Positions 1 to 64,000 of a stretch of 64,000 nt of DNA are shown here, in pieces. The DNA comes from an uncultured Bdellovibrionales bacterium (GTDB taxonomy: Bacteria; Bdellovibrionota_C; UBA2361; SZUA-149; DAOLCO01). How positions within the stretch are numbered: position 1 is the first letter of the stretch; each line of letters opens with the position of its first letter. The notes below the pieces were generated by a model. The model was not told where the DNA came from, did not search any database, and saw only the letters and a program-made list of their open reading frames with translations. The stretch lies in NCBI GenBank assembly GCA_964612555.1, contig CAZTBW010000004.1:34353-98352 (forward strand). The letters are read 5' to 3'. The position numbers and the translations under genes are program-made.

Positions 1-357
1 ACTCGCAATAGCACTTGCACATGCCGCAGTCCCATCTCCTCCAATCGCCACAAGATAACCAATAGAGTGGTCTCTAAGAATTCTGTCAATATTCTCCATC
101 ATATCAGGATATGCTCTGGGATTTGAACGAGAAGTCGCCAGAATGGAACCACCATCTCGATGTACCCACGCCACTTCTTCTATACTGAGCTTCTGAATAC
201 AGGAAACATCACCCGCTGCAATTCTCTTAAATCCATGCCGGATACCATAGACCTCATGACCATTATTTATGGCTTCAATGGTCACAGCGCTGATCACTCC
301 ATTAATTCCCGGAGCGGGACCTCCCCCAACTACAATACCAAATGCTTTTTTTTTCAT
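1..357 (-). CDS. pfk: 6-phosphofructokinase (ATP- or PPi-dependent), first 119 codons; the gene runs off the window start
   Basis: My own minus-strand translation (absent from the ORF track because there is no stop in the window): MKKKAFGIVVGGGPAPGINGVISAV...GGSILATSR...IGGDGT, which are the diagnostic PFK motifs. The ATG at 357-355 overlaps the upstream stop as ATGA. Confidence 0.85.
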   Translation of the reverse strand, partial: MKKKAFGIVVGGGPAPGINGVISAVTIEAINNGHEVYGIRHGFKRIAAGDVSCIQKLSIEEVAWVHRDGGSILATSRSNPRAYPDMMENIDRILRDHSIGYLVAIGGDGTAACASAIAS

Positions 358-1772
358 TTCGCTACACCTTCTGCCTGCTTAACGAGTAATTTGATCTTCT
401 CATAATAGATAAAAACCGAAAGACTCAGGGCACAATAAAGCCAGAAAGGTGGGTAATATGCAATAGATATACCAAGGGCGGACATTAACATTCCAAACCA
501 CGAAGAAAAAATCACAGGGGATAAATTTCTTATAAAAGTTATTTCTTTATGAAGACGCATGAGTAGCTTGTAAGAATACTCGGGAATCCTTTCGTCTTTC
601 TTCAACTTCTTGCCTGCCTCTTCCCGTTTATAGATAACTCTTTCCAAAAGCTTCTCAAGCTCAGCACTTTCCTTAAAAATTCCCCTGAGCATTAAAAGGC
701 TGCTCACTACCAAAGTGGCAAATAGCAGAACCCCGTATACACCCAAGTCTCCCAACAGCTGAAAGTAAAAAGAATGGGTAGACCTGCCTCGCAAACTCTT
801 CACATAGGTACCCGCTGCCGAATCTTCATAATCACCAAGGTTAAAACGGGAGTTTTCCAGACCTACACCAAAGAGAGTATTCTTCGGGTCAAGCCACATT
901 TTGGTAACAATCGACCAAGTATCAAGACGTTCCTGAATGGTTCCGGAACCTTGCTGGGATTCGACCTTGATAGACTCGACTTCCCCCCAAAAATCTTGTG
1001 GAACAAAAGGTAGTGATGCAAGACCAAGCACAAAAGCACTTGCTATCCAGACCCCCTTTCTTCGTGACATCAGGAAAAAAACTATCAGCACGGCAAAAAG
1101 CCCAAGATAACCTCCCCTTGATTTTGTCATTATTATACCCAGAAGAAGAAAGAAGGCAGACCCAAGGGACATAATGCGAACAATCATATTTTTGTTTATC
1201 GTGATAAGAAAGAAAGGATAAGGCAACAAACTGACCAGTAAAAGACAGTGATCATTTTCATCATGAAGATAGCCCCCTGGACCAAACCCCGCATGAGTAA
1301 TAGACCACAATCCAAGAAGCCCACCCATAAAGACAAAAGTTACAATAAGCAATCTGAGCCCTTTACCATTTGAATAAATTGAAATCAAAGGAACTATTAA
1401 GGACAAAAAATAAATCAACAACAACTGCCAGATTTCAAACTGCCATTTATCATTTACCACCATATCGGGAAACACAGTGTACCCCAGAACTCCTCGTGCC
1501 CCCTCAATAAACAGAACCAGAACGTAAAGCTTTACCAGAAGATATTTTTTCACTTTCACAAGAAAAGGAATAAAAATAAAGCAAAGCAGAAAAGAAATTA
1601 CTCCCGGAAGTCGTATTATGCCCAGGACTTTGATTCCCGGAAAATTATGAAATTGAAATACAAGAAAAAGAATGTGAACATAAAAAAGATAAATCAACGC
1701 GAGAGGAACATTGTTACCCTGCAATGTCCGAACAATACCATGATTAACTTTTTTCCATTGATCCAGACTCAC
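354..1772 (-). CDS. Wzy_C / O-antigen-ligase-like polytopic membrane protein
   Basis: 472 aa with many TM helices and a Wzy_C-like core (IIMTKSRGGYLGLFAVLIVFFL). GTG start at 1772. The stop overlaps the pfk start. Confidence 0.6.
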   Translation of the reverse strand: MSLDQWKKVNHGIVRTLQGNNVPLALIYLFYVHILFLVFQFHNFPGIKVLGIIRLPGVISFLLCFIFIPFLVKVKKYLLVKLYVLVLFIEGARGVLGYTVFPDMVVNDKWQFEIWQLLLIYFLSLIVPLISIYSNGKGLRLLIVTFVFMGGLLGLWSITHAGFGPGGYLHDENDHCLLLVSLLPYPFFLITINKNMIVRIMSLGSAFFLLLGIIMTKSRGGYLGLFAVLIVFFLMSRRKGVWIASAFVLGLASLPFVPQDFWGEVESIKVESQQGSGTIQERLDTWSIVTKMWLDPKNTLFGVGLENSRFNLGDYEDSAAGTYVKSLRGRSTHSFYFQLLGDLGVYGVLLFATLVVSSLLMLRGIFKESAELEKLLERVIYKREEAGKKLKKDERIPEYSYKLLMRLHKEITFIRNLSPVIFSSWFGMLMSALGISIAYYPPFWLYCALSLSVFIYYEKIKLLVKQAEGVAK

Positions 1773-1778
1773 GAGAAA

Positions 1779-2732
1779 CTACTTTCTAATAATCATTATA
1801 AATGAAGGTGATATTACCGTCCCTGTTATAGCAAAAAAGAGTTTTGACAAACAGTTAATAATTCGTCCATATATTCGACCAAAAAGCCCCTTTCCATGAA
1901 GCACTTTTGAAGGAAATATTTCTACTCGAGAAAATCCCTGATTCCCAAAAGCTACACTCAGAAAGCCTGCCCGTAAAACATATATATGCTCAGGATTAAA
2001 AGAGGCAATTTCGTGAGACGCCTTTTTTGCTCTTTGCAACAAACTCTCCAAAAAAATATAAAAATACTTGTTAGGTCCACGATATACGATCATGCCATCA
2101 TCACGCAGACATGTCTTAATGCCTCCCAATGCCTCCTGAAGTTTCTTTTCATAATAGAGTACATCCAGTAACAGAATTACATCAAATTTTTCTTCTACAT
2201 CAAGATCAGAAATTCCCTGATTACGTACTTTAAATCCCTTGGAACGAGCCAGATCACAGCTCACAGAAGAAATATCACTCACTGTAATATCAAGGTCGGG
2301 TCTTTTTTCACGGAGCATGGTGGCAAAAATTCCCGTTGCACCTCCAACATCGAGAACTTTCGCACCCCGGGGAGCAGCTCTTACTACAATATCACACAAC
2401 TCATTAAATATATCCTGCCTTTCAAGAAGAAAATATCCATCATCTTTATACGCTTCTTCAAAATGCTCCTTAATATAAGAATCATCAATCAGAATGTCAG
2501 AGTACACCAGGGAACAGGAAGAACACTCTCTAAGGCGTATCAGATTACTGTAATATAGATATTGACCACGAACGATGTAATCTCCAGATTCACAAAAAGG
2601 ACAGGTGGATCTCCATTCGGAAGGAACAGAGGTAATACTGAAAGAATCTACAAGAGGTATCCAATATTCGAAGACTTTTTCAAATCCCTTATTTGCTAAC
2701 AAAAGCTCTTTTTTTTGAGAAGAGATACTCAT
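1779..2732 (-). CDS. class I SAM-dependent methyltransferase with an N-terminal CxxC...CxxC zinc-ribbon-like segment
   Basis: SAM motif I VLDVGGATGIFA. N-terminus has CPFCESGDY...CSSCSL. Lies 6 nt upstream of the next gene. Confidence 0.75.
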   Translation of the reverse strand: MSISSQKKELLLANKGFEKVFEYWIPLVDSFSITSVPSEWRSTCPFCESGDYIVRGQYLYYSNLIRLRECSSCSLVYSDILIDDSYIKEHFEEAYKDDGYFLLERQDIFNELCDIVVRAAPRGAKVLDVGGATGIFATMLREKRPDLDITVSDISSVSCDLARSKGFKVRNQGISDLDVEEKFDVILLLDVLYYEKKLQEALGGIKTCLRDDGMIVYRGPNKYFYIFLESLLQRAKKASHEIASFNPEHIYVLRAGFLSVAFGNQGFSRVEIFPSKVLHGKGLFGRIYGRIINCLSKLFFAITGTVISPSFIMIIRK

Positions 2733-2748
2733 TAAAGATTCCAGCTGA

Positions 2749-3516
2749 TTAAGCGGCAGTTACATTAAAACCGCCATCAACATAATGAATCTCTCCTGTC
2801 ACCCCTCTGGATAAATCTGAAAGAAAATATAAGGATGATGCACCAACGTCCTCAATAGTGATGAGCTGCCTCATGGGTGAACGCGCTTCAAAATGATTCA
2901 AAAGTTCCCTGAAGTCAGCAATACCTGATGCGGCAAGAGTCTTGATCGGTCCCGCTGAAATGCAATTTACCCGAATCTTTTTAGGTCCCAGATCGACCGC
3001 AAGCTCTTTAACACACGCCTCAAGCGCAGCTTTTGCAACCCCCATAACACGATAATGAGGAACTACCTTCTCAGCTCCAAAATAACTCATGGTAATAATG
3101 CTGCCACCCTGAGGCATCAAGGACTCAGCTCGTTGGGTAACCGCAACCAGAGAGTAAGCACTGACATCCATTGCAAGCTTGAACCCATCCCGGGAGGTCT
3201 GACTAAAAGGACTTCTAAGATCGTCCGTACTCGCATATGCAACAGAATGAACCACAAAATCCAGAGCACCCCATCTCTCCCTTACCGAGTTGAAACATTC
3301 ATCAATCTCTTCATCACTTTGCACATCACACTTTAGAATAAAATCCGAACCAAGAGATTCAGCAAGTGGCTCAACCCGCTTTTTAAGGGAATCATTAAGA
3401 TAAGTAAAAGCTAACTCTGCGCCTTCATTTCTTGCGGCCTGAGCAATACCCCACGCAATGCTTTTATTGTTCGCAAGCCCAAAAACTAAACCACGTTTAC
3501 CTGAAAGGAGCCCCAT
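2749..3516 (-). CDS. fabI: enoyl-[acyl-carrier-protein] reductase (NADH), FabI
   Basis: MGLLSGKRGLVFGLANNKSIAWGIAQA is a typical FabI N-terminus. SDR fold with the YxxxxxxK region (HYRVMGVAKAALEA). 255 aa. Confidence 0.9.
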   Translation of the reverse strand: MGLLSGKRGLVFGLANNKSIAWGIAQAARNEGAELAFTYLNDSLKKRVEPLAESLGSDFILKCDVQSDEEIDECFNSVRERWGALDFVVHSVAYASTDDLRSPFSQTSRDGFKLAMDVSAYSLVAVTQRAESLMPQGGSIITMSYFGAEKVVPHYRVMGVAKAALEACVKELAVDLGPKKIRVNCISAGPIKTLAASGIADFRELLNHFEARSPMRQLITIEDVGASSLYFLSDLSRGVTGEIHYVDGGFNVTAA

Positions 3517-3572
3517 GTTGTTCGAATCCTGAATATCTCCTGTATGTATAAAACCCAGATTTCAGGTGCAAT

Positions 3573-4091
3573 CTATTCAGCAGATGAAGTATCAGCAGTT
3601 TGAGATGCTGCCTTCTCGCTTGTTACAGACTCTGTAGGAGGCACTGAAGATCTGGAAACTCTTCTTTTTCTGGTTTTCTCTTCCCCTTTTTTCCCAACGG
3701 CACCCGCTTCAACAAAACCAATATATGCCATTTGAGCTTTATCCCCGGGACGCACCCGAGTGCGAATCACACGGGTATAACCACCACTGCGCTCGGCATA
3801 ACGAGGTGCAATATCGGTAAAGAGCTTGTGAACCGCAGTCCATTTTTCTTTATTATCCTTTGCCTCTCTGTTTATAGGCATAAGATAAGACATTGCCCTT
3901 CTTCTGTTATGAAGAGAATCGGTTTTCCCAACCGTTACGAGCTTATCTATCACCTTCTTAAGCTCTTTCGCTTTGGGAAGAGTTGTTTCTATCCTCTCAT
4001 GCAGGACAAGTGATGTCGCAAGATTTCTGAACATCGCACGTCTGTGTGCAGGGGTTCTACTGAATTTTCTAAATGCTTTTTTATGTCTCAT
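3573..4091 (-). CDS. rplQ: 50S ribosomal protein L17 (bL17) with a low-complexity C-terminal tail
   Basis: MRHKKAFRKFSRTPAHRRAMFRNLATSL matches L17. It sits after rpoA as expected. Confidence 0.95.
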   Translation of the reverse strand: MRHKKAFRKFSRTPAHRRAMFRNLATSLVLHERIETTLPKAKELKKVIDKLVTVGKTDSLHNRRRAMSYLMPINREAKDNKEKWTAVHKLFTDIAPRYAERSGGYTRVIRTRVRPGDKAQMAYIGFVEAGAVGKKGEEKTRKRRVSRSSVPPTESVTSEKAASQTADTSSAE

Positions 4092-4106
4092 AACAACTTT
4101 TCCAGT

Positions 4107-5129
4107 TTACTCTAAAGAACTTAAACCTGCCTGCTCAACCATTTTATCCAGCTCCACTCTTGAAGGGAAGCCTTCAACTCTCATACCCAAACCAAGTCCC
4201 ATTTCAGTAAGAATTTCTTTAATTTCATTTAAAGACTTTCTACCAAAATTCTTGGTTCGAAGCATTTCATTTTCAGAACGCATGACCAATTCACCGATAT
4301 ACTTGATATTGGCATTTTCAAGACAGTTTGAAGATCGAACACTAAGCTCAAGCTCATCAATTCGTCTAAACAGATTTTCGTTAAATTTAGGTCCTTCTTC
4401 CTTAACCTCTTCTTTAACTTCGTGCACCACTTCCTCATCTCCAACGAAGACATTTAGTTGATCACGAAGAATGATAGCAGCGCCGGTCACCGCATCTTCA
4501 GCACTGATACTGTTATCAGTCCATACTTCAAGAGACAATTTATCGTAATCGGTTTGTTGTCCGACACGTGCATTGGTAACCACATAGTTAACTTTCCTTA
4601 CAGGAGAGTAGAAGGCATCAATAAAGATTGTCCCTACAGGAGCGTCGTCAGTCTTAAGCTGTTCCGACGGCACATATCCTCTCCCAACCCGTGCATCCAG
4701 TTCTATCTTAAGAGCACCTTCTTCATTCAAGGTTGCAATATGAAGATCAGGGTTGAGTACTTTAGTGAAACCTTCTGCCTGTAACATTCCGGCAGTAACC
4801 TCAATCGGACCCTTAACATCAAGAGTTAAAGTAGCGGACTCTTTCTCACCAAGATCAAGAATAACTTCTTTAATGTTAAGAATGATCTCGGTAACATCTT
4901 CTGTACAACCAGTAACAGTTGAAAACTCATGCTTCACTCCTTCAATCCGAAGTGCAGTAACCGCAGCACCCGGAAGAGAAGACAACAAAGTCCTCCGAAG
5001 ACTGTTCCCGATAGTTGTTCCAAAACCTCTTTCGAGAGGAGCAAGAACAAACTTGCCATATCGTTCGCTGAGGTCTTCTGAATCAACTTTTCGAGGTTTA
5101 ATGATGTCTTTTAAGAGATGCTTATGCAT
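4107..5129 (-). CDS. rpoA: DNA-directed RNA polymerase subunit alpha
   Basis: 340 aa containing LERGFGTTIGNSLRRTLLSS and a C-terminal domain (LELSVRSSNCLENANIKYIGEL). Confidence 0.97.
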   Translation of the reverse strand: MHKHLLKDIIKPRKVDSEDLSERYGKFVLAPLERGFGTTIGNSLRRTLLSSLPGAAVTALRIEGVKHEFSTVTGCTEDVTEIILNIKEVILDLGEKESATLTLDVKGPIEVTAGMLQAEGFTKVLNPDLHIATLNEEGALKIELDARVGRGYVPSEQLKTDDAPVGTIFIDAFYSPVRKVNYVVTNARVGQQTDYDKLSLEVWTDNSISAEDAVTGAAIILRDQLNVFVGDEEVVHEVKEEVKEEGPKFNENLFRRIDELELSVRSSNCLENANIKYIGELVMRSENEMLRTKNFGRKSLNEIKEILTEMGLGLGMRVEGFPSRVELDKMVEQAGLSSLE

Positions 5130-5246
5130 GGCAATCCTTTATAACTCCGTTCTTTAAATGTGTTCCAAAAATATGTTCTAAACTCTAGTAAAAAATAACC
5201 CAATCCGAAAAAACACCCCCCAAAAAACCAAGGGGAAAAACAGCCA

Positions 5247-5873
5247 CTACTTGGAATAAAGCTCCACCACCAGCTGCTCTTTCATAGTGGATGGAAGCTG
5301 ATCTCTTGTTGGCAGATCCCTTACCACTGCCTGAAAATCAGACTTTTGAAGCTCTATCCAGTCAGGAACCTTCCGGGACTCAACCTGCGTGAGAGACTCG
5401 GCAATTCTTACATTACTTCTGGAACGCTCCTTAACCGTAATAACATCACCAGGCTGTAAACGATATGAAGGAATATTCACTTTCTTTCCATTAACAAGAA
5501 AATGACCGTGAGAAACCATCTGTCTTGCTTCTGCACGTGAACTTGAAAAACCGGCTCTGTACACCATATTGTCGAACCTGCTCTCAAGAAGTCTCAGAAG
5601 ATTGGTACCGGTAACCCCCTTCATCCTGTCTGCATCATGAAAATTTCTTCTAAACTGTTTTTCGAGAAGCCCGTAAGTTCTTTTAATCTTCTGCTTCTCA
5701 CGCAGCTGTATTTTGTACTCTGAAAACTTGCCACGCGCTCTACTGTGCTGCCCAGGCTGACCTTCTCTCTTTTCCATCGCACACTTGTTTGTGTAGCAAC
5801 GATCCCCTTTAAGAAAAAGCTTCTCACCTTCTCTTCTACAAAGCCTGCAAACTGATCCACAATAACGTGCCAT
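5247..5873 (-). CDS. rpsD: 30S ribosomal protein S4
   Basis: MARYCGSVCRLCRREGEKLFLKGDRC is an S4 N-terminus. Operon position fits. Confidence 0.96.
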   Translation of the reverse strand: MARYCGSVCRLCRREGEKLFLKGDRCYTNKCAMEKREGQPGQHSRARGKFSEYKIQLREKQKIKRTYGLLEKQFRRNFHDADRMKGVTGTNLLRLLESRFDNMVYRAGFSSSRAEARQMVSHGHFLVNGKKVNIPSYRLQPGDVITVKERSRSNVRIAESLTQVESRKVPDWIELQKSDFQAVVRDLPTRDQLPSTMKEQLVVELYSK

Positions 5874-5948
5874 ATAACTTCTCTTCTTCTATTTATTCAC
5901 TATGTACTGCTTGATACCCGATGTTCTTAATATACTCTCTTACTACAC

Positions 5949-6347
5949 TTACACCCTTCTTCTTTTCTTTGGTCTGCAACCATTATGAGGGATAGGAGTA
6001 AGATCCCTGATAGAAGTAATGGCAAGACCTGCCGCCTGAAGCGCACGCAGTGCCGATTCTCTCCCCGAACCCGGTCCTCTTAAAAGCACAGATGCGGTTC
6101 TCAGACCTGATTCCATCGCAACTTCAGCAGCTTTCGTAGCAGCAATCTGCGCCGCAAAAGGAGTGGACTTTCTCGAACCCTTAAAACCATTACAACCGGA
6201 ACTTGACCACGAAATAACACCTCCGGACGGATCCGTTATGGTAACAATAGTATTGTTAAAAGTTGCCCGGATATGCGCAACTCCCACAGGCACATTCCTT
6301 GATTTATTCTTCTTCTTTTTCAGTCCCGCTTTTTTTTCTGCTGCCAT
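5949..6347 (-). CDS. rpsK: 30S ribosomal protein S11
   Basis: [22 protein letters not shown] is the S11 signature region. Confidence 0.96.
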
Positions 6348-6393
6348 CTTAATTCAGTATTACGTTAAATGTTTAATAACTTTGTTTTAATTG

Positions 6394-6777
6394 CTATTTT
6401 TTAGTTGCTACTTTTTTGCCCGGAACAGTTCCCTTTCTTGGACCTTTTCTGGTTCTTGCATTGGTGTTTGTCCTCTGACCACGTACCGGCAGTCCCTTAC
6501 GATGTCTGAGTCCTCTGTAGGTACCCAAATCCATAAGACGCTTTATATTGGAAGCAACCTGACGCCTGACATCCCCTTCAACCGGGTATCCGGACTCTAT
6601 GATTTTACGAATAACACCCACCTGATCTTCAGTGATGTCATCTGATCTTGTTTCAGGTGCAATGCCCGCTTCTTCCAGAATACGCTTAGCCGTAGCTTTC
6701 CCAATACCGACTATATACGTAAGAGCAAAATCCATTCTTTTGTTCCTTGGAAGATCTATACCCGCAATTCGTGCCAT
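6394..6777 (-). CDS. rpsM: 30S ribosomal protein S13
   Basis: [14 protein letters not shown] is an S13 N-terminus. Confidence 0.96.
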
Positions 6778-6834
6778 ACTTCTAGTTCTTTATAATAAAT
6801 AATTCCAATACCTTAGAGAGATAAGCCTCTACCA

Positions 6835-6863
6835 ACATTACATACCGCAATTTGTTACAATAA
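6835..6863 (-). promoter_or_regulatory. candidate sigma70 promoter for the rpsM-rpsK-rpsD-rpoA-rplQ (alpha) block
   Basis: The minus strand reads TTATTG, then 17 nt, then TAATGT, about 55 nt upstream of the rpsM ATG. It lies inside an unusually long 195-nt rpmJ-rpsM spacer. Confidence 0.35.
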
Positions 6864-6972
6864 CAGGATTGCAGGGTTTATAAAAAATACACTAAAAAAG
6901 CAAGTAGTGTCCGAAATTTAAAAGCTTGAAAAGCCCGAAACTTACTAAAAAGAAACATACTAAAAAAACGGG

Positions 6973-7089
6973 TTATCCCTGACGTTGTTTATGCTTGGCA
7001 CTCCGGGTGCAAATAACATATACACGACCTTTTCTCTTAATCACCTTGCAATACTCGCAAATCTTTTTTACTGACGCTCGAACTTTCAT
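6973..7089 (-). CDS. rpmJ: 50S ribosomal protein L36 (38 aa; missed by the ORF track)
   Basis: My own translation: [38 protein letters not shown] followed by a stop. It sits between map and rpsM, the canonical L36 position. Confidence 0.92.
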
Positions 7090-7144
7090 ATCAAATACCT
7101 GTAACTAATTAAAATAGCTTGTTTTTTATTTCTAAAACCCATCC

Positions 7145-7174
7145 AATCTCAAATAACCCTTTAATCTCAAATAA
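7145..7174. repeat. 12-nt direct repeat aatctcaaataa x2 (7145-7156 and 7163-7174), period 18
   Basis: Exact copies read directly in the map-rpmJ spacer. Confidence 0.9.
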
Positions 7175-7207
7175 ACTGCTCCCAGGCAGAACTTCAGCCT
7201 ACGAATC

Positions 7208-7978
7208 CTATGGTCTGGAGAGCACCCAGGGTCCCTTCTCAGTAATGGCAACAGTGTGCTCAAAATGGGCGGAAAGACTACCATCACTCGTCACTGCTGT
7301 CCAACAATCCGATAGTACTTTTACATCGAACATACCAGCCGTAACCATCGGCTCGACAGCTAATACCATACCTGCTTTAAGAGGTCTACCTTGCCCGGCT
7401 CTTCCGAAATTAGGTACATGAGGCGGCTCGTGCATGCGTGTGCCTATACCATGCCCCACAAACTCCCTCACCACACCAAAACCCGCTCCCTCCACAAGAC
7501 TCTGCACCGCATGAGAGATATCCCCGATACGGTTACCGGGTCTGCACTGCCCTATTGCATGTTCCAGACTTTCTTCAGTAACACTCAGTAGCTTTTTTGC
7601 GGCATCTGAAATTTCACCCACCGGATAGGTTCTTGCAGAATCACCAAAGAACCCCTCAACGGCACAACCAAAATCAACGCTCAATATATCACCCTCTTTA
7701 AGAGGGACATCATTTGGAATACCATGAACTATCACCTCATTGGGAGAAGCACAGATCACTCCGGGAAAAGGAGCCCCACCTCTTTGAGAACAAGGGTAAT
7801 TCAAAAACGCCGGAACGGCTTTGTTTTTTTCACAAATTTTTCTGGCAACCTCATCAAGCTCCAGAGTGGTCGCTCCAGGTTTAACAAGCTCCTGCAAATG
7901 CTGGTGCACCTCATATACTATCATTGAGGCTTTTCGCATTTTGTCCAGATCAGATGGACTTTTCAGCTGGATACTCAT
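7208..7978 (-). CDS. map: type I methionine aminopeptidase
   Basis: 256 aa with the metal-ligand regions HGIPN, DILSVDFG, GHGIG and MVLAVEPM. Confidence 0.95.
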   Translation of the reverse strand: MSIQLKSPSDLDKMRKASMIVYEVHQHLQELVKPGATTLELDEVARKICEKNKAVPAFLNYPCSQRGGAPFPGVICASPNEVIVHGIPNDVPLKEGDILSVDFGCAVEGFFGDSARTYPVGEISDAAKKLLSVTEESLEHAIGQCRPGNRIGDISHAVQSLVEGAGFGVVREFVGHGIGTRMHEPPHVPNFGRAGQGRPLKAGMVLAVEPMVTAGMFDVKVLSDCWTAVTSDGSLSAHFEHTVAITEKGPWVLSRP

Positions 7979-7987
7979 TGCGATATT

Positions 7988-8581
7988 CTACTTACCTAAC
8001 TCACCTGCAATATCTGAAGCGGCAACTTCCAAAACTCGTCTCTCTACCTCTTCTATAGGAAAGTTTGCATCAACTCGTTTTAATATCGAAAGCCCTTCAT
8101 AGTATTCTATAAGCGGTGCGGTGGAATCTTCATACACACGCAAGCGCTCAAGCTGAGTCTCGGCAGTATCATCAGCACGACTCTCACTCGTTCTTCTTTC
8201 TTCAAGTCTGAAAAAGAGCGCATCTGCGGAAATTTCAAATAAAATTGTTGCGCTGAGCGATAAGCCTTTCTGAGTAAAAAGTGCCTCAAGAGATTTCGCC
8301 TGATTCATGGTACGAGGAAAACCATCAAGCACAAAACCTGATTCGCAATCAGGCATCTCTATGCGTTCCCTGATAAGCTCAATCATAATATCATCAGAGA
8401 CGAGCATCCCCGAATCTACTATCTCTTTAACTTTACCACCAAGCTCCGTCCCCGCTTTCATCGCAGCTCGCAACATATCACCCGTACTGATATGTGCGAG
8501 TGAACGGGACGCACAGAACAGTTTTGCCTGAGTGCCCTTCCCCGCACCCGGAGGTCCCAGAAAAACATATATTTCTTTCAT
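7988..8581 (-). CDS. adk: adenylate kinase (short-LID form, 197 aa)
   Basis: P-loop GPPGAGKGTQ and FVLDGFPRT are present. The LID region is short and has no Cys4. Confidence 0.94.
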   Translation of the reverse strand: MKEIYVFLGPPGAGKGTQAKLFCASRSLAHISTGDMLRAAMKAGTELGGKVKEIVDSGMLVSDDIMIELIRERIEMPDCESGFVLDGFPRTMNQAKSLEALFTQKGLSLSATILFEISADALFFRLEERRTSESRADDTAETQLERLRVYEDSTAPLIEYYEGLSILKRVDANFPIEEVERRVLEVAASDIAGELGK

Positions 8582-8585
8582 GGCA

Positions 8586-9929
8586 CTATCTCCTGATTAG
8601 TTTACCCCCAACCTGGGTGGCACGAGAAGCTCCCCGGACTTTTTGCGCTCCCTTGTCCAGGAATGCTTCATAACTTTTAGCAAGTAAATGCGACTGTATC
8701 TGGGAAACCAGATCCATGGTTACCCCTGCCACAATCAAAATTGCAGTACCACCAAAGAAATAGGAAAAACCTGAAACCCCAATCTGCTCATAATACCACT
8801 GAGGAACAATACAAATAGTGGCAAGATACAAAGATCCCCAGAGGGTAAGGCGATTTAATATTTTAACAAAAAAATCAGCCGTATCTTTTCCGGGACGAAC
8901 AGTAGGCACAAACCCCCCATTCTTCTTTAAATCTTCTGCAATTTTATTCGGGTCGAGCATCAGGGCGGTATAAAAGTAAGTAAAAAATATAATCAAACCA
9001 CCAAACGTAAGCTCATAATAGCCTGAACCCGGGGATATATACGAAAGATACTTGTTAATCCATTCAACATTACCCATCTGAGCAATGGTAGCGGGGAAAA
9101 ACATAAGAGCTGAAGCAAAAATTGGAGGAATAACACCTGCTGAATTGAGTTTAAAAGGCATATGCTGCTGAGCAGTCTGACTCATCATTCTGCCATTCAC
9201 CGCCCTTCTGGGATATTGAACAGGAATCTTTCTTTGAGACCTTTCCACGTACACAATAAATACAACCGTAGCCACTCCAAAAATAAGGGCGCCGAGCATG
9301 TAGGTCGGATTAATACCCCCCTCATTCATCAAACCAAGAGTCTGTAAAAGGGTAGATGGCATTCGCGCGATAATACCGGCAGTAATAATAAGACTCACTC
9401 CATTACCAATACCACGCTCTGTTATCTGCTCTCCCAGCCACATAATAAAGGCAGTACCAGCCGCAAGAGTGATCGCAGTTTTGACAATAAAAAGCGGGCT
9501 GCTATCAGTTACAAGCCCCTGACTTTGTAAACCCGCGCTAATAAACGCCCCTTGCAACAAGGCAAGAACAATAGCACCAATCCGGGTAAAACGAGCAAGT
9601 CTCGTCCTTCCGGATTGTCCCTCATTTGACATATCTTCAAGACTCTTGACCGTTCTCTTTAAAAGCTCCATCACGATGGAGACACTGATATAGGGCATGA
9701 TACCCAAAGCAAGAATTGAAAAATTCTCAATCGCTCCTCCGGAGAACATATTGACCATACCAAAAACGGTAGATGATGCCTGGTCAAACATCTCCTTGAA
9801 CTTTTCTGCGTCAATGCCGGGAACAGGTACGAACACTCCCACCCGATAAATCATTAACATAAAAAGAGTAAAAAGAGCTCTTCTTCTTAACTCTGGTATT
9901 TTTGCAACATTTTGAATTCCCGGAATCAC
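8586..9929 (-). CDS. secY: preprotein translocase subunit SecY
   Basis: 447-aa polytopic protein with a SecY-like sequence throughout. GTG start at 9929. Position between rplO and adk fits. Confidence 0.95.
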   Translation of the reverse strand: MIPGIQNVAKIPELRRRALFTLFMLMIYRVGVFVPVPGIDAEKFKEMFDQASSTVFGMVNMFSGGAIENFSILALGIMPYISVSIVMELLKRTVKSLEDMSNEGQSGRTRLARFTRIGAIVLALLQGAFISAGLQSQGLVTDSSPLFIVKTAITLAAGTAFIMWLGEQITERGIGNGVSLIITAGIIARMPSTLLQTLGLMNEGGINPTYMLGALIFGVATVVFIVYVERSQRKIPVQYPRRAVNGRMMSQTAQQHMPFKLNSAGVIPPIFASALMFFPATIAQMGNVEWINKYLSYISPGSGYYELTFGGLIIFFTYFYTALMLDPNKIAEDLKKNGGFVPTVRPGKDTADFFVKILNRLTLWGSLYLATICIVPQWYYEQIGVSGFSYFFGGTAILIVAGVTMDLVSQIQSHLLAKSYEAFLDKGAQKVRGASRATQVGGKLIRR

Positions 9930-10035
9930 AATAAACCCTTATTACATTTATCAAATTGTATCATATATTATATTATCCGCCCTGAGTTCTATATCCAAGC
10001 AGGCAGAATCATGCAAGAACGCATGCATCAAGAAA

Positions 10036-10065
10036 GAATATGCACCTGAAAAGAGATGCATATTC
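10036..10065 (-). terminator. hairpin followed by UUUCUU between rplO and secY (possible attenuator or partial terminator)
   Basis: The minus strand reads GAAUAUGCA, a 12-nt loop, UGCAUAUUC, then UUUCUUG. The stem is AT-rich and therefore weak. Confidence 0.3.
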
Positions 10066-10076
10066 GACAAAAGAGA

Positions 10077-10559
10077 TCAGGATACAAGCTGTATAACACC
10101 ACCAGCTTTCTCAACGGACTCACGAGCACCCTTGCTGATAGCATGTACTTCAAGGGTAACCTTTTTATTAAGCGCTTCATTACCAAGCACTTTTACTCGT
10201 GGTGCCCCTGATTTGAGGAGTCCTCTTGATTTTAGTACTTCAAGAGAAATAACCCCATCCTGAATTTCTTCCAATAGATCGTTTATTTTGGAAATAGAAA
10301 GGATGCTATAAACATTTTCGCCCATCACTTTCTTTCGAGAAGTAAACCCAACCTTTGGCAGTCTCCTGTGTAAAGACATCTGCCCGCCTTCAAATCCCGG
10401 AGTAGATTTATAACCAGACCTCGCACGATGCCCCTTGTGTCCCTTACCACAGGTCTTACCATTACCACTTCCTTCCCCAATACCAAGCCGCTTTCTTCTG
10501 TGCTTGGAACCCGGGGTTGGTGCAAGTGCACTTAAATTTAATTGCTTATCTGTACTCAT
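10077..10559 (-). CDS. rplO: 50S ribosomal protein L15
   Basis: GSKHRRKRLGIGEGSGNGKTCGKGHKG matches L15. Confidence 0.95.
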   Translation of the reverse strand: MSTDKQLNLSALAPTPGSKHRRKRLGIGEGSGNGKTCGKGHKGHRARSGYKSTPGFEGGQMSLHRRLPKVGFTSRKKVMGENVYSILSISKINDLLEEIQDGVISLEVLKSRGLLKSGAPRVKVLGNEALNKKVTLEVHAISKGARESVEKAGGVIQLVS

Positions 10560-10623
10560 ACCTGCCTGCCAATAATCACTGATATTTTATTCTATCCAAA
10601 TCAACTAACAAAAACACACCAAA

Positions 10624-10854
10624 TCAAGACTTGCTCACTTCTACCATATGCCAGATCTTTCTGAGCTTACCACATAGAGAAGAATTAACTTTCTGAGTTG
10701 TCTCGTGACCGATTCTTCCCAAACCCATAGTCTTAAGCGTTGCACGCTGATCTTTCGGGCGACCAACGTCACTACGTATTTGCCGTATCACTATCGTATC
10801 ACCATCTTTAACATTTATTGGTGAAATGGTTTTAGTATTAGTTTTACTCGCCAT
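10624..10854 (-). CDS. rpmD: 50S ribosomal protein L30 (76 aa, N-terminally extended)
   Basis: IVIRQIRSDVGRPKDQRATLKTMGLGRIG is the L30 core. Position between rpsE and rplO fits. Confidence 0.9.
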   Translation of the reverse strand: MASKTNTKTISPINVKDGDTIVIRQIRSDVGRPKDQRATLKTMGLGRIGHETTQKVNSSLCGKLRKIWHMVEVSKS

Positions 10855-10857
10855 AAT

Positions 10858-11403
10858 CTACGCTCCAAATACCTGATAATTCAATTCGTCAAGCGTCTTG
10901 CCCCTTGCATGAGACAAAGAGGATGGGTCTTCAAGCTGCAACAAACCATCAAGTACCGCAGACAATACGTTATGCGGATTCTGTGAACCAAGACTCTTGG
11001 TGAGAATATCAGAGATACCCACCGCATCAAGAACACTTCTCACCACACTACCCGCAATAACTCCCGTACCAGGACTTGCAGGCTTAAGAAGCACTTTTGC
11101 AGCACCGGACACACCAAGCACTTCATACGGTATGGTAGCTCCCATAAGCGGAACACTTACCAGAGATTTCCTTGCGCCATCACCGGCTTTTCTTATCGCA
11201 TCAGGCACTTCATTTGCTTTTCCAAGACCATACCCAACATGACCCTGTCCATCACCCACCACAACCAGAGCACTGAAACTGAAACGACGTCCACCCTTAA
11301 CTACCTTGGCAACTCTGCTGATAGAAACAACTTTTTCAGTAAGCTCACCTACTTCCTGCTGAGCAACTTTTCTCCCCTGCGGTCTTGGATATTTTGCACC
11401 CAT
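10858..11403 (-). CDS. rpsE: 30S ribosomal protein S5
   Basis: [27 protein letters not shown] matches S5. Confidence 0.96.
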
Positions 11404-11473
11404 AACTCTCTATACCCTGTTTTTACTTCCTGATTACTATACTAACTGTCTCTATACTATTTAAAATATAAAA

Positions 11474-11851
11474 CTAAAATCTAAGACCACCCTCTCTTGC
11501 ACCGTCAGCAACCGCGGCAACCCGACCGTGATAGACGTACCCATTCCTGTCAAACACTACCGACTCGATCTTGTTATCCTTTGCAAGCTTTGCAATTTCT
11601 TTTCCAAGCAGCTTTGCTCCTTCAACAGAACCTCTTCCGGCAGAAGTACCGCTCTCACCTGTGAGATCAAGAGTTCTGGTAGAAGCAGAACCAATCACTT
11701 TTCCACTGTCATCAGAGATCAACTGCGCATAGGTGTACTTAAGACTTTTATAAACACATAAACGCGGCTTGGAATCCACCCCTACTACCGATCTTCGTAC
11801 ACGTTTCTGCCTTTTAAGTCTGGACTCGTGTTTCTTTTTTATAATACTCAT
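11474..11851 (-). CDS. rplR: 50S ribosomal protein L18
   Basis: RLKRQKRVRRSV...PRLCVYKSLKYTYAQLI matches L18. The track ORF begins at a TTG (11872). I place the start at the ATG at 11851 (MSIIKKK). Confidence 0.93.
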   Translation of the reverse strand: MSIIKKKHESRLKRQKRVRRSVVGVDSKPRLCVYKSLKYTYAQLISDDSGKVIGSASTRTLDLTGESGTSAGRGSVEGAKLLGKEIAKLAKDNKIESVVFDRNGYVYHGRVAAVADGAREGGLRF

Positions 11852-11910
11852 ATCTACACCCTGGTGTTTCAAAAACTACGCTTCACTCAAACAAAGCGCC
11901 CTGTTACATA

Positions 11911-12459
11911 TTATTTCTTACCTGACTTACCCGCTTTTAGCTTCACCACTTCATCCTTGTACCTTACCCCTTTACCCTTGTACGGCTCAGGAGGTCTAAG
12001 GGAACGTATCTGGGCAGCCACCTGACCAACCAACTGTCTGTCAGCAGACTCAAGTCGTATAAAAACATCCCGTCCCTCTTTCACCACTGATGCTTTCACC
12101 GCATCAGGCACCGCATAATCAATCGGATGAGAATATCCAAGAGAGAGGGTAATGTTCTTCCCACTCTGCTCAGCCCGATACCCGGTACCGACAAGAGAAA
12201 GCTCCTTCACAAACCCCTCAGAAACACCCTTTACCATGTTTGCGGTAAGTGCCCGCTCCATACCATGAAAAGCGTTCGACTTTGTATCTTCAGCTAATGG
12301 CGAAAGATAAATCTTGCCGTCTTCCATCTTTATCTGAATTTCCGGACGAAGCTCTCTCTCAAGCTTCCCCTTAGGTCCTTCCACCTTTAAGAGCTGCCCT
12401 GCAATATAAGCAGTAACCCCTTTTGGTACATCGATTGGCTGTTTACCTACTCTTGACAT
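11911..12459 (-). CDS. rplF: 50S ribosomal protein L6
   Basis: MSRVGKQPIDVPKGV matches L6. Confidence 0.96.
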   Translation of the reverse strand: MSRVGKQPIDVPKGVTAYIAGQLLKVEGPKGKLERELRPEIQIKMEDGKIYLSPLAEDTKSNAFHGMERALTANMVKGVSEGFVKELSLVGTGYRAEQSGKNITLSLGYSHPIDYAVPDAVKASVVKEGRDVFIRLESADRQLVGQVAAQIRSLRPPEPYKGKGVRYKDEVVKLKAGKSGKK

Positions 12460-12511
12460 ACTGATTACCTATTTCTTAACTAAAAAATCAAACCACAAAC
12501 TAAAAATCAAA

Positions 12512-12910
12512 CTAATATACGGAGCACACAAGCTCACCGCCTACCCCTTCTTTTCTTGCCTCACGATCACTGAGCATCCCTTTTGAAGTAGAAACTATCA
12601 CCACACCAAGACCTCCACGGATACGAGGAATCTCCTCACATCGTACATACTGTCTCTTTCCCGGAGAGCTTATTCTCTCAATACCTCTAATGACAGGCTT
12701 ACCTCTTTGATCATACTTCAGAGAAGCACGCAGAATCGGCTTGTTATTATCATCGGTATCCGAAACCACTCGCGCCAGAAAGCCTTCAGCTTCAAGCAGC
12801 TTAAGTATTCGCTCCTTTGATCTGGACGCAGGCACGGTCACCACCGGATGCCCAACCCTTTGAGCATTTCTGATTCTTGTTAGTAAGTCAGCAATTTGAT
12901 CAGTAACCAC
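12512..12910 (-). CDS. rpsH: 30S ribosomal protein S8
   Basis: VTDQIADLLTRIRNA matches S8. GTG start preceded by GAGGT. Confidence 0.95.
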   Translation of the reverse strand: MVTDQIADLLTRIRNAQRVGHPVVTVPASRSKERILKLLEAEGFLARVVSDTDDNNKPILRASLKYDQRGKPVIRGIERISSPGKRQYVRCEEIPRIRGGLGVVIVSTSKGMLSDREARKEGVGGELVCSVY

Positions 12911-12947
12911 AAATACCTCGTATTAATTCCTTAACCAGTTTATTCCA

Positions 12948-13502
12948 CTACTGCACGTTCTGTTTTTTTCTAAAAGGAAATCCCATCTCTTCAAGTAGAG
13001 CTTTCCCCTCTTCATCCGTCTTTGCAGAAGTAACAAAAGTCACACTTAATCCCCTCAATTGAGTCTTTTCAAGATCAATCTCAGGAAAAATAATCTGTTC
13101 TGAAATACCCAACGAATAATTTCCATTTCCGTCAAAACTGTTCGCGGGGATACCTCTAAAGTCTCTAACCCGTGGAAGCGCAATAGTAATCAAGCGATCT
13201 ACAAACTCGTACATACGCTTTTTTCTCAAAGTAACGCTCACTCCGATAGGAACTCCTTCACGAAGTTTGAAGTTTGCAATTGATTTTTTCGCTTTTCGAA
13301 TTACGGGTTTCTGTCCGGAAATAGCCGTAAGGTCAGCCACCGCAGTGTCAATCAACTTTGGATTTACGGTTGCCGCTCCAAGACCCATGTTCAAAACCAC
13401 TTTTTCAAGCTTGGGCACCTGAAAAGGATTTGAATAGGAAAACCTTTCCTTAAGCTTTCCCACAATTTCGTTCTTGTACATTTCTTGAAATCGAACTTCC
13501 AT
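12948..13502 (-). CDS. rplE: 50S ribosomal protein L5
   Basis: [22 protein letters not shown] matches L5. Confidence 0.96.
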
Positions 13503-13542
13503 AATCGCCTCTTTTACGAATCAGCCTTAAATCAATGCTTCA

Positions 13543-13941
13543 CTAATCAATAGCTACAAATTTCTTATCCTCAGGATTAACAAAACCCCGAACTTTTTTT
13601 CCATCACCTTCAACTTGCACTTTCAAACGAAACGGTCTTTTGTGCGTCTCGCTGTAGTACATAACATTGGAGATCGCGATCGAACCTTCCTTCACCACAA
13701 TACCACTTTCTTCCTGACTGTTGGATGCTCTCTTATGTCTTTTAATAAAGTTCAAGCCCTCAACAATCACACGACCCTTCTTGGGGAAAATCGATTTCAA
13801 GGTTCCCACCTGACCTTTCAGGGTCTTCCCTTTAATCTTGTTACCACCGGCAAGAATCATAACCCTGTCACCAACCTTAAGGTCAGTCTTGAAAGGCACT
13901 CTGTCTTTACTGATATTGGAACTTTCAACCAAAGCTTTCAT
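13543..13941 (-). CDS. rplX: 50S ribosomal protein L24 (132 aa, N-terminal extension of about 20 aa)
   Basis: [25 protein letters not shown] is the KOW core. ATG lies 3 nt after the rplN stop. Confidence 0.93.
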
Positions 13942-13944
13942 TTG

Positions 13945-14313
13945 CTATAGCACCTCCGGCGCAAGTGAAATAATTTTCATAAAGTCCTTACCCCGAAGCT
14001 CTCTGGCTACAGGTCCAAAAATTCTATTTCCAATCGGCTCTTTCTGGTTATTGAGAAGCACCGCTGAATTTGTGTCGAACCTGATAAGTGAACCATCAGG
14101 TCTTGCGATCTCCTTGGATGTTCTGACCACTACCGCCTTATGAACATCTCCCTTTTTAACTTTTGAGTTAGGCATAGCGTCCTTAATGGAAACAACGATC
14201 ATATCACCAACACTTGCATACCTTCTCTTGGAACCACCAAGCACCTTAATACACATAACCCGCTTCGCACCTGAGTTATCTGCAACGTCTAATATTGTCT
14301 GCTGCTGAATCAT
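13945..14313 (-). CDS. rplN: 50S ribosomal protein L14
   Basis: [28 protein letters not shown] matches L14. Confidence 0.97.
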
Positions 14314-14363
14314 ACCGTCACCTTAAAAACTACTTGCCTCTAAAAACTAAAACACCGCCTAAA

Positions 14364-14654
14364 CTATACTGCACGCTCTACAATTTTCTGAAGTCTCCAT
14401 CTCTTGTTCTTACTCAAAGGACGACTTTCCTTAATAAGAACCTTGTCACCAATGTTGCACTCTTCATTCTCATCATGCGCCATAAACTTGGTAGTAGTCC
14501 TGACAAATTTCCCATACTCCGGGTGTTTCTTGTAGGTCTGCACCGCCACCACTATGGATTTCTGCATTTTGTTACTTACTACAACCCCTTCCTGAACCTT
14601 TCTGTTCCCCCCGGGTGAGTTCTTTGATGATTCCTGTGCAGCTTCCTGTCCCAT
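14364..14654 (-). CDS. rpsQ: 30S ribosomal protein S17 (N-terminally extended)
   Basis: [29 protein letters not shown] is the S17 core. Confidence 0.94.
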
Positions 14655-14679
14655 ACTAATTTGTGCCTATATAAATAAA

Positions 14680-14898
14680 TTATCGCGCTATCGCTTCAGT
14701 AATAGCTTTTTCCTTAATAATTGTTTCGATTCTTGCGATCTTCTTCCTTAATTTTCCAATCCGGGAAGTATCAGGTATCTGATTAACCGACTTACGAAAC
14801 CTGAGATTCAAAAGCTCCTTTTCCGCAGCACCTCTCTCCTCAAGAAGATCTGAAGCATCCTTATCTCTCAAACTTTTTAATTCATCTCTGGATTTCAT
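14680..14898 (-). CDS. rpmC: 50S ribosomal protein L29
   Basis: 72 aa. ELLNLRFRKSVNQIPDTSRI matches L29. Position fits. Confidence 0.93.
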   Translation of the reverse strand: MKSRDELKSLRDKDASDLLEERGAAEKELLNLRFRKSVNQIPDTSRIGKLRKKIARIETIIKEKAITEAIAR

Positions 14899-14930
14899 AC
14901 GTTCCTCAACAATACCTTGCTATAAACTTA

Positions 14931-15359
14931 CTATAAAATAGTATTCTGACGACGAGTAACCACTCTCGTCTTTACCGGTAACTTGGCTCCGGCAAGTGTG
15001 AGCGCTTCATGCGCAGTCTTCTCATCAACACCCTTGATCTCATAAATGATTCTTCCCGCTCTCACCTCAGCAACCCACTTCTCAGGTGAACCCTTACCTT
15101 TACCCATACGAACCTCAGCAGGTTTCTTGGTAAGCGGTTTATCCGGAAATACCCTTATCCAGATACGACCACCCCTTTTAAGGCGTCTGTTAATGGCAAT
15201 ACGAGCAGACTCAATCTGCCTGTTCGTAATCCACTCACCCTCAAGCGCCATCAGACCATAATCACCAAAGGCAACTCCCGTCCCTCTTGTTTCAACACCA
15301 TACAGATGGTTAGCCTGTTTCATCTGTTTTCTATGTCTTACTCTTTTTGGTGATAACAT
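14931..15359 (-). CDS. rplP: 50S ribosomal protein L16
   Basis: [14 protein letters not shown]...[28 protein letters not shown] matches L16. Confidence 0.97.
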
Positions 15360-15419
15360 ATCCGCCTGCCTATACTATAACTAAACTACCATCACGTAAT
15401 TCTTCTCTAACCAGACTGC

Positions 15420-16061
15420 CTACGCAGCATCCAGCTCCTCAGACTCTTCCCCAAGAAACACCCACACTTTCACTCCTATGATTCCATAGGTAGTAAGCGC
15501 TTCTGAAAAACCATAATGAATCTTTGCACGAAGAGTATGAAGCGGAACCCGCCCATCTCTTGACCACTCAGTTCGGGCAATATCAGTTCCACCCAATCGA
15601 CCCGCAACAGAAACCTTGATACCCTCGGCACCCATTCTCATTGCCTTTCCAATTGAATCTTTCATCGCACGACGAAACGCAACCCGCCTCACCAACTGAT
15701 TTGCAATGTTCTCAGCAATAAGCTGAGCATCAATATCAGGCTTTCTTATTTCAATCGGATTAATGGTAACATCACGACCCACGATCTTTTTAAGATCTGC
15801 TCTCAAATCTTCAATGTTCTTACCATCTCTCCCGATTAAAAGCCCCGGACGAGCAGTTCGAATATTAATAGTAACCCTACTCGCAGCCCTCTTGATCTCG
15901 ATATCAGATATACCCGCACCTGAAAGTTTCTTTAAAAGATACTTTCGCAACTCAAAATCCTGCTTAAGTTGCTCGGCATACCCCTTTCCTCGATACCATT
16001 TCGACTTCCAGGTTTCTGTAACTCCTAATCGAAACCCGTATGGATGAACTTTCTGACCCAT
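15420..16061 (-). CDS. rpsC: 30S ribosomal protein S3
   Basis: [14 protein letters not shown] matches S3. Confidence 0.97.
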
Positions 16062-16114
16062 TTAGTATATTCCTATTAACTTTATTAAACTGCCTTCTCT
16101 AAAAAATAAAAACC

Positions 16115-16477
16115 CTACGCCTCATCAAGCATAATGGTTATGTGACTTCTTCTTTTAATAATTGGGGAGGCTGAACCTCTCGCTCTTGGCATGGAACGCT
16201 TAAACCCGGGAGCTTCATTCACCCATGCCGATTTAACCATCAAATCATCAACATCTATATCACTATGTTGTGACTGCGCGTTGGCAACAGCTGAAAGTAA
16301 CAACTTCTCAACTATCGGTGCCGTCTTTTTGTCGCACGTAGCAAGCAACTGAAGCGCGTCCGAAACAGACTTTCCACGAACCAAATCAATAACAAGACGT
16401 GCCTTCTGAGGAGAAACTTTGAAGTTTCTAAGAATCGCCTTTGAAACACATCCATTTTGTAACTGCTGCTCTGCCAT
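16115..16477 (-). CDS. rplV: 50S ribosomal protein L22
   Basis: RNFKVSPQKARLVIDLVRGKSVSDAL matches L22. Confidence 0.95.
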   Translation of the reverse strand: MAEQQLQNGCVSKAILRNFKVSPQKARLVIDLVRGKSVSDALQLLATCDKKTAPIVEKLLLSAVANAQSQHSDIDVDDLMVKSAWVNEAPGFKRSMPRARGSASPIIKRRSHITIMLDEA

Positions 16478-16488
16478 AAATCACCTAA

Positions 16489-16755
16489 TTATTTTCCACC
16501 ACCTGCATGTTTGGTAAACAATCTGGTCGGAGCAAACTCACCAAGTTTGTGACCCACCATATTTTCACTAACAAATACCGGTAAAAACTTTTTGCCATTA
16601 TGTACCGCAAAAGTAAGTCCAACCATTTCAGGAGTAACGGTAGAACGCCTTGACCATGTCTTAATGGGACCCTTGTGCGCCCCTTCTTTTGCTCTCTTTA
16701 CCCACTTGAGCAAACTATTATCAACGAATGGACCCTTTTTAACTGAACGAGGCAT
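16489..16755 (-). CDS. rpsS: 30S ribosomal protein S19
   Basis: [12 protein letters not shown]...[10 protein letters not shown] matches S19. Confidence 0.97.
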
Positions 16756-16764
16756 AACGCTATC

Positions 16765-17586
16765 CTATTTCCTTCTTCGAACAATAAACTTGGTAGTACG
16801 CTTGTTTTTTCTGGTTTTCTTACCCTTTGTAGGAGTTCCCCATGGGCTCACCGGATGTCTACCACCGGATGTTTTACCCTCACCACCACCATGCGGGTGA
16901 TCTACCGGGTTCATCGCAACACCACGTACCTTTGGACGTTTTCCTCTCCAACGATTCACCCCGGCTTTACCAAGACTCACGTTTGCATGATCGGAATTAC
17001 CAACGGTACCGATCGTCGCCATACAAGTAAGAAGAACCATTCTTTGCTCACCAGAGGGCATACGAAGCTGAGCATATTTCCCAATCTTCGCCATGAGCTG
17101 AGCAGCATTTCCCGCACTTCGTACAAGCTTCGCACCTCCTCCGGGACGGAGCTCGATATTGTGCAGAACCTCACCAACCGGAATATCAGAAAGCGCAAGC
17201 GCATTTCCCGGTTTAATCTCCGCACCAGGACCTGATGAAACCACCACACCCACTTCAAGCCCCTGTGGAGAAATAATGTATCTCTTTTCACCGTCCGCGT
17301 ACTGAAGAAGTGCAATTCGGGCACTTCGATTCGGGTCATATTCCACCCCTACCACACGAGCAGGTATTCCGAACTTCTCTCGTTTAAAATCAATTATTCG
17401 ATACTTCTTCTTGTGACCCCCTCCACGACGACGAACCGTAATTCTTCCATTCGCATTACGTCCATCAATCCTGTTTTTCTTAACAAGAAGCGACTTTTCG
17501 GGCGTAGATTTAGTAATATCACTGTTATCCAGTGCTATCTTCCCTCTCTGCCCAGGTGTCATGGGTCGATATTGCTTAAGTCCCAT
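16765..17586 (-). CDS. rplB: 50S ribosomal protein L2
   Basis: [22 protein letters not shown]...[13 protein letters not shown] matches L2. Confidence 0.97.
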
Positions 17587-17608
17587 AAAGTTATCTACCT
17601 ACCGTAAA

Positions 17609-17914
17609 CTACAATCCTTCAATAATATCTAATGAATTACCCTCTTTAAGGGTAACGTATGCTTTTTTGTGCGCTCCTTTACTTGAAAGAAGTGAACCTC
17701 TTTTCTGCTTGCCCGCGCGAGGAGCCACAAGTGTCCTCACCTTTGCAACCTTTACATCAAACACTTGCTCAACTGCGCTCTTGATTTCAATCTTGTTAGC
17801 TTTCGGGTGCACATTAAACACCATCGCAGAACCAGTGCTGCCAACCGTAGCAGACTTCTCGGTAACTCTCGGAGTCAACAAAATCTTATGCGCTCTGTCC
17901 TTGATACTTCCCAT
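17609..17914 (-). CDS. rplW: 50S ribosomal protein L23
   Basis: 101 aa. LLTPRVTEKS...VFNVHPKANKIEIKSAVEQVFDVKV matches L23. Confidence 0.94.
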   Translation of the reverse strand: MGSIKDRAHKILLTPRVTEKSATVGSTGSAMVFNVHPKANKIEIKSAVEQVFDVKVAKVRTLVAPRAGKQKRGSLLSSKGAHKKAYVTLKEGNSLDIIEGL

Positions 17915-17926
17915 AAATCCTCGCTT

Positions 17927-18577
17927 TTATCCTTCCATCCTGCTTTCGAATTCTTTAAGACCGGCTTCTGTAAAAAGTATATACTCGGAATTAACCACAT
18001 CGTAGGTAGTAACTCCGTTTGCAGAAAGAGGCTTAACTCTATCAATGTTTCTGGTGCTTTTTATTCCGACAACATCATTCTCACCAACTACAAGAAGAGT
18101 CTTTTTCCCTTCAAGACCGATTTTTCCAAGTGTTGTTGCTGCCGCTTTTGTCTTTGGCTCACTAAAACCAAATTCAGTCAGAGCATAGCACTTTCCTTCG
18201 CTTACTCTGCTGGAGAGCGCACCACAAAGAACTTTCTTTTTAAGCTTCTTGTTTAAGGAGAACTCATAACTTCTTGGCTTTGGACCATGAGCAACTCCAC
18301 CACCAACCCACACCGGGGAAGTGTTAGAACCGGAACGTGCCTTACCAAGCCCTTTCTGCCTCCATGGCTTCTTACCACCACCACTGGCTTCTGCACGGGT
18401 CTTCACCTTGTGAGTCCCCGCTCTCCACTTGGCACGCTGCCATCTGATAACTTCATGGATAAGACCTGAACGAACACGCACCCCGAAAATCGACACATGC
18501 ACAGGTCGGCTTCCCACTTCAGCACCGGAAGCATCAAACAATTTAATCTCAAGCTTTTCACTCATACTAAACTCCAT
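17927..18577 (-). CDS. rplD: 50S ribosomal protein L4
   Basis: RAGTHKVKTRAEASGGGKKPWRQKGLGKARSGS matches L4. The track ORF starts at a TTG (18595). The ATG at 18577 is preceded by GAGGT; the ATG at 18565 is also possible. Confidence 0.92.
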   Translation of the reverse strand: MEFSMSEKLEIKLFDASGAEVGSRPVHVSIFGVRVRSGLIHEVIRWQRAKWRAGTHKVKTRAEASGGGKKPWRQKGLGKARSGSNTSPVWVGGGVAHGPKPRSYEFSLNKKLKKKVLCGALSSRVSEGKCYALTEFGFSEPKTKAAATTLGKIGLEGKKTLLVVGENDVVGIKSTRNIDRVKPLSANGVTTYDVVNSEYILFTEAGLKEFESRMEG

Positions 18578-18644
18578 TCCACATACCTCACGCAAAAAAA
18601 CTGTCTGCTGAGGGACTTATGAGACAACTCCAAAACTTACGTTC

Positions 18645-19295
18645 TTATTTCTTCGCCTTAATTGCAGTACGAACAAATATTGTTCCATTCTTTGGTCCGG
18701 GGATACCTCCCTTAACCAACAAAAGATTCTTCTCAGGAATCATATCCACAACTTCCACACCCTGAACCATGACACGGTCTACACCCATATGACCCGGCAT
18801 TCTTTTATTTTTGAAAACTCTACCTGGGAACTTTCTACATCCGATAGAACCGGCATGTCTGAAATATTCATGCGTACCATGCGTCTGGGTTTGCGCACCC
18901 TTCATTCCGTGACGCTTGATAACTCCCTGATACCCCTTACCAATAGAAGTTCCAACCACATCTATCTTCGCACCCTTTTCAAAAAGCCCTTCACAGGTAA
19001 TCTCGTCTCCTACTGAGAACTCCTGCTCAGTGTAATATGAGTCCTGTCGAATCTCTTTCAATTCACGAGGCATACCCTTTGCAGCTTTTGCCACATGACC
19101 GGACAGGGGCTTGTTCACTCTCTGAACTTTTTGAGCTCCGATACCTACCTGAAGAGCACGATACCCCTCTTTACCAGAAGTCTTAACCTGAAACACAACA
19201 TTAGGAGGTAACTCAATAGCAGTAACAGGCACACGGGTACCATCCTCTGCAAATATCTGAGTCATTCCAATTTTTTTGCCATACATAGCTTTCAT
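18645..19295 (-). CDS. rplC: 50S ribosomal protein L3
   Basis: YGKKIGMTQIF matches L3. The track ORF starts at a GTG (19304). The ATG at 19295 is preceded by AGGTGAG. Confidence 0.94.
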   Translation of the reverse strand: MKAMYGKKIGMTQIFAEDGTRVPVTAIELPPNVVFQVKTSGKEGYRALQVGIGAQKVQRVNKPLSGHVAKAAKGMPRELKEIRQDSYYTEQEFSVGDEITCEGLFEKGAKIDVVGTSIGKGYQGVIKRHGMKGAQTQTHGTHEYFRHAGSIGCRKFPGRVFKNKRMPGHMGVDRVMVQGVEVVDMIPEKNLLLVKGGIPGPKNGTIFVRTAIKAKK

Positions 19296-19422
19296 AGGAC
19301 TCACCTACAAACAAAACACATTCTAAAATTTAAAATCTTCTTTTTGATATCACCCGGCTCATTGCCCCCCTCTTAAGTAACAAAACTCAAAGGGAAACCG
19401 CTAAGGCATATCCAACAAGAGA

Positions 19423-19731
19423 CTATCTAATTTCCACCTCAATACCGGCAGAGAGTTCCAACTTCATCAAATCATCAATGGTCTGCTGAGTTGGTTCCAA
19501 AATATCAATCAAGCGCTTATGAGAACGTATCTCAAACTGATCACGAGATTTTTTATCCACGTGAGGCGATCTGTTGACGGTAAATCTTTCGATTTTAGTA
19601 GGAAGGGGAATAGGACCTGCAACTTTACCACCAGTTCTCTTAACCGCCTGAACAATTTCCTGAACTGCGGCATCCAATACCTTGTGATCATAACCACAAA
19701 GTCGTATCCGTATCCGCTGACTCCCTATCAT
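19423..19731 (-). CDS. rpsJ: 30S ribosomal protein S10
   Basis: [15 protein letters not shown]...[28 protein letters not shown] matches S10. Confidence 0.97.
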
Positions 19732-19920
19732 ATTAAAATTCCTAACTAATTACACGTTACGCAAAATTTCCACCGTGGGCACGAGCTTATAGCAATATCA
19801 GCTAATTAAATCCAGTGTATCCACGCTTTTTTGTTCATTTTTTTTAATGAAAGTCTTATTCAGACACAAAAAAGAACCTGATATAAAGATAAGAGTTTGA
19901 ATTTATTAAATAAATTACCC
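19732..19920 (-). promoter_or_regulatory. S10-operon promoter/leader region, which also follows the upstream module
   Basis: 189-nt non-coding gap. On the minus strand an A-rich, UP-like stretch (aaaaaaaatgaacaaaaaag) lies upstream of a TATAAG -10-like hexamer. The exact promoter is not resolvable by eye. Confidence 0.35.
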
Positions 19921-22530
19921 TTATCGCTTGAGTCTCTCAACTTCAACAAGCTCTCTTTTGGTAGCATTCACTGTGATGGTGTCTGCTGAGAGGATCTCGG
20001 TAAAGGGTGAGGTCAGTGGTGCAATAAAAGAGACATCAACCTTAGCTTCAGAGCCAAACTCCTCAATATTAACCATTACACATCCGGCAGAAATACTATC
20101 AGTACAAAAGACCGAGCCAGGCATTATCCGCCTCACTTCAGCAAGAGCAAGTAATCGGGCAGATTCATGATTAATTTGACTGGTATATTGTTGAGTTTCA
20201 GGCGACGATATATATCTGGGAAAACAATCAACATATTCCCCACTTTGACATATTGCGGGCATGGATTGGTACATACCCAATGAGATAAGCTCTCCCCGAT
20301 TTGTGGAAGCTGCGCAGTTAGAACGAAACTGGGTACATGCCGGATATGCACCAGAGGAAACCTCACTCATCGGCATGGTAATAGTTCTGTCTCTTAGCTC
20401 AGTAAAATCGAAAATATATTCAGGATTAGTTAAATCCACATCACCAAATGCGTTATTAGCATAAAACCTCAACGCCTGATCAAGATTCTGAAATTGAGGA
20501 GTTCCTCCACTGTAACACCCACTTGTGGGGTTACAATCAAGATTATAGTCAAAGGGAAACTGGGAAACTACATAAGGTCTTGGCTGAGGCAGTGCCCCTC
20601 CCATCCCGTCTTGAATAAATGGCCAAACCCCCTCTACAGGTACAATTTCTTCCTGAATTTTATTTTCCTGAAAAAGAAGTGAGACATCCGGCACCTCATG
20701 GATATTTCCATACCCAGCCCCCTCCTGAGCAATAACAGCCTGAAGCAGCAAATCCCTTCTCTCATCTCCCCCATCAAACCCCTCGTTTTTTCTGTACTGC
20801 CTTACGTAATGCTCCGAAGAAAGCTCTTTAGGGTTATAACCAAACCTTGGCTGCACTGCTGAAGGATTTACTATAGGAACCCCCATAAACCTGTCTGCCG
20901 TCCATGAGAAATGTCGTGAACCATTACTGAGCACAGATGACCAGCGGGGAAGTGGTACCGTAACAAACCCCCCAGTAGGCAAACTCTCAAATGCCGTCCA
21001 TGAAGGATTGGAATTTACAGCAATCACAGATGCCAGATTCTGATTAAATAAACTCCTCCGCTGAGCTTCTTTTGCATTCCAGCCCTCACATGAAGAAAAA
21101 GAACCGGGCTGACCCGCGATCGTCATATTACCACACATATGTCGCGTCTGTTCCAGTGGCACCCCTTCACTTGAAAGACAAGATGGAACATCAACAAAAA
21201 CAAGTTCCGGAAGCTGCATCAGATCAAGACCCGAGGGATTAGGCGCATGCGAAAAAGGATTTCTCGGGTCACCTAAAGGTAAAAATTCCTCCCACGTATT
21301 CCTTGCCTGATCAAAGGGAAGCCATTCACAGACCTTTCTCGTAAGTGATCTCCATTGATTACCGGTCTGACGATGCCAGGCAAGATACGTCCAGTCCTGA
21401 GAGGCAATATACGACATACCCCCTGCGCTGTTATACAAAAATGCGTTTTGATAGTTTGGGTCGGCATTCGCAGCGAAATCTCCCCACTGATTGGACTGAA
21501 ACGGAGGAAGATCAATAGAAGGATAGGAAGTAAAATAATTAATCAGATCATCAGAATTCCGAATTGCACTTCGCACCCGTGATAAAAACGCCTCAGGGTT
21601 GCAACTGTAGACGGTAATCACAACAAATTGACGAGAATTAGTAACCGCAAAGGGTCTTCCGACTCCACCCGGCACCGCCCCGCTACCAAAAAAATTTCTA
21701 TAGTGATTATCCAGCTCCGTATAGCTCAGCCCTACTTCCGAGGGCACTCCATACGTTGCCAAATCATTCGCATCAGTGTGACACACCGGACTACCCCCCA
21801 AAAGAAGCCACGGCTCCGGAGTAGCCCGTTCAGGTAAAACCATATGACAGGGAAAGGCTCTTGCAAAATCAGTAGAGGGAACCCAACTTGCATCCATATC
21901 GGCACACGCAGGGTCTTCTGCCCTGAAGTTCACTCCCTCACACCAGGCAGTATCAATATACGTCGTACTTAAATTAAAATCAGCCCCAAAAGGAACCTCA
22001 ACTCTGTTATAAACCGTACAAGACCTCGTCTCAAAACCACCTCCCGGAAGCGGTCTTTCAAAATTCCCCCGAACATCCGCCCTCAGCACCGCATAGCTAT
22101 TAAGTAATCCGATAAACCTGCTGGGACGAACTGACTTCTCAGCCCACTCGACATTATGATTGGCAGTACTTACCTCATATGAATTATAACTCGCCCCATA
22201 TACATCACGATACACCTGCCCCTGATATTGATACGTATCAAGTTGCACCTCAGAAGGACCATCCACCAAAGGATAGCCAAACCACTCAGCTTCGGAAAAA
22301 GTCTGCTCCGTATCCACCAGAACACTCCTGCAAGACTCCGCAGCGTCACTTGCGGTCAGACAACGGGCAACTCTTCTTGCTGCCTGGTCTGCGGCTGATT
22401 TCGCAGCCGTAAACTGCGTCAGATTATAAAAACTGAAAAGAAACAGTGCTCCCCCTACTGTTGAAAACATAAGGGGCAACATCCCACTGCTGCCTTTTTC
22501 ATTATCACAAGAAAACAATCCAAATCTCAT
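19921..22530 (-). CDS. giant TadE-like pseudopilin-type protein with a cysteine-rich C-terminal domain of about 800 aa and unknown family
   Basis: The N-terminus EKGSSGMLPLMFSTVGGALFLFSFYNLTQFTAAKSAADQAARRVAR resembles TadE-family leaders. I count about 20 Cys after the hydrophobic helix. The ATG at 22530 is preceded by GAGGTG; the track start at 22539 is a GTG. Confidence 0.55.
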   Translation of the reverse strand: MRFGLFSCDNEKGSSGMLPLMFSTVGGALFLFSFYNLTQFTAAKSAADQAARRVARCLTASDAAESCRSVLVDTEQTFSEAEWFGYPLVDGPSEVQLDTYQYQGQVYRDVYGASYNSYEVSTANHNVEWAEKSVRPSRFIGLLNSYAVLRADVRGNFERPLPGGGFETRSCTVYNRVEVPFGADFNLSTTYIDTAWCEGVNFRAEDPACADMDASWVPSTDFARAFPCHMVLPERATPEPWLLLGGSPVCHTDANDLATYGVPSEVGLSYTELDNHYRNFFGSGAVPGGVGRPFAVTNSRQFVVITVYSCNPEAFLSRVRSAIRNSDDLINYFTSYPSIDLPPFQSNQWGDFAANADPNYQNAFLYNSAGGMSYIASQDWTYLAWHRQTGNQWRSLTRKVCEWLPFDQARNTWEEFLPLGDPRNPFSHAPNPSGLDLMQLPELVFVDVPSCLSSEGVPLEQTRHMCGNMTIAGQPGSFSSCEGWNAKEAQRRSLFNQNLASVIAVNSNPSWTAFESLPTGGFVTVPLPRWSSVLSNGSRHFSWTADRFMGVPIVNPSAVQPRFGYNPKELSSEHYVRQYRKNEGFDGGDERRDLLLQAVIAQEGAGYGNIHEVPDVSLLFQENKIQEEIVPVEGVWPFIQDGMGGALPQPRPYVVSQFPFDYNLDCNPTSGCYSGGTPQFQNLDQALRFYANNAFGDVDLTNPEYIFDFTELRDRTITMPMSEVSSGAYPACTQFRSNCAASTNRGELISLGMYQSMPAICQSGEYVDCFPRYISSPETQQYTSQINHESARLLALAEVRRIMPGSVFCTDSISAGCVMVNIEEFGSEAKVDVSFIAPLTSPFTEILSADTITVNATKRELVEVERLKR

Positions 22531-22541
22531 ACAACGCACCT

Positions 22542-23231
22542 CTAGTTTCTAAATGATTTAATCTGATGCACCTGTGCCCCGGTACGAGAACCAAGCAGCA
22601 TCTGCTGCCACCCGGGCGAAATCGCAGGAGACACGGCTTCAATCGTAATTAAAAATATCAGCGATTCAGGAAGATACCGAAGCAGAGGATTAAAACCCGG
22701 TGATAAAACTCCATATTGAGTATCATTTGAGTTCCCGGGAAATCTTGATTCCAGATACGCTTCTGCTGAAACAAGAGGCAGTCCCGGCACATACTCCTCT
22801 ATGTTGAAAGCGGTAGGGCTGGAATATTTAAAATCAAGTAACTGAAAGGAATCAACCGTACCCATTTCAGGATTAACAGCAAGCACGACCGGGCGCACTT
22901 CCACTAAAAAAGGTGCATCCCCGGTAGCAAAACGAATCCTCCTTTCGTTAATTACCATCTGCATCCTTTCCCCAATCCGGGTAGTCAAAGTCACTACCCG
23001 CTCCCGATCAAGCACTCGTCCCTCAGAAGAAATTTGAAATGGCTGGACTGCTTCATCTATAACCTGAAAATGTCCCCCCTCCCGCACCACATCCCGTAAC
23101 ATTGCACGATCAAGCATCAATATCCCGATATCAGTACCAACAAAGAGCAGCCCAAGTGCAAGCGGCATAAACAAAAGCATTTCAAGCATACCATTTCCCA
23201 ATTCAGATATACTCAAGTATGAAATTCTCAT
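22542..23231 (-). CDS. TadE/TadF-like pseudopilin-type protein (229 aa)
   Basis: GNGMLEMLLFMPLALGLLFVGTDIGILMLDRAMLRDVVREG is a TadE-like N-terminus. The ATG overlaps the upstream stop as ATGA. Confidence 0.55.
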   Translation of the reverse strand: MRISYLSISELGNGMLEMLLFMPLALGLLFVGTDIGILMLDRAMLRDVVREGGHFQVIDEAVQPFQISSEGRVLDRERVVTLTTRIGERMQMVINERRIRFATGDAPFLVEVRPVVLAVNPEMGTVDSFQLLDFKYSSPTAFNIEEYVPGLPLVSAEAYLESRFPGNSNDTQYGVLSPGFNPLLRYLPESLIFLITIEAVSPAISPGWQQMLLGSRTGAQVHQIKSFRN

Positions 23232-24766
23232 GATGCAAGTACCACCTTTCGTTCCTTTGCCAGAATACTCTGTACCACCTGAAAAATACTGCTTTCATCC
23301 ACAAAAAAAGAGGATATACCCGGTATGAGATCATACTGAAGTGAACGTGCCTGCAACAAGGCACCTGCATCTTCAGTAAGACCCGGATGAACATAGGCAA
23401 GAACATACATCCTTAAACGCTCATCATGCTCTAAAATCTCAAGCACCTCCTGCATTTCGGTCTCGGCAATATCGGGTAAGGCATCTACCAGAAGAAAAAC
23501 AATACGTGAGGCACTTCCAGCCAGATTCCCTCTGGAGACGGCACTTGTTTCAACAGAAAGTTTCTCCTCTTCAATAAGGAGAGAAGCTCCCGCACGTGCA
23601 GTCCGGGAAATATTTGAAAAATCCGGCTCATGAGAGTTTCCCCGCACCGCGCGATAATACAAGGCTTCCCGAAGAGAAATATTTCTCTGAAGAAAACAAT
23701 CAGAGAGTTTACTCTGAAAGGGGTTGGGGTAGTGTCCATTTGGGTCGGTAAGAGGGTTCGTGCTGAAAAGTTCATCACACTCCCTTGAATGTTCTGAAAA
23801 AGATTCCGGCAGTGCATATCGACTTGAAAAGTGTGAGTAGTACACACAGGCTTCATCACATATTCCCGAAGGAGATTCAAAATAGTTTGACCAGAAAGGG
23901 AGATCATTAGCGGAAATCCCTTTGATAAAACTATAGGGAGCCACCCCCGGCTGATCACCCGGGGTTCCCATCACCGCTATCCTGTTAAGTGGTGAAGCCT
24001 GAATGGTATCAGCAATCATAATACCTGAAAGCTTAAGGGGCATATTTGCCGGATTATAACAGGTTTGGGTTACCCACCTTCTAAATTCGGGTAATGAAAA
24101 CTGAGCGGGCTTCCACCAATCAGTCCAGCCAAAGGGAGGAGCCGGCTCTGGTGATGGCTTGATTAAAGGTGGTGGTGCAAGAGTAAAATATTCACTTGGT
24201 GCCCAATCGAATTCACCTCCAAAGGAGGCATAGCCGATATCTCCGGATGAAAAATCTGCAAGGTTTGGTGGAACGGACGGTCGAAGAGAAATCCCATCAG
24301 AAAGAATAAGCACTGAGTCGAGTGGAACAAGCCTTGCTTCTGATTCCTGCCTCACCTGAAGCACCATCTCCTGATTTGTAAAAGCTCTGAGAAAAAAATC
24401 GATCATAGATGCATGAGCACCTGTAATAACGACCCTGACCCGAGATTCCCCTACAAAAGCACCGCCTGCAAAAGCATCAGGGTCCTCTTCCAGAACTCGA
24501 AGAGAACTACCTTTTGAGGCAGCACGGGCGTTAAATTCAGAAGCAGACTGTGCAAATGCACTCCTTGCAGCACTTGCAAAAGGAAGATGCCCCGCGATCT
24601 GGAGTGAGATTCGATCTGCTTCACTCTGTGCTTCTTCACGAAGTGACTGCCAGGAACTGATGTCCACAATGATCATCAATAATGCAATAGCAACAGGCAG
24701 TACAAAAAGTACATAGAACGCCACATTGCCATTTTCCTCACTGTCCCTAATCAAAAGACTCTCCAA
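23228..24766 (-). CDS. TadG-like (Tad_N) protein with a possible degenerate vWA-like body (512 aa)
   Basis: ENGNVAFYVLFVLPVAIALLMIIVDISSWQSLREEAQSEADRISLQIAG resembles the TadG/Tad_N motif. LDSVLILSDGIS and RIVFLLVDALPD resemble the vWA beta1 and beta4 strands, with the MIDAS motif not intact. TTG start, exact position uncertain. Confidence 0.5.
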   Translation of the reverse strand: MESLLIRDSEENGNVAFYVLFVLPVAIALLMIIVDISSWQSLREEAQSEADRISLQIAGHLPFASAARSAFAQSASEFNARAASKGSSLRVLEEDPDAFAGGAFVGESRVRVVITGAHASMIDFFLRAFTNQEMVLQVRQESEARLVPLDSVLILSDGISLRPSVPPNLADFSSGDIGYASFGGEFDWAPSEYFTLAPPPLIKPSPEPAPPFGWTDWWKPAQFSLPEFRRWVTQTCYNPANMPLKLSGIMIADTIQASPLNRIAVMGTPGDQPGVAPYSFIKGISANDLPFWSNYFESPSGICDEACVYYSHFSSRYALPESFSEHSRECDELFSTNPLTDPNGHYPNPFQSKLSDCFLQRNISLREALYYRAVRGNSHEPDFSNISRTARAGASLLIEEEKLSVETSAVSRGNLAGSASRIVFLLVDALPDIAETEMQEVLEILEHDERLRMYVLAYVHPGLTEDAGALLQARSLQYDLIPGISSFFVDESSIFQVVQSILAKERKVVLAS

Positions 24767-25017
24767 TTACTGCTTTTTCTGAATACGCACCTCATTATCG
24801 CAATATATTCAGAACTGTCTCATCTATAAGAATCAGGTATTTAAACTAAAAGAAAAACCGAAGTGAAAAAGGATAATAGTAGTATATTTGTCAAAAAATA
24901 GCCATCCCCGCCTGTCTTTTTTTAAAAAGATCGTGCCCAACCAGATTTCAAATACTTAGAAATTTTGCACTGCACATAGTTATTGCGCATATTCAGATGA
25001 CAGACACCTGCTTATAC

Positions 25018-26139
25018 TTATTTTCCAGGTCTCTTATTTTTAAAAATAAACGGAAAAACCAGAAGTACAAGAGTCAGCCCTGCGGCTATCTGGGAAAACA
25101 TTCCTGAGTGATGATGGTGATGATCATGATGTGAAAGACTCTGATGTGCCCCTGGGTGTGGAATAATTCCTCCATCACGTGGGATACCGTATTCAATCAA
25201 AAGCCCGAAAGAAAGTGAAACAAAAATAATCGAACCTACATAATAAACCGCACCCCTTAAACCAAATTCTTTTTTTGCGGCAAGCACGGTACTGACATTT
25301 GTTGCAGCTCCTGCAAGCAGGAAAACCAGAACCGCACCAACGCTAAGCCCCTTTGCATAAAGTACTGCCGCAATGGGGGTAGAAGAGGTAGCGCATATAT
25401 ACAAAGGAAAGGACACCACCAGAGCAAGACCCATTTGAAGCAATGGGTCGGAAACGGTCTCAGTCAGGAACTCAGCCGGCAGGAGCGCAACAAAAATCCC
25501 CGACACAAGAAATCCGATTAAAAGCACCACTGAAAGATCCTTTGGAAGAACATAAAAGGCAAAAATCATTGCTTCACGAAACACCTGAAAAAAACTCTTC
25601 TTTTCAGAAGACTGTGTTTCTGCACTACTGAGCCCATGATGAGTATGATCATGGCAGCACGAGGCAGCATGAGGAGTTTCTGTATCTTCAGATTTACTTT
25701 TCTTCCCGGCAGAATCATTTGATTCCTTAATCGACTCAACCAGAGTACCCACCAGAATCCCTGACACCACCGCCGCAATAACCCGAAAGACAGCAAACAC
25801 AATACCCAAAAGCCCCTGGGTAAGAAAAAACGCGCCCACTCCAATCTCAGGCACACTGGTCATAAAACTTGCCGCTGCACCCTTACTCACTCCCCTTTGT
25901 CTGAGAGATTTCATAACCGGAATAATACCACAGGAACACAAGGGGAAGGGTATTCCCATCATGGTTGCACTGAATATTGAACTAAAACCCGGCTTCTTCA
26001 AGAACTTATTAATCAGGGTAGCCGGAAGAAAAACATGAATCACCCCGGCAAGAAAAAAACCAAAAAGCAACCACGGTGCAGCCTCTACGACCGTGTCCCA
26101 GGCAGCATGGAGAATTGATAAAAAAACAGATTCGTTCAT
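25018..26139 (-). CDS. UPF0718/ArsP-type permease with His/Cys-rich segments (putative metal transporter)
   Basis: Polytopic, 373 aa. PLCSCGIIPV is the CSCG permease motif. Central loop has CCHDHTHHG and the C-terminus has HQSLSHHDHHHHHSG. Confidence 0.65.
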   Translation of the reverse strand: MNESVFLSILHAAWDTVVEAAPWLLFGFFLAGVIHVFLPATLINKFLKKPGFSSIFSATMMGIPFPLCSCGIIPVMKSLRQRGVSKGAAASFMTSVPEIGVGAFFLTQGLLGIVFAVFRVIAAVVSGILVGTLVESIKESNDSAGKKSKSEDTETPHAASCCHDHTHHGLSSAETQSSEKKSFFQVFREAMIFAFYVLPKDLSVVLLIGFLVSGIFVALLPAEFLTETVSDPLLQMGLALVVSFPLYICATSSTPIAAVLYAKGLSVGAVLVFLLAGAATNVSTVLAAKKEFGLRGAVYYVGSIIFVSLSFGLLIEYGIPRDGGIIPHPGAHQSLSHHDHHHHHSGMFSQIAAGLTLVLLVFPFIFKNKRPGK

Positions 26140-26159
26140 TAGAAAATACTGCTCGTAAT

Positions 26160-26645
26160 TCAGCGAGCAACTTGTTTAAATTGTGGCATTGGAATAATTG
26201 AATCTTTTCCCGGGTCAACATCTTTCATCTCGGAAAGAAGTTTGGCAAGTGAAAAAGTCTCAAGGTAAGAATCTATAGTCTCCTTAAGCCCCGACCATAC
26301 CGTCCTGAGATAACAGCGGGCTTCCAGCGAGCACCTCTCAGTATCAATCGGCTTCGTATCGCAAATTAAATCCATTGTTTCTCCTTCGCAGGACAGAAGT
26401 ATCTCTCTCAGATTAATCTCGGAAGGCTCACGAGACAGTCTGTACCCACCATGAGGACCACGCTCACTCTCTACAATCCCACCGGAACGAAGCTTGACCA
26501 GAATCTGCTGCGTATAATTAAGTGCCAGGGACTGTGCCTCAGAAATATCAGAGGCACCAACTATGCTCAGCCCCTCCTGATGCCTACGAGCAATATAGAG
26601 ACAGATATGAACCCCATATTCTCCCCATTGAGTAATTCTTTGCAT
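26160..26645 (-). CDS. Rrf2-family transcriptional regulator (IscR/NsrR-like, 3-4 Cys)
   Basis: The N-terminal wHTH MQRITQWGEYGVHICLYIARR...GGYRLSR and the Cys cluster LICDTKPIDTERCSLEARC support the call. Lies 20 nt upstream of the permease. Confidence 0.8.
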   Translation of the reverse strand: MQRITQWGEYGVHICLYIARRHQEGLSIVGASDISEAQSLALNYTQQILVKLRSGGIVESERGPHGGYRLSREPSEINLREILLSCEGETMDLICDTKPIDTERCSLEARCYLRTVWSGLKETIDSYLETFSLAKLLSEMKDVDPGKDSIIPMPQFKQVAR

Positions 26646-26794
26646 ATGACCTCAAAAATGCCATTCCTAGTACGCCCACCATAACAAGATATACCATAGC
26701 AAGATATGGCTCAAAAAGAAATTCGGGGTATTTTCACGACCCCCGCTCTTCCCCTCCCCCGATGCTTATCTCGTTTTATCCCGCCTATCCCATA

Positions 26795-27238
26795 CTAAAA
26801 ACAAAAGACCCCCACACTAAAAACAAAGGACCACGGCAGGATTGCAAAGAAAAGATAGTACAAACTGAGAAATTTTGCTGCTCTGGGAATCCATTGGACT
26901 TTCGTTCTCAAGTTCCAAAGATAAACCACACAAAGGACCGCAAAAGACTTAACAACAAAAATTGCCACTAAAGGACCAACAAGATTCATCAGAAAACGAA
27001 TCAAAGGATTCCCCTCCATCTCGACACCAAAACTCAACACCCCGATATACGTTAATACCGCATCCAGTATTTGAAAAAGTAAAAGAGAAGAAAAAGCAAA
27101 GAAACCCGCAGACAAGGTGTCCACACAAGGTCGCCCCACGCAGGACTGCCCCATCCGAGACAACACAGAAAAATTGCTATGAGAATAACGGACAGAATGA
27201 CTCATAAGACTTCCTGAAATATTCAGAGGTGCGAACAT
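26795..27238 (-). CDS. small membrane protein, DUF5658-like
   Basis: Three or four TM helices and a GNPL motif (EMEGNPLIRFL). The start could lie further downstream. Confidence 0.45.
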   Translation of the reverse strand: MFAPLNISGSLMSHSVRYSHSNFSVLSRMGQSCVGRPCVDTLSAGFFAFSSLLLFQILDAVLTYIGVLSFGVEMEGNPLIRFLMNLVGPLVAIFVVKSFAVLCVVYLWNLRTKVQWIPRAAKFLSLYYLFFAILPWSFVFSVGVFCF

Positions 27239-27350
27239 ATACTATTTTCAGATCTTAATAAAGGAAGTGAAGCCGAATAAAAATAAAATGAATTAACTTC
27301 CTGTTATCATTTAAAAAAGATCAGATATTCATTCTAATGATAATTTTGGT

Positions 27351-29093
27351 TCAGGGATTGGAGGTTTTCACATTCACTACCATTTCCTCTTCCCCATCAA
27401 GATATATCCTCGCCCCGGAAATACCAACTGCCGAAAGTGCTTTTATGAAGAGTTCGGGGCTGAATTCAGTTGAAGAAATATCCGTTTGAGCACCAAAGGC
27501 TCCACTCATTGCAAACACCTTATCCAGTGCCTTTGTAAGGGTACTGAAATTTATAAACAATGAACCCAGATCAGTTTTCGCACCGCTCTCGGCAGAAAAA
27601 AGTTTCTTAAGCGAAACCAAAGGTACGGTACCTGAAGCCGAGGGAGACAAGAGCATCTGCACAATATCTCTGGAAGAGGTAACGGCAAGTGTAGCATCTC
27701 CTCTAGAGATAATCGAGACCTCTTCTCCAAGTGCAGTAAGAATAGTACTTGTATCATCACTCATTGCTATCCAGTCCGCACCCGGGGGAACCATGCTGTT
27801 TGACTGTAAGGCGGTTTTTACTATCTCTTTTAGCGCCTCCAAAACCCTCTCCTTATTTTCCACTTCAAGCAGGAAAGATATTGCAGGTACGGGGAGCAGA
27901 CGCTGCGTATCAACTGCGGACAGAAAAAAACCAATAGAGCTAACATCTGAAAGAATACTTAAAAGTCTCGGTTCATAATTTAAAATAATATCCCGATTTT
28001 CCTGCAAAAGCTTTTCAGTGAACAGCTCTGACAACTCCAAAGAAAGAATGGTATTTTGAGGTATCGTCTCTCTTCTCTTAACAGAAGATGTAAGGGTGCC
28101 CTCCTGATCTTCAGACTTTAAAAATTTCCTGATTTTCTCCGATGCCTTCACTCTTAACTCGGCACCATACGTACTCTCAAAACTCTGGTTAAACGCCATC
28201 AACACTTCTTCAGAAGAAGACTTGTCTGATTCCTGCTTTAAAAGTCCCCCACCAAAAGCTTCCTGATGCATACCAAAAGCAAAAGGAAATGCCGTTTCCG
28301 GAGCACCCTTAAGACCACCAAAGATCACACTCTTTTTAAGATATTCCAACTTACCTGCAAGAGAAATAAACTCCCGATCGGAAAATATTTCGGGTAACTT
28401 CCCTTGTCGTTCCAGAAACACTTCTTCGATAACTTCCTTACTGGAAGCTGAAACAATATAAGAATCTTTCAGTCCAAGGTACCTGAAGGCAGGAATGATC
28501 GCCCCTTTATCCTCAAACTCCAACACACTTAACTCCCCGCTTTGTATCACCTTGACGGGAGTCCCCTTTTTACTGACGGCATCCGCTATTTCTTTTGCCT
28601 TACTTCCCAGATTTTCCAGTTTTAATCGGGTAATAAACCCCGCATGGTCTTCATCATTTTCACTTTGCACATCAGATTCTGAATGTACAGACTCAGCACG
28701 AGAGATAAACTGAGCCGACTCCATGGTGTACACATCGGAAACTTTCTTTCCATTTAATAAACCTGCCTCTTCAAGTATTGATTCAAATCCACTGAGAGAA
28801 GAATCGATACGCTCCTTTATTTCATCCGGAAGGCTCTTTTCCCAATATTCTTTCTGCTTCCTGGCAACACCATCAGTATTTAAAAAAAGAAGAAACCCAT
28901 AAGTACGCTTGGGTAACATCGACACCACTGAACCATCAATTGCGCTCAGAAAATCATCAAAGACTGTCTCGGGAGCACTACCGGACAATTTCACCGATTT
29001 CTTTTCTGAAGAAGCATCCTCCTTTTTGGAGCAGGCTCCTGAAAAGATAAATAGTAAGAACAATAAAAATATAGTTGCTTTGTGTATTCTCAT
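27351..29093 (-). CDS. large secreted protein or lipoprotein of unknown function (about 580 aa)
   Basis: Signal peptide MRIHKATIFLLFLLFIFSGAC with a lipobox-like SGAC. The track start at 29096 is a GTG and the ATG is at 29093. I recognise no catalytic motif. Confidence 0.5.
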   Translation of the reverse strand: MRIHKATIFLLFLLFIFSGACSKKEDASSEKKSVKLSGSAPETVFDDFLSAIDGSVVSMLPKRTYGFLLFLNTDGVARKQKEYWEKSLPDEIKERIDSSLSGFESILEEAGLLNGKKVSDVYTMESAQFISRAESVHSESDVQSENDEDHAGFITRLKLENLGSKAKEIADAVSKKGTPVKVIQSGELSVLEFEDKGAIIPAFRYLGLKDSYIVSASSKEVIEEVFLERQGKLPEIFSDREFISLAGKLEYLKKSVIFGGLKGAPETAFPFAFGMHQEAFGGGLLKQESDKSSSEEVLMAFNQSFESTYGAELRVKASEKIRKFLKSEDQEGTLTSSVKRRETIPQNTILSLELSELFTEKLLQENRDIILNYEPRLLSILSDVSSIGFFLSAVDTQRLLPVPAISFLLEVENKERVLEALKEIVKTALQSNSMVPPGADWIAMSDDTSTILTALGEEVSIISRGDATLAVTSSRDIVQMLLSPSASGTVPLVSLKKLFSAESGAKTDLGSLFINFSTLTKALDKVFAMSGAFGAQTDISSTEFSPELFIKALSAVGISGARIYLDGEEEMVVNVKTSNP

Positions 29094-29117
29094 CACTTTT
29101 TTCCGGATATTTAAAAA

Positions 29118-29726
29118 TTACCTACTGCCTGATTTAAAGAAAAATCTAAAATATAAAATTGCCAGGAAGTCATAAATAACATGAAAGATAATTGGTGCCC
29201 ACAAAGAGCCAAATAATTCATATACCAAACCAAACACAATCCCTATCAAAAAATAGAGAATTAAAAGTTGATAAAACCTCCTCAACTCAAAAGCAAAGTG
29301 GGCAAGGGAGAACAGGACACTTGTAAAAATCACACCAAGATAAGGCTGTAATAACCCTCTGAAAAAAAATTCTTCTCCTATACCCGCCGCAAGAGAAATG
29401 ACTACTGCATGCCAGATACCAAGCCTTGAGACAAGAGGAACGATCATCTCATCGATAAAACCGGTCATCCACCTCCACTCTCTCTGATAACTCACCCGTA
29501 CAAGAGCAGTATTACATACAAAAAGAAGAACCGCTAAAAGCACGCCAAAAACAAGCTCTTTGACGTAAGGGTATCTGGGGTATTCTAATCTCCCGAGAAA
29601 AAAAGAAGTTACCAGGTAAATCAGGAGTAAAACTCCTTCACAGAGCAGGGCAATAATAATAAGTTGATCTGGAGAAATACCGTCCAGATCTATTACTGGA
29701 TCAGCCTTGTTTTTTGGTGTATTCAT
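29118..29726 (-). CDS. CPBP (CAAX-type) intramembrane metalloprotease family protein
   Basis: Motifs GIGEEFFFRGLLQ (EExxxR), SLAHFAF (FxxxH) and FHVIYDF (HxxxD/N). Confidence 0.85.
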   Translation of the reverse strand: MNTPKNKADPVIDLDGISPDQLIIIALLCEGVLLLIYLVTSFFLGRLEYPRYPYVKELVFGVLLAVLLFVCNTALVRVSYQREWRWMTGFIDEMIVPLVSRLGIWHAVVISLAAGIGEEFFFRGLLQPYLGVIFTSVLFSLAHFAFELRRFYQLLILYFLIGIVFGLVYELFGSLWAPIIFHVIYDFLAILYFRFFFKSGSR

Positions 29727-29881
29727 TATTAACAGCTTTTAGCATAACGTATTGAGGGTGAGTCAATATATTACCTTATACATGTCAATTTTAGGCTATT
29801 TTTTTATGAATTTAAGACCGATATCCTGATTGGTGTATTTTTAATCAATAACCCGGATTATCATTTTTCTGAACCTCGATA

Positions 29882-31504
29882 ATGAAACTATCTCCTTCTA
29901 ACATATCGGCACTAGAAAAGATCAAGGAAGGGAATGAGCTGGAAAAAGCCCTGAAGGATTGCCAGCGTCAAGAATTATTATCATTATACACCCCGAAAAA
30001 TATTGCCCTTGCAAGTGAGCATATTGAAACACTTCTGGAGGAGCACTCTGATGATGATGTGCTTCGCTTGTTATGGGCACACGCTCAAATCAGTAAAGAC
30101 ATTCTGCCTCTCTCTTTTATCGCTTCATCGGTATATGAAGTGCTCCTGAAAAACGAAATTCTGGAAAAAGCTCCTCGCCTGACGTTTCTCGTAGTGGCGC
30201 CTCTGGCACTTCAACTTGGCACCCATAAAGAGTATCGCATTGGCTTACTTATCCTCGGTCATATACTTTCATCTCATACCCCGCATTTTTTCATGACAGA
30301 AGAAGAGCGACACGCCTTCTTTGAGCTTATAGACTGGTTTATACAGGAAGAGAAAACTCTTGCAATCGAGCGCAAGGAAGCAAAAAATTATTTTGACTTT
30401 ATCGCTTCAGTCTCAGACAATCTCGCTAAAGCCCTCACCAAAAACAACTTAAACATTTCCGGCTCAAACATTTCTATTTCAGATACCGACTCTCACCCAC
30501 TCGATCAACATTCAGCCCCGACATATAAACCCGGGATGTCTGAAGACTATACCCTTGGCGAACCTACGGAAGCCTTTAAAAAATCAGAACTCCCACCTTT
30601 ACCGGACGGTACGGTTACTCACACAGCACACTCCTCTTCACTCAAAGCTTATTTTTATCCTCTTTCTTTTTTCATTCTGGTTTTTGCCTTATTTTATAAC
30701 AGGGAAAGCATAGCCGCCTTTACTTCATCACTCTTTCCTGCAAAAATTCCTCTTGAAGAGAGACTGCTCTTGTCGCTGAATCAGAATAAAACCAATGCCC
30801 CCCGGATAAATCCGCTTCCTCCATTTTATTCCCTGTCTATTTCTGCAAACAGTTCACTTGAAAAGATCAATGAGCGTCTGAAAAATATTTCTTCCGGAAG
30901 TGGTGAAACAAGCAGAAGCGACTCCACCCCACCTGTTTCCGGAACCTATTCCGAGCTTGAGGATCTAGAGCCACTGAACAATATTCCTGAAAACGGCGGC
31001 GTCATTCCGGAAGGGAACATTCCCGAGGCAAAACCAATACCCACATTTAAAGGAACTCCCTCCGCATCTTCCATACATTCCCAGAGCACTGAAAATCTTG
31101 GTGGCACTGAAAAAGTTCAGGACATATCCGGAAAGGCACCCCCTCCCTCACTTCCTCCCCATACACGCAACCAGCAAGCGCAAAATCAGGGAACTCCGGC
31201 AAGACAATCAAACTCCTCAGAACCAAATGAACTTCCAAACAGACCTCAATACCCGGTACTGAACGAAAACGATGTAGAAAAATTCAACCCACCCCTTGTT
31301 TTTGAAACAATTTCAGCCACCAACGTACTCTCAGCCCCCACCTTCTTTTCTCCAAGCATTGTCCGCCTCCAGGCACAAAGCCTTATTGAAGTCACTGCAA
31401 GAATCGGAGTATGGCTAGAAATCCGCTCCAACGCCGGACAAACAGGATACATCCTCGCCCAGGACGCAAAACAATCAGACCGACCCAATAGAAGACTTCA
31501 GTAG
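29882..31504 (+). CDS. bitopic membrane protein: helical N-terminal domain, one TM helix, a Pro/Ser/Asn-rich linker and a C-terminal SH3b-like domain
   Basis: 540 aa. TM helix YFYPLSFFILVFALFY. The C-terminus VRLQAQSLIEVTARIGVWLEIRSNAGQTGYILAQD resembles bacterial SH3. Confidence 0.45.
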   Translation: MKLSPSNISALEKIKEGNELEKALKDCQRQELLSLYTPKNIALASEHIETLLEEHSDDDVLRLLWAHAQISKDILPLSFIASSVYEVLLKNEILEKAPRLTFLVVAPLALQLGTHKEYRIGLLILGHILSSHTPHFFMTEEERHAFFELIDWFIQEEKTLAIERKEAKNYFDFIASVSDNLAKALTKNNLNISGSNISISDTDSHPLDQHSAPTYKPGMSEDYTLGEPTEAFKKSELPPLPDGTVTHTAHSSSLKAYFYPLSFFILVFALFYNRESIAAFTSSLFPAKIPLEERLLLSLNQNKTNAPRINPLPPFYSLSISANSSLEKINERLKNISSGSGETSRSDSTPPVSGTYSELEDLEPLNNIPENGGVIPEGNIPEAKPIPTFKGTPSASSIHSQSTENLGGTEKVQDISGKAPPPSLPPHTRNQQAQNQGTPARQSNSSEPNELPNRPQYPVLNENDVEKFNPPLVFETISATNVLSAPTFFSPSIVRLQAQSLIEVTARIGVWLEIRSNAGQTGYILAQDAKQSDRPNRRLQ

Positions 31505-31520
31505 ATTAGCCCGCTAAAGA

Positions 31521-32666
31521 TCAATTTTCATCTTTGGGCTGATAAAGAAAAGGACTGTTTTCTGATTTCAGATTATCTGCCTTCATCAAAAGCTCGACTG
31601 TTTCATTGTACCCGAGTTCAATAAGGGCGCTGATGTACTCCGGGTGTAGTGCGGCATAAGAAAGTACTTCATAGGCAAGCTCTTCACCCATTTTGTGTTT
31701 AAGAATCCTGAAAATAGGCCACGTTGGTCCAAGCGCATCAATAAAATTCTTTGTGGATTTACCAACTGCCTGTTTCAGCAGAGTTCCAAATGGAGACGTG
31801 TTCACCACCTCGAACATTCTTGAAGGCATCACACAAAAACTGGATTCCCGGGCGAGTATTTCCCAGTCCGGTCTTGTATCGTGTGGTTCTCCATAATGAT
31901 CAAACCACCACCGTCTGCCGGACGAATCAAGAAGAAGTATCGCATCTGCCCCTAAACGAAGCGCGGGGTCGACAGGGATGTTATCACAAATACCGCCATC
32001 AACAAGTCGAACCTCATGCTTCTCAAGATTAAGATCAACTGCCGGAAGAACGGAGGGGAGCGCAGCAGAAGCAAAACCATGAGAGGCAGTAAGTTCATCA
32101 AGACAGAGTAGTTCAAAATTTGCCCCTGCAAGAGACTCCTCTCCGGGAACCTCTTTACATACCGCAAGTAAAAGTGCCTTTCTCTCCACCCCTTCCATCG
32201 TAGTCATCACGGCAACAGAAGAAAGATCAGAAGGCAAGGAACCCGCAGTTAAACCCCCAAGTGCGCGGATTGCTTCATTTACCTCATTTTTAAGAGGGGT
32301 AGGGTCAAAAATAGAAACGGTACTTGCAACAGGACCGGGAGAGCGATAACGAAGCATTGCAACCTGAATCGCACGAAGAAAGGTTTTGGACATATGTCCT
32401 GAAAAAGTATTGCGATATGTTCTTTTAATCCATAGCTCTTCAAGGAGATTCAATGAATGACTCAAGGGGTGTCTAAGACCTGCACTGAGAATAAGCGAAT
32501 TAACCGCACCGATACTTGTGCCGACCACCACCTTGATCTTCTCCTGAGACACACTCGTGTGATCGTAAATAGCCTTTAAAGCCCCGACCTGATACGCAGC
32601 CCGTGAGCCACCTCCTGAAAGAACAATCCCTAAATTTGAACCTGCTATGTTTTTATCTTTATCCAC
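31521..32666 (-). CDS. patatin-like phospholipase
   Basis: GGGSRAAYQVG (oxyanion GGGxR), GTSIGA (GxSxG) and VDGGICDN (DGG). GTG start. Confidence 0.85.
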   Translation of the reverse strand: MDKDKNIAGSNLGIVLSGGGSRAAYQVGALKAIYDHTSVSQEKIKVVVGTSIGAVNSLILSAGLRHPLSHSLNLLEELWIKRTYRNTFSGHMSKTFLRAIQVAMLRYRSPGPVASTVSIFDPTPLKNEVNEAIRALGGLTAGSLPSDLSSVAVMTTMEGVERKALLLAVCKEVPGEESLAGANFELLCLDELTASHGFASAALPSVLPAVDLNLEKHEVRLVDGGICDNIPVDPALRLGADAILLLDSSGRRWWFDHYGEPHDTRPDWEILARESSFCVMPSRMFEVVNTSPFGTLLKQAVGKSTKNFIDALGPTWPIFRILKHKMGEELAYEVLSYAALHPEYISALIELGYNETVELLMKADNLKSENSPFLYQPKDEN

Positions 32667-32780
32667 TTCGTTCCCTGTCTCATGAGAAGATGCTCACCTC
32701 TCTACTCCCAGTATACCTTATTTTTAGATTCCTGAAGATACCAATTTTATCCTTTTATTTTACTCTAGAATGACCTTTCA

Positions 32781-33527
32781 TTATGGCGCTCCCATATAAC
32801 TGCACCAGATAAAATACTCCTGATTCTCACTCTTCTTGCCCTTAAGTCTGGAAGGAAGGAGACCTTTCTCCTTCATATGATGAGTACCCAGAACTTCTCT
32901 TACCCTGGAAAACGCAATTTCAGCATCCGAAGGGTTTTTTAATATCCCTCCATCGGCAATATAATGTGGTTCAAGCTCGAATTGAGGCTTGATAAGCATC
33001 AAAAGATCAGCTCCATTTGAAATCACCTCTGCAAGAAAAGGAATGACTTTTGAAAGACTAATAAAACTGACATCCACAACGACAAAATCAGGAACAGGCT
33101 CGAACCCTATAGTGGATAATGCATTTGCATGAGTTTTTTCGTAGACCCTTACCCGAGAATCAATTCTGAGCTTATGGTCAAGCTGATTAGTCCCGACATC
33201 AACTGCATACACCAGAGACGCTCCATGCTGAAGCAGACAATCAGTAAACCCCCCCGTTGATGAACCCAGATCAAGACACACCCTTCCTTCAGGGCTCAGC
33301 AAAAACTCCTCAAGTGCACCCTCAAGTTTTTCCCCACCACGACCTACGTAGCGAGAATTTCCACCTCTGATTCGAATATCAGCATCAAGAGGCACCATTG
33401 TTCCGGATTTTGTAATGGGGACGTTATGAACCAACACTTCGCCGGCAAGAATCAATGCCTGCCCCTTCTCACGTGTCGGTACAAGCTTTCTTTCCAGTAA
33501 AAGCTTATCTAATCGCTGTTTACTCAC
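32781..33527 (-). CDS. tlyA: TlyA-family rRNA 2'-O-methyltransferase (haemolysin A-like)
   Basis: S4-like N-terminus SKQRLDKLLLERKLV plus an FtsJ-type methyltransferase (CLDLGSSTGGFTDCLL). GTG start. Confidence 0.85.
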   Translation of the reverse strand: MSKQRLDKLLLERKLVPTREKGQALILAGEVLVHNVPITKSGTMVPLDADIRIRGGNSRYVGRGGEKLEGALEEFLLSPEGRVCLDLGSSTGGFTDCLLQHGASLVYAVDVGTNQLDHKLRIDSRVRVYEKTHANALSTIGFEPVPDFVVVDVSFISLSKVIPFLAEVISNGADLLMLIKPQFELEPHYIADGGILKNPSDAEIAFSRVREVLGTHHMKEKGLLPSRLKGKKSENQEYFIWCSYMGAP

Positions 33528-33540
33528 TCAGACAGAGACA

Positions 33541-35028
33541 CTACTCAACGATACTCATAATATCAGCTTCATCCTCTTCCTCTTCAGAATCCCCTCTTTC
33601 ATTCCCGGCAGCAGGTAATGACAAACCGGTTTTCCCGAAACGATCCCAGGCAACAAGCAGCTTATACGCTTCATCAAGCTGAGAATCCAGTGAAAGCAGA
33701 TTAGCCAAATCCATTTTCATAAGAGAGCGAACCGTAATAGGCTCTCTCTCATCGGCATTCAGAGTTTCCCCACTCCCGGACTTTCCCTGATCAGGTTTCA
33801 CTGATGGATTTTTTATCGCACCGGGAAGGTCTTTTTCCTTAACCCGAGGCTGTGCCAGCGGAAGAGACTGCTCAGCCTGAGTTCTATCTTCCGGAGATAC
33901 CACTTTTAACTCGACTTCAATATCAGGCTTGATTCCTTCAGCCTGAATAGACCTTCCACTCTTGGTATAATAAAGCGCAGTGGTAAGTCGCAGCGCATCT
34001 CCCGACTCCATAGGGAGTACTGTCTGCACACTCCCCTTACCAAATGTCTGTTTACCCATGATCAACGCACGACCATGGTCCTGCAAAGCCCCGGCAATGA
34101 TTTCAGAGGCAGAGGCAGAACCCTCATTAACAAGTACTATTATTGGATATTCAGGCTCCATAGCATCATTATGAGCAAAAAATTTCTGCTTCTGACTTTC
34201 CAGACGCCCCTCGGTGTACACCACCACACCTTCCTTAAGAAAAAGATCAGCAATACGAATCGCCTGATTTAAAAGTCCACCGGGGTTATTTCGAACATCA
34301 ATGATAAGCCCTTTTAAACCGATCTTGCCATTTAAACCATCAAGATCCTTCAGTGCCTGACGGAACTCATCTGAAGAACCCTCCTGAAACTGCGCAAGAC
34401 GAATATATCCATACTCCTTTCCGAGCGAACGGTACCGCACACTCTTTACCTTGATAATATCCCGCACTACCGCAATTGGCAGTAAGTCTTTTCTTCCTTT
34501 TCTATTAATGGAAATCATAACGGAAGTCCCTTTTGGACCTCGCATTCTTTTTACCGCATCCTCAAGAGAAAGATTCTTCGTAAACTCATCCTCGATCTTG
34601 ATAATCTGATCTCCTGCTTTCACACCGGCTCTGAATGCGGGGGAATCTTCAATAGGAGCTACTACAGTAAGTACTCCCTCTTTAACTGTTATCTCAATAC
34701 CAAGACCACCAAATTCACCCGAGGTTTCTTCTCTCAGTGAATCATAATGTTGCTTGTTCATGTATCCGGTATGAGGATCAAGAGTGGAGAGCATCCCCTT
34801 GATGGCACCTTCAACAAGACTTTCAATATCCACCATCTCAACGTAGTTCTTCTCAACAAGCCCTAAAACATCTGAAAATGTTTTTAAAATTCTATATTCG
34901 TCCTTGGAATCATTCTGGACAGCTTCAGCCAGCTCTATGGTCTTTGCAAAAGCAAAACCGAGAAGAAAAGTAAACAGGAGAAAAACAAAGGATTTAAATG
35001 TACTATTTATGTGTCTCATCTTATGCAC
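33541..35028 (-). CDS. ctpA: carboxy-terminal processing (S41) peptidase
   Basis: PDZ segment plus NEGSASASEIIAGALQD and GKQTFGKGSVQ. Has a signal peptide. Start is the GTG at 35028 or the ATG at 35019. Confidence 0.9.
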   Translation of the reverse strand: MHKMRHINSTFKSFVFLLFTFLLGFAFAKTIELAEAVQNDSKDEYRILKTFSDVLGLVEKNYVEMVDIESLVEGAIKGMLSTLDPHTGYMNKQHYDSLREETSGEFGGLGIEITVKEGVLTVVAPIEDSPAFRAGVKAGDQIIKIEDEFTKNLSLEDAVKRMRGPKGTSVMISINRKGRKDLLPIAVVRDIIKVKSVRYRSLGKEYGYIRLAQFQEGSSDEFRQALKDLDGLNGKIGLKGLIIDVRNNPGGLLNQAIRIADLFLKEGVVVYTEGRLESQKQKFFAHNDAMEPEYPIIVLVNEGSASASEIIAGALQDHGRALIMGKQTFGKGSVQTVLPMESGDALRLTTALYYTKSGRSIQAEGIKPDIEVELKVVSPEDRTQAEQSLPLAQPRVKEKDLPGAIKNPSVKPDQGKSGSGETLNADEREPITVRSLMKMDLANLLSLDSQLDEAYKLLVAWDRFGKTGLSLPAAGNERGDSEEEEDEADIMSIVE

Positions 35029-35123
35029 TTAATTATTTTAGCCTGACACTAATGAATATGATTATTGTGTTTAAGATTACTTGGGATTAGCAAAAGATAC
35101 AAGTTATTGTAAATAAACGCTTA

Positions 35124-36323
35124 CTATTGATATTTCACAAGATATTTCTCAGGATTCAGGGGTTTACCTTCTTTTCTGATTTCAAAATAAAAATTTCTGC
35201 CCTTTATGTCCGGCACAGAAGTCCTGCCCACAATATCTCCCGCTTCAACCCTCTCATCTATAAACTTTTCCGGCACTATTCTCCCATAGAGAGTATAAAA
35301 TTCAGCAGGATGCTCAATAATTAAAACATTTCCGAAACCAGGTAATTCCGAGTTAAATACTACAGTTCCATTTGAAACCGCCCTGACGCTGCTTCCTTCA
35401 ATTGTGGCAACTTCAATTCCTTTTACAAAAATTATATCAGAAAACTCATCATGCTTCTGCTTCCCAAAATGTTGCACCACGGTTCCTTTCTCGACCGGAA
35501 AAGGAAGGGAGCCTGAAGTAAATCCGGGGGATGCCGGCACACCCTGAGTTTTCTTCTCTGCCTTTCTGACTCCACCTGTGATTTTTTGAATTACCTCCTC
35601 CAGATTACGCTCTTCCTTACGATAAGAAAGAAGAACGCTTTCCTTTTTTTTGATCGTTTCCGAAAGTTCTTTTACAAAACGAGCCGCCTCAAGCTGTCTC
35701 GGAAGAAGGTCTTTTCTTATATTTGCGATACGCTTCTGGGTCTCTTCCTCCTCCAGTTTCAATTTATCGAGATCAAAAGAGGTAAGAGAAAGAGTTTCAA
35801 GCAAGATCTTGTATTCCTGAAGTTGCTCATTATCATTTTCTACAAGTCGTTTCAGGTAATCTGCCCGTTTGTAAAAAGAATTAAGCTCAGATGAGATCAA
35901 AAGAAAACTTATCGATGTAAGCTTTCTCCTTGATTTATACATTTGAGTTATTCTATTGGAAAATGAGTCTTTTTTCAGGCTTATCTGTGAAGTGATATCC
36001 TGAATCTGTAGTTCAAGTGAATCAATCTGCGTAAGAAGCGATGCGAGCGATTGTACGCTCATTCCCTCATCTTTCTTTAATTTGGCAAGCTCACCTTCAA
36101 CCACGGTCAATTTAGCCTGTGCCTGCTCTGAATCTTTTTTAATACTACGCATCTCATGCTCGATTCGGGATATTTTCTTTTTAAGCTCCTTCAACTCACC
36201 AGCGTATTTTCCGGTAGAAGACATATCAGCAGCGTCCTGAGCAAAGAGCGAAGAGAACCCGGATATACCACAAAACAGAAATATGATTACCGCAAAAAAA
36301 ACACTGGGAAAAACTATCTTCAT
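35124..36323 (-). CDS. envC: EnvC-like murein hydrolase activator (coiled coil plus degenerate LytM/M23 domain)
   Basis: Signal peptide, a long coiled coil and a C-terminal LytM fold. The catalytic positions appear substituted (FYFEIR instead of HFE; no clean HxxxD). Confidence 0.8.
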   Translation of the reverse strand: MKIVFPSVFFAVIIFLFCGISGFSSLFAQDAADMSSTGKYAGELKELKKKISRIEHEMRSIKKDSEQAQAKLTVVEGELAKLKKDEGMSVQSLASLLTQIDSLELQIQDITSQISLKKDSFSNRITQMYKSRRKLTSISFLLISSELNSFYKRADYLKRLVENDNEQLQEYKILLETLSLTSFDLDKLKLEEEETQKRIANIRKDLLPRQLEAARFVKELSETIKKKESVLLSYRKEERNLEEVIQKITGGVRKAEKKTQGVPASPGFTSGSLPFPVEKGTVVQHFGKQKHDEFSDIIFVKGIEVATIEGSSVRAVSNGTVVFNSELPGFGNVLIIEHPAEFYTLYGRIVPEKFIDERVEAGDIVGRTSVPDIKGRNFYFEIRKEGKPLNPEKYLVKYQ

Positions 36324-36328
36324 GCTAG

Positions 36329-37324
36329 CTACTCAGTCCACTTTAACATTGCAAAGTAACTGCCAACAACACCAAGAAGCCCCCCAAGCCCTATCACAAG
36401 AACCGAGTACCAGACGCCCAAAAACGAAAACACTTCATAGGCAACCCCAACCACCAGAAACGAATTCAAAGGCACAAGAAAAGTACTAAACAAAACATAA
36501 CAGATAGCAAGAGCAGTCACTCCACCCAACAATCCCTGCAACATTCCACTGATCACATAGGGCACTATAACCAAATTTCTGGGAGCTCCCACAAGCTGCA
36601 TAATATCAATTTCTTCTTTTTGAGATAGAAGCATCAGCTTGACCGTATTTGCCACAATAAACACCATCACAGAAAGTACAATGAGAAACACCACAAGAGA
36701 CATTCTCTGAAGCCCTTCACGAAATCGCTCCGCAGCATCAGCCCAGGGAGCACCCAGGGTGACTTCATCAACCGTTTCAAATTTTCTTAGCGTCTCCTGG
36801 ACAAGAGAAAGACTTTCTTTTGTATCAAGCTCTTCCCTGATGCTGAACTCAATAGCATGAGGAAGGGGGTTCTCATCAAGACCTTTAAGAATCATGGCAT
36901 CAGAACCGAAGTCCTGCCTGAAGAGATCAAGCGCTTCTTCTTTTGAAATAAATCTGGTAACACCCGTAAGTCCGCTTTCTGCAAGCACCTTATGTACTTC
37001 ATGCATCTTTTCCGGCTCAGCACTTTTCTTGAAGTAGACCATCCCTTCATTGGAAGGACCAACCTGTGAAAGAAGTCGTCCGATGTTATAGTCAAAAAGA
37101 AGAAAGAGAGTCAGCATAAACAAGGAAGAAGACACAATAATATAAGAAGAGAGCGTACTTAAAGGCTCGGAAGCAAGAACATTCCAGGTTCTTGAAATAA
37201 TATTAAAATAAAATGAAAAATTGGATTCAAGTGGAAGCTCCTGCTCTTCCTCCCAATACTCCGTCAAAAATGTAGAGTTAAAAGGCACTTCAACTTCCCG
37301 AATCGGTATTGATCTCTGTCCCAT
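36329..37324 (-). CDS. ftsX: cell-division permease-like protein FtsX
   Basis: Four-TM FtsX topology with a large first periplasmic loop. Lies 1 nt after the ftsE stop. Confidence 0.88.
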   Translation of the reverse strand: MGQRSIPIREVEVPFNSTFLTEYWEEEQELPLESNFSFYFNIISRTWNVLASEPLSTLSSYIIVSSSLFMLTLFLLFDYNIGRLLSQVGPSNEGMVYFKKSAEPEKMHEVHKVLAESGLTGVTRFISKEEALDLFRQDFGSDAMILKGLDENPLPHAIEFSIREELDTKESLSLVQETLRKFETVDEVTLGAPWADAAERFREGLQRMSLVVFLIVLSVMVFIVANTVKLMLLSQKEEIDIMQLVGAPRNLVIVPYVISGMLQGLLGGVTALAICYVLFSTFLVPLNSFLVVGVAYEVFSFLGVWYSVLVIGLGGLLGVVGSYFAMLKWTE

Positions 37325-37325
37325 C

Positions 37326-38054
37326 CTACTCCCTCACCTTCATAAAATCCCCAACCAGGGCACCCTGATCTAACACGATAGTCCTTCGATTCAGTTCCTC
37401 AATTAAAGGAATATCATGCGACGCCACCACTACCGTAGCACCACAGCGCTGCGCCTCAAGCAGAAGACTGATCACCGCATAAGTCATGTCGGGGTCAAGA
37501 TTACCGGTTGGCTCATCCGCAAGAATTAAACGCGGTCGGGTAATCAGGGCACGAGCAACCGCAACCCTTTGCTGCTCTCCACCCGAAAGCACCTGAGGAA
37601 GCATCCCTATTTTAGACCCAAGCCCTAGTGCCGTAAGAAGTTTCGCTGCGAGCTCCTCCCGAACATCACGAGCCACTCCCTGCATTTCAAGCGAAAAAGC
37701 CACATTATCAAGAACCGTTCGGGAGCTTAACAACTTGTAATCCTGAAAAATCACACCAAGCTCACTTCTCAGTTCAGGCAGTTGTGCCCTGGTAATAGTT
37801 CGAATATTTCTACCGAGAATCACCCCTTCTCCGTTCGTGACTGTCTCTGCCCCCATTAATATTTTTAAAAAAGTTGATTTTCCCGCTCCACTTGCTCCAG
37901 CCACAAACATAAACTCCCCTTGCTGTACTGAAATACTCAGATCATTCAAAGCACGATGATCGGGAGGATATATCTTACTAACTCCGGAAAGAGAGAAGGC
38001 ATACTCTGTACGCACCCCCTCTTTCACACGAACCGGGTTCGAAGAAACATTCAT
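37326..38054 (-). CDS. ftsE: cell-division ATP-binding protein FtsE
   Basis: [24 protein letters not shown] and [12 protein letters not shown] are present. Confidence 0.92.
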
Positions 38055-38057
38055 GTA

Positions 38058-38621
38058 TTAATTCCTTTTTAGAATTTTGGATGAGGTGATAGAAACCTGA
38101 TAATTCCTACCGGGGGTACAGGAGAAGTTAAATTCACGTTTTCCCCCTGCCTTGATGGTAAACGTATCAGAAGTAATATTTTTTGTACCTCTCGTACCAC
38201 TTTCACTGATACGCAAGCCCAGTGAATAGGCATTACACTTGCTGCTGTTCTCAACAACGGAACGACAACTGCTTGTCCCTGTTTTTCTGATAGAGGCACT
38301 AATCACAGAAGACTTACCACCCGGCGCTTCGTCACCAAGATCAACATCAATCCCAGCCATAAGCCCAAATGTACCAATGCTTGCAATGGCTCCAGTCGGC
38401 ACTCGCTCATTTTTCTCAGAATCAGCACATGGGTCAGTAGAATCAGGTTCCACTTCCCCTTTATCTGTACCTGTAGCTGTTTCCACCACCCCCGCCTCTT
38501 CAGTCCCCTCACAAATACCAGAAGCAGGAAAAAACATATTTACTGTCATAAAAAAAACAGCAAAAGCAAAAATAATATTTTTTGCCGATACTCCACTCAG
38601 ATCAGAAAAGAACAGTTTCAT
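38058..38621 (-). CDS. secreted or membrane-anchored hypothetical protein (187 aa), 3 nt upstream of ftsE
   Basis: N-terminal hydrophobic helix, an acidic Thr/Glu-rich linker and a Ser/Thr-rich beta-type C-terminus with several Cys. I recognise no family. Confidence 0.4.
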   Translation of the reverse strand: MKLFFSDLSGVSAKNIIFAFAVFFMTVNMFFPASGICEGTEEAGVVETATGTDKGEVEPDSTDPCADSEKNERVPTGAIASIGTFGLMAGIDVDLGDEAPGGKSSVISASIRKTGTSSCRSVVENSSKCNAYSLGLRISESGTRGTKNITSDTFTIKAGGKREFNFSCTPGRNYQVSITSSKILKRN

Positions 38622-38748
38622 TTTTCAGCCTCATATTCCATTTGAAAGTAATACCAAAGTAACACTAAGATCACAGCACACACTCAACAAAAATCCCGCC
38701 AGACAAGACTATCCATAAAAAACCTTGCATTCAAGTATGAAAGTACAG

Positions 38749-39750
38749 CTAATGAGAATAACCGAGTTTTTTTGAATCTAATCCGTTTCTCTCAAGAAAG
38801 CCTGACAGGGTTTGAGGGTTTTGGGTCGGGGAATTAGAAGGGACTATGCGTATCAACTGATCGCCCTCAGGGGGAACTACTTCCCCAACAGCTATCATCC
38901 TTGAGGGAAGTCCGTGGCTACTCATTTTCTCCGGCGGCACTCCCGAGGTCACAATAAGGGCATAATCATCCCCGGAAGTTAGTCCTTCAAGGCGATCTTT
39001 TCCGGAAAGTCCTTCAAAATCACAAATCGCTAAAGCTTTCTCTGAAAGCAGAAAATTCACATTACTTGCCTGGCAGATATGCCGGGCATCCTGAAGAAAG
39101 CCGTCACTTACATCTATCATTGATGTCGCGATTCCCTGTAGTGACAACTCCCGTGCCAGTTCTGTTTCAGGGACGGGTCTTCGGTGCGCCTCAAGCGCCT
39201 TCAACTTCAGACTCTCAGGAAGAACACAGTCCCCCTTCAATACACGAAGCCCCATACCCGCCCATCCAACCTCTCTTGAAAGGTACACGGTATCTCCAAC
39301 CTGTGCACCACATCGCAGAATCGGCGCATCTGAAAAACCAAAAACGGAAACCGAAATGCTAAGAGTTCCTGCCCTGACGATATCCCCACCAAATATTTTA
39401 AGCTTCCTTGACTCAAGATATTCTTTAAACCCTTCATAAAGCTGAAGGACTATATCATCTCCCGACTCCGGCACTCCAAGAGAAACCAGAAACCCCAAAG
39501 GCACCCCACCCATAGCGGCAATATCACTTTCATTTACCGCAAGTGCTTTCCAGGCAATATCTTTCATGGATGACCAATCAAACCTGAAGTGAACCCCCTC
39601 TACAAGCATATCACTTGAAAGTAAAAGCTGCTTCGAGCAGACGGTAGAAAGGTCAACACAAGCAGCATCATCCCCGGGTCCCCGCATGCCTGAATCAAAT
39701 TTCTGATCCAGAATCCTTTCCAAAGATGATATCAACTCAAATTCTTTCAT
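38749..39750 (-). CDS. thiL: thiamine-monophosphate kinase
   Basis: AIR-synthase-like fold. The N-terminus FELISSLERIL...GPGDDAACVD is typical of ThiL. Confidence 0.82.
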   Translation of the reverse strand: MKEFELISSLERILDQKFDSGMRGPGDDAACVDLSTVCSKQLLLSSDMLVEGVHFRFDWSSMKDIAWKALAVNESDIAAMGGVPLGFLVSLGVPESGDDIVLQLYEGFKEYLESRKLKIFGGDIVRAGTLSISVSVFGFSDAPILRCGAQVGDTVYLSREVGWAGMGLRVLKGDCVLPESLKLKALEAHRRPVPETELARELSLQGIATSMIDVSDGFLQDARHICQASNVNFLLSEKALAICDFEGLSGKDRLEGLTSGDDYALIVTSGVPPEKMSSHGLPSRMIAVGEVVPPEGDQLIRIVPSNSPTQNPQTLSGFLERNGLDSKKLGYSH

Positions 39751-39759
39751 ATAAACACC

Positions 39760-39787
39760 ACAGTAAGAATTATACAGTAAGAATTAT
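39760..39787. repeat. perfect tandem duplication of 14 nt (acagtaagaattat x2)
   Basis: Read directly in the divergent thiL / 39860 promoter region. Confidence 0.95.
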
Positions 39788-39859
39788 TCTGAAAATATTT
39801 CCCCAAAGCTCAAATATATTCAGCAAACAAACAATAATGCCGTATACCGCACAAAGCGT

Positions 39860-40528
39860 ATGAGTAACGAACGAATCTACAGTGCGGTAATACTATCAGA
39901 GAATCTTAAGAAAGACACCTACTTCAAGTCTTTTCTGAGAAGCTCTTCATTTTTTGCGGTACTGCAACACGTCCACCATTCAGAGATAGCTTCTCGGAGT
40001 GGTCTTTTTGATACCGTCGATCATATTTTCTTTTCTGATGAGCTTTCCGAGACTCTCCTCGGTGAAATAAAAACTAAGATAAAATCCAATTATACTATTT
40101 TAACCAAGCCAAAGATTATCCTGTACTCCTTAAAGGAACATATCCCCAGAAGAAAACTTATCAGAAGCCTGATTGCCGGAGCTAATGCGTTTGTAGTTGC
40201 ACCGTTTACCCATAGCACTCTTGCAGAAGCCTGTGACTTTTCTCAAAAAATCCCTCCTGATGAAGCGTCTCAGACAAGACTCAAAATAGCAGTCAGGATG
40301 ATGATTCAGGATAGCGTTGACGAATCTGAAACCCCTTCTATGGTTCATAAGATACCGGATGAAACAAAGCAGTATTTTAAAGAGCTTGGAGATAAAAACC
40401 TGTCAAGCAACCTGGTACAGTACCTTTCAAATCTCACTCACGTAAACAGAATAGGGACATACGAACATCTCCACACAAAAGTACAAAGATTCATCAAGGA
40501 AAGAATTAAAAATCATCTTGACGGTTAA
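39860..40528 (+). CDS. hypothetical protein with a receiver-like (pseudo-REC) N-terminal half
   Basis: The pattern AVILSEN...VDHIFFSDEL...IILYSL...IAGANAFVVAPFTHSTLAEA follows the CheY-like beta/alpha layout, but the acidic pocket is not canonical. Confidence 0.35.
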   Translation: MSNERIYSAVILSENLKKDTYFKSFLRSSSFFAVLQHVHHSEIASRSGLFDTVDHIFFSDELSETLLGEIKTKIKSNYTILTKPKIILYSLKEHIPRRKLIRSLIAGANAFVVAPFTHSTLAEACDFSQKIPPDEASQTRLKIAVRMMIQDSVDESETPSMVHKIPDETKQYFKELGDKNLSSNLVQYLSNLTHVNRIGTYEHLHTKVQRFIKERIKNHLDG

Positions 40529-40543
40529 TATAAACATCAATAA

Positions 40544-40559
40544 ATGCAAAGACTTGCAT
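40544..40559 (+). terminator. small hairpin 16 nt after the 39860 gene stop (atgcaa-agac-ttgcat); no U-tract
   Basis: 6-bp stem seen directly. Weak as an intrinsic terminator. Confidence 0.25.
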
Positions 40560-40836
40560 AATAATCTATTACAGCCCCGCCTTACGCCAAAAAACATTCA
40601 GATTTAAGTCATTCTGACCGATATCATATCCCAAGTGGGTAGATTTGCTCCAGGCACGAAAAACTTATCCGCGCGGCAGTACTAAAGGTGAAAAGGGATT
40701 ATTCACAAGACGGTAGAAGGATTTACCGATACAAAGGGTGTCACACCAAAAGACAAAGGATTGTCTTTAAGAATTATCTTTGATGACTAATCTCTTTTCA
40801 TTTTTTTTATTATGAGAGTGTTTCCAAGCAGTCCCA

Positions 40837-41679
40837 TTACAAGGAAAATTCTTTAAAACCCCCTAGCTGTTCTTTCAGAACAGACACAACGGAAGGCTTT
40901 CCGGCAACAATACCCAAAAGCAATTGACCTTCTGAATTTGTGACTTTCCTTACCACCTCATAGGCACCCCCCGCTTCGGTAACAAGAATCTCGGTAGCGG
41001 CAATATCCCAGATTTTCATACCAAATTCGATCACCGCAGCTGCCTGCCCTTCAACTGCCCGGGTAGTAGAAAAGATATCGTAATACACTCGCGTAGAAGG
41101 ATACTCTCTCATTATCAGGTCAAACAAGTGCTCATCCCTGCTTCTTTGAAAACAAGATCGTGTACTTAGCGCGATAATTTCCTGAGGGTCGATTTTTGAA
41201 TTACTCAAAAGCTCACTATCATCAATGATAATCTCTCGCTTTCCACAAAACGTACCTCTTCCAAATCCGGCAGTGTACTCAAGCTCAAGCAGGGGATGAG
41301 AAATACCACCCGCAATCGGTCTCCCCTTATAATGTACTCCGATGACAACTCCATAGGTCGGAATACCGTGTACAAGATTCTGCGTACCGTCAACAGGATC
41401 GGTGATCCATTGAAAATCGGCACCGGGATTTACATCATCCCGTTCTTCTCCAACAATTCCATGCTCGGGGTAGTGTTTCAGGACATGGTCACGAATCAAG
41501 TCCTCAACCGCAAAGTCCACGTCCGTAACAAAACTCTGATCTTTCTTCAGCTCTCTTCCAAAACGCTCTGAAACCTTTAATTTTACAAGCTCGCTTGCAG
41601 AACCAAGGAGATCAGACACAGAGGCATATAGCCCGCCAACAACCTGTCCAGAAATCTCACCCCGAACATCATTTTTCAT
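40837..41679 (-). CDS. inositol monophosphatase family protein (SuhB/HisN-like)
   Basis: GIVGEERDD and WITDPVDGTQNLVHG are IMPase motifs. The track start at 41694 is a TTG and the first ATG is at 41679. Confidence 0.85.
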   Translation of the reverse strand: MKNDVRGEISGQVVGGLYASVSDLLGSASELVKLKVSERFGRELKKDQSFVTDVDFAVEDLIRDHVLKHYPEHGIVGEERDDVNPGADFQWITDPVDGTQNLVHGIPTYGVVIGVHYKGRPIAGGISHPLLELEYTAGFGRGTFCGKREIIIDDSELLSNSKIDPQEIIALSTRSCFQRSRDEHLFDLIMREYPSTRVYYDIFSTTRAVEGQAAAVIEFGMKIWDIAATEILVTEAGGAYEVVRKVTNSEGQLLLGIVAGKPSVVSVLKEQLGGFKEFSL

Positions 41680-41700
41680 TACAACCGACAGCAATTAACA

Positions 41701-42387
41701 CTACTCAATAAAAATATACTTATCGAAAAATCCTGCAACTAAAGCACCAAGAGATGGAGCCACAATGAACAACCACAATTGAGCCATTGCCCAGTCTCCA
41801 ACAAATACCGCCTGTGATATACTTCGAGCCGGATTTACAGAAGTGTTGGTAACAGGAATTGAAATCAGATGAATCAACACCAGACACAAACCAATGACCA
41901 GTCCAGCCATTTGCGGGTCTGATTTTCTTGAAGTCACTCTGAGGATAACAAAAAGAAAAAAGAAGGTCATAACCACTTCACAGGTAAAAGCCGAAACAAG
42001 CCCATATCCCCCCGGAGAGTGTTCTCCAAAGCCATTAGCTGCAAAGCCGCCGGCAAGACTGAAACCCGCACTTCCTGAGGCGATCACATACAAGAGACCC
42101 GCTCCAAAAAGAGCACCCAGAACCTGACTTATAATGTACCCCGGAAGAAGCCTCCCATCGAACCTGCCTCCAGCCCAAAGCCCCAAAGTAACCGCAGGGT
42201 TTAAATGACAACCGGAAATCGAACCAATAGCATACGCCATTGTTACCACAGTCAGACCAAAGGCAAGTGACACCCCTAAAAGACCAATTCCCACAGAGGG
42301 AAAAGCAGCAGCTAACACAGCACTCCCGCACCCACCGAGAACCAGCCAGGATGTTCCAAAAAATTCAGCAATAAATTCTTTTTTCAT
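41701..42387 (-). CDS. aqpZ: aquaporin Z
   Basis: Two NPA boxes (HLNPAVTLG and [10 protein letters not shown]). The ATG at 42387 is preceded by GAGGTG. Confidence 0.92.
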
Positions 42388-42576
42388 AATCACCTCATGC
42401 TATTATATTGTGACCTCCAAAACCTATACCAGTCCGATCAAACAATCCATACAGTAAAGCCTCTAAACACTTAAAAACTAAGCAATTTATCATGCATTTG
42501 CTATTTTTTTGTGTCTTGGCTACTTTTGGGTGAAATCATTGAAAGAAAGCTCACCAAAAAACGCTGGGGTTGTAAT

Positions 42577-44088
42577 ATGGCAGATAATGTTCTTGAAAAA
42601 ACCGACTACATTTCAGAATCGAGTTATCCCTTATCTGAACTGATACTTGAAAGACTGCGCTCCAAAAGCAGAGAAAAAGAAATCTCACAGTACATCAATG
42701 AAGACCCGGAAAAAGTCGAGGCTTCTGTTTCAGCACTTCTTCCCCGACTTATAAAATCTTTTTATAAAAAGTGCCTCTCATCAAAGACCGCACTATCTGA
42801 CATGATCAGTGAAATCAGAAGATATGAATCGGATAAAGAGTCATACAAAGACAGCAAGATTGTCCTTTTAAGAGAGCTCGATTTTAGAACAGATCAGGGG
42901 TACCTGACACTTGACGCTGTTTTCAAAAAAGACCTGAATAGTGAATTTATTTCATTATCCTCTTTTTCTGAATTAAAGGACGAATCTGATTTCACTCTTA
43001 TAAGCATACTGACCACTTATATTCTCGAAAACATACCTCACTATTTTAAAGACTCTCACTACTCGGCATATGATTTATTAACTTGTCTGAAAGATATCAG
43101 CACTCCACTGCATGCCAAAACCTCTTCAGAACTTTTCGCAGCTCCCCCGGTATTTCTTGATGAGCAAAGTGAGACAGAAACGAAAGAACAAACTTCATGG
43201 CTCTTACCCTTCCTCTTATTGGGCGCCCTCTTGTTGTTAGGTTTTTTAATGTTATTTTCCTTAACCCCAGGCATTAACTCTAAACAAGAAAACATAGCAG
43301 TTTCAGAGCATTCAAAGCTAAGTCTTACAGAACGATTTAACATACGCGTTAAAAAACCTGTCTTGAGCTTTTTAAGTGGGCTGAATAGCAAACTCGAATC
43401 CGGATTACCTTCTCCGGACATTCAGGCTTCTCTCGAAAATAAGCCTCTTCACCTTGAAGCCCTTAGCACCACAGGGTCTGAAAACAATCCGACCCTTAAT
43501 CCAGGTGGAACTAATCCGGATGGAAAAACTACCAAAACGAACGACAAGAAAGAAACCCCATCTCTTGTCACAGAGAGTCCAAAGATCAGCAGTGAGCCAA
43601 AAACTGAATCCGGAGAAAATATCAAATCAGGAGAGGTGGTTCTTGGAAAAGATCAAAAGAAAATTCTGAGCGATTTGAGACTGGATGAAGACATATCTTT
43701 AACAGAATCAAGGCTGATTAGTTTTTCATTAAACGATAATCTTCAGGAACTGACACTTCCTGTTGACTCTTTACGCTTTGGATTTAAAGCCACAGAGTTA
43801 AATGAAAACGACATGAAGCTCCTTTCAGGTCTTTCACTTATCCTGAAAACACTGAACCCAAAATTAATTCAGGTAGTAGGACACACCGATGCCACCGGGC
43901 AGGAATGGGCAAACATAAAAATATCTCTTGAACGGGCAAACACCGTCCGTGATGAATTTATTTCCAATGGAATACCTTCCGGTTCTCTTGTAGTAAAAGG
44001 CATGGGCTCAAGCGAACCCCTTGAAAGTAACGACACTCCCGAGGGCAGATATAAAAATCGACGAGTAGAGTTACGTATCAAAAAGTAG
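42577..44088 (+). CDS. OmpA/MotB-domain protein with an N-terminal cytoplasmic domain and one TM helix
   Basis: The C-terminus VVGHTDATGQEWANIKISLERANTVRDEF...GRYKNRRVELRIKK is an OmpA_C-like domain. TM helix WLLPFLLLGALLLLGFLMLF. The track start at 42511 is a GTG and I use the ATG at 42577. Confidence 0.8.
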   Translation: MADNVLEKTDYISESSYPLSELILERLRSKSREKEISQYINEDPEKVEASVSALLPRLIKSFYKKCLSSKTALSDMISEIRRYESDKESYKDSKIVLLRELDFRTDQGYLTLDAVFKKDLNSEFISLSSFSELKDESDFTLISILTTYILENIPHYFKDSHYSAYDLLTCLKDISTPLHAKTSSELFAAPPVFLDEQSETETKEQTSWLLPFLLLGALLLLGFLMLFSLTPGINSKQENIAVSEHSKLSLTERFNIRVKKPVLSFLSGLNSKLESGLPSPDIQASLENKPLHLEALSTTGSENNPTLNPGGTNPDGKTTKTNDKKETPSLVTESPKISSEPKTESGENIKSGEVVLGKDQKKILSDLRLDEDISLTESRLISFSLNDNLQELTLPVDSLRFGFKATELNENDMKLLSGLSLILKTLNPKLIQVVGHTDATGQEWANIKISLERANTVRDEFISNGIPSGSLVVKGMGSSEPLESNDTPEGRYKNRRVELRIKK

Positions 44089-44126
44089 CGAAAAAAAGAA
44101 GAGCAGAGACATAAAAAACATAAAAT

Positions 44127-44177
44127 CACAAGAACAAGTGCGAGCGCATATCGTATAGCGCTGCACTTGTTCTTGTG
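44127..44177. terminator. strong bidirectional intrinsic terminator between convergent genes
   Basis: CACAAGAACAAGTGCGAGCGC, a loop, then GCGCTGCACTTGTTCTTGTG: about 20 bp with one bulge. It is flanked by A-runs on the plus strand and T-runs on the minus strand. Confidence 0.8.
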
Positions 44178-44183
44178 AAAAAA

Positions 44184-44993
44184 CTATCTGACATTGTACT
44201 TCTTGGCGACCTCCTCCTTCGCCTTGGGAAGACCATTTCTAAGAGCTTCTGAGTTGGTAGCTCTTGCAGGCCAGGTCGTCGGAAGACTAATTCCTTCAGA
44301 AGAAATAACTCTTCTTTCGACATCCCAGAACCATCCCCCGGAAGCAACGCCGACCACTTCCTTACTCTCGTTAAAGACGGGGCAACCCGAGTCTCCAACG
44401 ATTAGAAAAGCGTCTGCGTAAATCTTGTCTCGAGTACTAACGCTCAAAACAGGGGCTGTAAAACTCCTGAGAACTTTAGAACTACCACCAAATCCTGCGA
44501 ACTCGACTAGATCGCTCACTTCACTACAATTTGCAGCAATAGGAGCTGGGGTGATCTCATCTGGAATCCACGCATAGATCAATGCGACATCATTTTTTGC
44601 GTCACTCCATACGCAATCAGACTTCGTTCCCGCCTTTCCATTTGCGTAAACAATTCTGATTGTGTTTATCGAGTTCCATTTTGCAGAAGGATCTTCCTCT
44701 TTATTAGAGGAGACCAGGATATGACGAGCAGTTGCAACCAAGCCATAACTGCCACCTTTGTGCTTTGCCTCAAACTTGTGCACCACCACGGCGCTACCGT
44801 TTCCGAGGTTTGCCACCTCGATTTTCGCAACCGCACCATGGTGAGGAGCTGCCTCCGTCCATTTCCAAAGCTGAGTCTCAGCTCCAACTGGTTTGGCCAC
44901 ATTTGCAACTTGGGTAAGTTGCACTTCCTGCGCCAGTAAAGAATTAAAACCGAAGATAGCCGAAACGGCTACAGTAAACAGAACCTTTTTCAT
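44184..44993 (-). CDS. secreted trypsin-like (S1-type) serine peptidase, divergent
   Basis: Signal peptide MKKVLFTVAVSAIFGFNSLLA. Candidate triad is ATARHILV (His), KNDVALIY (Asp) and GDSGCPVF (Ser). Confidence 0.6.
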   Translation of the reverse strand: MKKVLFTVAVSAIFGFNSLLAQEVQLTQVANVAKPVGAETQLWKWTEAAPHHGAVAKIEVANLGNGSAVVVHKFEAKHKGGSYGLVATARHILVSSNKEEDPSAKWNSINTIRIVYANGKAGTKSDCVWSDAKNDVALIYAWIPDEITPAPIAANCSEVSDLVEFAGFGGSSKVLRSFTAPVLSVSTRDKIYADAFLIVGDSGCPVFNESKEVVGVASGGWFWDVERRVISSEGISLPTTWPARATNSEALRNGLPKAKEEVAKKYNVR

Positions 44994-45101
44994 GTCTCTG
45001 CCCTTTCAAGGGTATGAATGAACTATGGAACAGACAACGAATCCATCCCGACCTCACAAATATAGCAGAATAATAGTATTAAATAAAGCCCCCAGCCCCT
45101 C

Positions 45102-46349
45102 TTATTCCGAAGCCCCCTCTCTATGACCAAGATCAGTCCCCTTACTCCTCTCAAAAAGAAGCAACAAAGAAGCCAAAATCACCAATGCCGTACTGCTTAC
45201 AAGAAGTGCCGTAAAACCATATCTGGTAATAACCTGAAAACCCACTATGGGTGCAAAGACTCCCCGAACACCAGTTAAAAATGTATGTACCGACATATAC
45301 GCCCTGCTCTTCCCTTCAGGGGCGAACTTCGTAACCCATAAATTCCAGGCAACATCACCACCCGCAATGGACACTCCATATATGCAAGCTCCAATGACAA
45401 GAAAAAACCAGCTCCCTGAAAGAAAAAAGGATGACATACCAATAATAAATCCAAAATTTAATATAACCCTGAGAGTAAAAAAGTTAATTTTATCAAACAG
45501 CACTCCCCAGATCATTGAACAGAAAAATCTGGAAATATTTGGTATCACAGACACCAGAAGCGCAATCTCAAACTCGGTCAGTCTTAAACCGTAGGCGGGA
45601 TTTGCAAGATATTCAACCCGAAGGGGAAATATCATCAGATTTCCAAAACCCATAAACATCCAGGTCATAAGTGTAAATCTGAACACCCTGTCAAACTGGA
45701 GCGCCTTAAAGCCATCAATCAGTGCATTGGAAGTTTTTCGTACAATAGGTCGACTTGGAATCTTCAAAAGCAGATATGAGGCACCAATAAAAACCCCTGC
45801 ATAAAGAACTATAAGCAGACTAAAAAAAGAACTATCAATATCAAGAAATATTCCAAAAAAATACGCACCCAAGCCCGCACCAATAATTCGGAACATGGTA
45901 TTAACTGAAAATAAGGCTCCCCTTCTTCTCCCGGGGTAATTATCGGCATATATTTGAGTAATCAGTGGAACAGTAGTGTTCCAGGATGCAAGCGCAATTA
46001 CAAGGAAGAAAGTAATTATGGAAACATCACTGGTACTGAGTACCATCAGACAGGATATTCCGGATACCGCAAAAGAAAGTGAAGCCGCCCTACTTGAAAG
46101 AAAACCAAAACCCGCAACTATCTGAACTATTACAGGACTCAGCAAAAGCCCTATTGCCGGTCCCCCTGCAATAAAAGCTTTACTCCACACCCCGGCAAAC
46201 AACACTCGTTCAAGATAAAGCAGAAAAAAAGTATTTCCGGCAGTCTCTATAACACCCACCAGAAATGATCTCATAATTTCTAAAAGGAAGGTCTTCCTTG
46301 AAATACCATCAAGTTCACGATACACTAAGTAGGTTTTATCCAGTAACAT
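45102..46349 (-). CDS. MFS transporter
   Basis: 415 aa with about 12 TM helices and an MFS-like loop motif (PGRRRGALFS). Confidence 0.75.
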   Translation of the reverse strand: MLLDKTYLVYRELDGISRKTFLLEIMRSFLVGVIETAGNTFFLLYLERVLFAGVWSKAFIAGGPAIGLLLSPVIVQIVAGFGFLSSRAASLSFAVSGISCLMVLSTSDVSIITFFLVIALASWNTTVPLITQIYADNYPGRRRGALFSVNTMFRIIGAGLGAYFFGIFLDIDSSFFSLLIVLYAGVFIGASYLLLKIPSRPIVRKTSNALIDGFKALQFDRVFRFTLMTWMFMGFGNLMIFPLRVEYLANPAYGLRLTEFEIALLVSVIPNISRFFCSMIWGVLFDKINFFTLRVILNFGFIIGMSSFFLSGSWFFLVIGACIYGVSIAGGDVAWNLWVTKFAPEGKSRAYMSVHTFLTGVRGVFAPIVGFQVITRYGFTALLVSSTALVILASLLLLFERSKGTDLGHREGASE

Positions 46350-46364
46350 AGTATTTTCTAAAAG

Positions 46365-47651
46365 ATGCCCAGCGCCAGAATACCCTGTCCCAAGATACCC
46401 AGCCTAACCTCTTCTTCAGAAAGGAAAGAAAGATACCTTCAATTATATGATTTTCTTTTATCTTACAAGGACATTTGGAGTATTGAGGTAATTCATGAAC
46501 CTTCTATTACCCTGACAAAATATCCGGAGCAATGGGTAAAATTCATAGAAAAACTTTCAGATGAAGAGCTATTTAAACTAAGTACACCCCAAGGAGCTTG
46601 GGATGAAATCCCTGGAAACTTTTATTCGTTCCTGAATACAATAAAAAGACTGACCGATATTCCCCTGTTCGATAATGAAAAAAGCGCTCCCCCATTCCCC
46701 CTCCCTGCATATCAAAACCTTACTCCCAAAAAAAAGTATGAACTTGAAAGGATTTTCAACCATCTGCTTACCAACACCCACCTCCCCTACAAAAATTCAG
46801 TTATAGACTTCTGCGGGGGTGCCGGGTATATCGCCCGAACCCTGGCACATTACTGCAACACTCCATCAATCTCTCTTGATATTGACTGCGCGCTCCAAAA
46901 ACGGGGTAAAGAAAAACATAAAAGATTTGTTCCACCTGCCGCAAAGGATATTACCTTCATACCCCTTGATCTCTTGTCCGATTACACAACTATCAAGAAA
47001 GAACTTCCTCATCACTCACCCATTATTGGTGTTCACACCTGCGGGCACCTCTCAGATATACAATTATCCCTAAGTAGAGACCTTGAATCTCCCTGGACTT
47101 TCAACGTAGGGTGCTGTTATTTCAAAACAGACAACCACACATACCACACATCAACTCTGGCAAAGGCGCACCCCATACCATATACCGGCTACTCCTTGTT
47201 TCTTGCCGCAAGAGGACACGAGGTAAACCTGAGAGACTTCAAGTTTTCTCAAAGAGTAAAACGGTACCGCTATTTACTCCATCTTTTCTTACAGACAGAA
47301 TTTGGACTGCAATTTGAAGCCGTCGGCAGTGTCCCTGAATCCATGTATGAAAATGACTTTATATACTATGCAAAAGAAAGGTTACATTATCTTCTCTCAG
47401 AAGGAATCATCAGGGAAATGCCTGTTGATAAAACCATCTTGTCATTTCAAACCGACCAATCCATACAACACAAAGCACACTACATGAGAATGTGTAATTA
47501 TATCCGATCACAATTCAGCAGGGTCCTGGAACTTACTATCGCACTTGATCGCGCTATTTTTCTTGATGAAAACAACTTCAAGGTTACCATGGGAGAAATA
47601 TTCGATTCCCGCATTTCACCCAGAAACATAGGCTTATTTGGATCGAGATAA
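46365..47651 (+). CDS. SAM-dependent methyltransferase-like protein (428 aa)
   Basis: Motif I-like VIDFCGGAGYIARTLA. The remainder is unassigned. Confidence 0.5.
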   Translation: MPSARIPCPKIPSLTSSSERKERYLQLYDFLLSYKDIWSIEVIHEPSITLTKYPEQWVKFIEKLSDEELFKLSTPQGAWDEIPGNFYSFLNTIKRLTDIPLFDNEKSAPPFPLPAYQNLTPKKKYELERIFNHLLTNTHLPYKNSVIDFCGGAGYIARTLAHYCNTPSISLDIDCALQKRGKEKHKRFVPPAAKDITFIPLDLLSDYTTIKKELPHHSPIIGVHTCGHLSDIQLSLSRDLESPWTFNVGCCYFKTDNHTYHTSTLAKAHPIPYTGYSLFLAARGHEVNLRDFKFSQRVKRYRYLLHLFLQTEFGLQFEAVGSVPESMYENDFIYYAKERLHYLLSEGIIREMPVDKTILSFQTDQSIQHKAHYMRMCNYIRSQFSRVLELTIALDRAIFLDENNFKVTMGEIFDSRISPRNIGLFGSR

Positions 47652-48131
47652 GACGCTCTCAGGACTGACCTTCATCACACTGCCAACCACAACCCCCCCT
47701 GATTTTGCACGACCCCCGTTAAGCTCCAGTACATAGGTGCAAGGGTAGATGCTCTTTCTGGAAGTATGACTTAGAGGTGGCACATTGGGTATGATATGAA
47801 CGACTTTCCCCTCAGCATCAATAAAAATCATATCAAGAGAGATGTAAGTATTTTTCATCCAGAAAGAGCGTTCTGACATTCCCTCAAAGACAAACAGCAT
47901 GCCCTGATTTTGAGGCATAGACCTTCTACGCATCAAGCCACGTCTTGTCTCATCAGGTGTTTTTGCTACCTGAACATGAAATACTTCAGAAACGGTATCA
48001 TCAGAAGAAACAAACTGAAGCGTAGCGTCTTTTCGTAATTCATCACTGTGACATGCACTGCAAAAAGAAATCACCCAAAACAGAAACAAGATACTGCCCC
48101 TTGAAACAAATCTTCTATGCACCGGATACAT
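47634..48131 (-). CDS. DUF192-family secreted protein
   Basis: GMLFVFEGMSERSFWMKNTYISLDMIFIDAEGKV is the DUF192 core. Signal or lipoprotein-like N-terminus. The track start at 48140 is a TTG and the ATG is at 48131. Its 3' end overlaps the convergent gene by 18 nt. Confidence 0.7.
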   Translation of the reverse strand: MYPVHRRFVSRGSILFLFWVISFCSACHSDELRKDATLQFVSSDDTVSEVFHVQVAKTPDETRRGLMRRRSMPQNQGMLFVFEGMSERSFWMKNTYISLDMIFIDAEGKVVHIIPNVPPLSHTSRKSIYPCTYVLELNGGRAKSGGVVVGSVMKVSPESVLSRSK

Positions 48132-48140
48132 GACGATCAA

Positions 48141-49112
48141 TCAGGATGCTGCTTTAAGCTTTTCAAGAAGTTCCGGAACTATGGTAAAAAGATCACCAAC
48201 AATACCATAATCTGCCACTTCAAAGATGGGTGCTTCTTCATCCTTGTTAATTGCAACAATCACTTTAGAATCCTTCATCCCCGCAAGGTGCTGCACCGCC
48301 CCCGAAATTCCGATCGCAAAATACAGCTTGGGCGCAACTATCTTTCCGGTTTGTCCAACCTGCCAGTCATTAGGCACATACCCTGCATCAACCGCGGCAC
48401 GACTTGCCCCAAGAGCGGCACCCAAATAGTCTGCCAGTGGATACAATACCTTTTCAAAATTCTCAGTAGAACCAAGCGCTCTCCCTCCACTGACCACTAC
48501 ATCAGCATCACCCAATTCCGGGCGCTCACTCTCGACCGTATCAAAAGAAACAAACTCAGTATGGTTAACCGCAGGTACATCAACAGAAAGTTTCCTTACA
48601 GGAGCAGCACCTTGCCCTCCCACAGGAACATCAAATGCACTTTGTCGCACCGTAGCTACTTTCTTCTCAGAATCAAGTGTTACTTCAGCTATTATATTTC
48701 CGGCATACATGGGACGAACAAACACCGCCCCTTCCTGAAAACCGATAACATCACTCGCCTGAGCAGCATCAAGCGAAAATGCCACCTGAGGCATGAAATC
48801 TTTCCCCCTGGAGCTTGCCCCCGCAAGCACCAGATTTGCCTGAGTTTCTTCAGCTACTTTAAGAAGAACAGCAGAATATACCGGGGCAAGGTACTGAGAG
48901 AGTCCATCTGAAGAAACATAAAGTACTTCATCAAGACCATAGCCTGACACCTCCCCACTTAAAGACTCAACCTCTGAACCACCAAGAAGCACCCCGACGG
49001 CTTTAGCGTACCCATGACGGGACTTCGCTTCAAGGGCTGCACTGATAACCGACAAAGATGACTTGGTAACACTGTCTTTTGTTGATTCAATATAAACCAG
49101 AACTGTACTCAT
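48141..49112 (-). CDS. etfA: electron transfer flavoprotein subunit alpha
   Basis: [31 protein letters not shown] is the FAD-binding signature. Confidence 0.94.
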
Positions 49113-49123
49113 AGAGTATTCCT

Positions 49124-49885
49124 TTATAATACCTTAGCTTCTTCTTTCAAGAGGGTAACCAGCTCATCAACTGATGAGACTTTTTTTCCTGCCGAACGTG
49201 CCGGAGGTAATTGAAGTTTCTTCACATGGACTCTTTTCGGTGGAAGTTCTCCAAGACTGTCGAGCGCAATTTCCTCAAGAGGTTTTTTCTTTGCAGCAAC
49301 GATATTAGGTAAAGACCTCAGACGTGGTTCATTAAGTCTGAGATCAGTACTGACTACCGCAGGAAGTTGCAAACGAAGGGTTTCCAGACCTCCATCAACT
49401 TCTCTTGTAACCTTGATATGAGTCGAGCCACTTTCTATCTCAATTTTGGAAGCAAAAGTTGCCTGTGACAAAGAAAGCTCCGCTGCTATCCTTTGTGCGG
49501 TTTGATTAGAGTCAGAATCAATAGCTTGCTTGCCCATGATTATCAGATCAAAGGTATCTTTTTTAAATAACTGAACGAGAATTTTAGCAACTTGTTCCGA
49601 GTCCAGCTCCTGATCAGTTACTACATGAATGGCACGATCTGCTCCAATAGCAAGAGCACTTCTAATCTGTTCAGTCGCGGCAGGAACCCCGATACACACG
49701 ATCACTACTTCAGAAAAATCTCCCTTTGCCTCTTTTATCCTTACTGCCTCTTCAACCGCAATCTCATCAAAGGTGTTAATGATCCACTTAAGGTTTGACT
49801 GGTCGATAGCGGTACTGTCACTGCCGGGTTTAACCTTGATCTGCCAGTCAGGAACTCTCTTGATCGGAACTAATATTTTTTTCAT
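49124..49885 (-). CDS. etfB: electron transfer flavoprotein subunit beta
   Basis: MKKILVPIKRVPD...LIIMGKQAIDSDSNQT matches EtfB. Adjacent to etfA. Confidence 0.94.
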   Translation of the reverse strand: MKKILVPIKRVPDWQIKVKPGSDSTAIDQSNLKWIINTFDEIAVEEAVRIKEAKGDFSEVVIVCIGVPAATEQIRSALAIGADRAIHVVTDQELDSEQVAKILVQLFKKDTFDLIIMGKQAIDSDSNQTAQRIAAELSLSQATFASKIEIESGSTHIKVTREVDGGLETLRLQLPAVVSTDLRLNEPRLRSLPNIVAAKKKPLEEIALDSLGELPPKRVHVKKLQLPPARSAGKKVSSVDELVTLLKEEAKVL

Positions 49886-50102
49886 GCGAAATCTCTTCTA
49901 AAAATCCCTCTAAAAGTATTATTTTAAGCACCATAATGCCTTTAACAATACTATATGGCTAAAAAATCAGTCCTGCAATAAATTATGACTTTAAATCACA
50001 CTAATGAGGATACTTTAATGATGCACTCTAATCCAAATAGTTACATAATCCAGACTTCAGAATAAAAAGAATGGTCAAATTGGCATATTATTACAATCAG
50101 AA

Positions 50103-51134
50103 ATGAAACTTTCCCAAAACTACTATTCTATCCTCGGCGTAGAGAGTGACGCCACTGAAAGAGAAATTCTGAATGCCTACAGAGCCAGAATCAGAGTACT
50201 TCATCCCGATGTCAATAAGAGTCTCAACGCGGAAAAAGATTTCATGGAACTGCATAAAGCCTATGAGACCTTAAGCAATCCGGAAAAAAGAGCAGAATAT
50301 GATTGCTCAATCGGGATTCTCGACAAAAATTCAGCCTTTAAAGAGTTCGCTGCCGCATCCGAATCTATCCGCAAGGAAATAACTCACGGCACCGAGGAAG
50401 AAGAGTCTGATGAAGAGTATTTTGACAACACTCCCATACATGAGACTCTAAGTAACAGGAGAAGGAGACAGACATCCGGAATCAGCACCATCTTTAATCT
50501 TTTCAAATCTAAAGACTCCTCACAGGAAGGAACCTCCCAGGATTTTTCTTCCGGAAGTTTTGCAGCAAAACCAAACAGAGTAAAAAAACTCAGTAAAGAT
50601 GAGCTCTTTGGTGAAAGGAAATATAATTTCAGCATTGATGCACTTGAGTCCATACTGGGCACAGAACGTCAATTGATTATCAAGGATGAGGGCAATAAAG
50701 AAAAAAAAATCATTGTTAAAATTCCAAAGGGAATAAAAAATAACAGCACTCTTCAAATCCCGGTTCAAACCACAATTGAAACCAAACCCAGAGTACATAT
50801 CTCAATCGTTGACCACCCCTATTTAAAACGGGACGAACTTGATCTTACTTTACTTGTGCCATTTCACAAAAAAGAAACACGTCAGGAGGAAACGGCACTC
50901 ATTTTTACTGCGAGCGCCGAAATAAAAATCACCATCCCCAAAGAAAGCCTGAAAGCACTAAGAATTAAAAATCACGGGCTAAAGGACGAAAAGAGCGGTC
51001 AACAGGGTGACTTCATGGTGTTACCTGTCCTTTCTGCTGAGTACGTGGACGAGGATGATTCCATAACTGAAAAAGAATTCAAATCAAGAAGATTACAGGC
51101 ATACACCCTGCTAAAACCCCTTCATCAGATTTAA
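50103..51134 (+). CDS. J-domain protein (CbpA/DnaJ-like, no zinc finger)
   Basis: NYYSILGVESDATEREILNAYRARIRVLHPDVN contains the HPD motif. An acidic/Ser linker is followed by a single DnaJ-C-like beta domain. Confidence 0.82.
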   Translation: MKLSQNYYSILGVESDATEREILNAYRARIRVLHPDVNKSLNAEKDFMELHKAYETLSNPEKRAEYDCSIGILDKNSAFKEFAAASESIRKEITHGTEEEESDEEYFDNTPIHETLSNRRRRQTSGISTIFNLFKSKDSSQEGTSQDFSSGSFAAKPNRVKKLSKDELFGERKYNFSIDALESILGTERQLIIKDEGNKEKKIIVKIPKGIKNNSTLQIPVQTTIETKPRVHISIVDHPYLKRDELDLTLLVPFHKKETRQEETALIFTASAEIKITIPKESLKALRIKNHGLKDEKSGQQGDFMVLPVLSAEYVDEDDSITEKEFKSRRLQAYTLLKPLHQI

Positions 51135-51208
51135 ACTGCGGCAGAACCCCCAGATCCAGAAACACAGTTCCAGAACCCCAGCCTGATACACAGTACACTG
51201 ATTACTAC

Positions 51209-52057
51209 CTATAAGGCAGGTGCATCCGGAGCGTATCTTCCAAGAAAATCAAGCACCGTTTGAGCTCTCACATTGGTGTATAAAGTAATGTCACCCGGAC
51301 GGCAGATTTGATCAGGTCTGACCCCGGGAGCACTTTGTGAAACAACTCCCGTAACAACTCTCGACCCTGAACGCCCAACCACAAGCGGACCTCCCGAATC
51401 ACCCTGACAAGGATGTGACTGATTACCCTCAAATCGCACAGTAATATGATTCTGATCAACTCCCGCAACTATGACATTTCCCGCCCTGGGTCGGGCATCC
51501 AGAGAACCCGGGGAGGTTTCACCAAAACCACCAACAGACGCCTCTTCACCCACCCGAGGACTTTCTGAAATCAAAATGGGCATAGGAGAAATCCCCATTG
51601 CCTCCGCGCTGAAAACGATCGCAATATCATCAAAACCAACAACCCCACCACCCACTACTTCGTCACGATAGGTAGAGGGAAACACATAACGGGAAGCAGA
51701 CACATTACCGGCAGTTGTCTGAATAGTGATACCAAGAATAGTACCCTCCACACAATGAGCTGCGGTAAGCACCTTGTCATTATCAATGATAGCACCTGAA
51801 CAGATACTGGTTCCGCGCAAGGAATTTATCAAAAGACGCACAAGGGGGCTGTTCTCAGAGGCAACCGTACAGACCTCACCATTTGCAATTTTTTCCCGGG
51901 CAAAATTAAATGCAGCACAGGCATTCTGCTGGGACACATTACCGGATGAAGAATCACCATCTTTATCACTGTCACTACTACAGGCAAAAACTGAAAAAAC
52001 CAGATAAAGTAATACAAGAACGCTTTTTAATCTCATATTCATTGGTGTCATATTCAT
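51209..52057 (-). CDS. secreted trypsin-family (S1) serine protease, probable lipoprotein
   Basis: LTAAHCVEG, DDIAIVF and CQGDSGGPLVV form the triad. Lipobox-like VFAC. Four in-frame ATGs lie within the first 8 codons, so the start is uncertain. Confidence 0.9.
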   Translation of the reverse strand: MNMTPMNMRLKSVLVLLYLVFSVFACSSDSDKDGDSSSGNVSQQNACAAFNFAREKIANGEVCTVASENSPLVRLLINSLRGTSICSGAIIDNDKVLTAAHCVEGTILGITIQTTAGNVSASRYVFPSTYRDEVVGGGVVGFDDIAIVFSAEAMGISPMPILISESPRVGEEASVGGFGETSPGSLDARPRAGNVIVAGVDQNHITVRFEGNQSHPCQGDSGGPLVVGRSGSRVVTGVVSQSAPGVRPDQICRPGDITLYTNVRAQTVLDFLGRYAPDAPAL

Positions 52058-52058
52058 T
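52033..52058. repeat. 11-nt direct repeat tcatattcatt x2, period 15, spanning the protease start codons
   Basis: Read directly. On the coding strand it gives ATGAATATGA twice (MNM-TP-MNM). Confidence 0.9.
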
Positions 52059-52145
52059 ACCGGTGCCCCAATATCTTTTTAAATTTACAGATAGGTTTTT
52101 ATTACAATTTGTAGATTAAAACAACGCAATTAAAGATACGCCGTA

Positions 52146-52871
52146 TTATTTTTTACCTACATATGCGTAAGCTATACCACCAAAAAAAGATCGGTAATTA
52201 ACATCTTTAAATCCTTTTTTTCTCATATGTTCACAAAAAACCCTCCCACAGGGGAACCTGAGAGATGTTTCAGGTAAATACGTATAGGCATCCTTATTAC
52301 CCGACACCAGTCCTCCGAGAAAAGGCATGATGTATTTTGAATAAAATGAGAAAAAAGGTCTAATCAAGGGAGACTCAGGAGTACCAAACTCGAGCACCAG
52401 AAGTGTGCCACCATCTTTAAGTACCTCTCTTATTTTCTCCAGGCAAAGTTCATAATCATCCACATTTCTTATTCCGAACCCTATGGTACATGCATCAAAT
52501 GTCCGTTCCTTAAACGGAAGACTGAGCGCATCTCCCTGTAGCACATAAAATGGTTCCTTCCCTTCCCCTCTATACTGCTCGCTATAGTCGGCTACTTTAC
52601 TTTTCTTGAGATTTGCAAGACGCAACATCGAATGAACAAAATCCAGCCCGATGATCACACTGTCCCTATGGAGTTTTCTCCTGAGCGCAACACAGAAATC
52701 ACCGGTTCCACAACAGATATCCAGCACATTTGCAGGATATTTTCCATGAAGTCCCGCAAACACCAGAGAAGCACGCCTCCACAGGCGATGCACTCCGAAA
52801 CTGAGCACATCATTTCCCCGATCATATGATCGGGAAATCGAGGCAAACATATCATGGACTGCTTTACTCAT
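52146..52871 (-). CDS. ubiE: demethylmenaquinone / ubiquinone C-methyltransferase UbiE/MenG
   Basis: FASISRSYDRGNDVLSFGVHRLWRR and VLDICCGTGDF are UbiE-family motifs. Confidence 0.85.
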   Translation of the reverse strand: MSKAVHDMFASISRSYDRGNDVLSFGVHRLWRRASLVFAGLHGKYPANVLDICCGTGDFCVALRRKLHRDSVIIGLDFVHSMLRLANLKKSKVADYSEQYRGEGKEPFYVLQGDALSLPFKERTFDACTIGFGIRNVDDYELCLEKIREVLKDGGTLLVLEFGTPESPLIRPFFSFYSKYIMPFLGGLVSGNKDAYTYLPETSLRFPCGRVFCEHMRKKGFKDVNYRSFFGGIAYAYVGKK

Positions 52872-52925
52872 TGAATCCTGTTATAAATTAAAAACGTATG
52901 TTATAGAGCCCAGTATTAGCATGAA

Positions 52926-53954
52926 ATGTCCCTAACTCAAATTATCAAAGATTTTCTCTTCATGGCTTTCAGAAGAATCCTCAAGAAAAAGAAGAACAAT
53001 AAAAAAGTCGACCCTCCCGACGCTTCACCGAAAAAACAGGTTCTCGTACCTGAAAAAAATGGCAGCCTCCTCGGCAGTAACAGTGAAATCAGGATTTCAA
53101 AATCAGGAAATATTATTCAAAGGCTGTATCGGGACAAGGCACATGGCATGGCAACAGTCGGGTTATGGTTTCCTCTCTTTGCCGGAGCATGGCTTGTTTC
53201 AGGAGTGGTCTTAAAAAATCTTTTACTCCTTTCTCTTTGCACAACCCCCTTAATCCTGATTCACCTCAGCGCCCACCTGAAAGAAATCAGGGAAGTTCCT
53301 TTCAGAAAAGAACTTGAAATACTTCTGGTAGTACTGGCAGTAGCAGTTCCCCTGTTTATTTTTAACAGATATGGAAATTTACTACTCCCAATTTCCAGTG
53401 GTCTGGCAAATCTGTTCTATCTCTACATAAAACATAGACCCCCTACTACCACCACCCAATCTATAACGCAGAGCCTCCTCTGTTTCATGTTCCCGGGCTT
53501 GCTTGCTGAGATTGGAGTACTTTCACAAATGCATACCATTGAAAATCCGGATATTAACAAAGCATACATAGGGTACAGCATCCTTGGCATTATACCAGGC
53601 AGTGTTCTTGCTGCCCGGGAATTACTGTTACAATATCCGATTTTTCAAAAAGCCCGCTGGACACTATCAGTACAGACAATGAATAAAAAAGGTGAGCCTG
53701 TCAGTCGTCCGGGAAGTTTTACCAGACTCGTAGTAATAACAATGATTCTTGGTCCTGCTTTTCCTGCACTGCAACTTCCCTTCAACCTCATTCCCGACAG
53801 CTTTCTACTTGCCTCCCTTGCCTTTATCTACCTTCCCAAAATCGCCCAGAAAATCCAGGATTCACCGGATAACCACCCATCCCAAGCCATTCATCTTGCA
53901 AATCTGGGGCTTGCTTTGGGAATCACAATGTTTATTGCAGCTCTACTCACCTAG
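52926..53954 (+). CDS. polytopic membrane protein of unknown function (342 aa)
   Basis: Basic N-terminus, then about 8 TM helices. I see no Asp-rich prenyltransferase motif. Confidence 0.4.
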   Translation: MSLTQIIKDFLFMAFRRILKKKKNNKKVDPPDASPKKQVLVPEKNGSLLGSNSEIRISKSGNIIQRLYRDKAHGMATVGLWFPLFAGAWLVSGVVLKNLLLLSLCTTPLILIHLSAHLKEIREVPFRKELEILLVVLAVAVPLFIFNRYGNLLLPISSGLANLFYLYIKHRPPTTTTQSITQSLLCFMFPGLLAEIGVLSQMHTIENPDINKAYIGYSILGIIPGSVLAARELLLQYPIFQKARWTLSVQTMNKKGEPVSRPGSFTRLVVITMILGPAFPALQLPFNLIPDSFLLASLAFIYLPKIAQKIQDSPDNHPSQAIHLANLGLALGITMFIAALLT

Positions 53955-55865
53955 TTCACTACTCTTTAGCTTGTAAAGACCTTCTACTTTTGTTGAAGAA
54001 AGCTGCCCCATTTTTAAAAACCCGGGGAGATCATTAAAGAACGTAGCATCATGAGGGTCTTTATACACATAGTCGGGACAAACATCAGGTTTTCTGCATG
54101 CAAGTAAAGATTTCAGATTACTATTCAGAGCCCTCCTTTCTGAATACTCTATCGCATGACTGTGCAGCCAGCCATCATACCCCACATACTGTCTTCTACC
54201 GGCGACAGTAACCACACTCTTGTGCAGGGGTGCACTTGCAATGATAGTATCAGGAGGAGTTTCATTTCTTATTTCTGAAACTTTTTTGAGTTCACTCTCA
54301 CTATAGATCACTGAGTAGTTTCCCTTAGACCAGATCATCAAAGTTTCAAACCCCGAAGGTGCAAGGCTTATCAAGAAACAGAAAAATAAGGGCAACGAAG
54401 AGTATCCAAAATGGCGCTGCAAAGAAATTAAAATGACAAAAAGCCCGATAAAAGCTTTAAGAGTATCCCACTCCCATACACTTAGTTGTAAAAAATTAAA
54501 GAGCAGAAAAAAAAGAACCAGCGGAATTGCAAAGACCACACCTGAAGCCCATAATATAAAAGGAATTATTACAATCCATATACCAAGATTCAAAACCCAC
54601 ATCATCAGATGCTTCATAAATGACACCTGAAACCACTCAGGGAGAAAAGAGTAAGACCAGCCCAGAGTAGAGCCTCTTAAGGTAGATGCCATCCAGACCG
54701 AGGGAAACTCTATCATACCCGATTTTGAGCCGTATAAAATTAAAACCGGAAGCGAGAAACACAGAACTGACAGAGAAAACACAAAAAAAGTTTTCTTATA
54801 TTGCAACTCACCATAATTTTTTAAGGCAAGCAGAAACAATACCGCTCCAAGATAAGCAATACCGACTCCAACAATATGAAAATGACACAATAATCCAACG
54901 GCAAGAGAAAAAGCGATTAACAGCAATAAAGAGTAAGTAATTTTCTGCTCTCTGCTATCTCCTGAAACAAGTTTTCCGGCTGCAAGCATTTCAAAAAAAA
55001 GACAAAGACTGGAAGCTGAAACAAGAAGACCCAACAAACTGCTCCTTTGAGTAACCCAGATCGTACTTAAAAAAACCGTAACAGGATACCCCCTGCCAAG
55101 ATAATTATGAGATAACTGCCCTTCAAGACCGGGAACAGAAACACCAATCTGAGATAAAAACACAGGCATACTTCCACCTGAAAAAAGCAGCACCCAGGGT
55201 AATATTCCATACACCCTTTTCCTGAAAAGAAAGAACACCCCCATCCATACAAGCACCCATTGAAATAAAAAAACAAAAGAAAGCGATTTCCAGTCCGGAG
55301 AAAAAGACCAGAGGAGTGCAGACCAGAAGTTAATTAAAAATGGATAGGAAAGCTCCTTCCCGGGGAATATATGATACTCCTGAAGCATTCCGTTTGAAAA
55401 AACCATATTGGCAATCATCCCAAGATGAAAAGGAAGATCACCATAATTATTCACCCATAGAGTCCTTATGCCTTTATCTGCATCAAAAATTGAGACTCCA
55501 AGTGCAAGGACAACAGTAAAAAAACTGACAAAAGAAAAGTCTATAGTACTCAGAAGTGATATTTTTTTCACTGCGGTGTGTTTCTTTATTTCCTTAAAAG
55601 ACAGGGATGTGAGTAAAATAAAAGAAAGAACAAATCCGCTAGAAAGTGTCAGACCGAAAAACACAAGTACCCAGGACAGTAAAAGATGAAGCAACAATCC
55701 AAGTGTCCAGAAAAAAACCTTATAAGTATCATTCACGCATGAAATATTATTATTTTTATCAGATGAAAAAAACTTAAACACACAGCGAAAGGAAACTTCC
55801 CCGTACACTCGATAAAACAGAGGGGGTAAAAATAAAAAAATTAAAAATACTATCAGGTTCAACAA
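53943..55865 (-). CDS. large polytopic membrane protein, GT-C/ArnT-like architecture (640 aa)
   Basis: About 14 TM helices followed by a soluble C-terminal domain. TTG start at 55865, position uncertain. The 3' end overlaps the convergent gene by 12 nt. Confidence 0.4.
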   Translation of the reverse strand: MLNLIVFLIFLFLPPLFYRVYGEVSFRCVFKFFSSDKNNNISCVNDTYKVFFWTLGLLLHLLLSWVLVFFGLTLSSGFVLSFILLTSLSFKEIKKHTAVKKISLLSTIDFSFVSFFTVVLALGVSIFDADKGIRTLWVNNYGDLPFHLGMIANMVFSNGMLQEYHIFPGKELSYPFLINFWSALLWSFSPDWKSLSFVFLFQWVLVWMGVFFLFRKRVYGILPWVLLFSGGSMPVFLSQIGVSVPGLEGQLSHNYLGRGYPVTVFLSTIWVTQRSSLLGLLVSASSLCLFFEMLAAGKLVSGDSREQKITYSLLLLIAFSLAVGLLCHFHIVGVGIAYLGAVLFLLALKNYGELQYKKTFFVFSLSVLCFSLPVLILYGSKSGMIEFPSVWMASTLRGSTLGWSYSFLPEWFQVSFMKHLMMWVLNLGIWIVIIPFILWASGVVFAIPLVLFFLLFNFLQLSVWEWDTLKAFIGLFVILISLQRHFGYSSLPLFFCFLISLAPSGFETLMIWSKGNYSVIYSESELKKVSEIRNETPPDTIIASAPLHKSVVTVAGRRQYVGYDGWLHSHAIEYSERRALNSNLKSLLACRKPDVCPDYVYKDPHDATFFNDLPGFLKMGQLSSTKVEGLYKLKSSELGE

Positions 55866-55924
55866 TAATTACCTAAGGAATATTAGCATTTGAATTATGT
55901 ACCGATGACGGATACAGTACTAGC

Positions 55925-58621
55925 ATGAATACAGAAAACCCAACAAGCTCATTAAAAAAATATGAATTTTCAAAATGGGATGAAGATCTCCGATTTCTCA
56001 GAGACACGCTCCACGAAACTCTCCTTGAGTTGGGAATGTCGGAGGTTGCGCGTCTGCTACCCTGGGGCACCGCTGAGCTTGCGGTTAAATCAGTGACTCT
56101 ACCCTTATCTGAACGTGCTATTCAAGTCTTCTCTCTCTGTTTTCAGCTTCTCAATATGGTTGAAGAAAATACCGCAAATCAGATCAGGCGGGATAAAGGG
56201 TATTCAGGTGAGGGGCTTTGGGAAGATGCCTTTGAGCATTGCAAAAAACATTCTCTGTCATTTGCAGAGCTCAATCATTTTTTTTCAAATATACATCTTG
56301 AGCCGGTCCTTACGGCACACCCCACAGAAGCAAAGCGAGCAACCGTACTTGAACATCACAGACGATTGTATCTTCTTCTTGTCAAGGCAGAGAACAAAAT
56401 GTGGTCTGATCTTGAGCGGGAAGGGATTCGGGAAGATATCCAATCCTTGCTGGAGTGTCTCCTCAGAACCGGTGACCTCTATCTTGAGCGACCCGAGGTA
56501 GCAGATGAACTGAGAAATATCACCTACTATCTTAAGAGCACCTTCCCTTCAGCACTACAGGTATTAAACAGAAGATTTCGTCAATCCTGGGAACTTCACT
56601 ATTCGGAAGAAGCAAAAAACGGAAATTATCCGGTATTTCCCAAACTGAGTTTTGGCACCTGGGTAGGAGGAGATCGTGACGGGCATCCTTTTGTAAACAG
56701 TGAGGTGACCAGAAAAACCCTGCTTACGCTCAGGAGTCTGGCGATTCAAAATATTTCCGAATCACTTATTGAGCTTGTACGAGTTCTCAGCCTGAATGAC
56801 CGACTACAAAAAATCCCTCATTCACTGGAGAAGAGAAGCAGGGAATTAGCTGAAATCATCGGCAGAGACAAGGCAGACCTTTGTCTTAAACGTAATCCGG
56901 GGGAACCCTGGCGACAATATATAAACCTCATCATTTCAAGAGTTCCCCCTCCTGAAGGACATCCTGAAAATATTCATTATAAAAAACCTTCAGAGTTGAT
57001 CTCTGATCTTGAGATAATCAGAGACGCCCTCATTGAGATTGGTGCAAAACGCCTTGCTTTTAATGAAGTGGAGCCGGTTATAGTAATAGCAAAAGCATTC
57101 GGATTTCACCTTGCAACTCTTGATATTCGACAAAACAGTGGATTTCATGATCGGGCAATCTCCCAGCTCATCCATGCCGCAGGGCACGAGGATTATGCTT
57201 TTAGTGAATGGGGTGTGGAAAAACGAATTTCCTTTCTGAATAATGAACTCCAAAGTAGAAGACCGTTTGTTCAGGCTTCCGTTTCTGTCGGGCAAGAAGG
57301 TGATGAAATAAGAAAAACTTTAAGGGTGATTGCAGAACATGGAAGCACTTATGGATTTGACGGCATAGGTTCACTTATTGTCAGTATGACAAGAGACCTC
57401 TCAGATCTGCTCAGTGTGTATGTCCTTGCAAAGGAATCGGAGCTTGCCACATTTGAAACAGAAAATCTTCACTGTCCGGTGCCGGTAGTACCGCTTTTTG
57501 AAACCATAGATGACCTGAAAAGAAGTTTTTCTGTAGTAAAAGATTTTATCAGACACCCGGTCACTTCCGGACACGCCACAACATATCAGATCATGATCGG
57601 GTACAGTGACAGCAGTAAAGACGGGGGAGTTCTTTCAAGCTATTGGAATCTGTATCACACTCAGGACACTCTTACAAAAATAGGACAAGAGGAAGGAGTG
57701 CATTTTCGTTTTTTTCATGGAAGAGGTGGCACAGTCAGTCGTGGAGCAGGTCCAACCGGAAGATTTCTCGCAGCACTCCCACCCGGTTCATTTGCAAGTG
57801 GTCTCAGAATGACAGAACAGGGAGAAACCATTTCTCAAAAATACGCAAACCTTCTCACTGCCTCTTACAACCTCGAACTACTACACGCAGGTACCATCAT
57901 TCATGGATTACACAGCACTCATCAAAACGTATCTGATACCCTCATCAGTGGAAACGCCATACTTTCGGACATAAGCCAGAGTGCGTATCAAAATCTTCTC
58001 ACTCATAAGCATTTTGTTCGTTTCTTTCGTCAGGCTACCCCTATTGATGTTATTGAACACAGTCGATTTGGTTCCCGTCCTCCAAAACGAACCGGCGCGG
58101 AAACTCTGGAAGACTTACGAGCCATCCCTTGGGTCTTTAGCTGGAATCAATCACGTTTTTTCCTAAGCAGCTGGTACGGGGTTGGGACTGCGCTTCTGAC
58201 TTTAAAAAACGAGGACCCTGAAAAATGGGAAGCGCTTGCTTCTGAAATCAATACATGGGCTCCTTCCAGATACATTTTTACCAATATTGAATCGAGTATC
58301 TTTTCAGCCAGTTCACATTTTATGAAGGCATATGCATCACTGGTTGAAGATAAAAACATTCGTGATGAAATCCTGAACCTGATTCTTTCAGAATATGAAT
58401 TAAGCACTCGTATGATCACAGAACTTTTCAAAAAACATTTCGAGTCCAGACGACCCAGACTTTTCCGCACCCTTGAATACAGAGACAAACCACTAGAAAT
58501 CCTCCACAACACCCAGATTCATCTCCTAAAAGAATGGAGAAAAACCCAAAACGAAGACACCCTCACACAACTCCTCCTGGTAACAAACGCCATCGCAGGA
58601 GGGCTCAGAACAACAGGATAG
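55925..58621 (+). CDS. ppc: phosphoenolpyruvate carboxylase
   Basis: VLTAHPTEAKR, GYSDSSKDGG, FHGRGGTVSRGAGP and the C-terminal ...GLRTTG are present. 898 aa. Confidence 0.96.
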   Translation: MNTENPTSSLKKYEFSKWDEDLRFLRDTLHETLLELGMSEVARLLPWGTAELAVKSVTLPLSERAIQVFSLCFQLLNMVEENTANQIRRDKGYSGEGLWEDAFEHCKKHSLSFAELNHFFSNIHLEPVLTAHPTEAKRATVLEHHRRLYLLLVKAENKMWSDLEREGIREDIQSLLECLLRTGDLYLERPEVADELRNITYYLKSTFPSALQVLNRRFRQSWELHYSEEAKNGNYPVFPKLSFGTWVGGDRDGHPFVNSEVTRKTLLTLRSLAIQNISESLIELVRVLSLNDRLQKIPHSLEKRSRELAEIIGRDKADLCLKRNPGEPWRQYINLIISRVPPPEGHPENIHYKKPSELISDLEIIRDALIEIGAKRLAFNEVEPVIVIAKAFGFHLATLDIRQNSGFHDRAISQLIHAAGHEDYAFSEWGVEKRISFLNNELQSRRPFVQASVSVGQEGDEIRKTLRVIAEHGSTYGFDGIGSLIVSMTRDLSDLLSVYVLAKESELATFETENLHCPVPVVPLFETIDDLKRSFSVVKDFIRHPVTSGHATTYQIMIGYSDSSKDGGVLSSYWNLYHTQDTLTKIGQEEGVHFRFFHGRGGTVSRGAGPTGRFLAALPPGSFASGLRMTEQGETISQKYANLLTASYNLELLHAGTIIHGLHSTHQNVSDTLISGNAILSDISQSAYQNLLTHKHFVRFFRQATPIDVIEHSRFGSRPPKRTGAETLEDLRAIPWVFSWNQSRFFLSSWYGVGTALLTLKNEDPEKWEALASEINTWAPSRYIFTNIESSIFSASSHFMKAYASLVEDKNIRDEILNLILSEYELSTRMITELFKKHFESRRPRLFRTLEYRDKPLEILHNTQIHLLKEWRKTQNEDTLTQLLLVTNAIAGGLRTTG

Positions 58622-58636
58622 TCCTTCGACCAATAA

Positions 58637-58656
58637 GTTTTTGCACATGCAAAAAC
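58637..58656 (+). terminator. hairpin 16 nt after the ppc stop (gtttttgc-acat-gcaaaaac); no clear U-tract
   Basis: 8-bp perfect stem seen directly. Confidence 0.4.
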
Positions 58657-58762
58657 ACTAAACATAGCTCAGGACTAGTGCCGAGCGATACCTCAAAGTG
58701 AAAAAACTTTCCAGTCGAGGCACTAGAAAACCTATAAATTTCATATTCTGATTAGAAATCAG

Positions 58763-58792
58763 TTGTAAGGGCTGGCAATGGATTCGCATATA
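58763..58792 (+). promoter_or_regulatory. candidate sigma70 promoter for tRNA-Arg
   Basis: TTGTAA, then 18 nt, then CATATA, about 23 nt upstream of the mature tRNA 5' end. Confidence 0.3.
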
Positions 58793-58814
58793 TAGTATAA
58801 CCCCGAAAATCCAT

Positions 58815-58888
58815 GCACCCATAGCTCAGTTGGATAGAGCAACTGACTTCTAATCAGTAGGTCGGACGTTCGAGTCGTCCTGGGTGCA
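58815..58888 (+). tRNA. tRNA-Arg (anticodon UCU)
   Basis: Hand-folded cloverleaf: GCACCCA/TGGGTGC acceptor, GCTC/GAGC D stem, ACTGA-CTTCTAA-TCAGT anticodon arm and GGACG-TTCGAGT-CGTCC T arm. 74 nt. CCA is not encoded. Confidence 0.95.
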
Positions 58889-58902
58889 TTTTCTTCTTAC
58901 CC

Positions 58903-60213
58903 CTATTTTATCATGCCTCGTAGTCGCTTCAAGCGTTCCTTGATTTGGGGGTCAATTCCTTGAGTGCCTGGTTCATACACAACGACATCTCCCAACTCTT
59001 CAGGTAAATACCGCTCCGGTACAAAGGCATCAGGGTAGTCATGGGGATATTTATATCCAATTGAGTTCCCCATCTCCTTCATCAGTTCAGTTGGAGCGTT
59101 TCTGAGGTGTTTGGGAATCTCAATCCCCTGATTTTCTGAAACGATCTTCTGCATCTTTCTCAGTGCCATATAGGTCGCATTGGATTTTGGGCAAGAGGCA
59201 AGGTAACATGCGGCATGTGCCAGCGGTATCATACCTTCGGGGAGCCCCACCCGTTCAAGTGCCTGATCTGCATTGAGTGCAATTTGCAGTGCTCTGGGGT
59301 CACAGTTTGCATCTTCTGATGCAAAGATAATCATTCTTCGTGAAATAAAAAGAGGGTCTTCACCCGATTCAATAGCACGAATCATGTAATATAAAGCCGC
59401 ATCAGGGTCAGAACCCCGCATGGATTTTATAAATGCAGATATGCAGTCATAATGATAGTCACCTGACTGATCAAAAGGCTTTGGTTGAGTACCAAATGAT
59501 TCCTCAACGTCATTTCTGGTAATTTTATCTCGCTTATCAGTATGAACGTACAAAGCAGTCCACTCAAGAGCATTCAGCGCTCTTCTTGCATCACCACCAG
59601 CCAGTTTTGCAATGCACTCCCTGGCATTTTCTTCAATTTGAAGCCCGTACTTACCAAGCCCTCTTTTAGAATCTAAAAGAGCGCGGGTAACGAGAATTTT
59701 AATATCATCTTCAGATAAAAGAGAAAGTGACACTACACGCATTCTACTTAAGAGAGCAGAACGTAATCTGAAACTGACATTATCGGTAGTCATACCAATA
59801 ACAGTCAAAATACCAGACTCTACATGGGGCAGAAACGCATCCTGCTGACTTCGATTAAAACGATGTATCTCATCAACAAGAGCAAGAGTACGTTTACCAC
59901 TGAGTCTCATGTTATTCTCAGCACCAACAACCACTTCACGAAGCTCCTTAACCCCATCAAGGACTCCCGATAGTCGTACAAAATCATATCCACTCTGTTC
60001 TGCTATTACTTTAGCAAGTGTAGTCTTTCCGGTTCCCGGTGGTCCCCAGAAAATCATTGAAGGAATCAAGGCACCCTGATCACGCAGAATCTTGCCAAGA
60101 GGAGCATCTCTTCCTATCACATTCAGATGCCCCACCACTTCATCAAGTGTTCGTGGACGCATGCGCTCTGCAAGAGGAGTCACAAAAGAATTTGAAAAAA
60201 GACCATCTGACAT
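58903..60213 (-). CDS. rarA: replication-associated recombination protein A (AAA+ ATPase RarA/MgsA)
   Basis: GPPGTGKTTLA and LVDEIHRFN, plus a MgsA C-terminal region (SMRGSDPDAALYY). Confidence 0.94.
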   Translation of the reverse strand: MSDGLFSNSFVTPLAERMRPRTLDEVVGHLNVIGRDAPLGKILRDQGALIPSMIFWGPPGTGKTTLAKVIAEQSGYDFVRLSGVLDGVKELREVVVGAENNMRLSGKRTLALVDEIHRFNRSQQDAFLPHVESGILTVIGMTTDNVSFRLRSALLSRMRVVSLSLLSEDDIKILVTRALLDSKRGLGKYGLQIEENARECIAKLAGGDARRALNALEWTALYVHTDKRDKITRNDVEESFGTQPKPFDQSGDYHYDCISAFIKSMRGSDPDAALYYMIRAIESGEDPLFISRRMIIFASEDANCDPRALQIALNADQALERVGLPEGMIPLAHAACYLASCPKSNATYMALRKMQKIVSENQGIEIPKHLRNAPTELMKEMGNSIGYKYPHDYPDAFVPERYLPEELGDVVVYEPGTQGIDPQIKERLKRLRGMIK

Positions 60214-60264
60214 AAAAGATCACATTATAAAGATCACATTATAATGAATTCAAGCAAACAAACA

Positions 60265-61377
60265 TCAAAACGCCCACAAACCGTTCACATACATGGAAGA
60301 AAAATATAACATCAGAGAAAAGGAAGATAAAATAATCATGGCAAACAATAAACGCTTATTTACCAGAGATAAAATCAAAAACAAGGGAAAACAGCAAAGC
60401 ACATATCTGGGCATCGCTATCAGATGAGTGCAGGATGAAAGAAAAAGCAGATATATCAGACTAAACAGGGAATATACCTCTGGAATTTTCTTCAGACCAT
60501 ATACAGAGATGATACATCCACCAATCAAAAAGATGGAACTCCACGTACGAATCATGGAGAAATCTTTATCTATCAAAAGATAAGGATTTCTCCAGAGTGA
60601 AATAAAGGTATCAAACGATTCCTGAAATGGGAAAGAGCCGAACTTGATTGTATAATCAGGTCTATACGTATACAAAAACATAAAATCGTCATGATAGAGG
60701 TAGCCTATAATGTTTTGAAAACAGAAAGCAATTGCAGGTATAAGAAAATACAGAATTTGATAAAATCGAAACTTCTTATTAGTCAGAATATAAAACAGGA
60801 AAACCGGAATCAAAACAAAACCCACAGATCTGCTTAACATAGATCCTGCAAGCGAGAGTGAAGCTAACAAGAGGCTCTCTCTAACTCTCAAGAAATAAAA
60901 GAAAAGCAAAGTAAAAAATAAAAATATCGACTCAGAGTACGGCGCAAAAAGGAAATATGCAGTTGGAAAAATATTCAGAAGCAAAGTAGCAAAATATGCC
61001 TTCTCTCTGGATTTAAATTCAAACTTCACCAAAGAAAAAAGAATAAAAGATACAAATACCGAAAATACATTTGAAACAATGAAAGATGAAGTAGAATAAG
61101 AAAATCCCGTAAGATATTCTGTAACAGAAGTAGCAAAGGGGAACATTGGGGGAAAGAAAATCATAAAACGATTATCATCTTCCTCATACGCCTTTCCATA
61201 TCCATGCTCGGCTATTTTCTGATAATGCAAAGCATCCCAGTGGTTCCAGATCGTAAAAACAGTTTCATCGGGATACTTTTCAAAATCAAACTGATACACC
61301 CCCCAAACAAAAAGCCCCGCTTTCAGGAAGATCAGCGCGATGAGAATAAATAGATAGTCTTTCAGAGTATTGTTCAT
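60265..61377 (-). CDS. PIG-V-like GT-C mannosyltransferase-family membrane protein
   Basis: WNHWDALHYQKIAEHGY is the PIG-V-family signature. About 10 TM helices. Confidence 0.55.
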   Translation of the reverse strand: MNNTLKDYLFILIALIFLKAGLFVWGVYQFDFEKYPDETVFTIWNHWDALHYQKIAEHGYGKAYEEDDNRFMIFFPPMFPFATSVTEYLTGFSYSTSSFIVSNVFSVFVSFILFSLVKFEFKSREKAYFATLLLNIFPTAYFLFAPYSESIFLFFTLLFFYFLRVRESLLLASLSLAGSMLSRSVGFVLIPVFLFYILTNKKFRFYQILYFLIPAIAFCFQNIIGYLYHDDFMFLYTYRPDYTIKFGSFPFQESFDTFISLWRNPYLLIDKDFSMIRTWSSIFLIGGCIISVYGLKKIPEVYSLFSLIYLLFLSSCTHLIAMPRYVLCCFPLFLILSLVNKRLLFAMIILSSFSLMLYFSSMYVNGLWAF

Positions 61378-61390
61378 TTTATGAGAATGG

Positions 61391-61491
61391 ATTCTACCCT
61401 TTTTGCAAAGACAGCCCGTACCACTCCTTCACAAGCATGTAAAATGCTCATTAACAATAATCAAGTACGCTCTCTGCAAAAAGGGTAGAAT
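61391..61491 (-). repeat. perfect 17-bp inverted repeat (attctaccctttttgca / tgcaaaaagggtagaat) enclosing 67 nt; predicted 101-nt structured RNA
   Basis: Arms at 61391-61407 and 61475-61491, read directly. The inner region has further helices (CGTAC/GTACG and AGCAT-loop-ATGCT). It abuts the tRNA-Thr 3' end and stops 14 nt before the next start codon. Confidence 0.85.
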
Positions 61492-61566
61492 GGAGCTGAC
61501 GATGGGACTTGAACCCGCAACCTGCTGATTACAAGTCAGCTGCTCTACCAATTGAGCTACGTCAGC
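61491..61566 (-). tRNA. tRNA-Thr (anticodon UGU), CCA encoded
   Basis: Hand-folded: GCTGACG/CGTCAGC acceptor, GCTC/GAGC D stem, GCTGA-CTTGTAA-TCAGC anticodon arm and GCGGG-TTCAAGT-CCCAT T arm (one C-A mismatch and one G-U pair). Discriminator T followed by CCA. Confidence 0.9.
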
Positions 61567-61746
61567 CCGAGGTGCGCTAAATTGCCATTAATTGGGTAAA
61601 ATGACAAGCCTAATTATTTAGTATTATTATAAGTTTTAATTTTGCTATATTTTTTTGTGTTTTTTCATAAAGATTTTCTATCTTAAGGGAACCCCAGCAG
61701 GTACCATGGTTTATATCTGTTGAGTCTGGAGTCTCTATAAAACTAC

Positions 61747-64000
61747 ATGGCACTTCCCGAGCAGCAACATTCAATAGAGTCCGTAATTGAAGAGACTCTT
61801 TTTCTCCTTGGTAATCTTGAAGTTGACCTGCCCTCCCGATTCAAGGAAGCCGTCAAACTTCTTACCGAAAAAACAGCTTCCATCTTCAGATATGACCGGG
61901 TAGGTCTCTGGTTCTTTGATGAAGAAAAAAAAGTACTTACCGCAGAAAATGTATATGATACGAGATTTCGAAAGCATATCTCCGGAGTGCGGGTAGGTAT
62001 ATCTGACTATCCACTATATGTAGAGGTCTTGCGCACTGTAAGAGCTCACTCCATTCCAGTCATAAACGAATCAAACGTACCCTCAGATCTTCTTCTGGAA
62101 TATTTTAAAAAATTTGATATCCGATCTCTTATCAGTAGCAGTATATGGCATAAAGGCGACCTTATCGGAGTAATATCCGGAAGTACGGTTGGCAGAAACC
62201 ATAGCTGGTCGCTACAGGAAAGGCTGTATTTTGCATCACTTGGAGACCTGGTCTCCAAATGGATAATAGAGTCGACATCTGACTCATCAGAAAACACCGA
62301 ACAAAGAATTTCACTGCGTAAACTGGTAAAAGAACTCTCAATTCTCTGCTCACGGGGAAGTTTTGTAGGCTTCAAGGAAGCAACTCAAACCTCACTTACC
62401 TCCATCAACAAGATTGTACACGCACACAGAACAAGAGCGATTGTAATAGAAAACAGAGACAGCTATTTTCTCTCAAGTGCCACAGAAGAAATAAAACCTG
62501 TCCCGATCGACCTCTCAAAAAAAATATTTCTACTTGCCACCAATTCAAAAGTCATATGGATACCGGACATCTCCCAATCACATCAGTACACAACACAAAT
62601 AATAAAGAAACTGGGGTTCAAAGATCACTCGGCAGTACTTATCGCTCCTTTTGGAACAAGTAACGAGCACCGTTTCCATGATGAAAAAACAAATACCCAT
62701 GGGGTACTCTGTATAGAGTTCAGACCACCCGCACCCCCCTGGAACGATACCCTTAAAGAAGTACTCCTTTGCGCCACTGAAGCATTTTCAATCCTTGCAC
62801 AACATGCCCACACAAAAGCACTGTACAGGGAAAGTCTGGACATTGCCCGTGCCGCTTTTGAACACTCATCAGTAGGCATGGTTCTTTTTAATTCAGTGGG
62901 GAAAATTTTAAAGATTAACAAATCATTTACCAAGATGATTGGCGGACAGCCTGAACACTACCACAGGATGAGCATCTGGAAGGCGGTACCTTCATTACTG
63001 GACCACTTCCTGCATCTGGAGACCATTAAAAATGCAACTGATGGCTCCAGCTACCAATTCGAGGAAATGCTGAATTCCTCCACGGACAAAAAGTGGGGAC
63101 TCTTTAACATATCTTTTGTACCGGGCACCAAAGATGTAAAAAATCGTTCCGAAGGTTACTTTCTCTTACAGGCACTCGACATTACTCAAAGGAAAAAAGC
63201 CCTGATTGCACTTTCAGAACAAAGAACATTTTTCCGGACTGTAATTGACACCGACCCGAACTTTATCTTTGCCAAAGATAAAAACGGAGTCTTTACTCTT
63301 GCAAATAAAGCGGTAGCAGAAGCATATGGCACCACAGTAGAGGGGATTTTAGGTAAAACCGATTCCGATTTTAATTCAAATCAGGAGCAGGTAAACGGCT
63401 ATCGGGAAGATGATCTGTACGTGCTTCGTGAAGGGAAAATTCTTAACGAAATCGAAGAAGTGATAACTGACTCCAAGGGCGCCACTCGCTATCTCCAAAC
63501 GGTCAAATCCCCCATCTTTGATAAAAACGGGGTGCCGATATACGTACTTGGTGTATCAACTGACATTACTGAAAGAAAAAAGTCTGAAGAGAAAAAACAG
63601 GAGCTACTTAGAAAGCTTGAACACACACAAAAACTTGAAAGTCTCGGAGTATTGGCAAGTGGCATTGCACACGATTTCAACAATCTGCTACTTGGAATCA
63701 TTGGAAACTCTGCCCTGTCCCTGAAATATATTGAGGAAGGCAGTCCTGCAAAAAGCTTTATTGAAAAAACGGTTGCCGCAGCAGAAAATGCGACAGAGCT
63801 TACTTCACAGCTTTTATCTTATTCCGGTAAAGGCACATTCTTTATAACCCCGGTGGAGCTCACCACGGCAGTTCGGGAAACATCCATGCTCGTAGAAAGA
63901 ATCACGGAAAAAAAGGGAAATGTTATTTTTTCAGTTCCAACAGAAGACATCATCATTGATGCGGATATGGGACAACTTCGCCAGGTCATTCTCAACCTGA
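61747..64000 (+). CDS. multidomain sensor histidine kinase (GAF-like, GAF-like, PAS, PAS, HisKA, start of HATPase); 3' end beyond the window
   Basis: My own translation (absent from the track because there is no stop): MALPEQQHSIESVIEETLFLLG..., PAS-like blocks (FRTVIDTDPNFIFAKDKNGVFTLANKAVAEAYG) and the H-box LESLGVLASGIAHDFNNLL. An in-frame TAA lies directly upstream of the ATG. Confidence 0.85.
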   Translation, partial: MALPEQQHSIESVIEETLFLLGNLEVDLPSRFKEAVKLLTEKTASIFRYDRVGLWFFDEEKKVLTAENVYDTRFRKHISGVRVGISDYPLYVEVLRTVRAHSIPVINESNVPSDLLLEYFKKFDIRSLISSSIWHKGDLIGVISGSTVGRNHSWSLQERLYFASLGDLVSKWIIESTSDSSENTEQRISLRKLVKELSILCSRGSFVGFKEATQTSLTSINKIVHAHRTRAIVIENRDSYFLSSATEEIKPVPIDLSKKIFLLATNSKVIWIPDISQSHQYTTQIIKKLGFKDHSAVLIAPFGTSNEHRFHDEKTNTHGVLCIEFRPPAPPWNDTLKEVLLCATEAFSILAQHAHTKALYRESLDIARAAFEHSSVGMVLFNSVGKILKINKSFTKMIGGQPEHYHRMSIWKAVPSLLDHFLHLETIKNATDGSSYQFEEMLNSSTDKKWGLFNISFVPGTKDVKNRSEGYFLLQALDITQRKKALIALSEQRTFFRTVIDTDPNFIFAKDKNGVFTLANKAVAEAYGTTVEGILGKTDSDFNSNQEQVNGYREDDLYVLREGKILNEIEEVITDSKGATRYLQTVKSPIFDKNGVPIYVLGVSTDITERKKSEEKKQELLRKLEHTQKLESLGVLASGIAHDFNNLLLGIIGNSALSLKYIEEGSPAKSFIEKTVAAAENATELTSQLLSYSGKGTFFITPVELTTAVRETSMLVERITEKKGNVIFSVPTEDIIIDADMGQLRQVILNL

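Follow-up and report, generated by a model that had tools for sequence, protein, structure and literature searches.

In an uncultured relative of Bdellovibrio, three adjacent minus-strand genes (A, B and C) that are translationally coupled and lie immediately upstream of the ribosomal S10 operon raise the question of whether proteins with pilin-like N-termini encoded at such a location serve a filament and, if so, which one. Our analysis of the 64 kb stretch of DNA carrying them (the window) and of related genomes suggested that the trio is an orphan module of minor pilins for the tip or the priming of a type IVc (Tad/Flp) pilus. We place the probability of this reading at roughly 60%; on this view, the genes for the ATPase, platform, secretin, major pilin and prepilin peptidase would lie in other parts of the genome.

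Organization of the gene trio

The three genes were located as follows:

23228..24766, minus strand: gene A, open reading frame of 512 aa, putative TadG/CpaL-like large minor pilin
22542..23231, minus strand: gene B, 229 aa without Cys, putative small TadE-like minor pilin
19921..22539, minus strand: gene C, 872 aa, giant Cys-rich pilin-like protein

The likely start of A is the TTG codon at 24754 selected by the gene caller, which is preceded by GGAGAG and gives a product of 508 aa. The TGA stop codon of A and the ATG start codon of B overlap as ATGA (23228-23231), B terminates at TAG (22542-22544), and C may begin either at GTG 22539 (872 aa) or at ATG 22530 (869 aa), the latter being likelier as the choice of the gene caller and with AGAGG 8 nt upstream. 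All three N-termini consist of a short polar leader, a glycine, approximately 20 hydrophobic residues and an Ala/Arg-rich helix. The original prediction had described these three same-strand reading frames with the same overlap, the same B stop and the same two possible C starts, all of which agree with the sequence, and the N-termini it quoted were exact, the leader, hydrophobic and A/R-rich pattern being present in each.

Within the 64 kb, no core gene of a Tad, T2SS or T4P system was found, a result that counts against a Tad tip function. The Pfam scan behind this result covered all non-ribosomal ORFs of at least 150 aa and a few shorter ones and returned no T2SSE, T2SSF, secretin, RcpC, TadZ, Flp or prepilin peptidase, so that the earlier claim that tad machinery is missing from the window holds for the ORFs scanned. 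A six-frame regular expression search for G-x4-[ED] ahead of a hydrophobic stretch identified B as the only matching ORF in the window, and motifs of the G-[FM]-T-L-[IL]-E type were found nowhere in it.

N-terminal motifs and predicted folds of A and B

The following features were recognized in A and B:

24614..24730, minus strand: A residues 13-51, Gly13 followed by a hydrophobic alpha1N segment, Tad/TadG-like N-terminus
23231..24322, minus strand: A residues ~149-512, vWA-like alpha/beta domain predicted with AF2 and Foldseek
23196-23198, minus strand: codon of B Gly12, predicted cleavage site directly upstream of the hydrophobic segment
23181-23183, minus strand: codon of B Glu17 (+5), G-x4-E prepilin motif
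23076..23192, minus strand: B residues 14-52, TadE-type hydrophobic N-terminal segment

Protein A matched Pfam PF13400 (Tad/Tad_N) at 24.3 bits, above the curated cut-off of 22.3, and its orthologues matched the same model consistently (16-27 bits). The conserved N-terminal motif of the family is G-[NT]-[IVA]-x-[FL]-Y-[VLA]-x-[FVI]-[VI]-L-P, in which the +5 position is occupied by an invariant Tyr and not by Glu, an observation against the Tad tip reading. The AF2 model of A, albeit of only moderate confidence (pLDDT 67, pTM 0.66), showed a long N-terminal helix, a small beta module and a vWA-like domain that is split by low-confidence insertions containing Pro/Trp and Cys. The top matches of this model in a Foldseek search of the PDB were all vWA folds (E 7e-3 to 0.1, probability 0.9-1.0, TMt 0.4-0.58), including Ku70/80, TFIIH p44, C2a, Rea1 MIDAS, VWF A1 and CMG2. 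A had no Pfam vWA match. At the site of a canonical DxSxS MIDAS the orthologue alignment showed S156-D157-x-x-S/N/T, which likewise speaks against the tip reading, as do the moderate confidence of the model and Foldseek E-values no better than 7e-3. Taken together, the PF13400 score and the vWA-like fold, the latter obtained through the structure prediction and Foldseek search proposed with the original prediction, supported its TadG/Tad_N-like assignment of A.

For B, the window protein scored below the cut-off of PF07811 (TadE; 19.3 bits versus 22.9), while all of its orthologues matched this model at 14-26 bits and one of them (L087, 26.4 bits) exceeded the cut-off. The G-x4-E motif was kept in 10 of the 11 B orthologues read, the exception (L096) having Asp at +5, and G12, E17, M18, L19 and P23 were invariant in an alignment of eight sequences that did not include L096. 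The predicted TadE-like character of B was supported at the level of the family, and the score of the window protein below the cut-off counts against the tip reading. Single matches to PF07811 or PF13400 are weak evidence, as both models are hydrophobic and cover only 43-47 positions; the N-termini of A and B additionally aligned to each other in hhalign (E 7e-4).

A giant cysteine-rich third protein

Protein C was divided into two regions:

21997..22494, minus strand: C residues ~16-181, leader ending in Gly, hydrophobic helix and long beta-sheet, pilin-like module
19924..21996, minus strand: C residues ~182-872, multi-domain region with 18 of the 20 invariant Cys

The N-terminal module (helix 26-58, strands 68-178 in an AF2 model of C with pLDDT 78) is the best-conserved part of C according to its conservation profile, and the leader-G-S-x-x-L pattern followed by hydrophobic residues occurs in approximately 75 family members. 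The orthologues share 20 invariant Cys. The family comprised 112 cluster representatives among 1.84 billion proteins, and these matched positions 10-160 and 520-866 as separate stretches, the C-terminal ~340 aa being conserved in distant homologues and the middle not alignable. A Foldseek search of the PDB gave no fold relative for residues ~182-872 (best E 0.36), and a PDB profile search found nothing. Three observations on C oppose the Tad tip reading, namely that it lacks Glu+5, that it matches no TadE or Tad HMM and that hhalign detected no relation between B and C. Only two divergent family members, which keep Glu+5, matched the full TadE model, both below its cut-off. C itself had no Pfam or NCBIfam match, TadE and Tad HMMs included, and the TadE-like label originally given to it found no support in HMM or profile-profile comparison. 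The HMM searches proposed at the outset thus upheld A (PF13400) and, at family level, B, and gave no match for C or to a vWA family in A.

Conservation of the trio and a probable link to a Tad machine

The trio occurred in the same order and orientation in 11 contexts (10 besides the window) from metagenomic genomes of Oligoflexia/Bdellovibrionales type, B directly following A in all of them. Identity to the window proteins was 28-52% for A and 24-47% for B, in comparison to 68-82% for ribosomal protein L3 in the six contexts that contained the S10 operon. The fast divergence of A and B is as expected of exposed proteins, and the association of the trio with the S10 operon is old, since relatives this divergent in L3 have kept it. 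In the flanking DNA examined, none of the 11 trios had a tad core gene beside it; therefore none of them is the end of a contiguous tad locus, which bears out the orphan status first proposed and at the same time counts against the Tad tip reading.

A different arrangement was found in L091, a Bdellovibrionales MAG. There rcpC-tadA-tadB-tadC, identified by Pfam as genes for RcpC, T2SSE and a pair of T2SSF proteins, is immediately followed by the gene of a C-family protein (P0057; profile E 2.7e-26), and the ends of these genes overlap. The Tad link of the trio is independently supported by this distant C homologue at the end of a tad operon. P0057 is only ~23% identical to window C, which weakens the argument, and no A/B pair lies ahead of it, the preceding gene being tadC.

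Alternative interpretations

An unlikely alternative, of the stand-alone kind also named in the original prediction, is that the trio forms a membrane-anchored envelope complex outside any filament. In this case the N-terminal helices would be uncleaved signal anchors, and A with its vWA-like domain and C with its Cys-rich domain would serve as a stand-alone adhesin or sensor in the periplasm or at the cell surface. This would agree with the absence of filament machinery near all 11 trios, with the missing Glu+5 of A and C, with the lack of a pilin HMM match for C and with Tad/TadE matches that are short, hydrophobic and near threshold. Against it speak the Gly that each of the three families conserves ahead of its hydrophobic segment, G-x4-E in 10/11 B proteins read, the pilin-like helix and beta modules modelled in A and C, the CpaL-like architecture of A and the C homologue inside the L091 tad operon. 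Minor pilins of a type IVa pilus or of a T2SS-like pseudopilus, processed by a PilD-type peptidase, appear less probable still: the N-termini match Tad-specific Pfam families and not the N-methylation motif, the window has no motif of the G-[FM]-T-L-[IL]-E type, and the C homologue of L091 sits beside RcpC and paired TadB/TadC-type T2SSF genes, which are Tad-specific. In its favour, PilD of Bdellovibrio bacteriovorus processes the Tad pilin Flp1 (bioRxiv 10.64898/2026.07.08.737194), indicating that assignments of machine and peptidase are fluid in this phylum.

That the ORFs are mis-called, non-functional or part of a recently acquired mobile island beside the S10 operon might be suspected from the slightly raised GC content of the trio (0.46 versus 0.43-0.44 in the flanks) and its unusual position upstream of rpsJ. 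This reading is effectively refuted by the conservation data, as order and orientation kept in 10 other contexts and numerous invariant positions, 20 Cys of C among them, show that these are not chance ORFs; the old adjacency to the S10 operon and the lack of an integrase, transposase or tRNA at the borders oppose it as well.

Comparison with known systems

The closest analogues of the trio appear to be the KilLMN tips of Myxococcus and CpaJKL of Caulobacter. KilL, KilM and KilN of Myxococcus xanthus are the minor pilins of the 'Tip' complexes on the Tad-like Kil pilus. KilN is described as combining a pilin-like module with a large distal domain that has predicted disulfides and no PDB relative, and of the four tip clusters three map outside the kil loci (Herrou et al. 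2025, PMC12075869). Likened by description, both systems consist of three adjacent genes for TadE/F/G-type minor pilins, with one small pilin-like subunit, one very large subunit whose distal domain lacks a PDB relative and many cysteines or predicted disulfides; the genes of the trio and of most Kil tip clusters are separate from those of the machine, and both systems belong to predatory 'delta' lineages or to neighbours of such lineages. In contrast to KilLMN, the trio has two large subunits (A, 512 aa; C, 872 aa) and a vWA-like domain in A that is not described for Kil Tips. Kil Tip HMMs had no finds beyond Myxococcota save a few Pseudomonadota genomes, and Tip-like complexes in Bdellovibrio were already predicted by Foldseek (PMC12075869).

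[quoted passage not shown] A shares with it the leader site of G/A-x4-F/E type, the pilin-like helix with its small sheet and the vWA domain split by an insertion, but has S-D-x-x-S/N/T in place of the complete MIDAS. CpaJ and CpaK are both small, unlike the giant C, and no sequence-level relation was detected between CpaL, CpaJ or CpaK and the trio. TadE/TadF/TadG of Aggregatibacter actinomycetemcomitans, at the end of the flp-tad-rcp locus, are likewise a three-gene set with N-termini in PF07811 and PF13400 and G-x4-E in the small pseudopilin; the trio differs in lying outside any tad locus, in its order (TadG-like, TadE-like, giant protein versus E-F-G) and in a third member that is not a TadF-sized pseudopilin.

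In B. bacteriovorus, a Tad system with dispersed loci is required for prey attachment and invasion, and a lone tadG is needed for invasion (bioRxiv 10.64898/2026.07.08.737194). This organism is from the same phylum-level neighbourhood as the uncultured trio host, and the two are likened by gene arrangement (scattered tad genes, a tip-protein gene off the core loci) and not by tip-protein homology. The same logic of minor pilins that prime assembly and end at the tip is seen in T2SS GspH-I-J-K, T4aP FimU-PilVWX-PilY1 and Streptococcus sanguinis PilA/PilB/PilC, where PilY1 and PilB carry a vWA module at the tip as proposed for A (PilB ranked 43rd among the Foldseek matches of A), although these systems have N-termini of other pilin classes (type IVa or T2SS), use other machines and show no sequence relation to the trio.

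Proposed role of the trio

The tip/priming reading draws on the Tad-type N-termini of A and B, the modelled architectures of A and C, which appear to parallel CpaL and KilN, and, at the level of genes, the L091 link, strict A-B-C co-occurrence and fast evolution; placement of tip genes away from the machine would have precedent in Myxococcus and B. bacteriovorus. In the mechanism we propose, A, B and C would be inserted in the inner membrane via their N-terminal hydrophobic segments, and a prepilin peptidase would remove the leaders, which end in the conserved Gly. On the TadB/TadC platform, the three alpha1N helices may then pack into a heterotrimeric bundle that nucleates Flp polymerisation by TadA. 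B, as the only subunit with Glu at +5, could be the adaptor towards the major pilin, while A and C may sit at the apex because both lack Glu+5, as in GspK, the apical pseudopilin of type II secretion without Glu5. Once the fibre has extended, the complex would form its cap; A would expose its vWA-like domain for adhesion or mechanosensing, C its large disulfide-stapled domain for target binding, and these exposed parts would evolve fast.

Candidate targets include the prey envelope, a surface or other cells. As the lineage is Oligoflexia/Bdellovibrionota-like, an analogy to predators is not far-fetched, and a role of the trio in prey contact is speculation. If the preferred reading is correct, the trio would add a further form to the interchangeable pilus tips lately described in predatory bacteria.

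Gene organization of the trio

Analysis of the region upstream of the S10 operon recovered ORFs A, B and C at the coordinates of the original prediction, with N-terminal sequences exactly as quoted there.

23228-24766, minus strand, gene A (ORF, 512 aa)
22542-23231, minus strand, gene B (ORF, 229 aa)
19921-22539, minus strand, gene C (ORF, 872 aa)
19423-19731, rpsJ, the next gene after C

The overlap of A and B as ATGA was confirmed at 23228-23231, as were the B stop codon (TAG, 22542-22544) and the alternative C starts, GTG at 22539 and ATG at 22530, the latter being the choice of the gene caller and having AGAGG ahead of it at good spacing. Each of these three adjacent, candidate TadE/F/G-like minor-pilin genes encodes a leader, a putative cleavage Gly and a hydrophobic N-terminal pilin-like helix (alpha1N), an arrangement shared with the Myxococcus Kil Tips. 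The upstream neighbours in the window encode an ArsP-type permease and an Rrf2 regulator. A promoter and terminator scan of positions 19300-25200 returned site counts at shuffle level, with a single weak promoter-like site at 24794-24823, and found no terminator-like hairpin between the C stop and rpsJ (19732-19920), so that transcription may read through from the trio into the ribosomal operon. Rfam searches of the window identified two tRNAs and nothing else.

The gene content had also been described as protease-rich, and genes for envelope hydrolases and proteases are indeed dense around the trio, at 29118-36323, 44184-44993 and 51209-52057, encoding an Rce1-like protease, a patatin, an S41 protease with PDZ, an M23 peptidase beside FtsEX and two trypsin-like proteases, an assortment that is not predator-specific. 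Four further ORFs (27351-29096, 52926-53954, 53943-55865 and 60265-61377, of 581, 342, 640 and 370 aa, respectively) gave no Pfam match at E 1e-3 or better. In the stretch L005 its place beside an Rce1-like protease gene is taken, for the 581-aa protein, by a counterpart of similar size (587 aa) that also lacks a Pfam match, a likeness of size and position. A stop-free plus-strand frame of at least 753 aa (~61740-64000) is not among the listed ORFs, as it runs off the window end; judged by eye only, the C-terminal portion resembles a histidine-kinase core after PAS-like repeats. Positions 354-1772 encode a membrane protein of the Wzy_C (O-antigen ligase) family, to which some pilin O-glycosylases also belong.

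Conservation and lineage of the trio

The A-B-C arrangement was found in the same order and orientation in 11 contexts, namely a near clade consisting of the window and the related metagenomic stretches L001, L002, L003, L086, L087/L088, L089, L097 and L098, together with the more distant L095 and L096. The source names of the trio-bearing MAGs are Oligoflexia or 'Bdellovibrionales', and the lineage label applied here rests on these source names of homologue-bearing MAGs. SecY of the window (secY, 8586-9929) showed at most 48-50% identity among the best 80 GTDB species representatives (Desulfobacterota-type MAGs, Binatia and Bdellovibrionales), indicating that the window originates from a deep, poorly represented, uncultured lineage.

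In seven of the nine near-clade contexts (window, L001, L002, L003, L089, L097 and L098) the trio immediately precedes the S10 operon, with an Amt ammonium transporter gene between the two in three of these seven, and the genes upstream of the trio vary (Rrf2/ArsP, antitoxin-like, YacG, DEAD helicase and TatA). Identity to the window proteins was 24-52% for A and B across the ten other trios, in comparison to 68-82% for L3 in the six other contexts also holding the S10 operon, showing a much higher rate of evolution for A and B than for the adjoining ribosomal proteins. Conservation rules out chance ORFs, and the lack of mobility genes and the old synteny rule out a mobile island; an explanation of the trio as an artefact or mobile island is effectively excluded.

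Two contexts had additional features. After rplB in L002, genes for L24, L14, S17, L29 and L16 are on the opposite strand (14996-16767), suggesting an inversion or mis-assembly within the S10/spc ribosomal cluster of this metagenomic contig. Beside the trio of the Oligoflexia MAG stretch L086, the opposite strand (14114-20873) encodes a MoxR-type AAA_3 ATPase, a 1464-aa transglutaminase-core protein and a 433-aa protein without Pfam match, neighbours that recall MoxR/vWA-type systems. A BatA/MoxR-type vWA system was considered for the trio; the ATPase and transglutaminase protein occur near it in this one context only, on the opposite strand.

Proteins A and B

Residues 13-51 of A matched PF13400 (Tad) at 24.3 bits, above the curated cut-off of 22.3, which bears out the earlier assignment of its N-terminus as TadG/Tad_N-like. 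Scores for A orthologues were 26.8 (L095), 22.3 (L001, equal to the cut-off), 22.2 (L096), 21.1 (L089), 18.4 (L087) and 16.1 bits (L086). The leader Gly and hydrophobic helix are kept in A, where position +5 after the predicted cleavage Gly is an invariant Tyr and +4 is Phe or Leu, in comparison to the expected G/A-x4-F/E.

The AF2 model of A (pLDDT 67, pTM 0.66) predicted a 50-residue N-terminal helix, a small helix/strand module and an alpha/beta domain broken up by low-confidence insertions. The top Foldseek matches of A in the PDB were all vWA folds (Ku, TFIIH p44, complement C2a, Rea1 MIDAS, VWF A1 and CMG2; E 7e-3 or weaker, probability 0.9-1.0, target-normalised TM 0.4-0.58), and no vWA family was matched in Pfam, so the predicted C-terminal vWA domain of A is recognised at fold level only. 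The canonical DxSxS MIDAS was absent from the A family alignment, which has S156-D157-x-x-S/N/T-L-R162-P163 after the first vWA-like beta strand. A MIDAS is frequent in the TadG/CpaL-type family and is not strictly defining. A second, word-indexed search with the A-family profile added no new members.

Protein B had been proposed as TadE-like, and this is supported by its prepilin motif, G12-N-G-M-L-E17-M-L-L (G-x4-E followed by alpha1N). The same PF07811 (TadE) region was matched by every orthologue scanned (14-26 bits); window B itself scored 19.3 bits, below the cut-off of 22.9, and only the L087 orthologue (26.4) exceeded it. G12 and E17 are invariant in eight aligned orthologues, and the L096 orthologue, outside this alignment, has Asp at +5. 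Profile-profile alignment related the A and B N-termini to each other (hhalign E 7e-4). NCBIfam gave nothing useful for A, B or C, and sequence profiles of A, B and the C superfamily against the PDB yielded chance matches only.

The giant C family

The proposal that C is also TadE-like was not upheld for the window protein, as no PF07811 or PF13400 match was found in Pfam and hhalign of B against C was empty. No other Pfam or NCBIfam family matched C, and 11 of 13 other C-family members scanned also lacked Pfam matches. The two exceptions, the distant members P0065 and P0082, keep Glu at +5 and are the sole scanned C-family proteins to match the TadE model over its full length, with sub-cut-off scores of 18.3 and 15.1 bits. 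These full-length sub-threshold matches suggest that the giant C family may have arisen from a TadE-like pilin, mostly losing Glu+5 in the process.

Profile searching identified 112 C relatives among 1.84 billion cluster representatives, most of them 850-1000 aa long with 18-33 Cys, and 20 cysteines of C are invariant in the near clade. The N-terminal ~150 and C-terminal ~340 residues are common to the family and the middle is not. About 75 relatives begin with a short polar/basic leader, the Gly (G-S-x-x-L) and ~22 hydrophobic residues, many then carrying AVEQAAR..ARC(L/I)TPTDP, and the +5 position of the family is mostly non-acidic. The AF2 model of C (pLDDT 78) predicted a helix at 26-58, a long beta sheet at 68-178 forming a pilin-like module, and ~700 residues of mixed domains; no meaningful fold relative was found in the PDB (best Foldseek E 0.36). 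Searching the single protein C against genome contigs gave no relative. In metagenome contigs, none of the 600 pattern matches from an alignment scan was a true relative, and a specific 59-nt degenerate pattern had no matches.

Tad machinery in relation to the trio

A Pfam scan of all non-ribosomal ORFs of at least 150 aa in the 64 kb, and of a few shorter ones, found no T2SSE ATPase, T2SSF platform, secretin, RcpC, TadZ, Flp pilin or prepilin peptidase among them, in agreement with the original prediction. Tad core genes were found in none of the 11 trio contexts (most searched across flanks of up to 10 kb on each side, L096 across a total of 8 kb), on which ground an ordinary end of a tad locus was rejected for the trio; the complete contiguous tad locus that had been named as evidence against an orphan module was seen in none of these relatives.

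One C-family protein is physically linked to Tad genes. In L091 (8-6987; Bdellovibrionales MAG, CAZDWZ010000006), P0057 (956 aa, profile E 2.7e-26) closes a compact rcpC-tadA-tadB-tadC operon, preceded by RcpC, T2SSE (TadA), T2SSF (TadB) and T2SSF (TadC). As the gene before P0057 is tadC, no A- or B-like gene lies ahead of it; downstream there was no ORF of at least 120 aa, and the ORFs of at least 40 aa within ~1 kb were all below 110 aa. The C homologues in L092 and L093 stand alone. Kil core homologues have been reported in Bdellovibrionota complete genomes (PMC12075869), which, like the L091 operon, lends indirect support to a putative Tad/Kil machine in the source genome.

Comparison to known systems and interpretation

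The closest described systems are the Kil Tips, the Caulobacter tip complex, the classical TadE/F/G set and the Tad system of B. bacteriovorus. KilL/M/N Tips of Myxococcus are three-gene clusters, three of four located away from kil loci, with a giant, disulfide-rich subunit lacking PDB relatives, and Tip-like complexes were predicted earlier in Bdellovibrio (PMC12075869). C is similarly a large subunit with many Cys and a distal domain without PDB homologue by Foldseek or by profile search, which was empty. This likeness is one of description; the Tip HMMs of the Kil authors are given as NA in Bdellovibrionota complete genomes (PMC12075869), making sequence-level homology of the trio to Kil Tip1-4 unlikely. 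CpaL of Caulobacter, which is a minor pilin of the TadG type and has been placed by modelling at the Tad tip beside CpaJ and CpaK, resembles A in having a leader, a pilin-like module and a split vWA domain (PMC12607857). In B. bacteriovorus the Tad system is dispersed and a lone tadG is required for prey invasion (bioRxiv 10.64898/2026.07.08.737194). The trio differs from these systems in its two large subunits, the MIDAS-less vWA domain and a third subunit from a family without HMM or fold relative.

Our best-supported interpretation, to which we assign a probability of about 60%, is that A, B and C make up an orphan set of minor pilins, a priming/tip module for a Tad pilus. Support comes from the Tad-type N-termini of A and B, the Gly that all three families keep ahead of the hydrophobic helix, the pilin-like modules of A and C, the vWA-like domain of A, the disulfide-rich domain of C with its undefined fold, the strict co-occurrence of A, B and C, and the one operon that physically joins a C-family gene to tadA, tadB, tadC and rcpC. 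Alternatively, the three proteins may be minor pilins that work with a T4aP or T2SS-like machine, a reading that we judge improbable; a six-frame motif scan of the 64 kb revealed no prepilin motif of the type IVa or T2SS kind and returned B as the sole ORF with G-x4-[ED] before a hydrophobic stretch. Somewhat less improbable, though still unlikely, is a non-filament, signal-anchored envelope complex, to be set beside the non-acidic +5 residues of A and most C proteins on the one hand and the conserved Gly of all three families and the L091 operon on the other. Even if the trio were to consist of signal-anchored envelope proteins, it would still be a conserved three-protein envelope complex.

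As a Tad tip module, the trio would act after cleavage of the A, B and C leaders, when the three proteins may form an alpha1N-bundled heterotrimer. B would serve as the Glu+5 adaptor to Flp, and A and C would occupy the apex in the manner of GspK, a subunit that has no Glu5. Exposed at the fibre tip, A and C could bind targets. A more far-reaching and rather doubtful proposal is that the C family constitutes a previously undescribed Tad-tip class of Bdellovibrionota/Oligoflexia (~850-1000 aa, 18-33 Cys, no Pfam/PDB relative), its conserved pilin-like base and C-terminal domain flanking a hypervariable middle, which might set target or prey specificity with the MIDAS-less vWA pilin A and the TadE-like adaptor B; the long-standing site upstream of S10 might then provide growth-coupled constitutive expression by read-through.

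The orphan Tad tip module is already known as a concept, and the protein families and module composition are new. It was not until 2025 that Tad tips came to be seen as interchangeable complexes of minor pilins, which determine what the pilus binds, with Myxococcus tips determining which prey are killed (PMC12075869), and Bdellovibrio prey invasion needs the Tad machine together with its lone tadG (bioRxiv 10.64898/2026.07.08.737194). Putative orphan tips such as this one escape current tad locus finders because Pfam cut-offs exclude two of its three proteins. If correct, our interpretation would extend the known tips by a module that has no sequence relation to them and is common across uncultured Oligoflexia/Bdellovibrionales, would contribute a new subunit family of giant, disulfide-rich proteins and a searchable motif set (leader-G-S-x-x-L, hydrophobic helix, AVEQAAR..ARC(L/I)TPTDP), and would provide candidate target-recognition determinants for an understudied predator-related phylum.

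Follow-up and report, generated by a model that had tools for sequence, protein, structure and literature searches.

A very large cysteine-rich pilin-like protein with two conserved partners, a probable Tad pilus tip module, in an uncultured Bdellovibrionales bacterium

Results

Gene organization at the locus

Three adjacent genes on the minus strand of the window (the whole stretch of DNA analysed, 64 kb from an uncultured Bdellovibrionales bacterium) encode proteins of 512, 229, and 869 amino acids (Table 1). The trio adjoins the S10 ribosomal operon, upstream of rpsJ, a position that is conserved at 37-53% identity. The 512-aa gene overlaps the 229-aa gene by 4 nt, and the last gene of the three has two candidate starts: with a GTG at 22539 the ORF listing gives a frame of 872 aa (19921..22539), and the ATG at 22530 gives 869 aa. 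From the sequence, the ATG is the more likely start, since AGGTG lies at 22541-22537 with a 6-nt spacer and since both the coordinates of the preliminary description of this DNA and the gene call for an identical database protein (P0001, 869 aa) agree with it. As the AGGTG follows directly on the TAG stop of the 229-aa gene, translation of the 869-aa gene may be coupled to that of its upstream neighbor. The ORF of about 870 aa that the preliminary description placed at 19921-22530 is thus confirmed, although its strand had gone unstated. Scans for promoters and terminators around the trio did no better than on shuffled sequence, and no terminator-like site was found between the 869-aa gene and rpsJ.

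Table 1. Positions in the window of the three genes, of the Shine-Dalgarno-like element, and of the regions of the 869-aa protein.
Feature	Position	Strand	Remarks
512-aa TadG/CpaL-like partner	23228..24766	-	Tad (PF13400) N-terminal helix and vWA-like domain, with large low-confidence inserts
229-aa TadE-like small pseudopilin partner	22542..23231	-	G-N-G-M-L-E (Gly, Glu at +5), then hydrophobic helix
Shine-Dalgarno-like AGGTG	22537..22541	-	6 nt 5' of ATG, immediately past TAG stop of 229-aa gene
869-aa cysteine-rich pilin-like protein gene	19921..22530	-	Stop 19921-19923; ORF listing and database gene call P0001
Residues 1-58: leader (1-13), conserved Gly13, hydrophobic helix (~14-36), alpha-1 to residue 58	22357..22530	-	Candidate pilin-type anchor
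Residues 59-180: beta-rich domain, long antiparallel strands after alpha-1	21991..22356	-	AF2 strands 68-178
Residues 181-660: central mixed alpha/beta region	20551..21990	-	Most variable part of the family (conservation profile)
Residues 661-869: conserved beta-rich C-terminal domain	19924..20550	-	Four inferred disulfides: 672-732, 666-739, 761-769, 809-817

No Tad core gene, Flp pilin, or prepilin peptidase was found in the 64-kb window, either by Pfam on the large ORFs or by a six-frame scan for G-x4-E. Apart from an internal SecY-like segment, the 229-aa partner was the sole match of the scan, and it is the only place in the window where G-x4-E stands at the start of a frame and is followed by a hydrophobic helix. 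Among the other genes of the window are several for secreted-type hydrolases (trypsin-like, M23, S41, and patatin).

Family and domain layout of the 869-aa protein

About 112 representative clusters (at 50% identity) are related to the 869-aa protein, and nearly all of their members have 850-1005 residues; the conservation statistics given here refer to the 79 full-length relatives of at least 800 aa. These relatives span both ends of the protein, which rules out an assembly fusion of two genes, and on this comparison the ORF is genuine and complete.

The only strongly hydrophobic stretch of the protein, residues ~14-36, lies in the N-terminal block of residues 1-58, which is the most conserved part of the family in the conservation profile and which ends in a near-invariant R56-C57 motif. 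In the AF2 model (mean pLDDT 78), a long alpha-1 helix (residues 26-58) leads into a beta domain, with pLDDT mostly 82-94 over residues 91-180; the domain, which is conserved family-wide, includes the Cys57-Cys67 pair, W83, and Y102. The central region, modelled with high pLDDT over residues 441-660 and lower pLDDT over 181-440, contains Cys197/209, 401, 451, 466, and 481 together with a clade-specific set, Cys171/228/250/310, and the C-terminal domain closes with the conserved motif ...KRELxExERL. N-terminal stretches of ~10-160 align in distant relatives, and C-terminal stretches (~520/670-862) align in most distant relatives. The layout of a single hydrophobic helix followed by some 800 residues, as previously described, is therefore what the protein has, with ~810 residues past the helix; whether that helix is TadE-like is a separate point, taken up below. 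The richness in aromatic, Asn, and Pro residues noted at the outset is also borne out, each being modestly raised (aromatics 11.9%, made up of F 6.1, Y 4.0, and W 1.8; Asn 5.6%; Pro 6.7%), and Lys accounts for only 1.3%. Self-BLAST of the 869-aa protein detected no internal repeats, in agreement with the initial reading.

The protein has 21 cysteines, of which C8 is in the leader and 20 follow the helix; about 20 had been counted previously, and all five of the cysteine motifs quoted at that time are present in the translation. All 20 extracytoplasmic cysteines are invariant within the close clade, and 14 are kept in at least 91% of the 79 relatives that represent the wide family. Three of them (C672, C732, and C761) are invariant across these 79, and C769, C809, and C817 occur in at least 95%. 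Cys666 and Cys739, on the other hand, are present together in 39 of the 79 relatives and never singly. The preliminary description had taken neighboring cysteines to be local pairs, but for 666-672 and 732-739 this is contradicted by the co-occurrence of Cys666 with Cys739 and by the invariance of Cys672 and Cys732. Since Cys666 and Cys739 come and go jointly while Cys672 and Cys732 stay, the bonds are likely to be nested, 672-732 within 666-739. Judged from cysteine conservation, the ectodomain would contain about 10 disulfides.

Searches for known families and folds

Neither Pfam nor NCBIfam gave a match to the 869/872-aa protein even at E<=1, and a PDB sequence search with the family profile also gave none. 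Foldseek of the AF2 model found nothing at E<=0.001 in PDB or in BFVD (viral folds); the best E-values were 0.36 (PDB) and 1.0 (BFVD), for fragments of 45 and 58 columns. The earlier verdict that the large domain belongs to no recognisable family thus holds for both sequence and fold searches. Apart from cysteine, the residues conserved at 80% or more are mostly Gly, Pro, Ala, Leu, and aromatics, and the conserved polar residues are R56, D62, R278, R688, E860, and E863. No His or Ser is among the positions conserved at this level in the 79 relatives; there is no recognisable catalytic set, and the absence of a catalytic motif, already remarked on, is upheld. With no catalytic-type residues conserved, we considered an enzyme identity unlikely.

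The pilin signature of the N-terminus

The N-terminus has a short leader, a conserved Gly, and a hydrophobic helix, but it does not have the prepilin-peptidase site G/XXXXE(F/Y). The cleavage Gly could be either G13 or G16, and the residue at +5 is Leu or Pro rather than Glu. Relatives mostly have Q, S, T, or similar residues at +5; Glu is found only in the rare members P0059 and P0076, which retain G-x4-E. The check on cleavage context that the preliminary description had proposed therefore came out mixed. Its term TadE-like finds no confirmation in the sequence statistics. Pfam TadE (PF07811) does not match the 869/872-aa protein at E<=1, and nine of 10 distant relatives are without TadE or Tad in Pfam, P0117 alone giving a sub-threshold TadE hit (E=0.03). 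The alignment by hhalign of the N-terminus with the family of the 229-aa TadE-like partner is in register but weak (P=0.0011, probability 20%), and the profile-profile similarity to the partners is weak in general (P=0.0011 and 0.007). At 869 aa, and 850-1005 aa in its relatives, the protein is also far from the ~150-200 aa of TadE and TadF. What supports the label is gene context.

Partner proteins and their conservation

The 229-aa partner scores below the Pfam TadE cutoff (E=0.0013), its orthologue in locus L009 clears it (28.1 vs 22.9 bits), and the G-x4-E motif recurs in the partner family across loci. The 512-aa partner is above the cutoff for Pfam Tad (E=4e-5) and, like the 869-aa protein, is without Glu at +5. 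Its AF2 model has a pLDDT of 67, and most of the best-ranked Foldseek matches in PDB contain vWA domains, with probabilities mostly 0.85-1.0; they include Ku80, the Rea1 MIDAS, VWF A1, C2a, and CMG2. As modelled, then, the 512-aa partner folds as a vWA-like domain. PF13400 and a vWA module, the two marks of TadG/CpaL, are both absent from the 869-aa protein and both present in its 512-aa neighbor.

A TadG-like protein of ~500 aa and a TadE-like protein of ~230 aa stand beside the family member at 15 of 18 loci, so that the partner adjacency that the preliminary description wished to see checked in homologues is indeed found; the relatives at L012 and L018 have no adjacent partners. At three loci of distant relatives (L009, L010, and L014), the gene order is RcpC, T2SSE (TadA/CpaF), T2SSF, T2SSF, family member, Tad PF13400 protein, TadE protein. 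The trio there occupies the pseudopilin slot of a Tad locus, immediately after RcpC-TadA-TadB-TadC, and a response regulator and a hybrid histidine kinase come next after these Tad-embedded trios. In the window, as in L001, L002, L007, L011, L013, L016, and L017, the trio stands as an orphan. A second ORF of 872 aa beside the L016 relative was considered as a paralogue and rejected, its sequence being unlike that of a family member; its N-terminus looks ClpB-like by eye.

Discussion

Tad pili function in adhesion, surface sensing, and contact-dependent predation. The 869-aa protein probably belongs, as the largest of three subunits, to a minor-pilin (pseudopilin) module that a Tad, or type IVc, pilus carries at its tip; the tip location, trimer assembly, processing, and binding function are what we infer from the data above. 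The preliminary description had suggested a disulfide-stabilised tip or adhesin domain on a minor-pilin anchor, and the adjacent partners and the linkage to Tad loci support this, the tip or adhesin role itself being presumptive. None of the three findings that it had named as fatal to the idea was made. The relatives of the 869-aa protein are uniformly full length, which speaks against a fusion of two genes; the cysteine positions are conserved, both in the close clade and in the wide family; and the C-terminal part matched no adhesin or enzyme family in Pfam, NCBIfam, PDB sequences, or Foldseek of PDB and BFVD.

In the canonical system, the comparison is with TadE/TadF/TadG (CpaJ/CpaK/CpaL). 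The slot past tadA-tadB-tadC is the same in the three distant relatives. Of the partners, the 229-aa one resembles TadE and the 512-aa one TadG/CpaL (PF13400 and a vWA-like fold), and the 869-aa protein occupies the place of the second TadE/F-type pseudopilin. A canonical TadE/F, however, has ~150-200 aa and a Pfam TadE match, whereas the 869-aa protein has no such match and ~810 extra residues with 20 cysteines. Nor is it TadG, which is a vWA "large minor pilin" (PMC12607857, PMC12075869), since it has no vWA domain. CpaL, the vWA minor pilin, is predicted to be at the tip with CpaJ and CpaK (PMC12607857).

A closer parallel is offered by Myxococcus xanthus, in which KilL/M/N trios form the predicted spearhead tips of the Kil (Tad-like) pilus (Herrou et al. 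2025, PMC12075869). KilN is large, has many predicted disulfides, and contains one domain for which PDB has no homologue. Of the four tip cassettes of Myxococcus, three are in clusters of their own, and there are analogues in Bdellovibrio (PMC12075869). Both systems have three adjacent pilin-like genes of unequal size, one very large subunit with an extra domain that has no PDB homologue, numerous disulfides (conserved or predicted), cassettes able to sit apart from the core machinery, trios of similar overall length (~1600 residues here, roughly 1100-1400 in the deposited Myxococcus models), and an occurrence in phyla with predators, including Bdellovibrionota. At the loci studied here, the corresponding features are the trio conserved at 15 of 18 loci, the large distal domain, and the numerous conserved cysteines. 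The differences are that there are two large proteins here (512 and 869 aa), one of them vWA-like, and that the 869-aa protein has no clear G-x4-E site. The likeness drawn here is one of gene arrangement, size, cysteines, and fold-search outcome; the Tip HMMs of those authors match almost only Myxococcales (PMC12075869). In B. bacteriovorus, the tad genes are dispersed, and prey invasion depends on its lone tadG (10.64898/2026.07.08.737194). The grafting of a module onto a pilin anchor, displayed on a filament, is also seen in Streptococcus sanguinis PilB (pilin and vWA) and PilC (pilin and lectin) (PMC8179133, PMC9934059), and PilB (7ba2) is among the fold matches of the 512-aa partner (Foldseek rank 43). 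Those proteins belong to a type IVa-like filament of a monoderm, and their modules are of known families, whereas the module here is much larger and has no fold match.

In the scheme that we favor, the co-transcribed 512-, 229-, and 869-aa proteins would enter the inner membrane through their N-terminal hydrophobic helices, and their ectodomains would fold and oxidise in the periplasm, with ~10 disulfides forming in the 869-aa protein. The three alpha-1 helices would come together as a bundle on the TadB/C platform, forming a priming or tip complex; Flp pilin polymerising beneath the trio would leave the complex at the distal end of the pilus, and the large disulfide-stabilised ectodomain could there touch a target surface or cell. 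The missing Glu at +5 would suit a subunit with no pilin above it. GspK is the precedent: it is the largest subunit of the GspI-J-K pseudopilus tip trimer, lacks Glu5, and caps the fibre. It is, though, a type II secretion protein of only ~300 aa with an alpha-domain insertion, and no similarity in sequence or fold was detected between it and the 869-aa protein. In the clade of the window, the trio would have been separated from the Tad core genes to become an orphan cassette upstream of the S10 operon.

The same N-terminus can be read in another way, as that of an uncleaved, inner-membrane-anchored periplasmic component of the Tad machinery (an anchor, an alignment or assembly factor, or a sensor for the adjacent two-component system) that never enters the fibre. 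Not only are Glu at +5 and the Pfam TadE signature missing from the 869-aa protein, but its 512-aa partner also has no such Glu, TadG of A. actinomycetemcomitans is reportedly left unprocessed by TadV, and the response regulator and hybrid histidine kinase that follow the Tad-embedded trios would give a sensor its partners. We nevertheless hold this to be unlikely: a small cell would have little room in its periplasm for an 800-residue ectodomain with ~10 disulfides, the slot and the partners are those of minor pilins, published models put analogous large proteins at the tip, and a missing Glu at +5 is typical of tip-most pseudopilins too.

In the window's clade, the cassette might also have been exapted into a Tad-independent envelope complex, co-regulated with or simply parked by the S10 operon and unrelated to pili in function. 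The orphan state of the trio in the window and at the seven loci named above fits this, as do the retention of its place upstream of rpsJ at 37-53% identity and the lack of a terminator-like site before rpsJ, but family members at L009, L010, and L014 lie within Tad loci, the partners retain pilin-type N-termini, and Myxococcus and Bdellovibrio furnish documented cases of orphan tip cassettes and dispersed tad genes, all of which makes this account quite improbable. We regard as more improbable still that the protein is an effector, a lytic enzyme or toxin secreted or released at the surface by a Tad-like, type II-secretion-like machine, with the helix as an export signal only. The Bdellovibrionota lineage includes predators, the window encodes the secreted-type hydrolases listed above, and an enzyme is formally possible for a fold without a known match; against this, no constellation of His, Ser, Asp, or Glu is conserved, no enzyme family was matched by sequence or fold, and the N-terminal helix is the most conserved segment of the protein, which would not be expected of a mere signal.

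The architecture is not unusual in kind, as the preliminary description supposed it to be, since large modular minor pilins at Tad tips have already been published (PMC12075869, PMC12607857). The three-protein tip arrangement to which the 869-aa protein most likely belongs was reported from predatory bacteria in 2025, but the ~810-residue outer part is of no described family. The finding does not overturn current understanding; it extends the tip-cassette idea to uncultured Oligoflexia/Bdellovibrionota and supplies structural work with targets in the form of domain boundaries and a partial disulfide map. The family, which is unnamed, is widespread in metagenomes yet rare (~112 clusters), consists of pilin-type proteins of very large size whose cysteine framework is conserved, has neither a Pfam model nor a structural relative, and occurs linked to partners of the TadG(vWA)-like and TadE-like types. 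Recent work argues that the minor-pilin complex at the tip sets what Tad pili do. That the ~810-residue ectodomain is a new fold, a head of the Tad pilus that recognises targets or prey or attacks membranes together with its vWA partner, is a bolder suggestion and an unlikely one; if it is true, the family, with its conserved ends and variable middle, would amount to a repertoire of pilus heads, spread over several uncultured lineages, in which specificities are swapped.

The Gene and Its Family

The ATG start yields 869 aa, lies 11 nt past the TAG stop of the gene upstream and 6 nt behind an AGGTG, and is shared by the preliminary description and by P0001, a database protein identical to this one; the ORF listing gives 872 aa from a GTG. 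The large, cysteine-rich, pilin-like ORF of the preliminary description was confirmed as real, and every peptide motif quoted from it was found in the translation. Twenty of the 21 cysteines lie downstream of the sole strongly hydrophobic stretch (residues ~14-36), aromatic, Pro, and Asn contents are slightly elevated, self-BLAST found no internal repeats, and Pfam and NCBIfam searches gave no match even at E<=1. The protein is also very Lys-poor (1.3% K vs. 5.9% R), though the genome is only ~43-46% GC.

A word-indexed search recovered 11 proteins (847-890 aa, 37-100% identity), one of them named Oligoflexia bacterium, and a GTDB species scan matched five MAGs labeled Oligoflexia, Bdellovibrionales, Bdellovibrionota or, in one case, Proteobacteria. 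Searching 1.84 billion representatives with a profile extended the family to 112 proteins at E<=0.001 (88 at E<=1e-10), nearly all of 850-1005 aa with ~18-33 cysteines, which align chiefly over N-terminal residues 10-160 and C-terminal residues 520/670-862. An assembly fusion of two genes was excluded, as relatives are full-length and nearly all in this size range.

Cysteine positions proved to be conserved among homologues: all 20 extracytoplasmic cysteines are invariant in the close clade, and across 79 aligned full-length members, Cys57, 67, 672, 732, and 761 are invariant, while Cys197, 209, 401, 451, 466, 481, 769, 809, and 817 occur in at least 91%. Cys666 and Cys739 co-occur in 39 of the 79 and neither is ever found alone; because Cys672 and Cys732 never vary, the disulfides 672-732 and 666-739 are probably nested, and two of the local cysteine pairs first proposed are thus probably not pairs. 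Among the other residues kept in at least 80% of members, Gly, Pro, Ala, Leu, and aromatics predominate, the polar ones being R56, D62, R278, R688, E860, and E863, with no His or Ser among them, which argues for a structural rather than a catalytic role.

Pilin Likeness and Predicted Structure

The N-terminus follows a pilin-like order of short leader, Gly, ~22-residue hydrophobic helix, and amphipathic extension, with the family consensus (R/K)-G-S-x-S-L-...-F-S-T-..-G-..-F-x-L-L-F-x-N-L-..-Y-V-x-A-..-A-V-E-Q-A-A-R-..-A-R-C-(L/I)-T-P-T-D-P-x-C. The candidate cleavage Gly is G13 or G16, an ambiguity arising from a one-residue insertion in the window clade. Glu+5 is absent here and from most relatives and is kept in the family proteins P0059 and P0076. 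Profile-profile alignments with the TadE-like (P=0.0011) and TadG-like (P=0.007) partner families are in register and statistically weak; between the two partner families, P is 2e-4. Given these weak alignments and the missing Glu+5, it is mainly architecture and gene context, rather than sequence statistics, that support the pseudopilin assignment.

An AF2 model built from only 11 sequences (mean pLDDT 78, pTM 0.49) predicts the regions listed in the table. Foldseek searches with this model found nothing at E<=0.001 in the PDB (best 0.36 over 45 columns) or BFVD, and the family profile drew no match among PDB sequences; the ectodomain is thus without a recognizable relative among solved structures. 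The C-terminal region likewise matched no known adhesin or enzyme family by Pfam, NCBIfam, PDB sequence, or Foldseek against PDB and BFVD, in keeping with the preliminary description.

Features of the 869-aa protein, the window, and related loci
Feature	Position	Remark
Helix, 33 residues	residues 26-58	AF2 model
Beta domain, long strands	residues 68-178	AF2 model; pLDDT mostly 82-94 over 91-180
Mixed region, lower confidence	between beta domain and ~441	AF2 model
Alpha/beta region, confident	residues ~441-660	AF2 model
C-terminal domain, beta-rich	after alpha/beta region	AF2 model
ORF, GTG start	window 19921..22539	minus strand
ATG of 869-aa gene	window 22530	
AGGTG	window 22541-22537	
rpsJ	window 19423-19731	S10 operon downstream to ~5000
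512-aa partner	window 23228-24766	
Rrf2-family regulator, ArsP_1-type permease	window 25018-26645	just upstream of trio
Sizeable ORFs without Pfam family	window 27351-29096, 52926-53954, 53943-55865, 60265-61377, 38058-38621, 39860-40528	
Predicted hydrolases	window 31521-36323, 44184-44993, 51209-52057	
Response regulator, hybrid histidine kinase	L009 14340-17536; L010 7516-10703; L014 10178-12999	after trio
Distant family members	L012 4055-6613; L018 8001-10997	

Partners and Gene Context

Both partner genes are found on the same strand upstream of the 869-aa gene and show tight coupling: they overlap each other by 4 nt, and the 869-aa gene begins almost directly after the stop. In the 512-aa partner, the N-terminus matches Pfam Tad (PF13400) above cutoff, and the AF2 model (pLDDT 67) drew mostly vWA-containing top Foldseek matches (Ku80, TFIIH p44, complement C2a, Rea1 MIDAS, VWF A1, and CMG2; probabilities mostly 0.85-1.0, E 0.007-0.1), with the Streptococcus sanguinis pilin PilB ranked lower; the partner is therefore TadG/CpaL-like, though its MIDAS motif, SDGIS, is non-canonical. 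Its vWA-like core is broken by two long inserts of low confidence (residues 155-219 and 266-352), the second containing or flanked by invariant Cys232, 303, 326, and 353 as well as a conserved GHYPNP. The 229-aa partner matches Pfam TadE below threshold (E=0.0013), its L009 orthologue does so above cutoff, and it carries the window's only G-x4-E plus hydrophobic-helix motif at a reading-frame start.

Both partner types, with N-termini judged by eye, adjoin a family member in 15 of 18 loci (the window and database loci L001-L005, L007-L011, L013, L014, L016, and L017), so that the linkage that the preliminary description asked about is frequent and not absolute: distant members at L012 and L018 have no adjacent TadG-like or TadE-like partners, and the P0106 locus is ambiguous. 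Neighbors of the L012 and L018 members bear ordinary signal peptides. Locus GC content runs from 0.41 to 0.65, and several lineages are thus involved.

Three distant members (L009, L010, and L014; 17-26% identity class) lie inside Tad loci, where the gene order is RcpC/CpaB, (ParA/TadZ-like), T2SSE ATPase, T2SSF, T2SSF, family member, PF13400 protein, TadE protein, response regulator, hybrid histidine kinase, followed in L010 by a TPR protein; the trio there holds the slot of tadE, tadF, and tadG in canonical tad loci. The constant presence of the regulator and kinase after the trio suggests that a dedicated two-component system may be coupled to the tip cassette in these relatives.

In the window and close relatives the trio stands as an orphan; searches across the entire 64 kb found neither a Tad core gene nor Flp nor a prepilin peptidase. 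The cassette sits immediately upstream of the S10 ribosomal operon, a synteny retained down to 37% identity (compared in L001, L002/L006, and L007), and the interval from the 869-aa gene to rpsJ showed no terminator-like site. An ammonium transporter gene intervenes in L002 and L007. The permease upstream of the trio has a His-run C-terminus and Cys motifs, and the same regulator/permease pair precedes the trio in L001.

Elsewhere in the window, the ORFs without a Pfam family include a 640-aa protein and a 581-aa ORF (best Pfam E=0.11) with a lipobox-like N-terminus (FSGAC). Predicted hydrolases in this otherwise housekeeping region are a patatin-like phospholipase, an S41 protease, an M23 peptidase beside FtsEX, and two trypsin-like proteases. 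The + strand GC skew stays below zero across positions 1-64000 (-0.004 to -0.33), and the minus strand carries nearly all genes, consistent with a window within one replichore and genes co-oriented with replication.

Discussion

The Myxococcus Kil/Tad pilus uses four KilL/KilM/KilN minor-pilin trios, or "Tips", of which one is encoded in kil cluster II and the other three in separate clusters; the large pilin KilN has an extra domain lacking any PDB homologue, and numerous disulfides are predicted for the Tips (Herrou et al. 2025, PMC12075869). Tip analogues were recognized by structure, not sequence, in Bradymonas and Bdellovibrio bacteriovorus (Bd0114, Bd0115, and Bd0148), and similar tips are predicted from TadE/F/G in other bacteria (PMC12075869). 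Caulobacter CpaL/TadG is predicted to be a vWA-bearing minor pilin located at the tip with CpaJ and CpaK (PMC12607857), and S. sanguinis provides an established case of modular pilins (PMC8179133). B. bacteriovorus has dispersed tad genes, requires a lone tadG for prey invasion, and uses PilD in place of TadV (10.64898/2026.07.08.737194). By rough totals from deposited models, the Bdellovibrio tip has ~1060 residues and Myxococcus tips ~1100-1400, against ~1600 for the trio here. The 869-aa protein is not a TadG, as it has neither a PF13400 N-terminus nor a vWA domain, and it departs from TadE in Pfam match, Glu+5, and size; hence, we liken its probable mode of action to that of a KilN- or TadF-slot tip pilin but do not file it in those families.

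We consider it fairly likely that the protein is a large modular minor pilin of a Tad tip or priming trio, in which alpha-1 would provide the anchor and a disulfide-stabilized head of undescribed fold would be displayed. The preliminary reading of a tip or adhesin domain on a minor-pilin anchor is thereby upheld with two corrections, one to the cysteine pairing and one to the view that the architecture is unusual, since published precedents now exist in Tad tip minor pilins. GspK, the tip-most pseudopilin, is known to have lost Glu5. The same loss here is compatible with a distal position and no less so with an uncleaved membrane anchor; that the protein is instead an uncleaved periplasmic machine component or sensor is unlikely yet the most credible of the alternatives. 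A Tad-independent, exapted cassette appears improbable, and a secreted effector more improbable still.

Tad tip minor-pilin trios were already known, and what is new is an unnamed protein family without structural relatives. The finding would not surprise a specialist following the 2025 work on Tad tips, but it serves both annotation and structural and functional studies of Tad tips in uncultured Bdellovibrionota.
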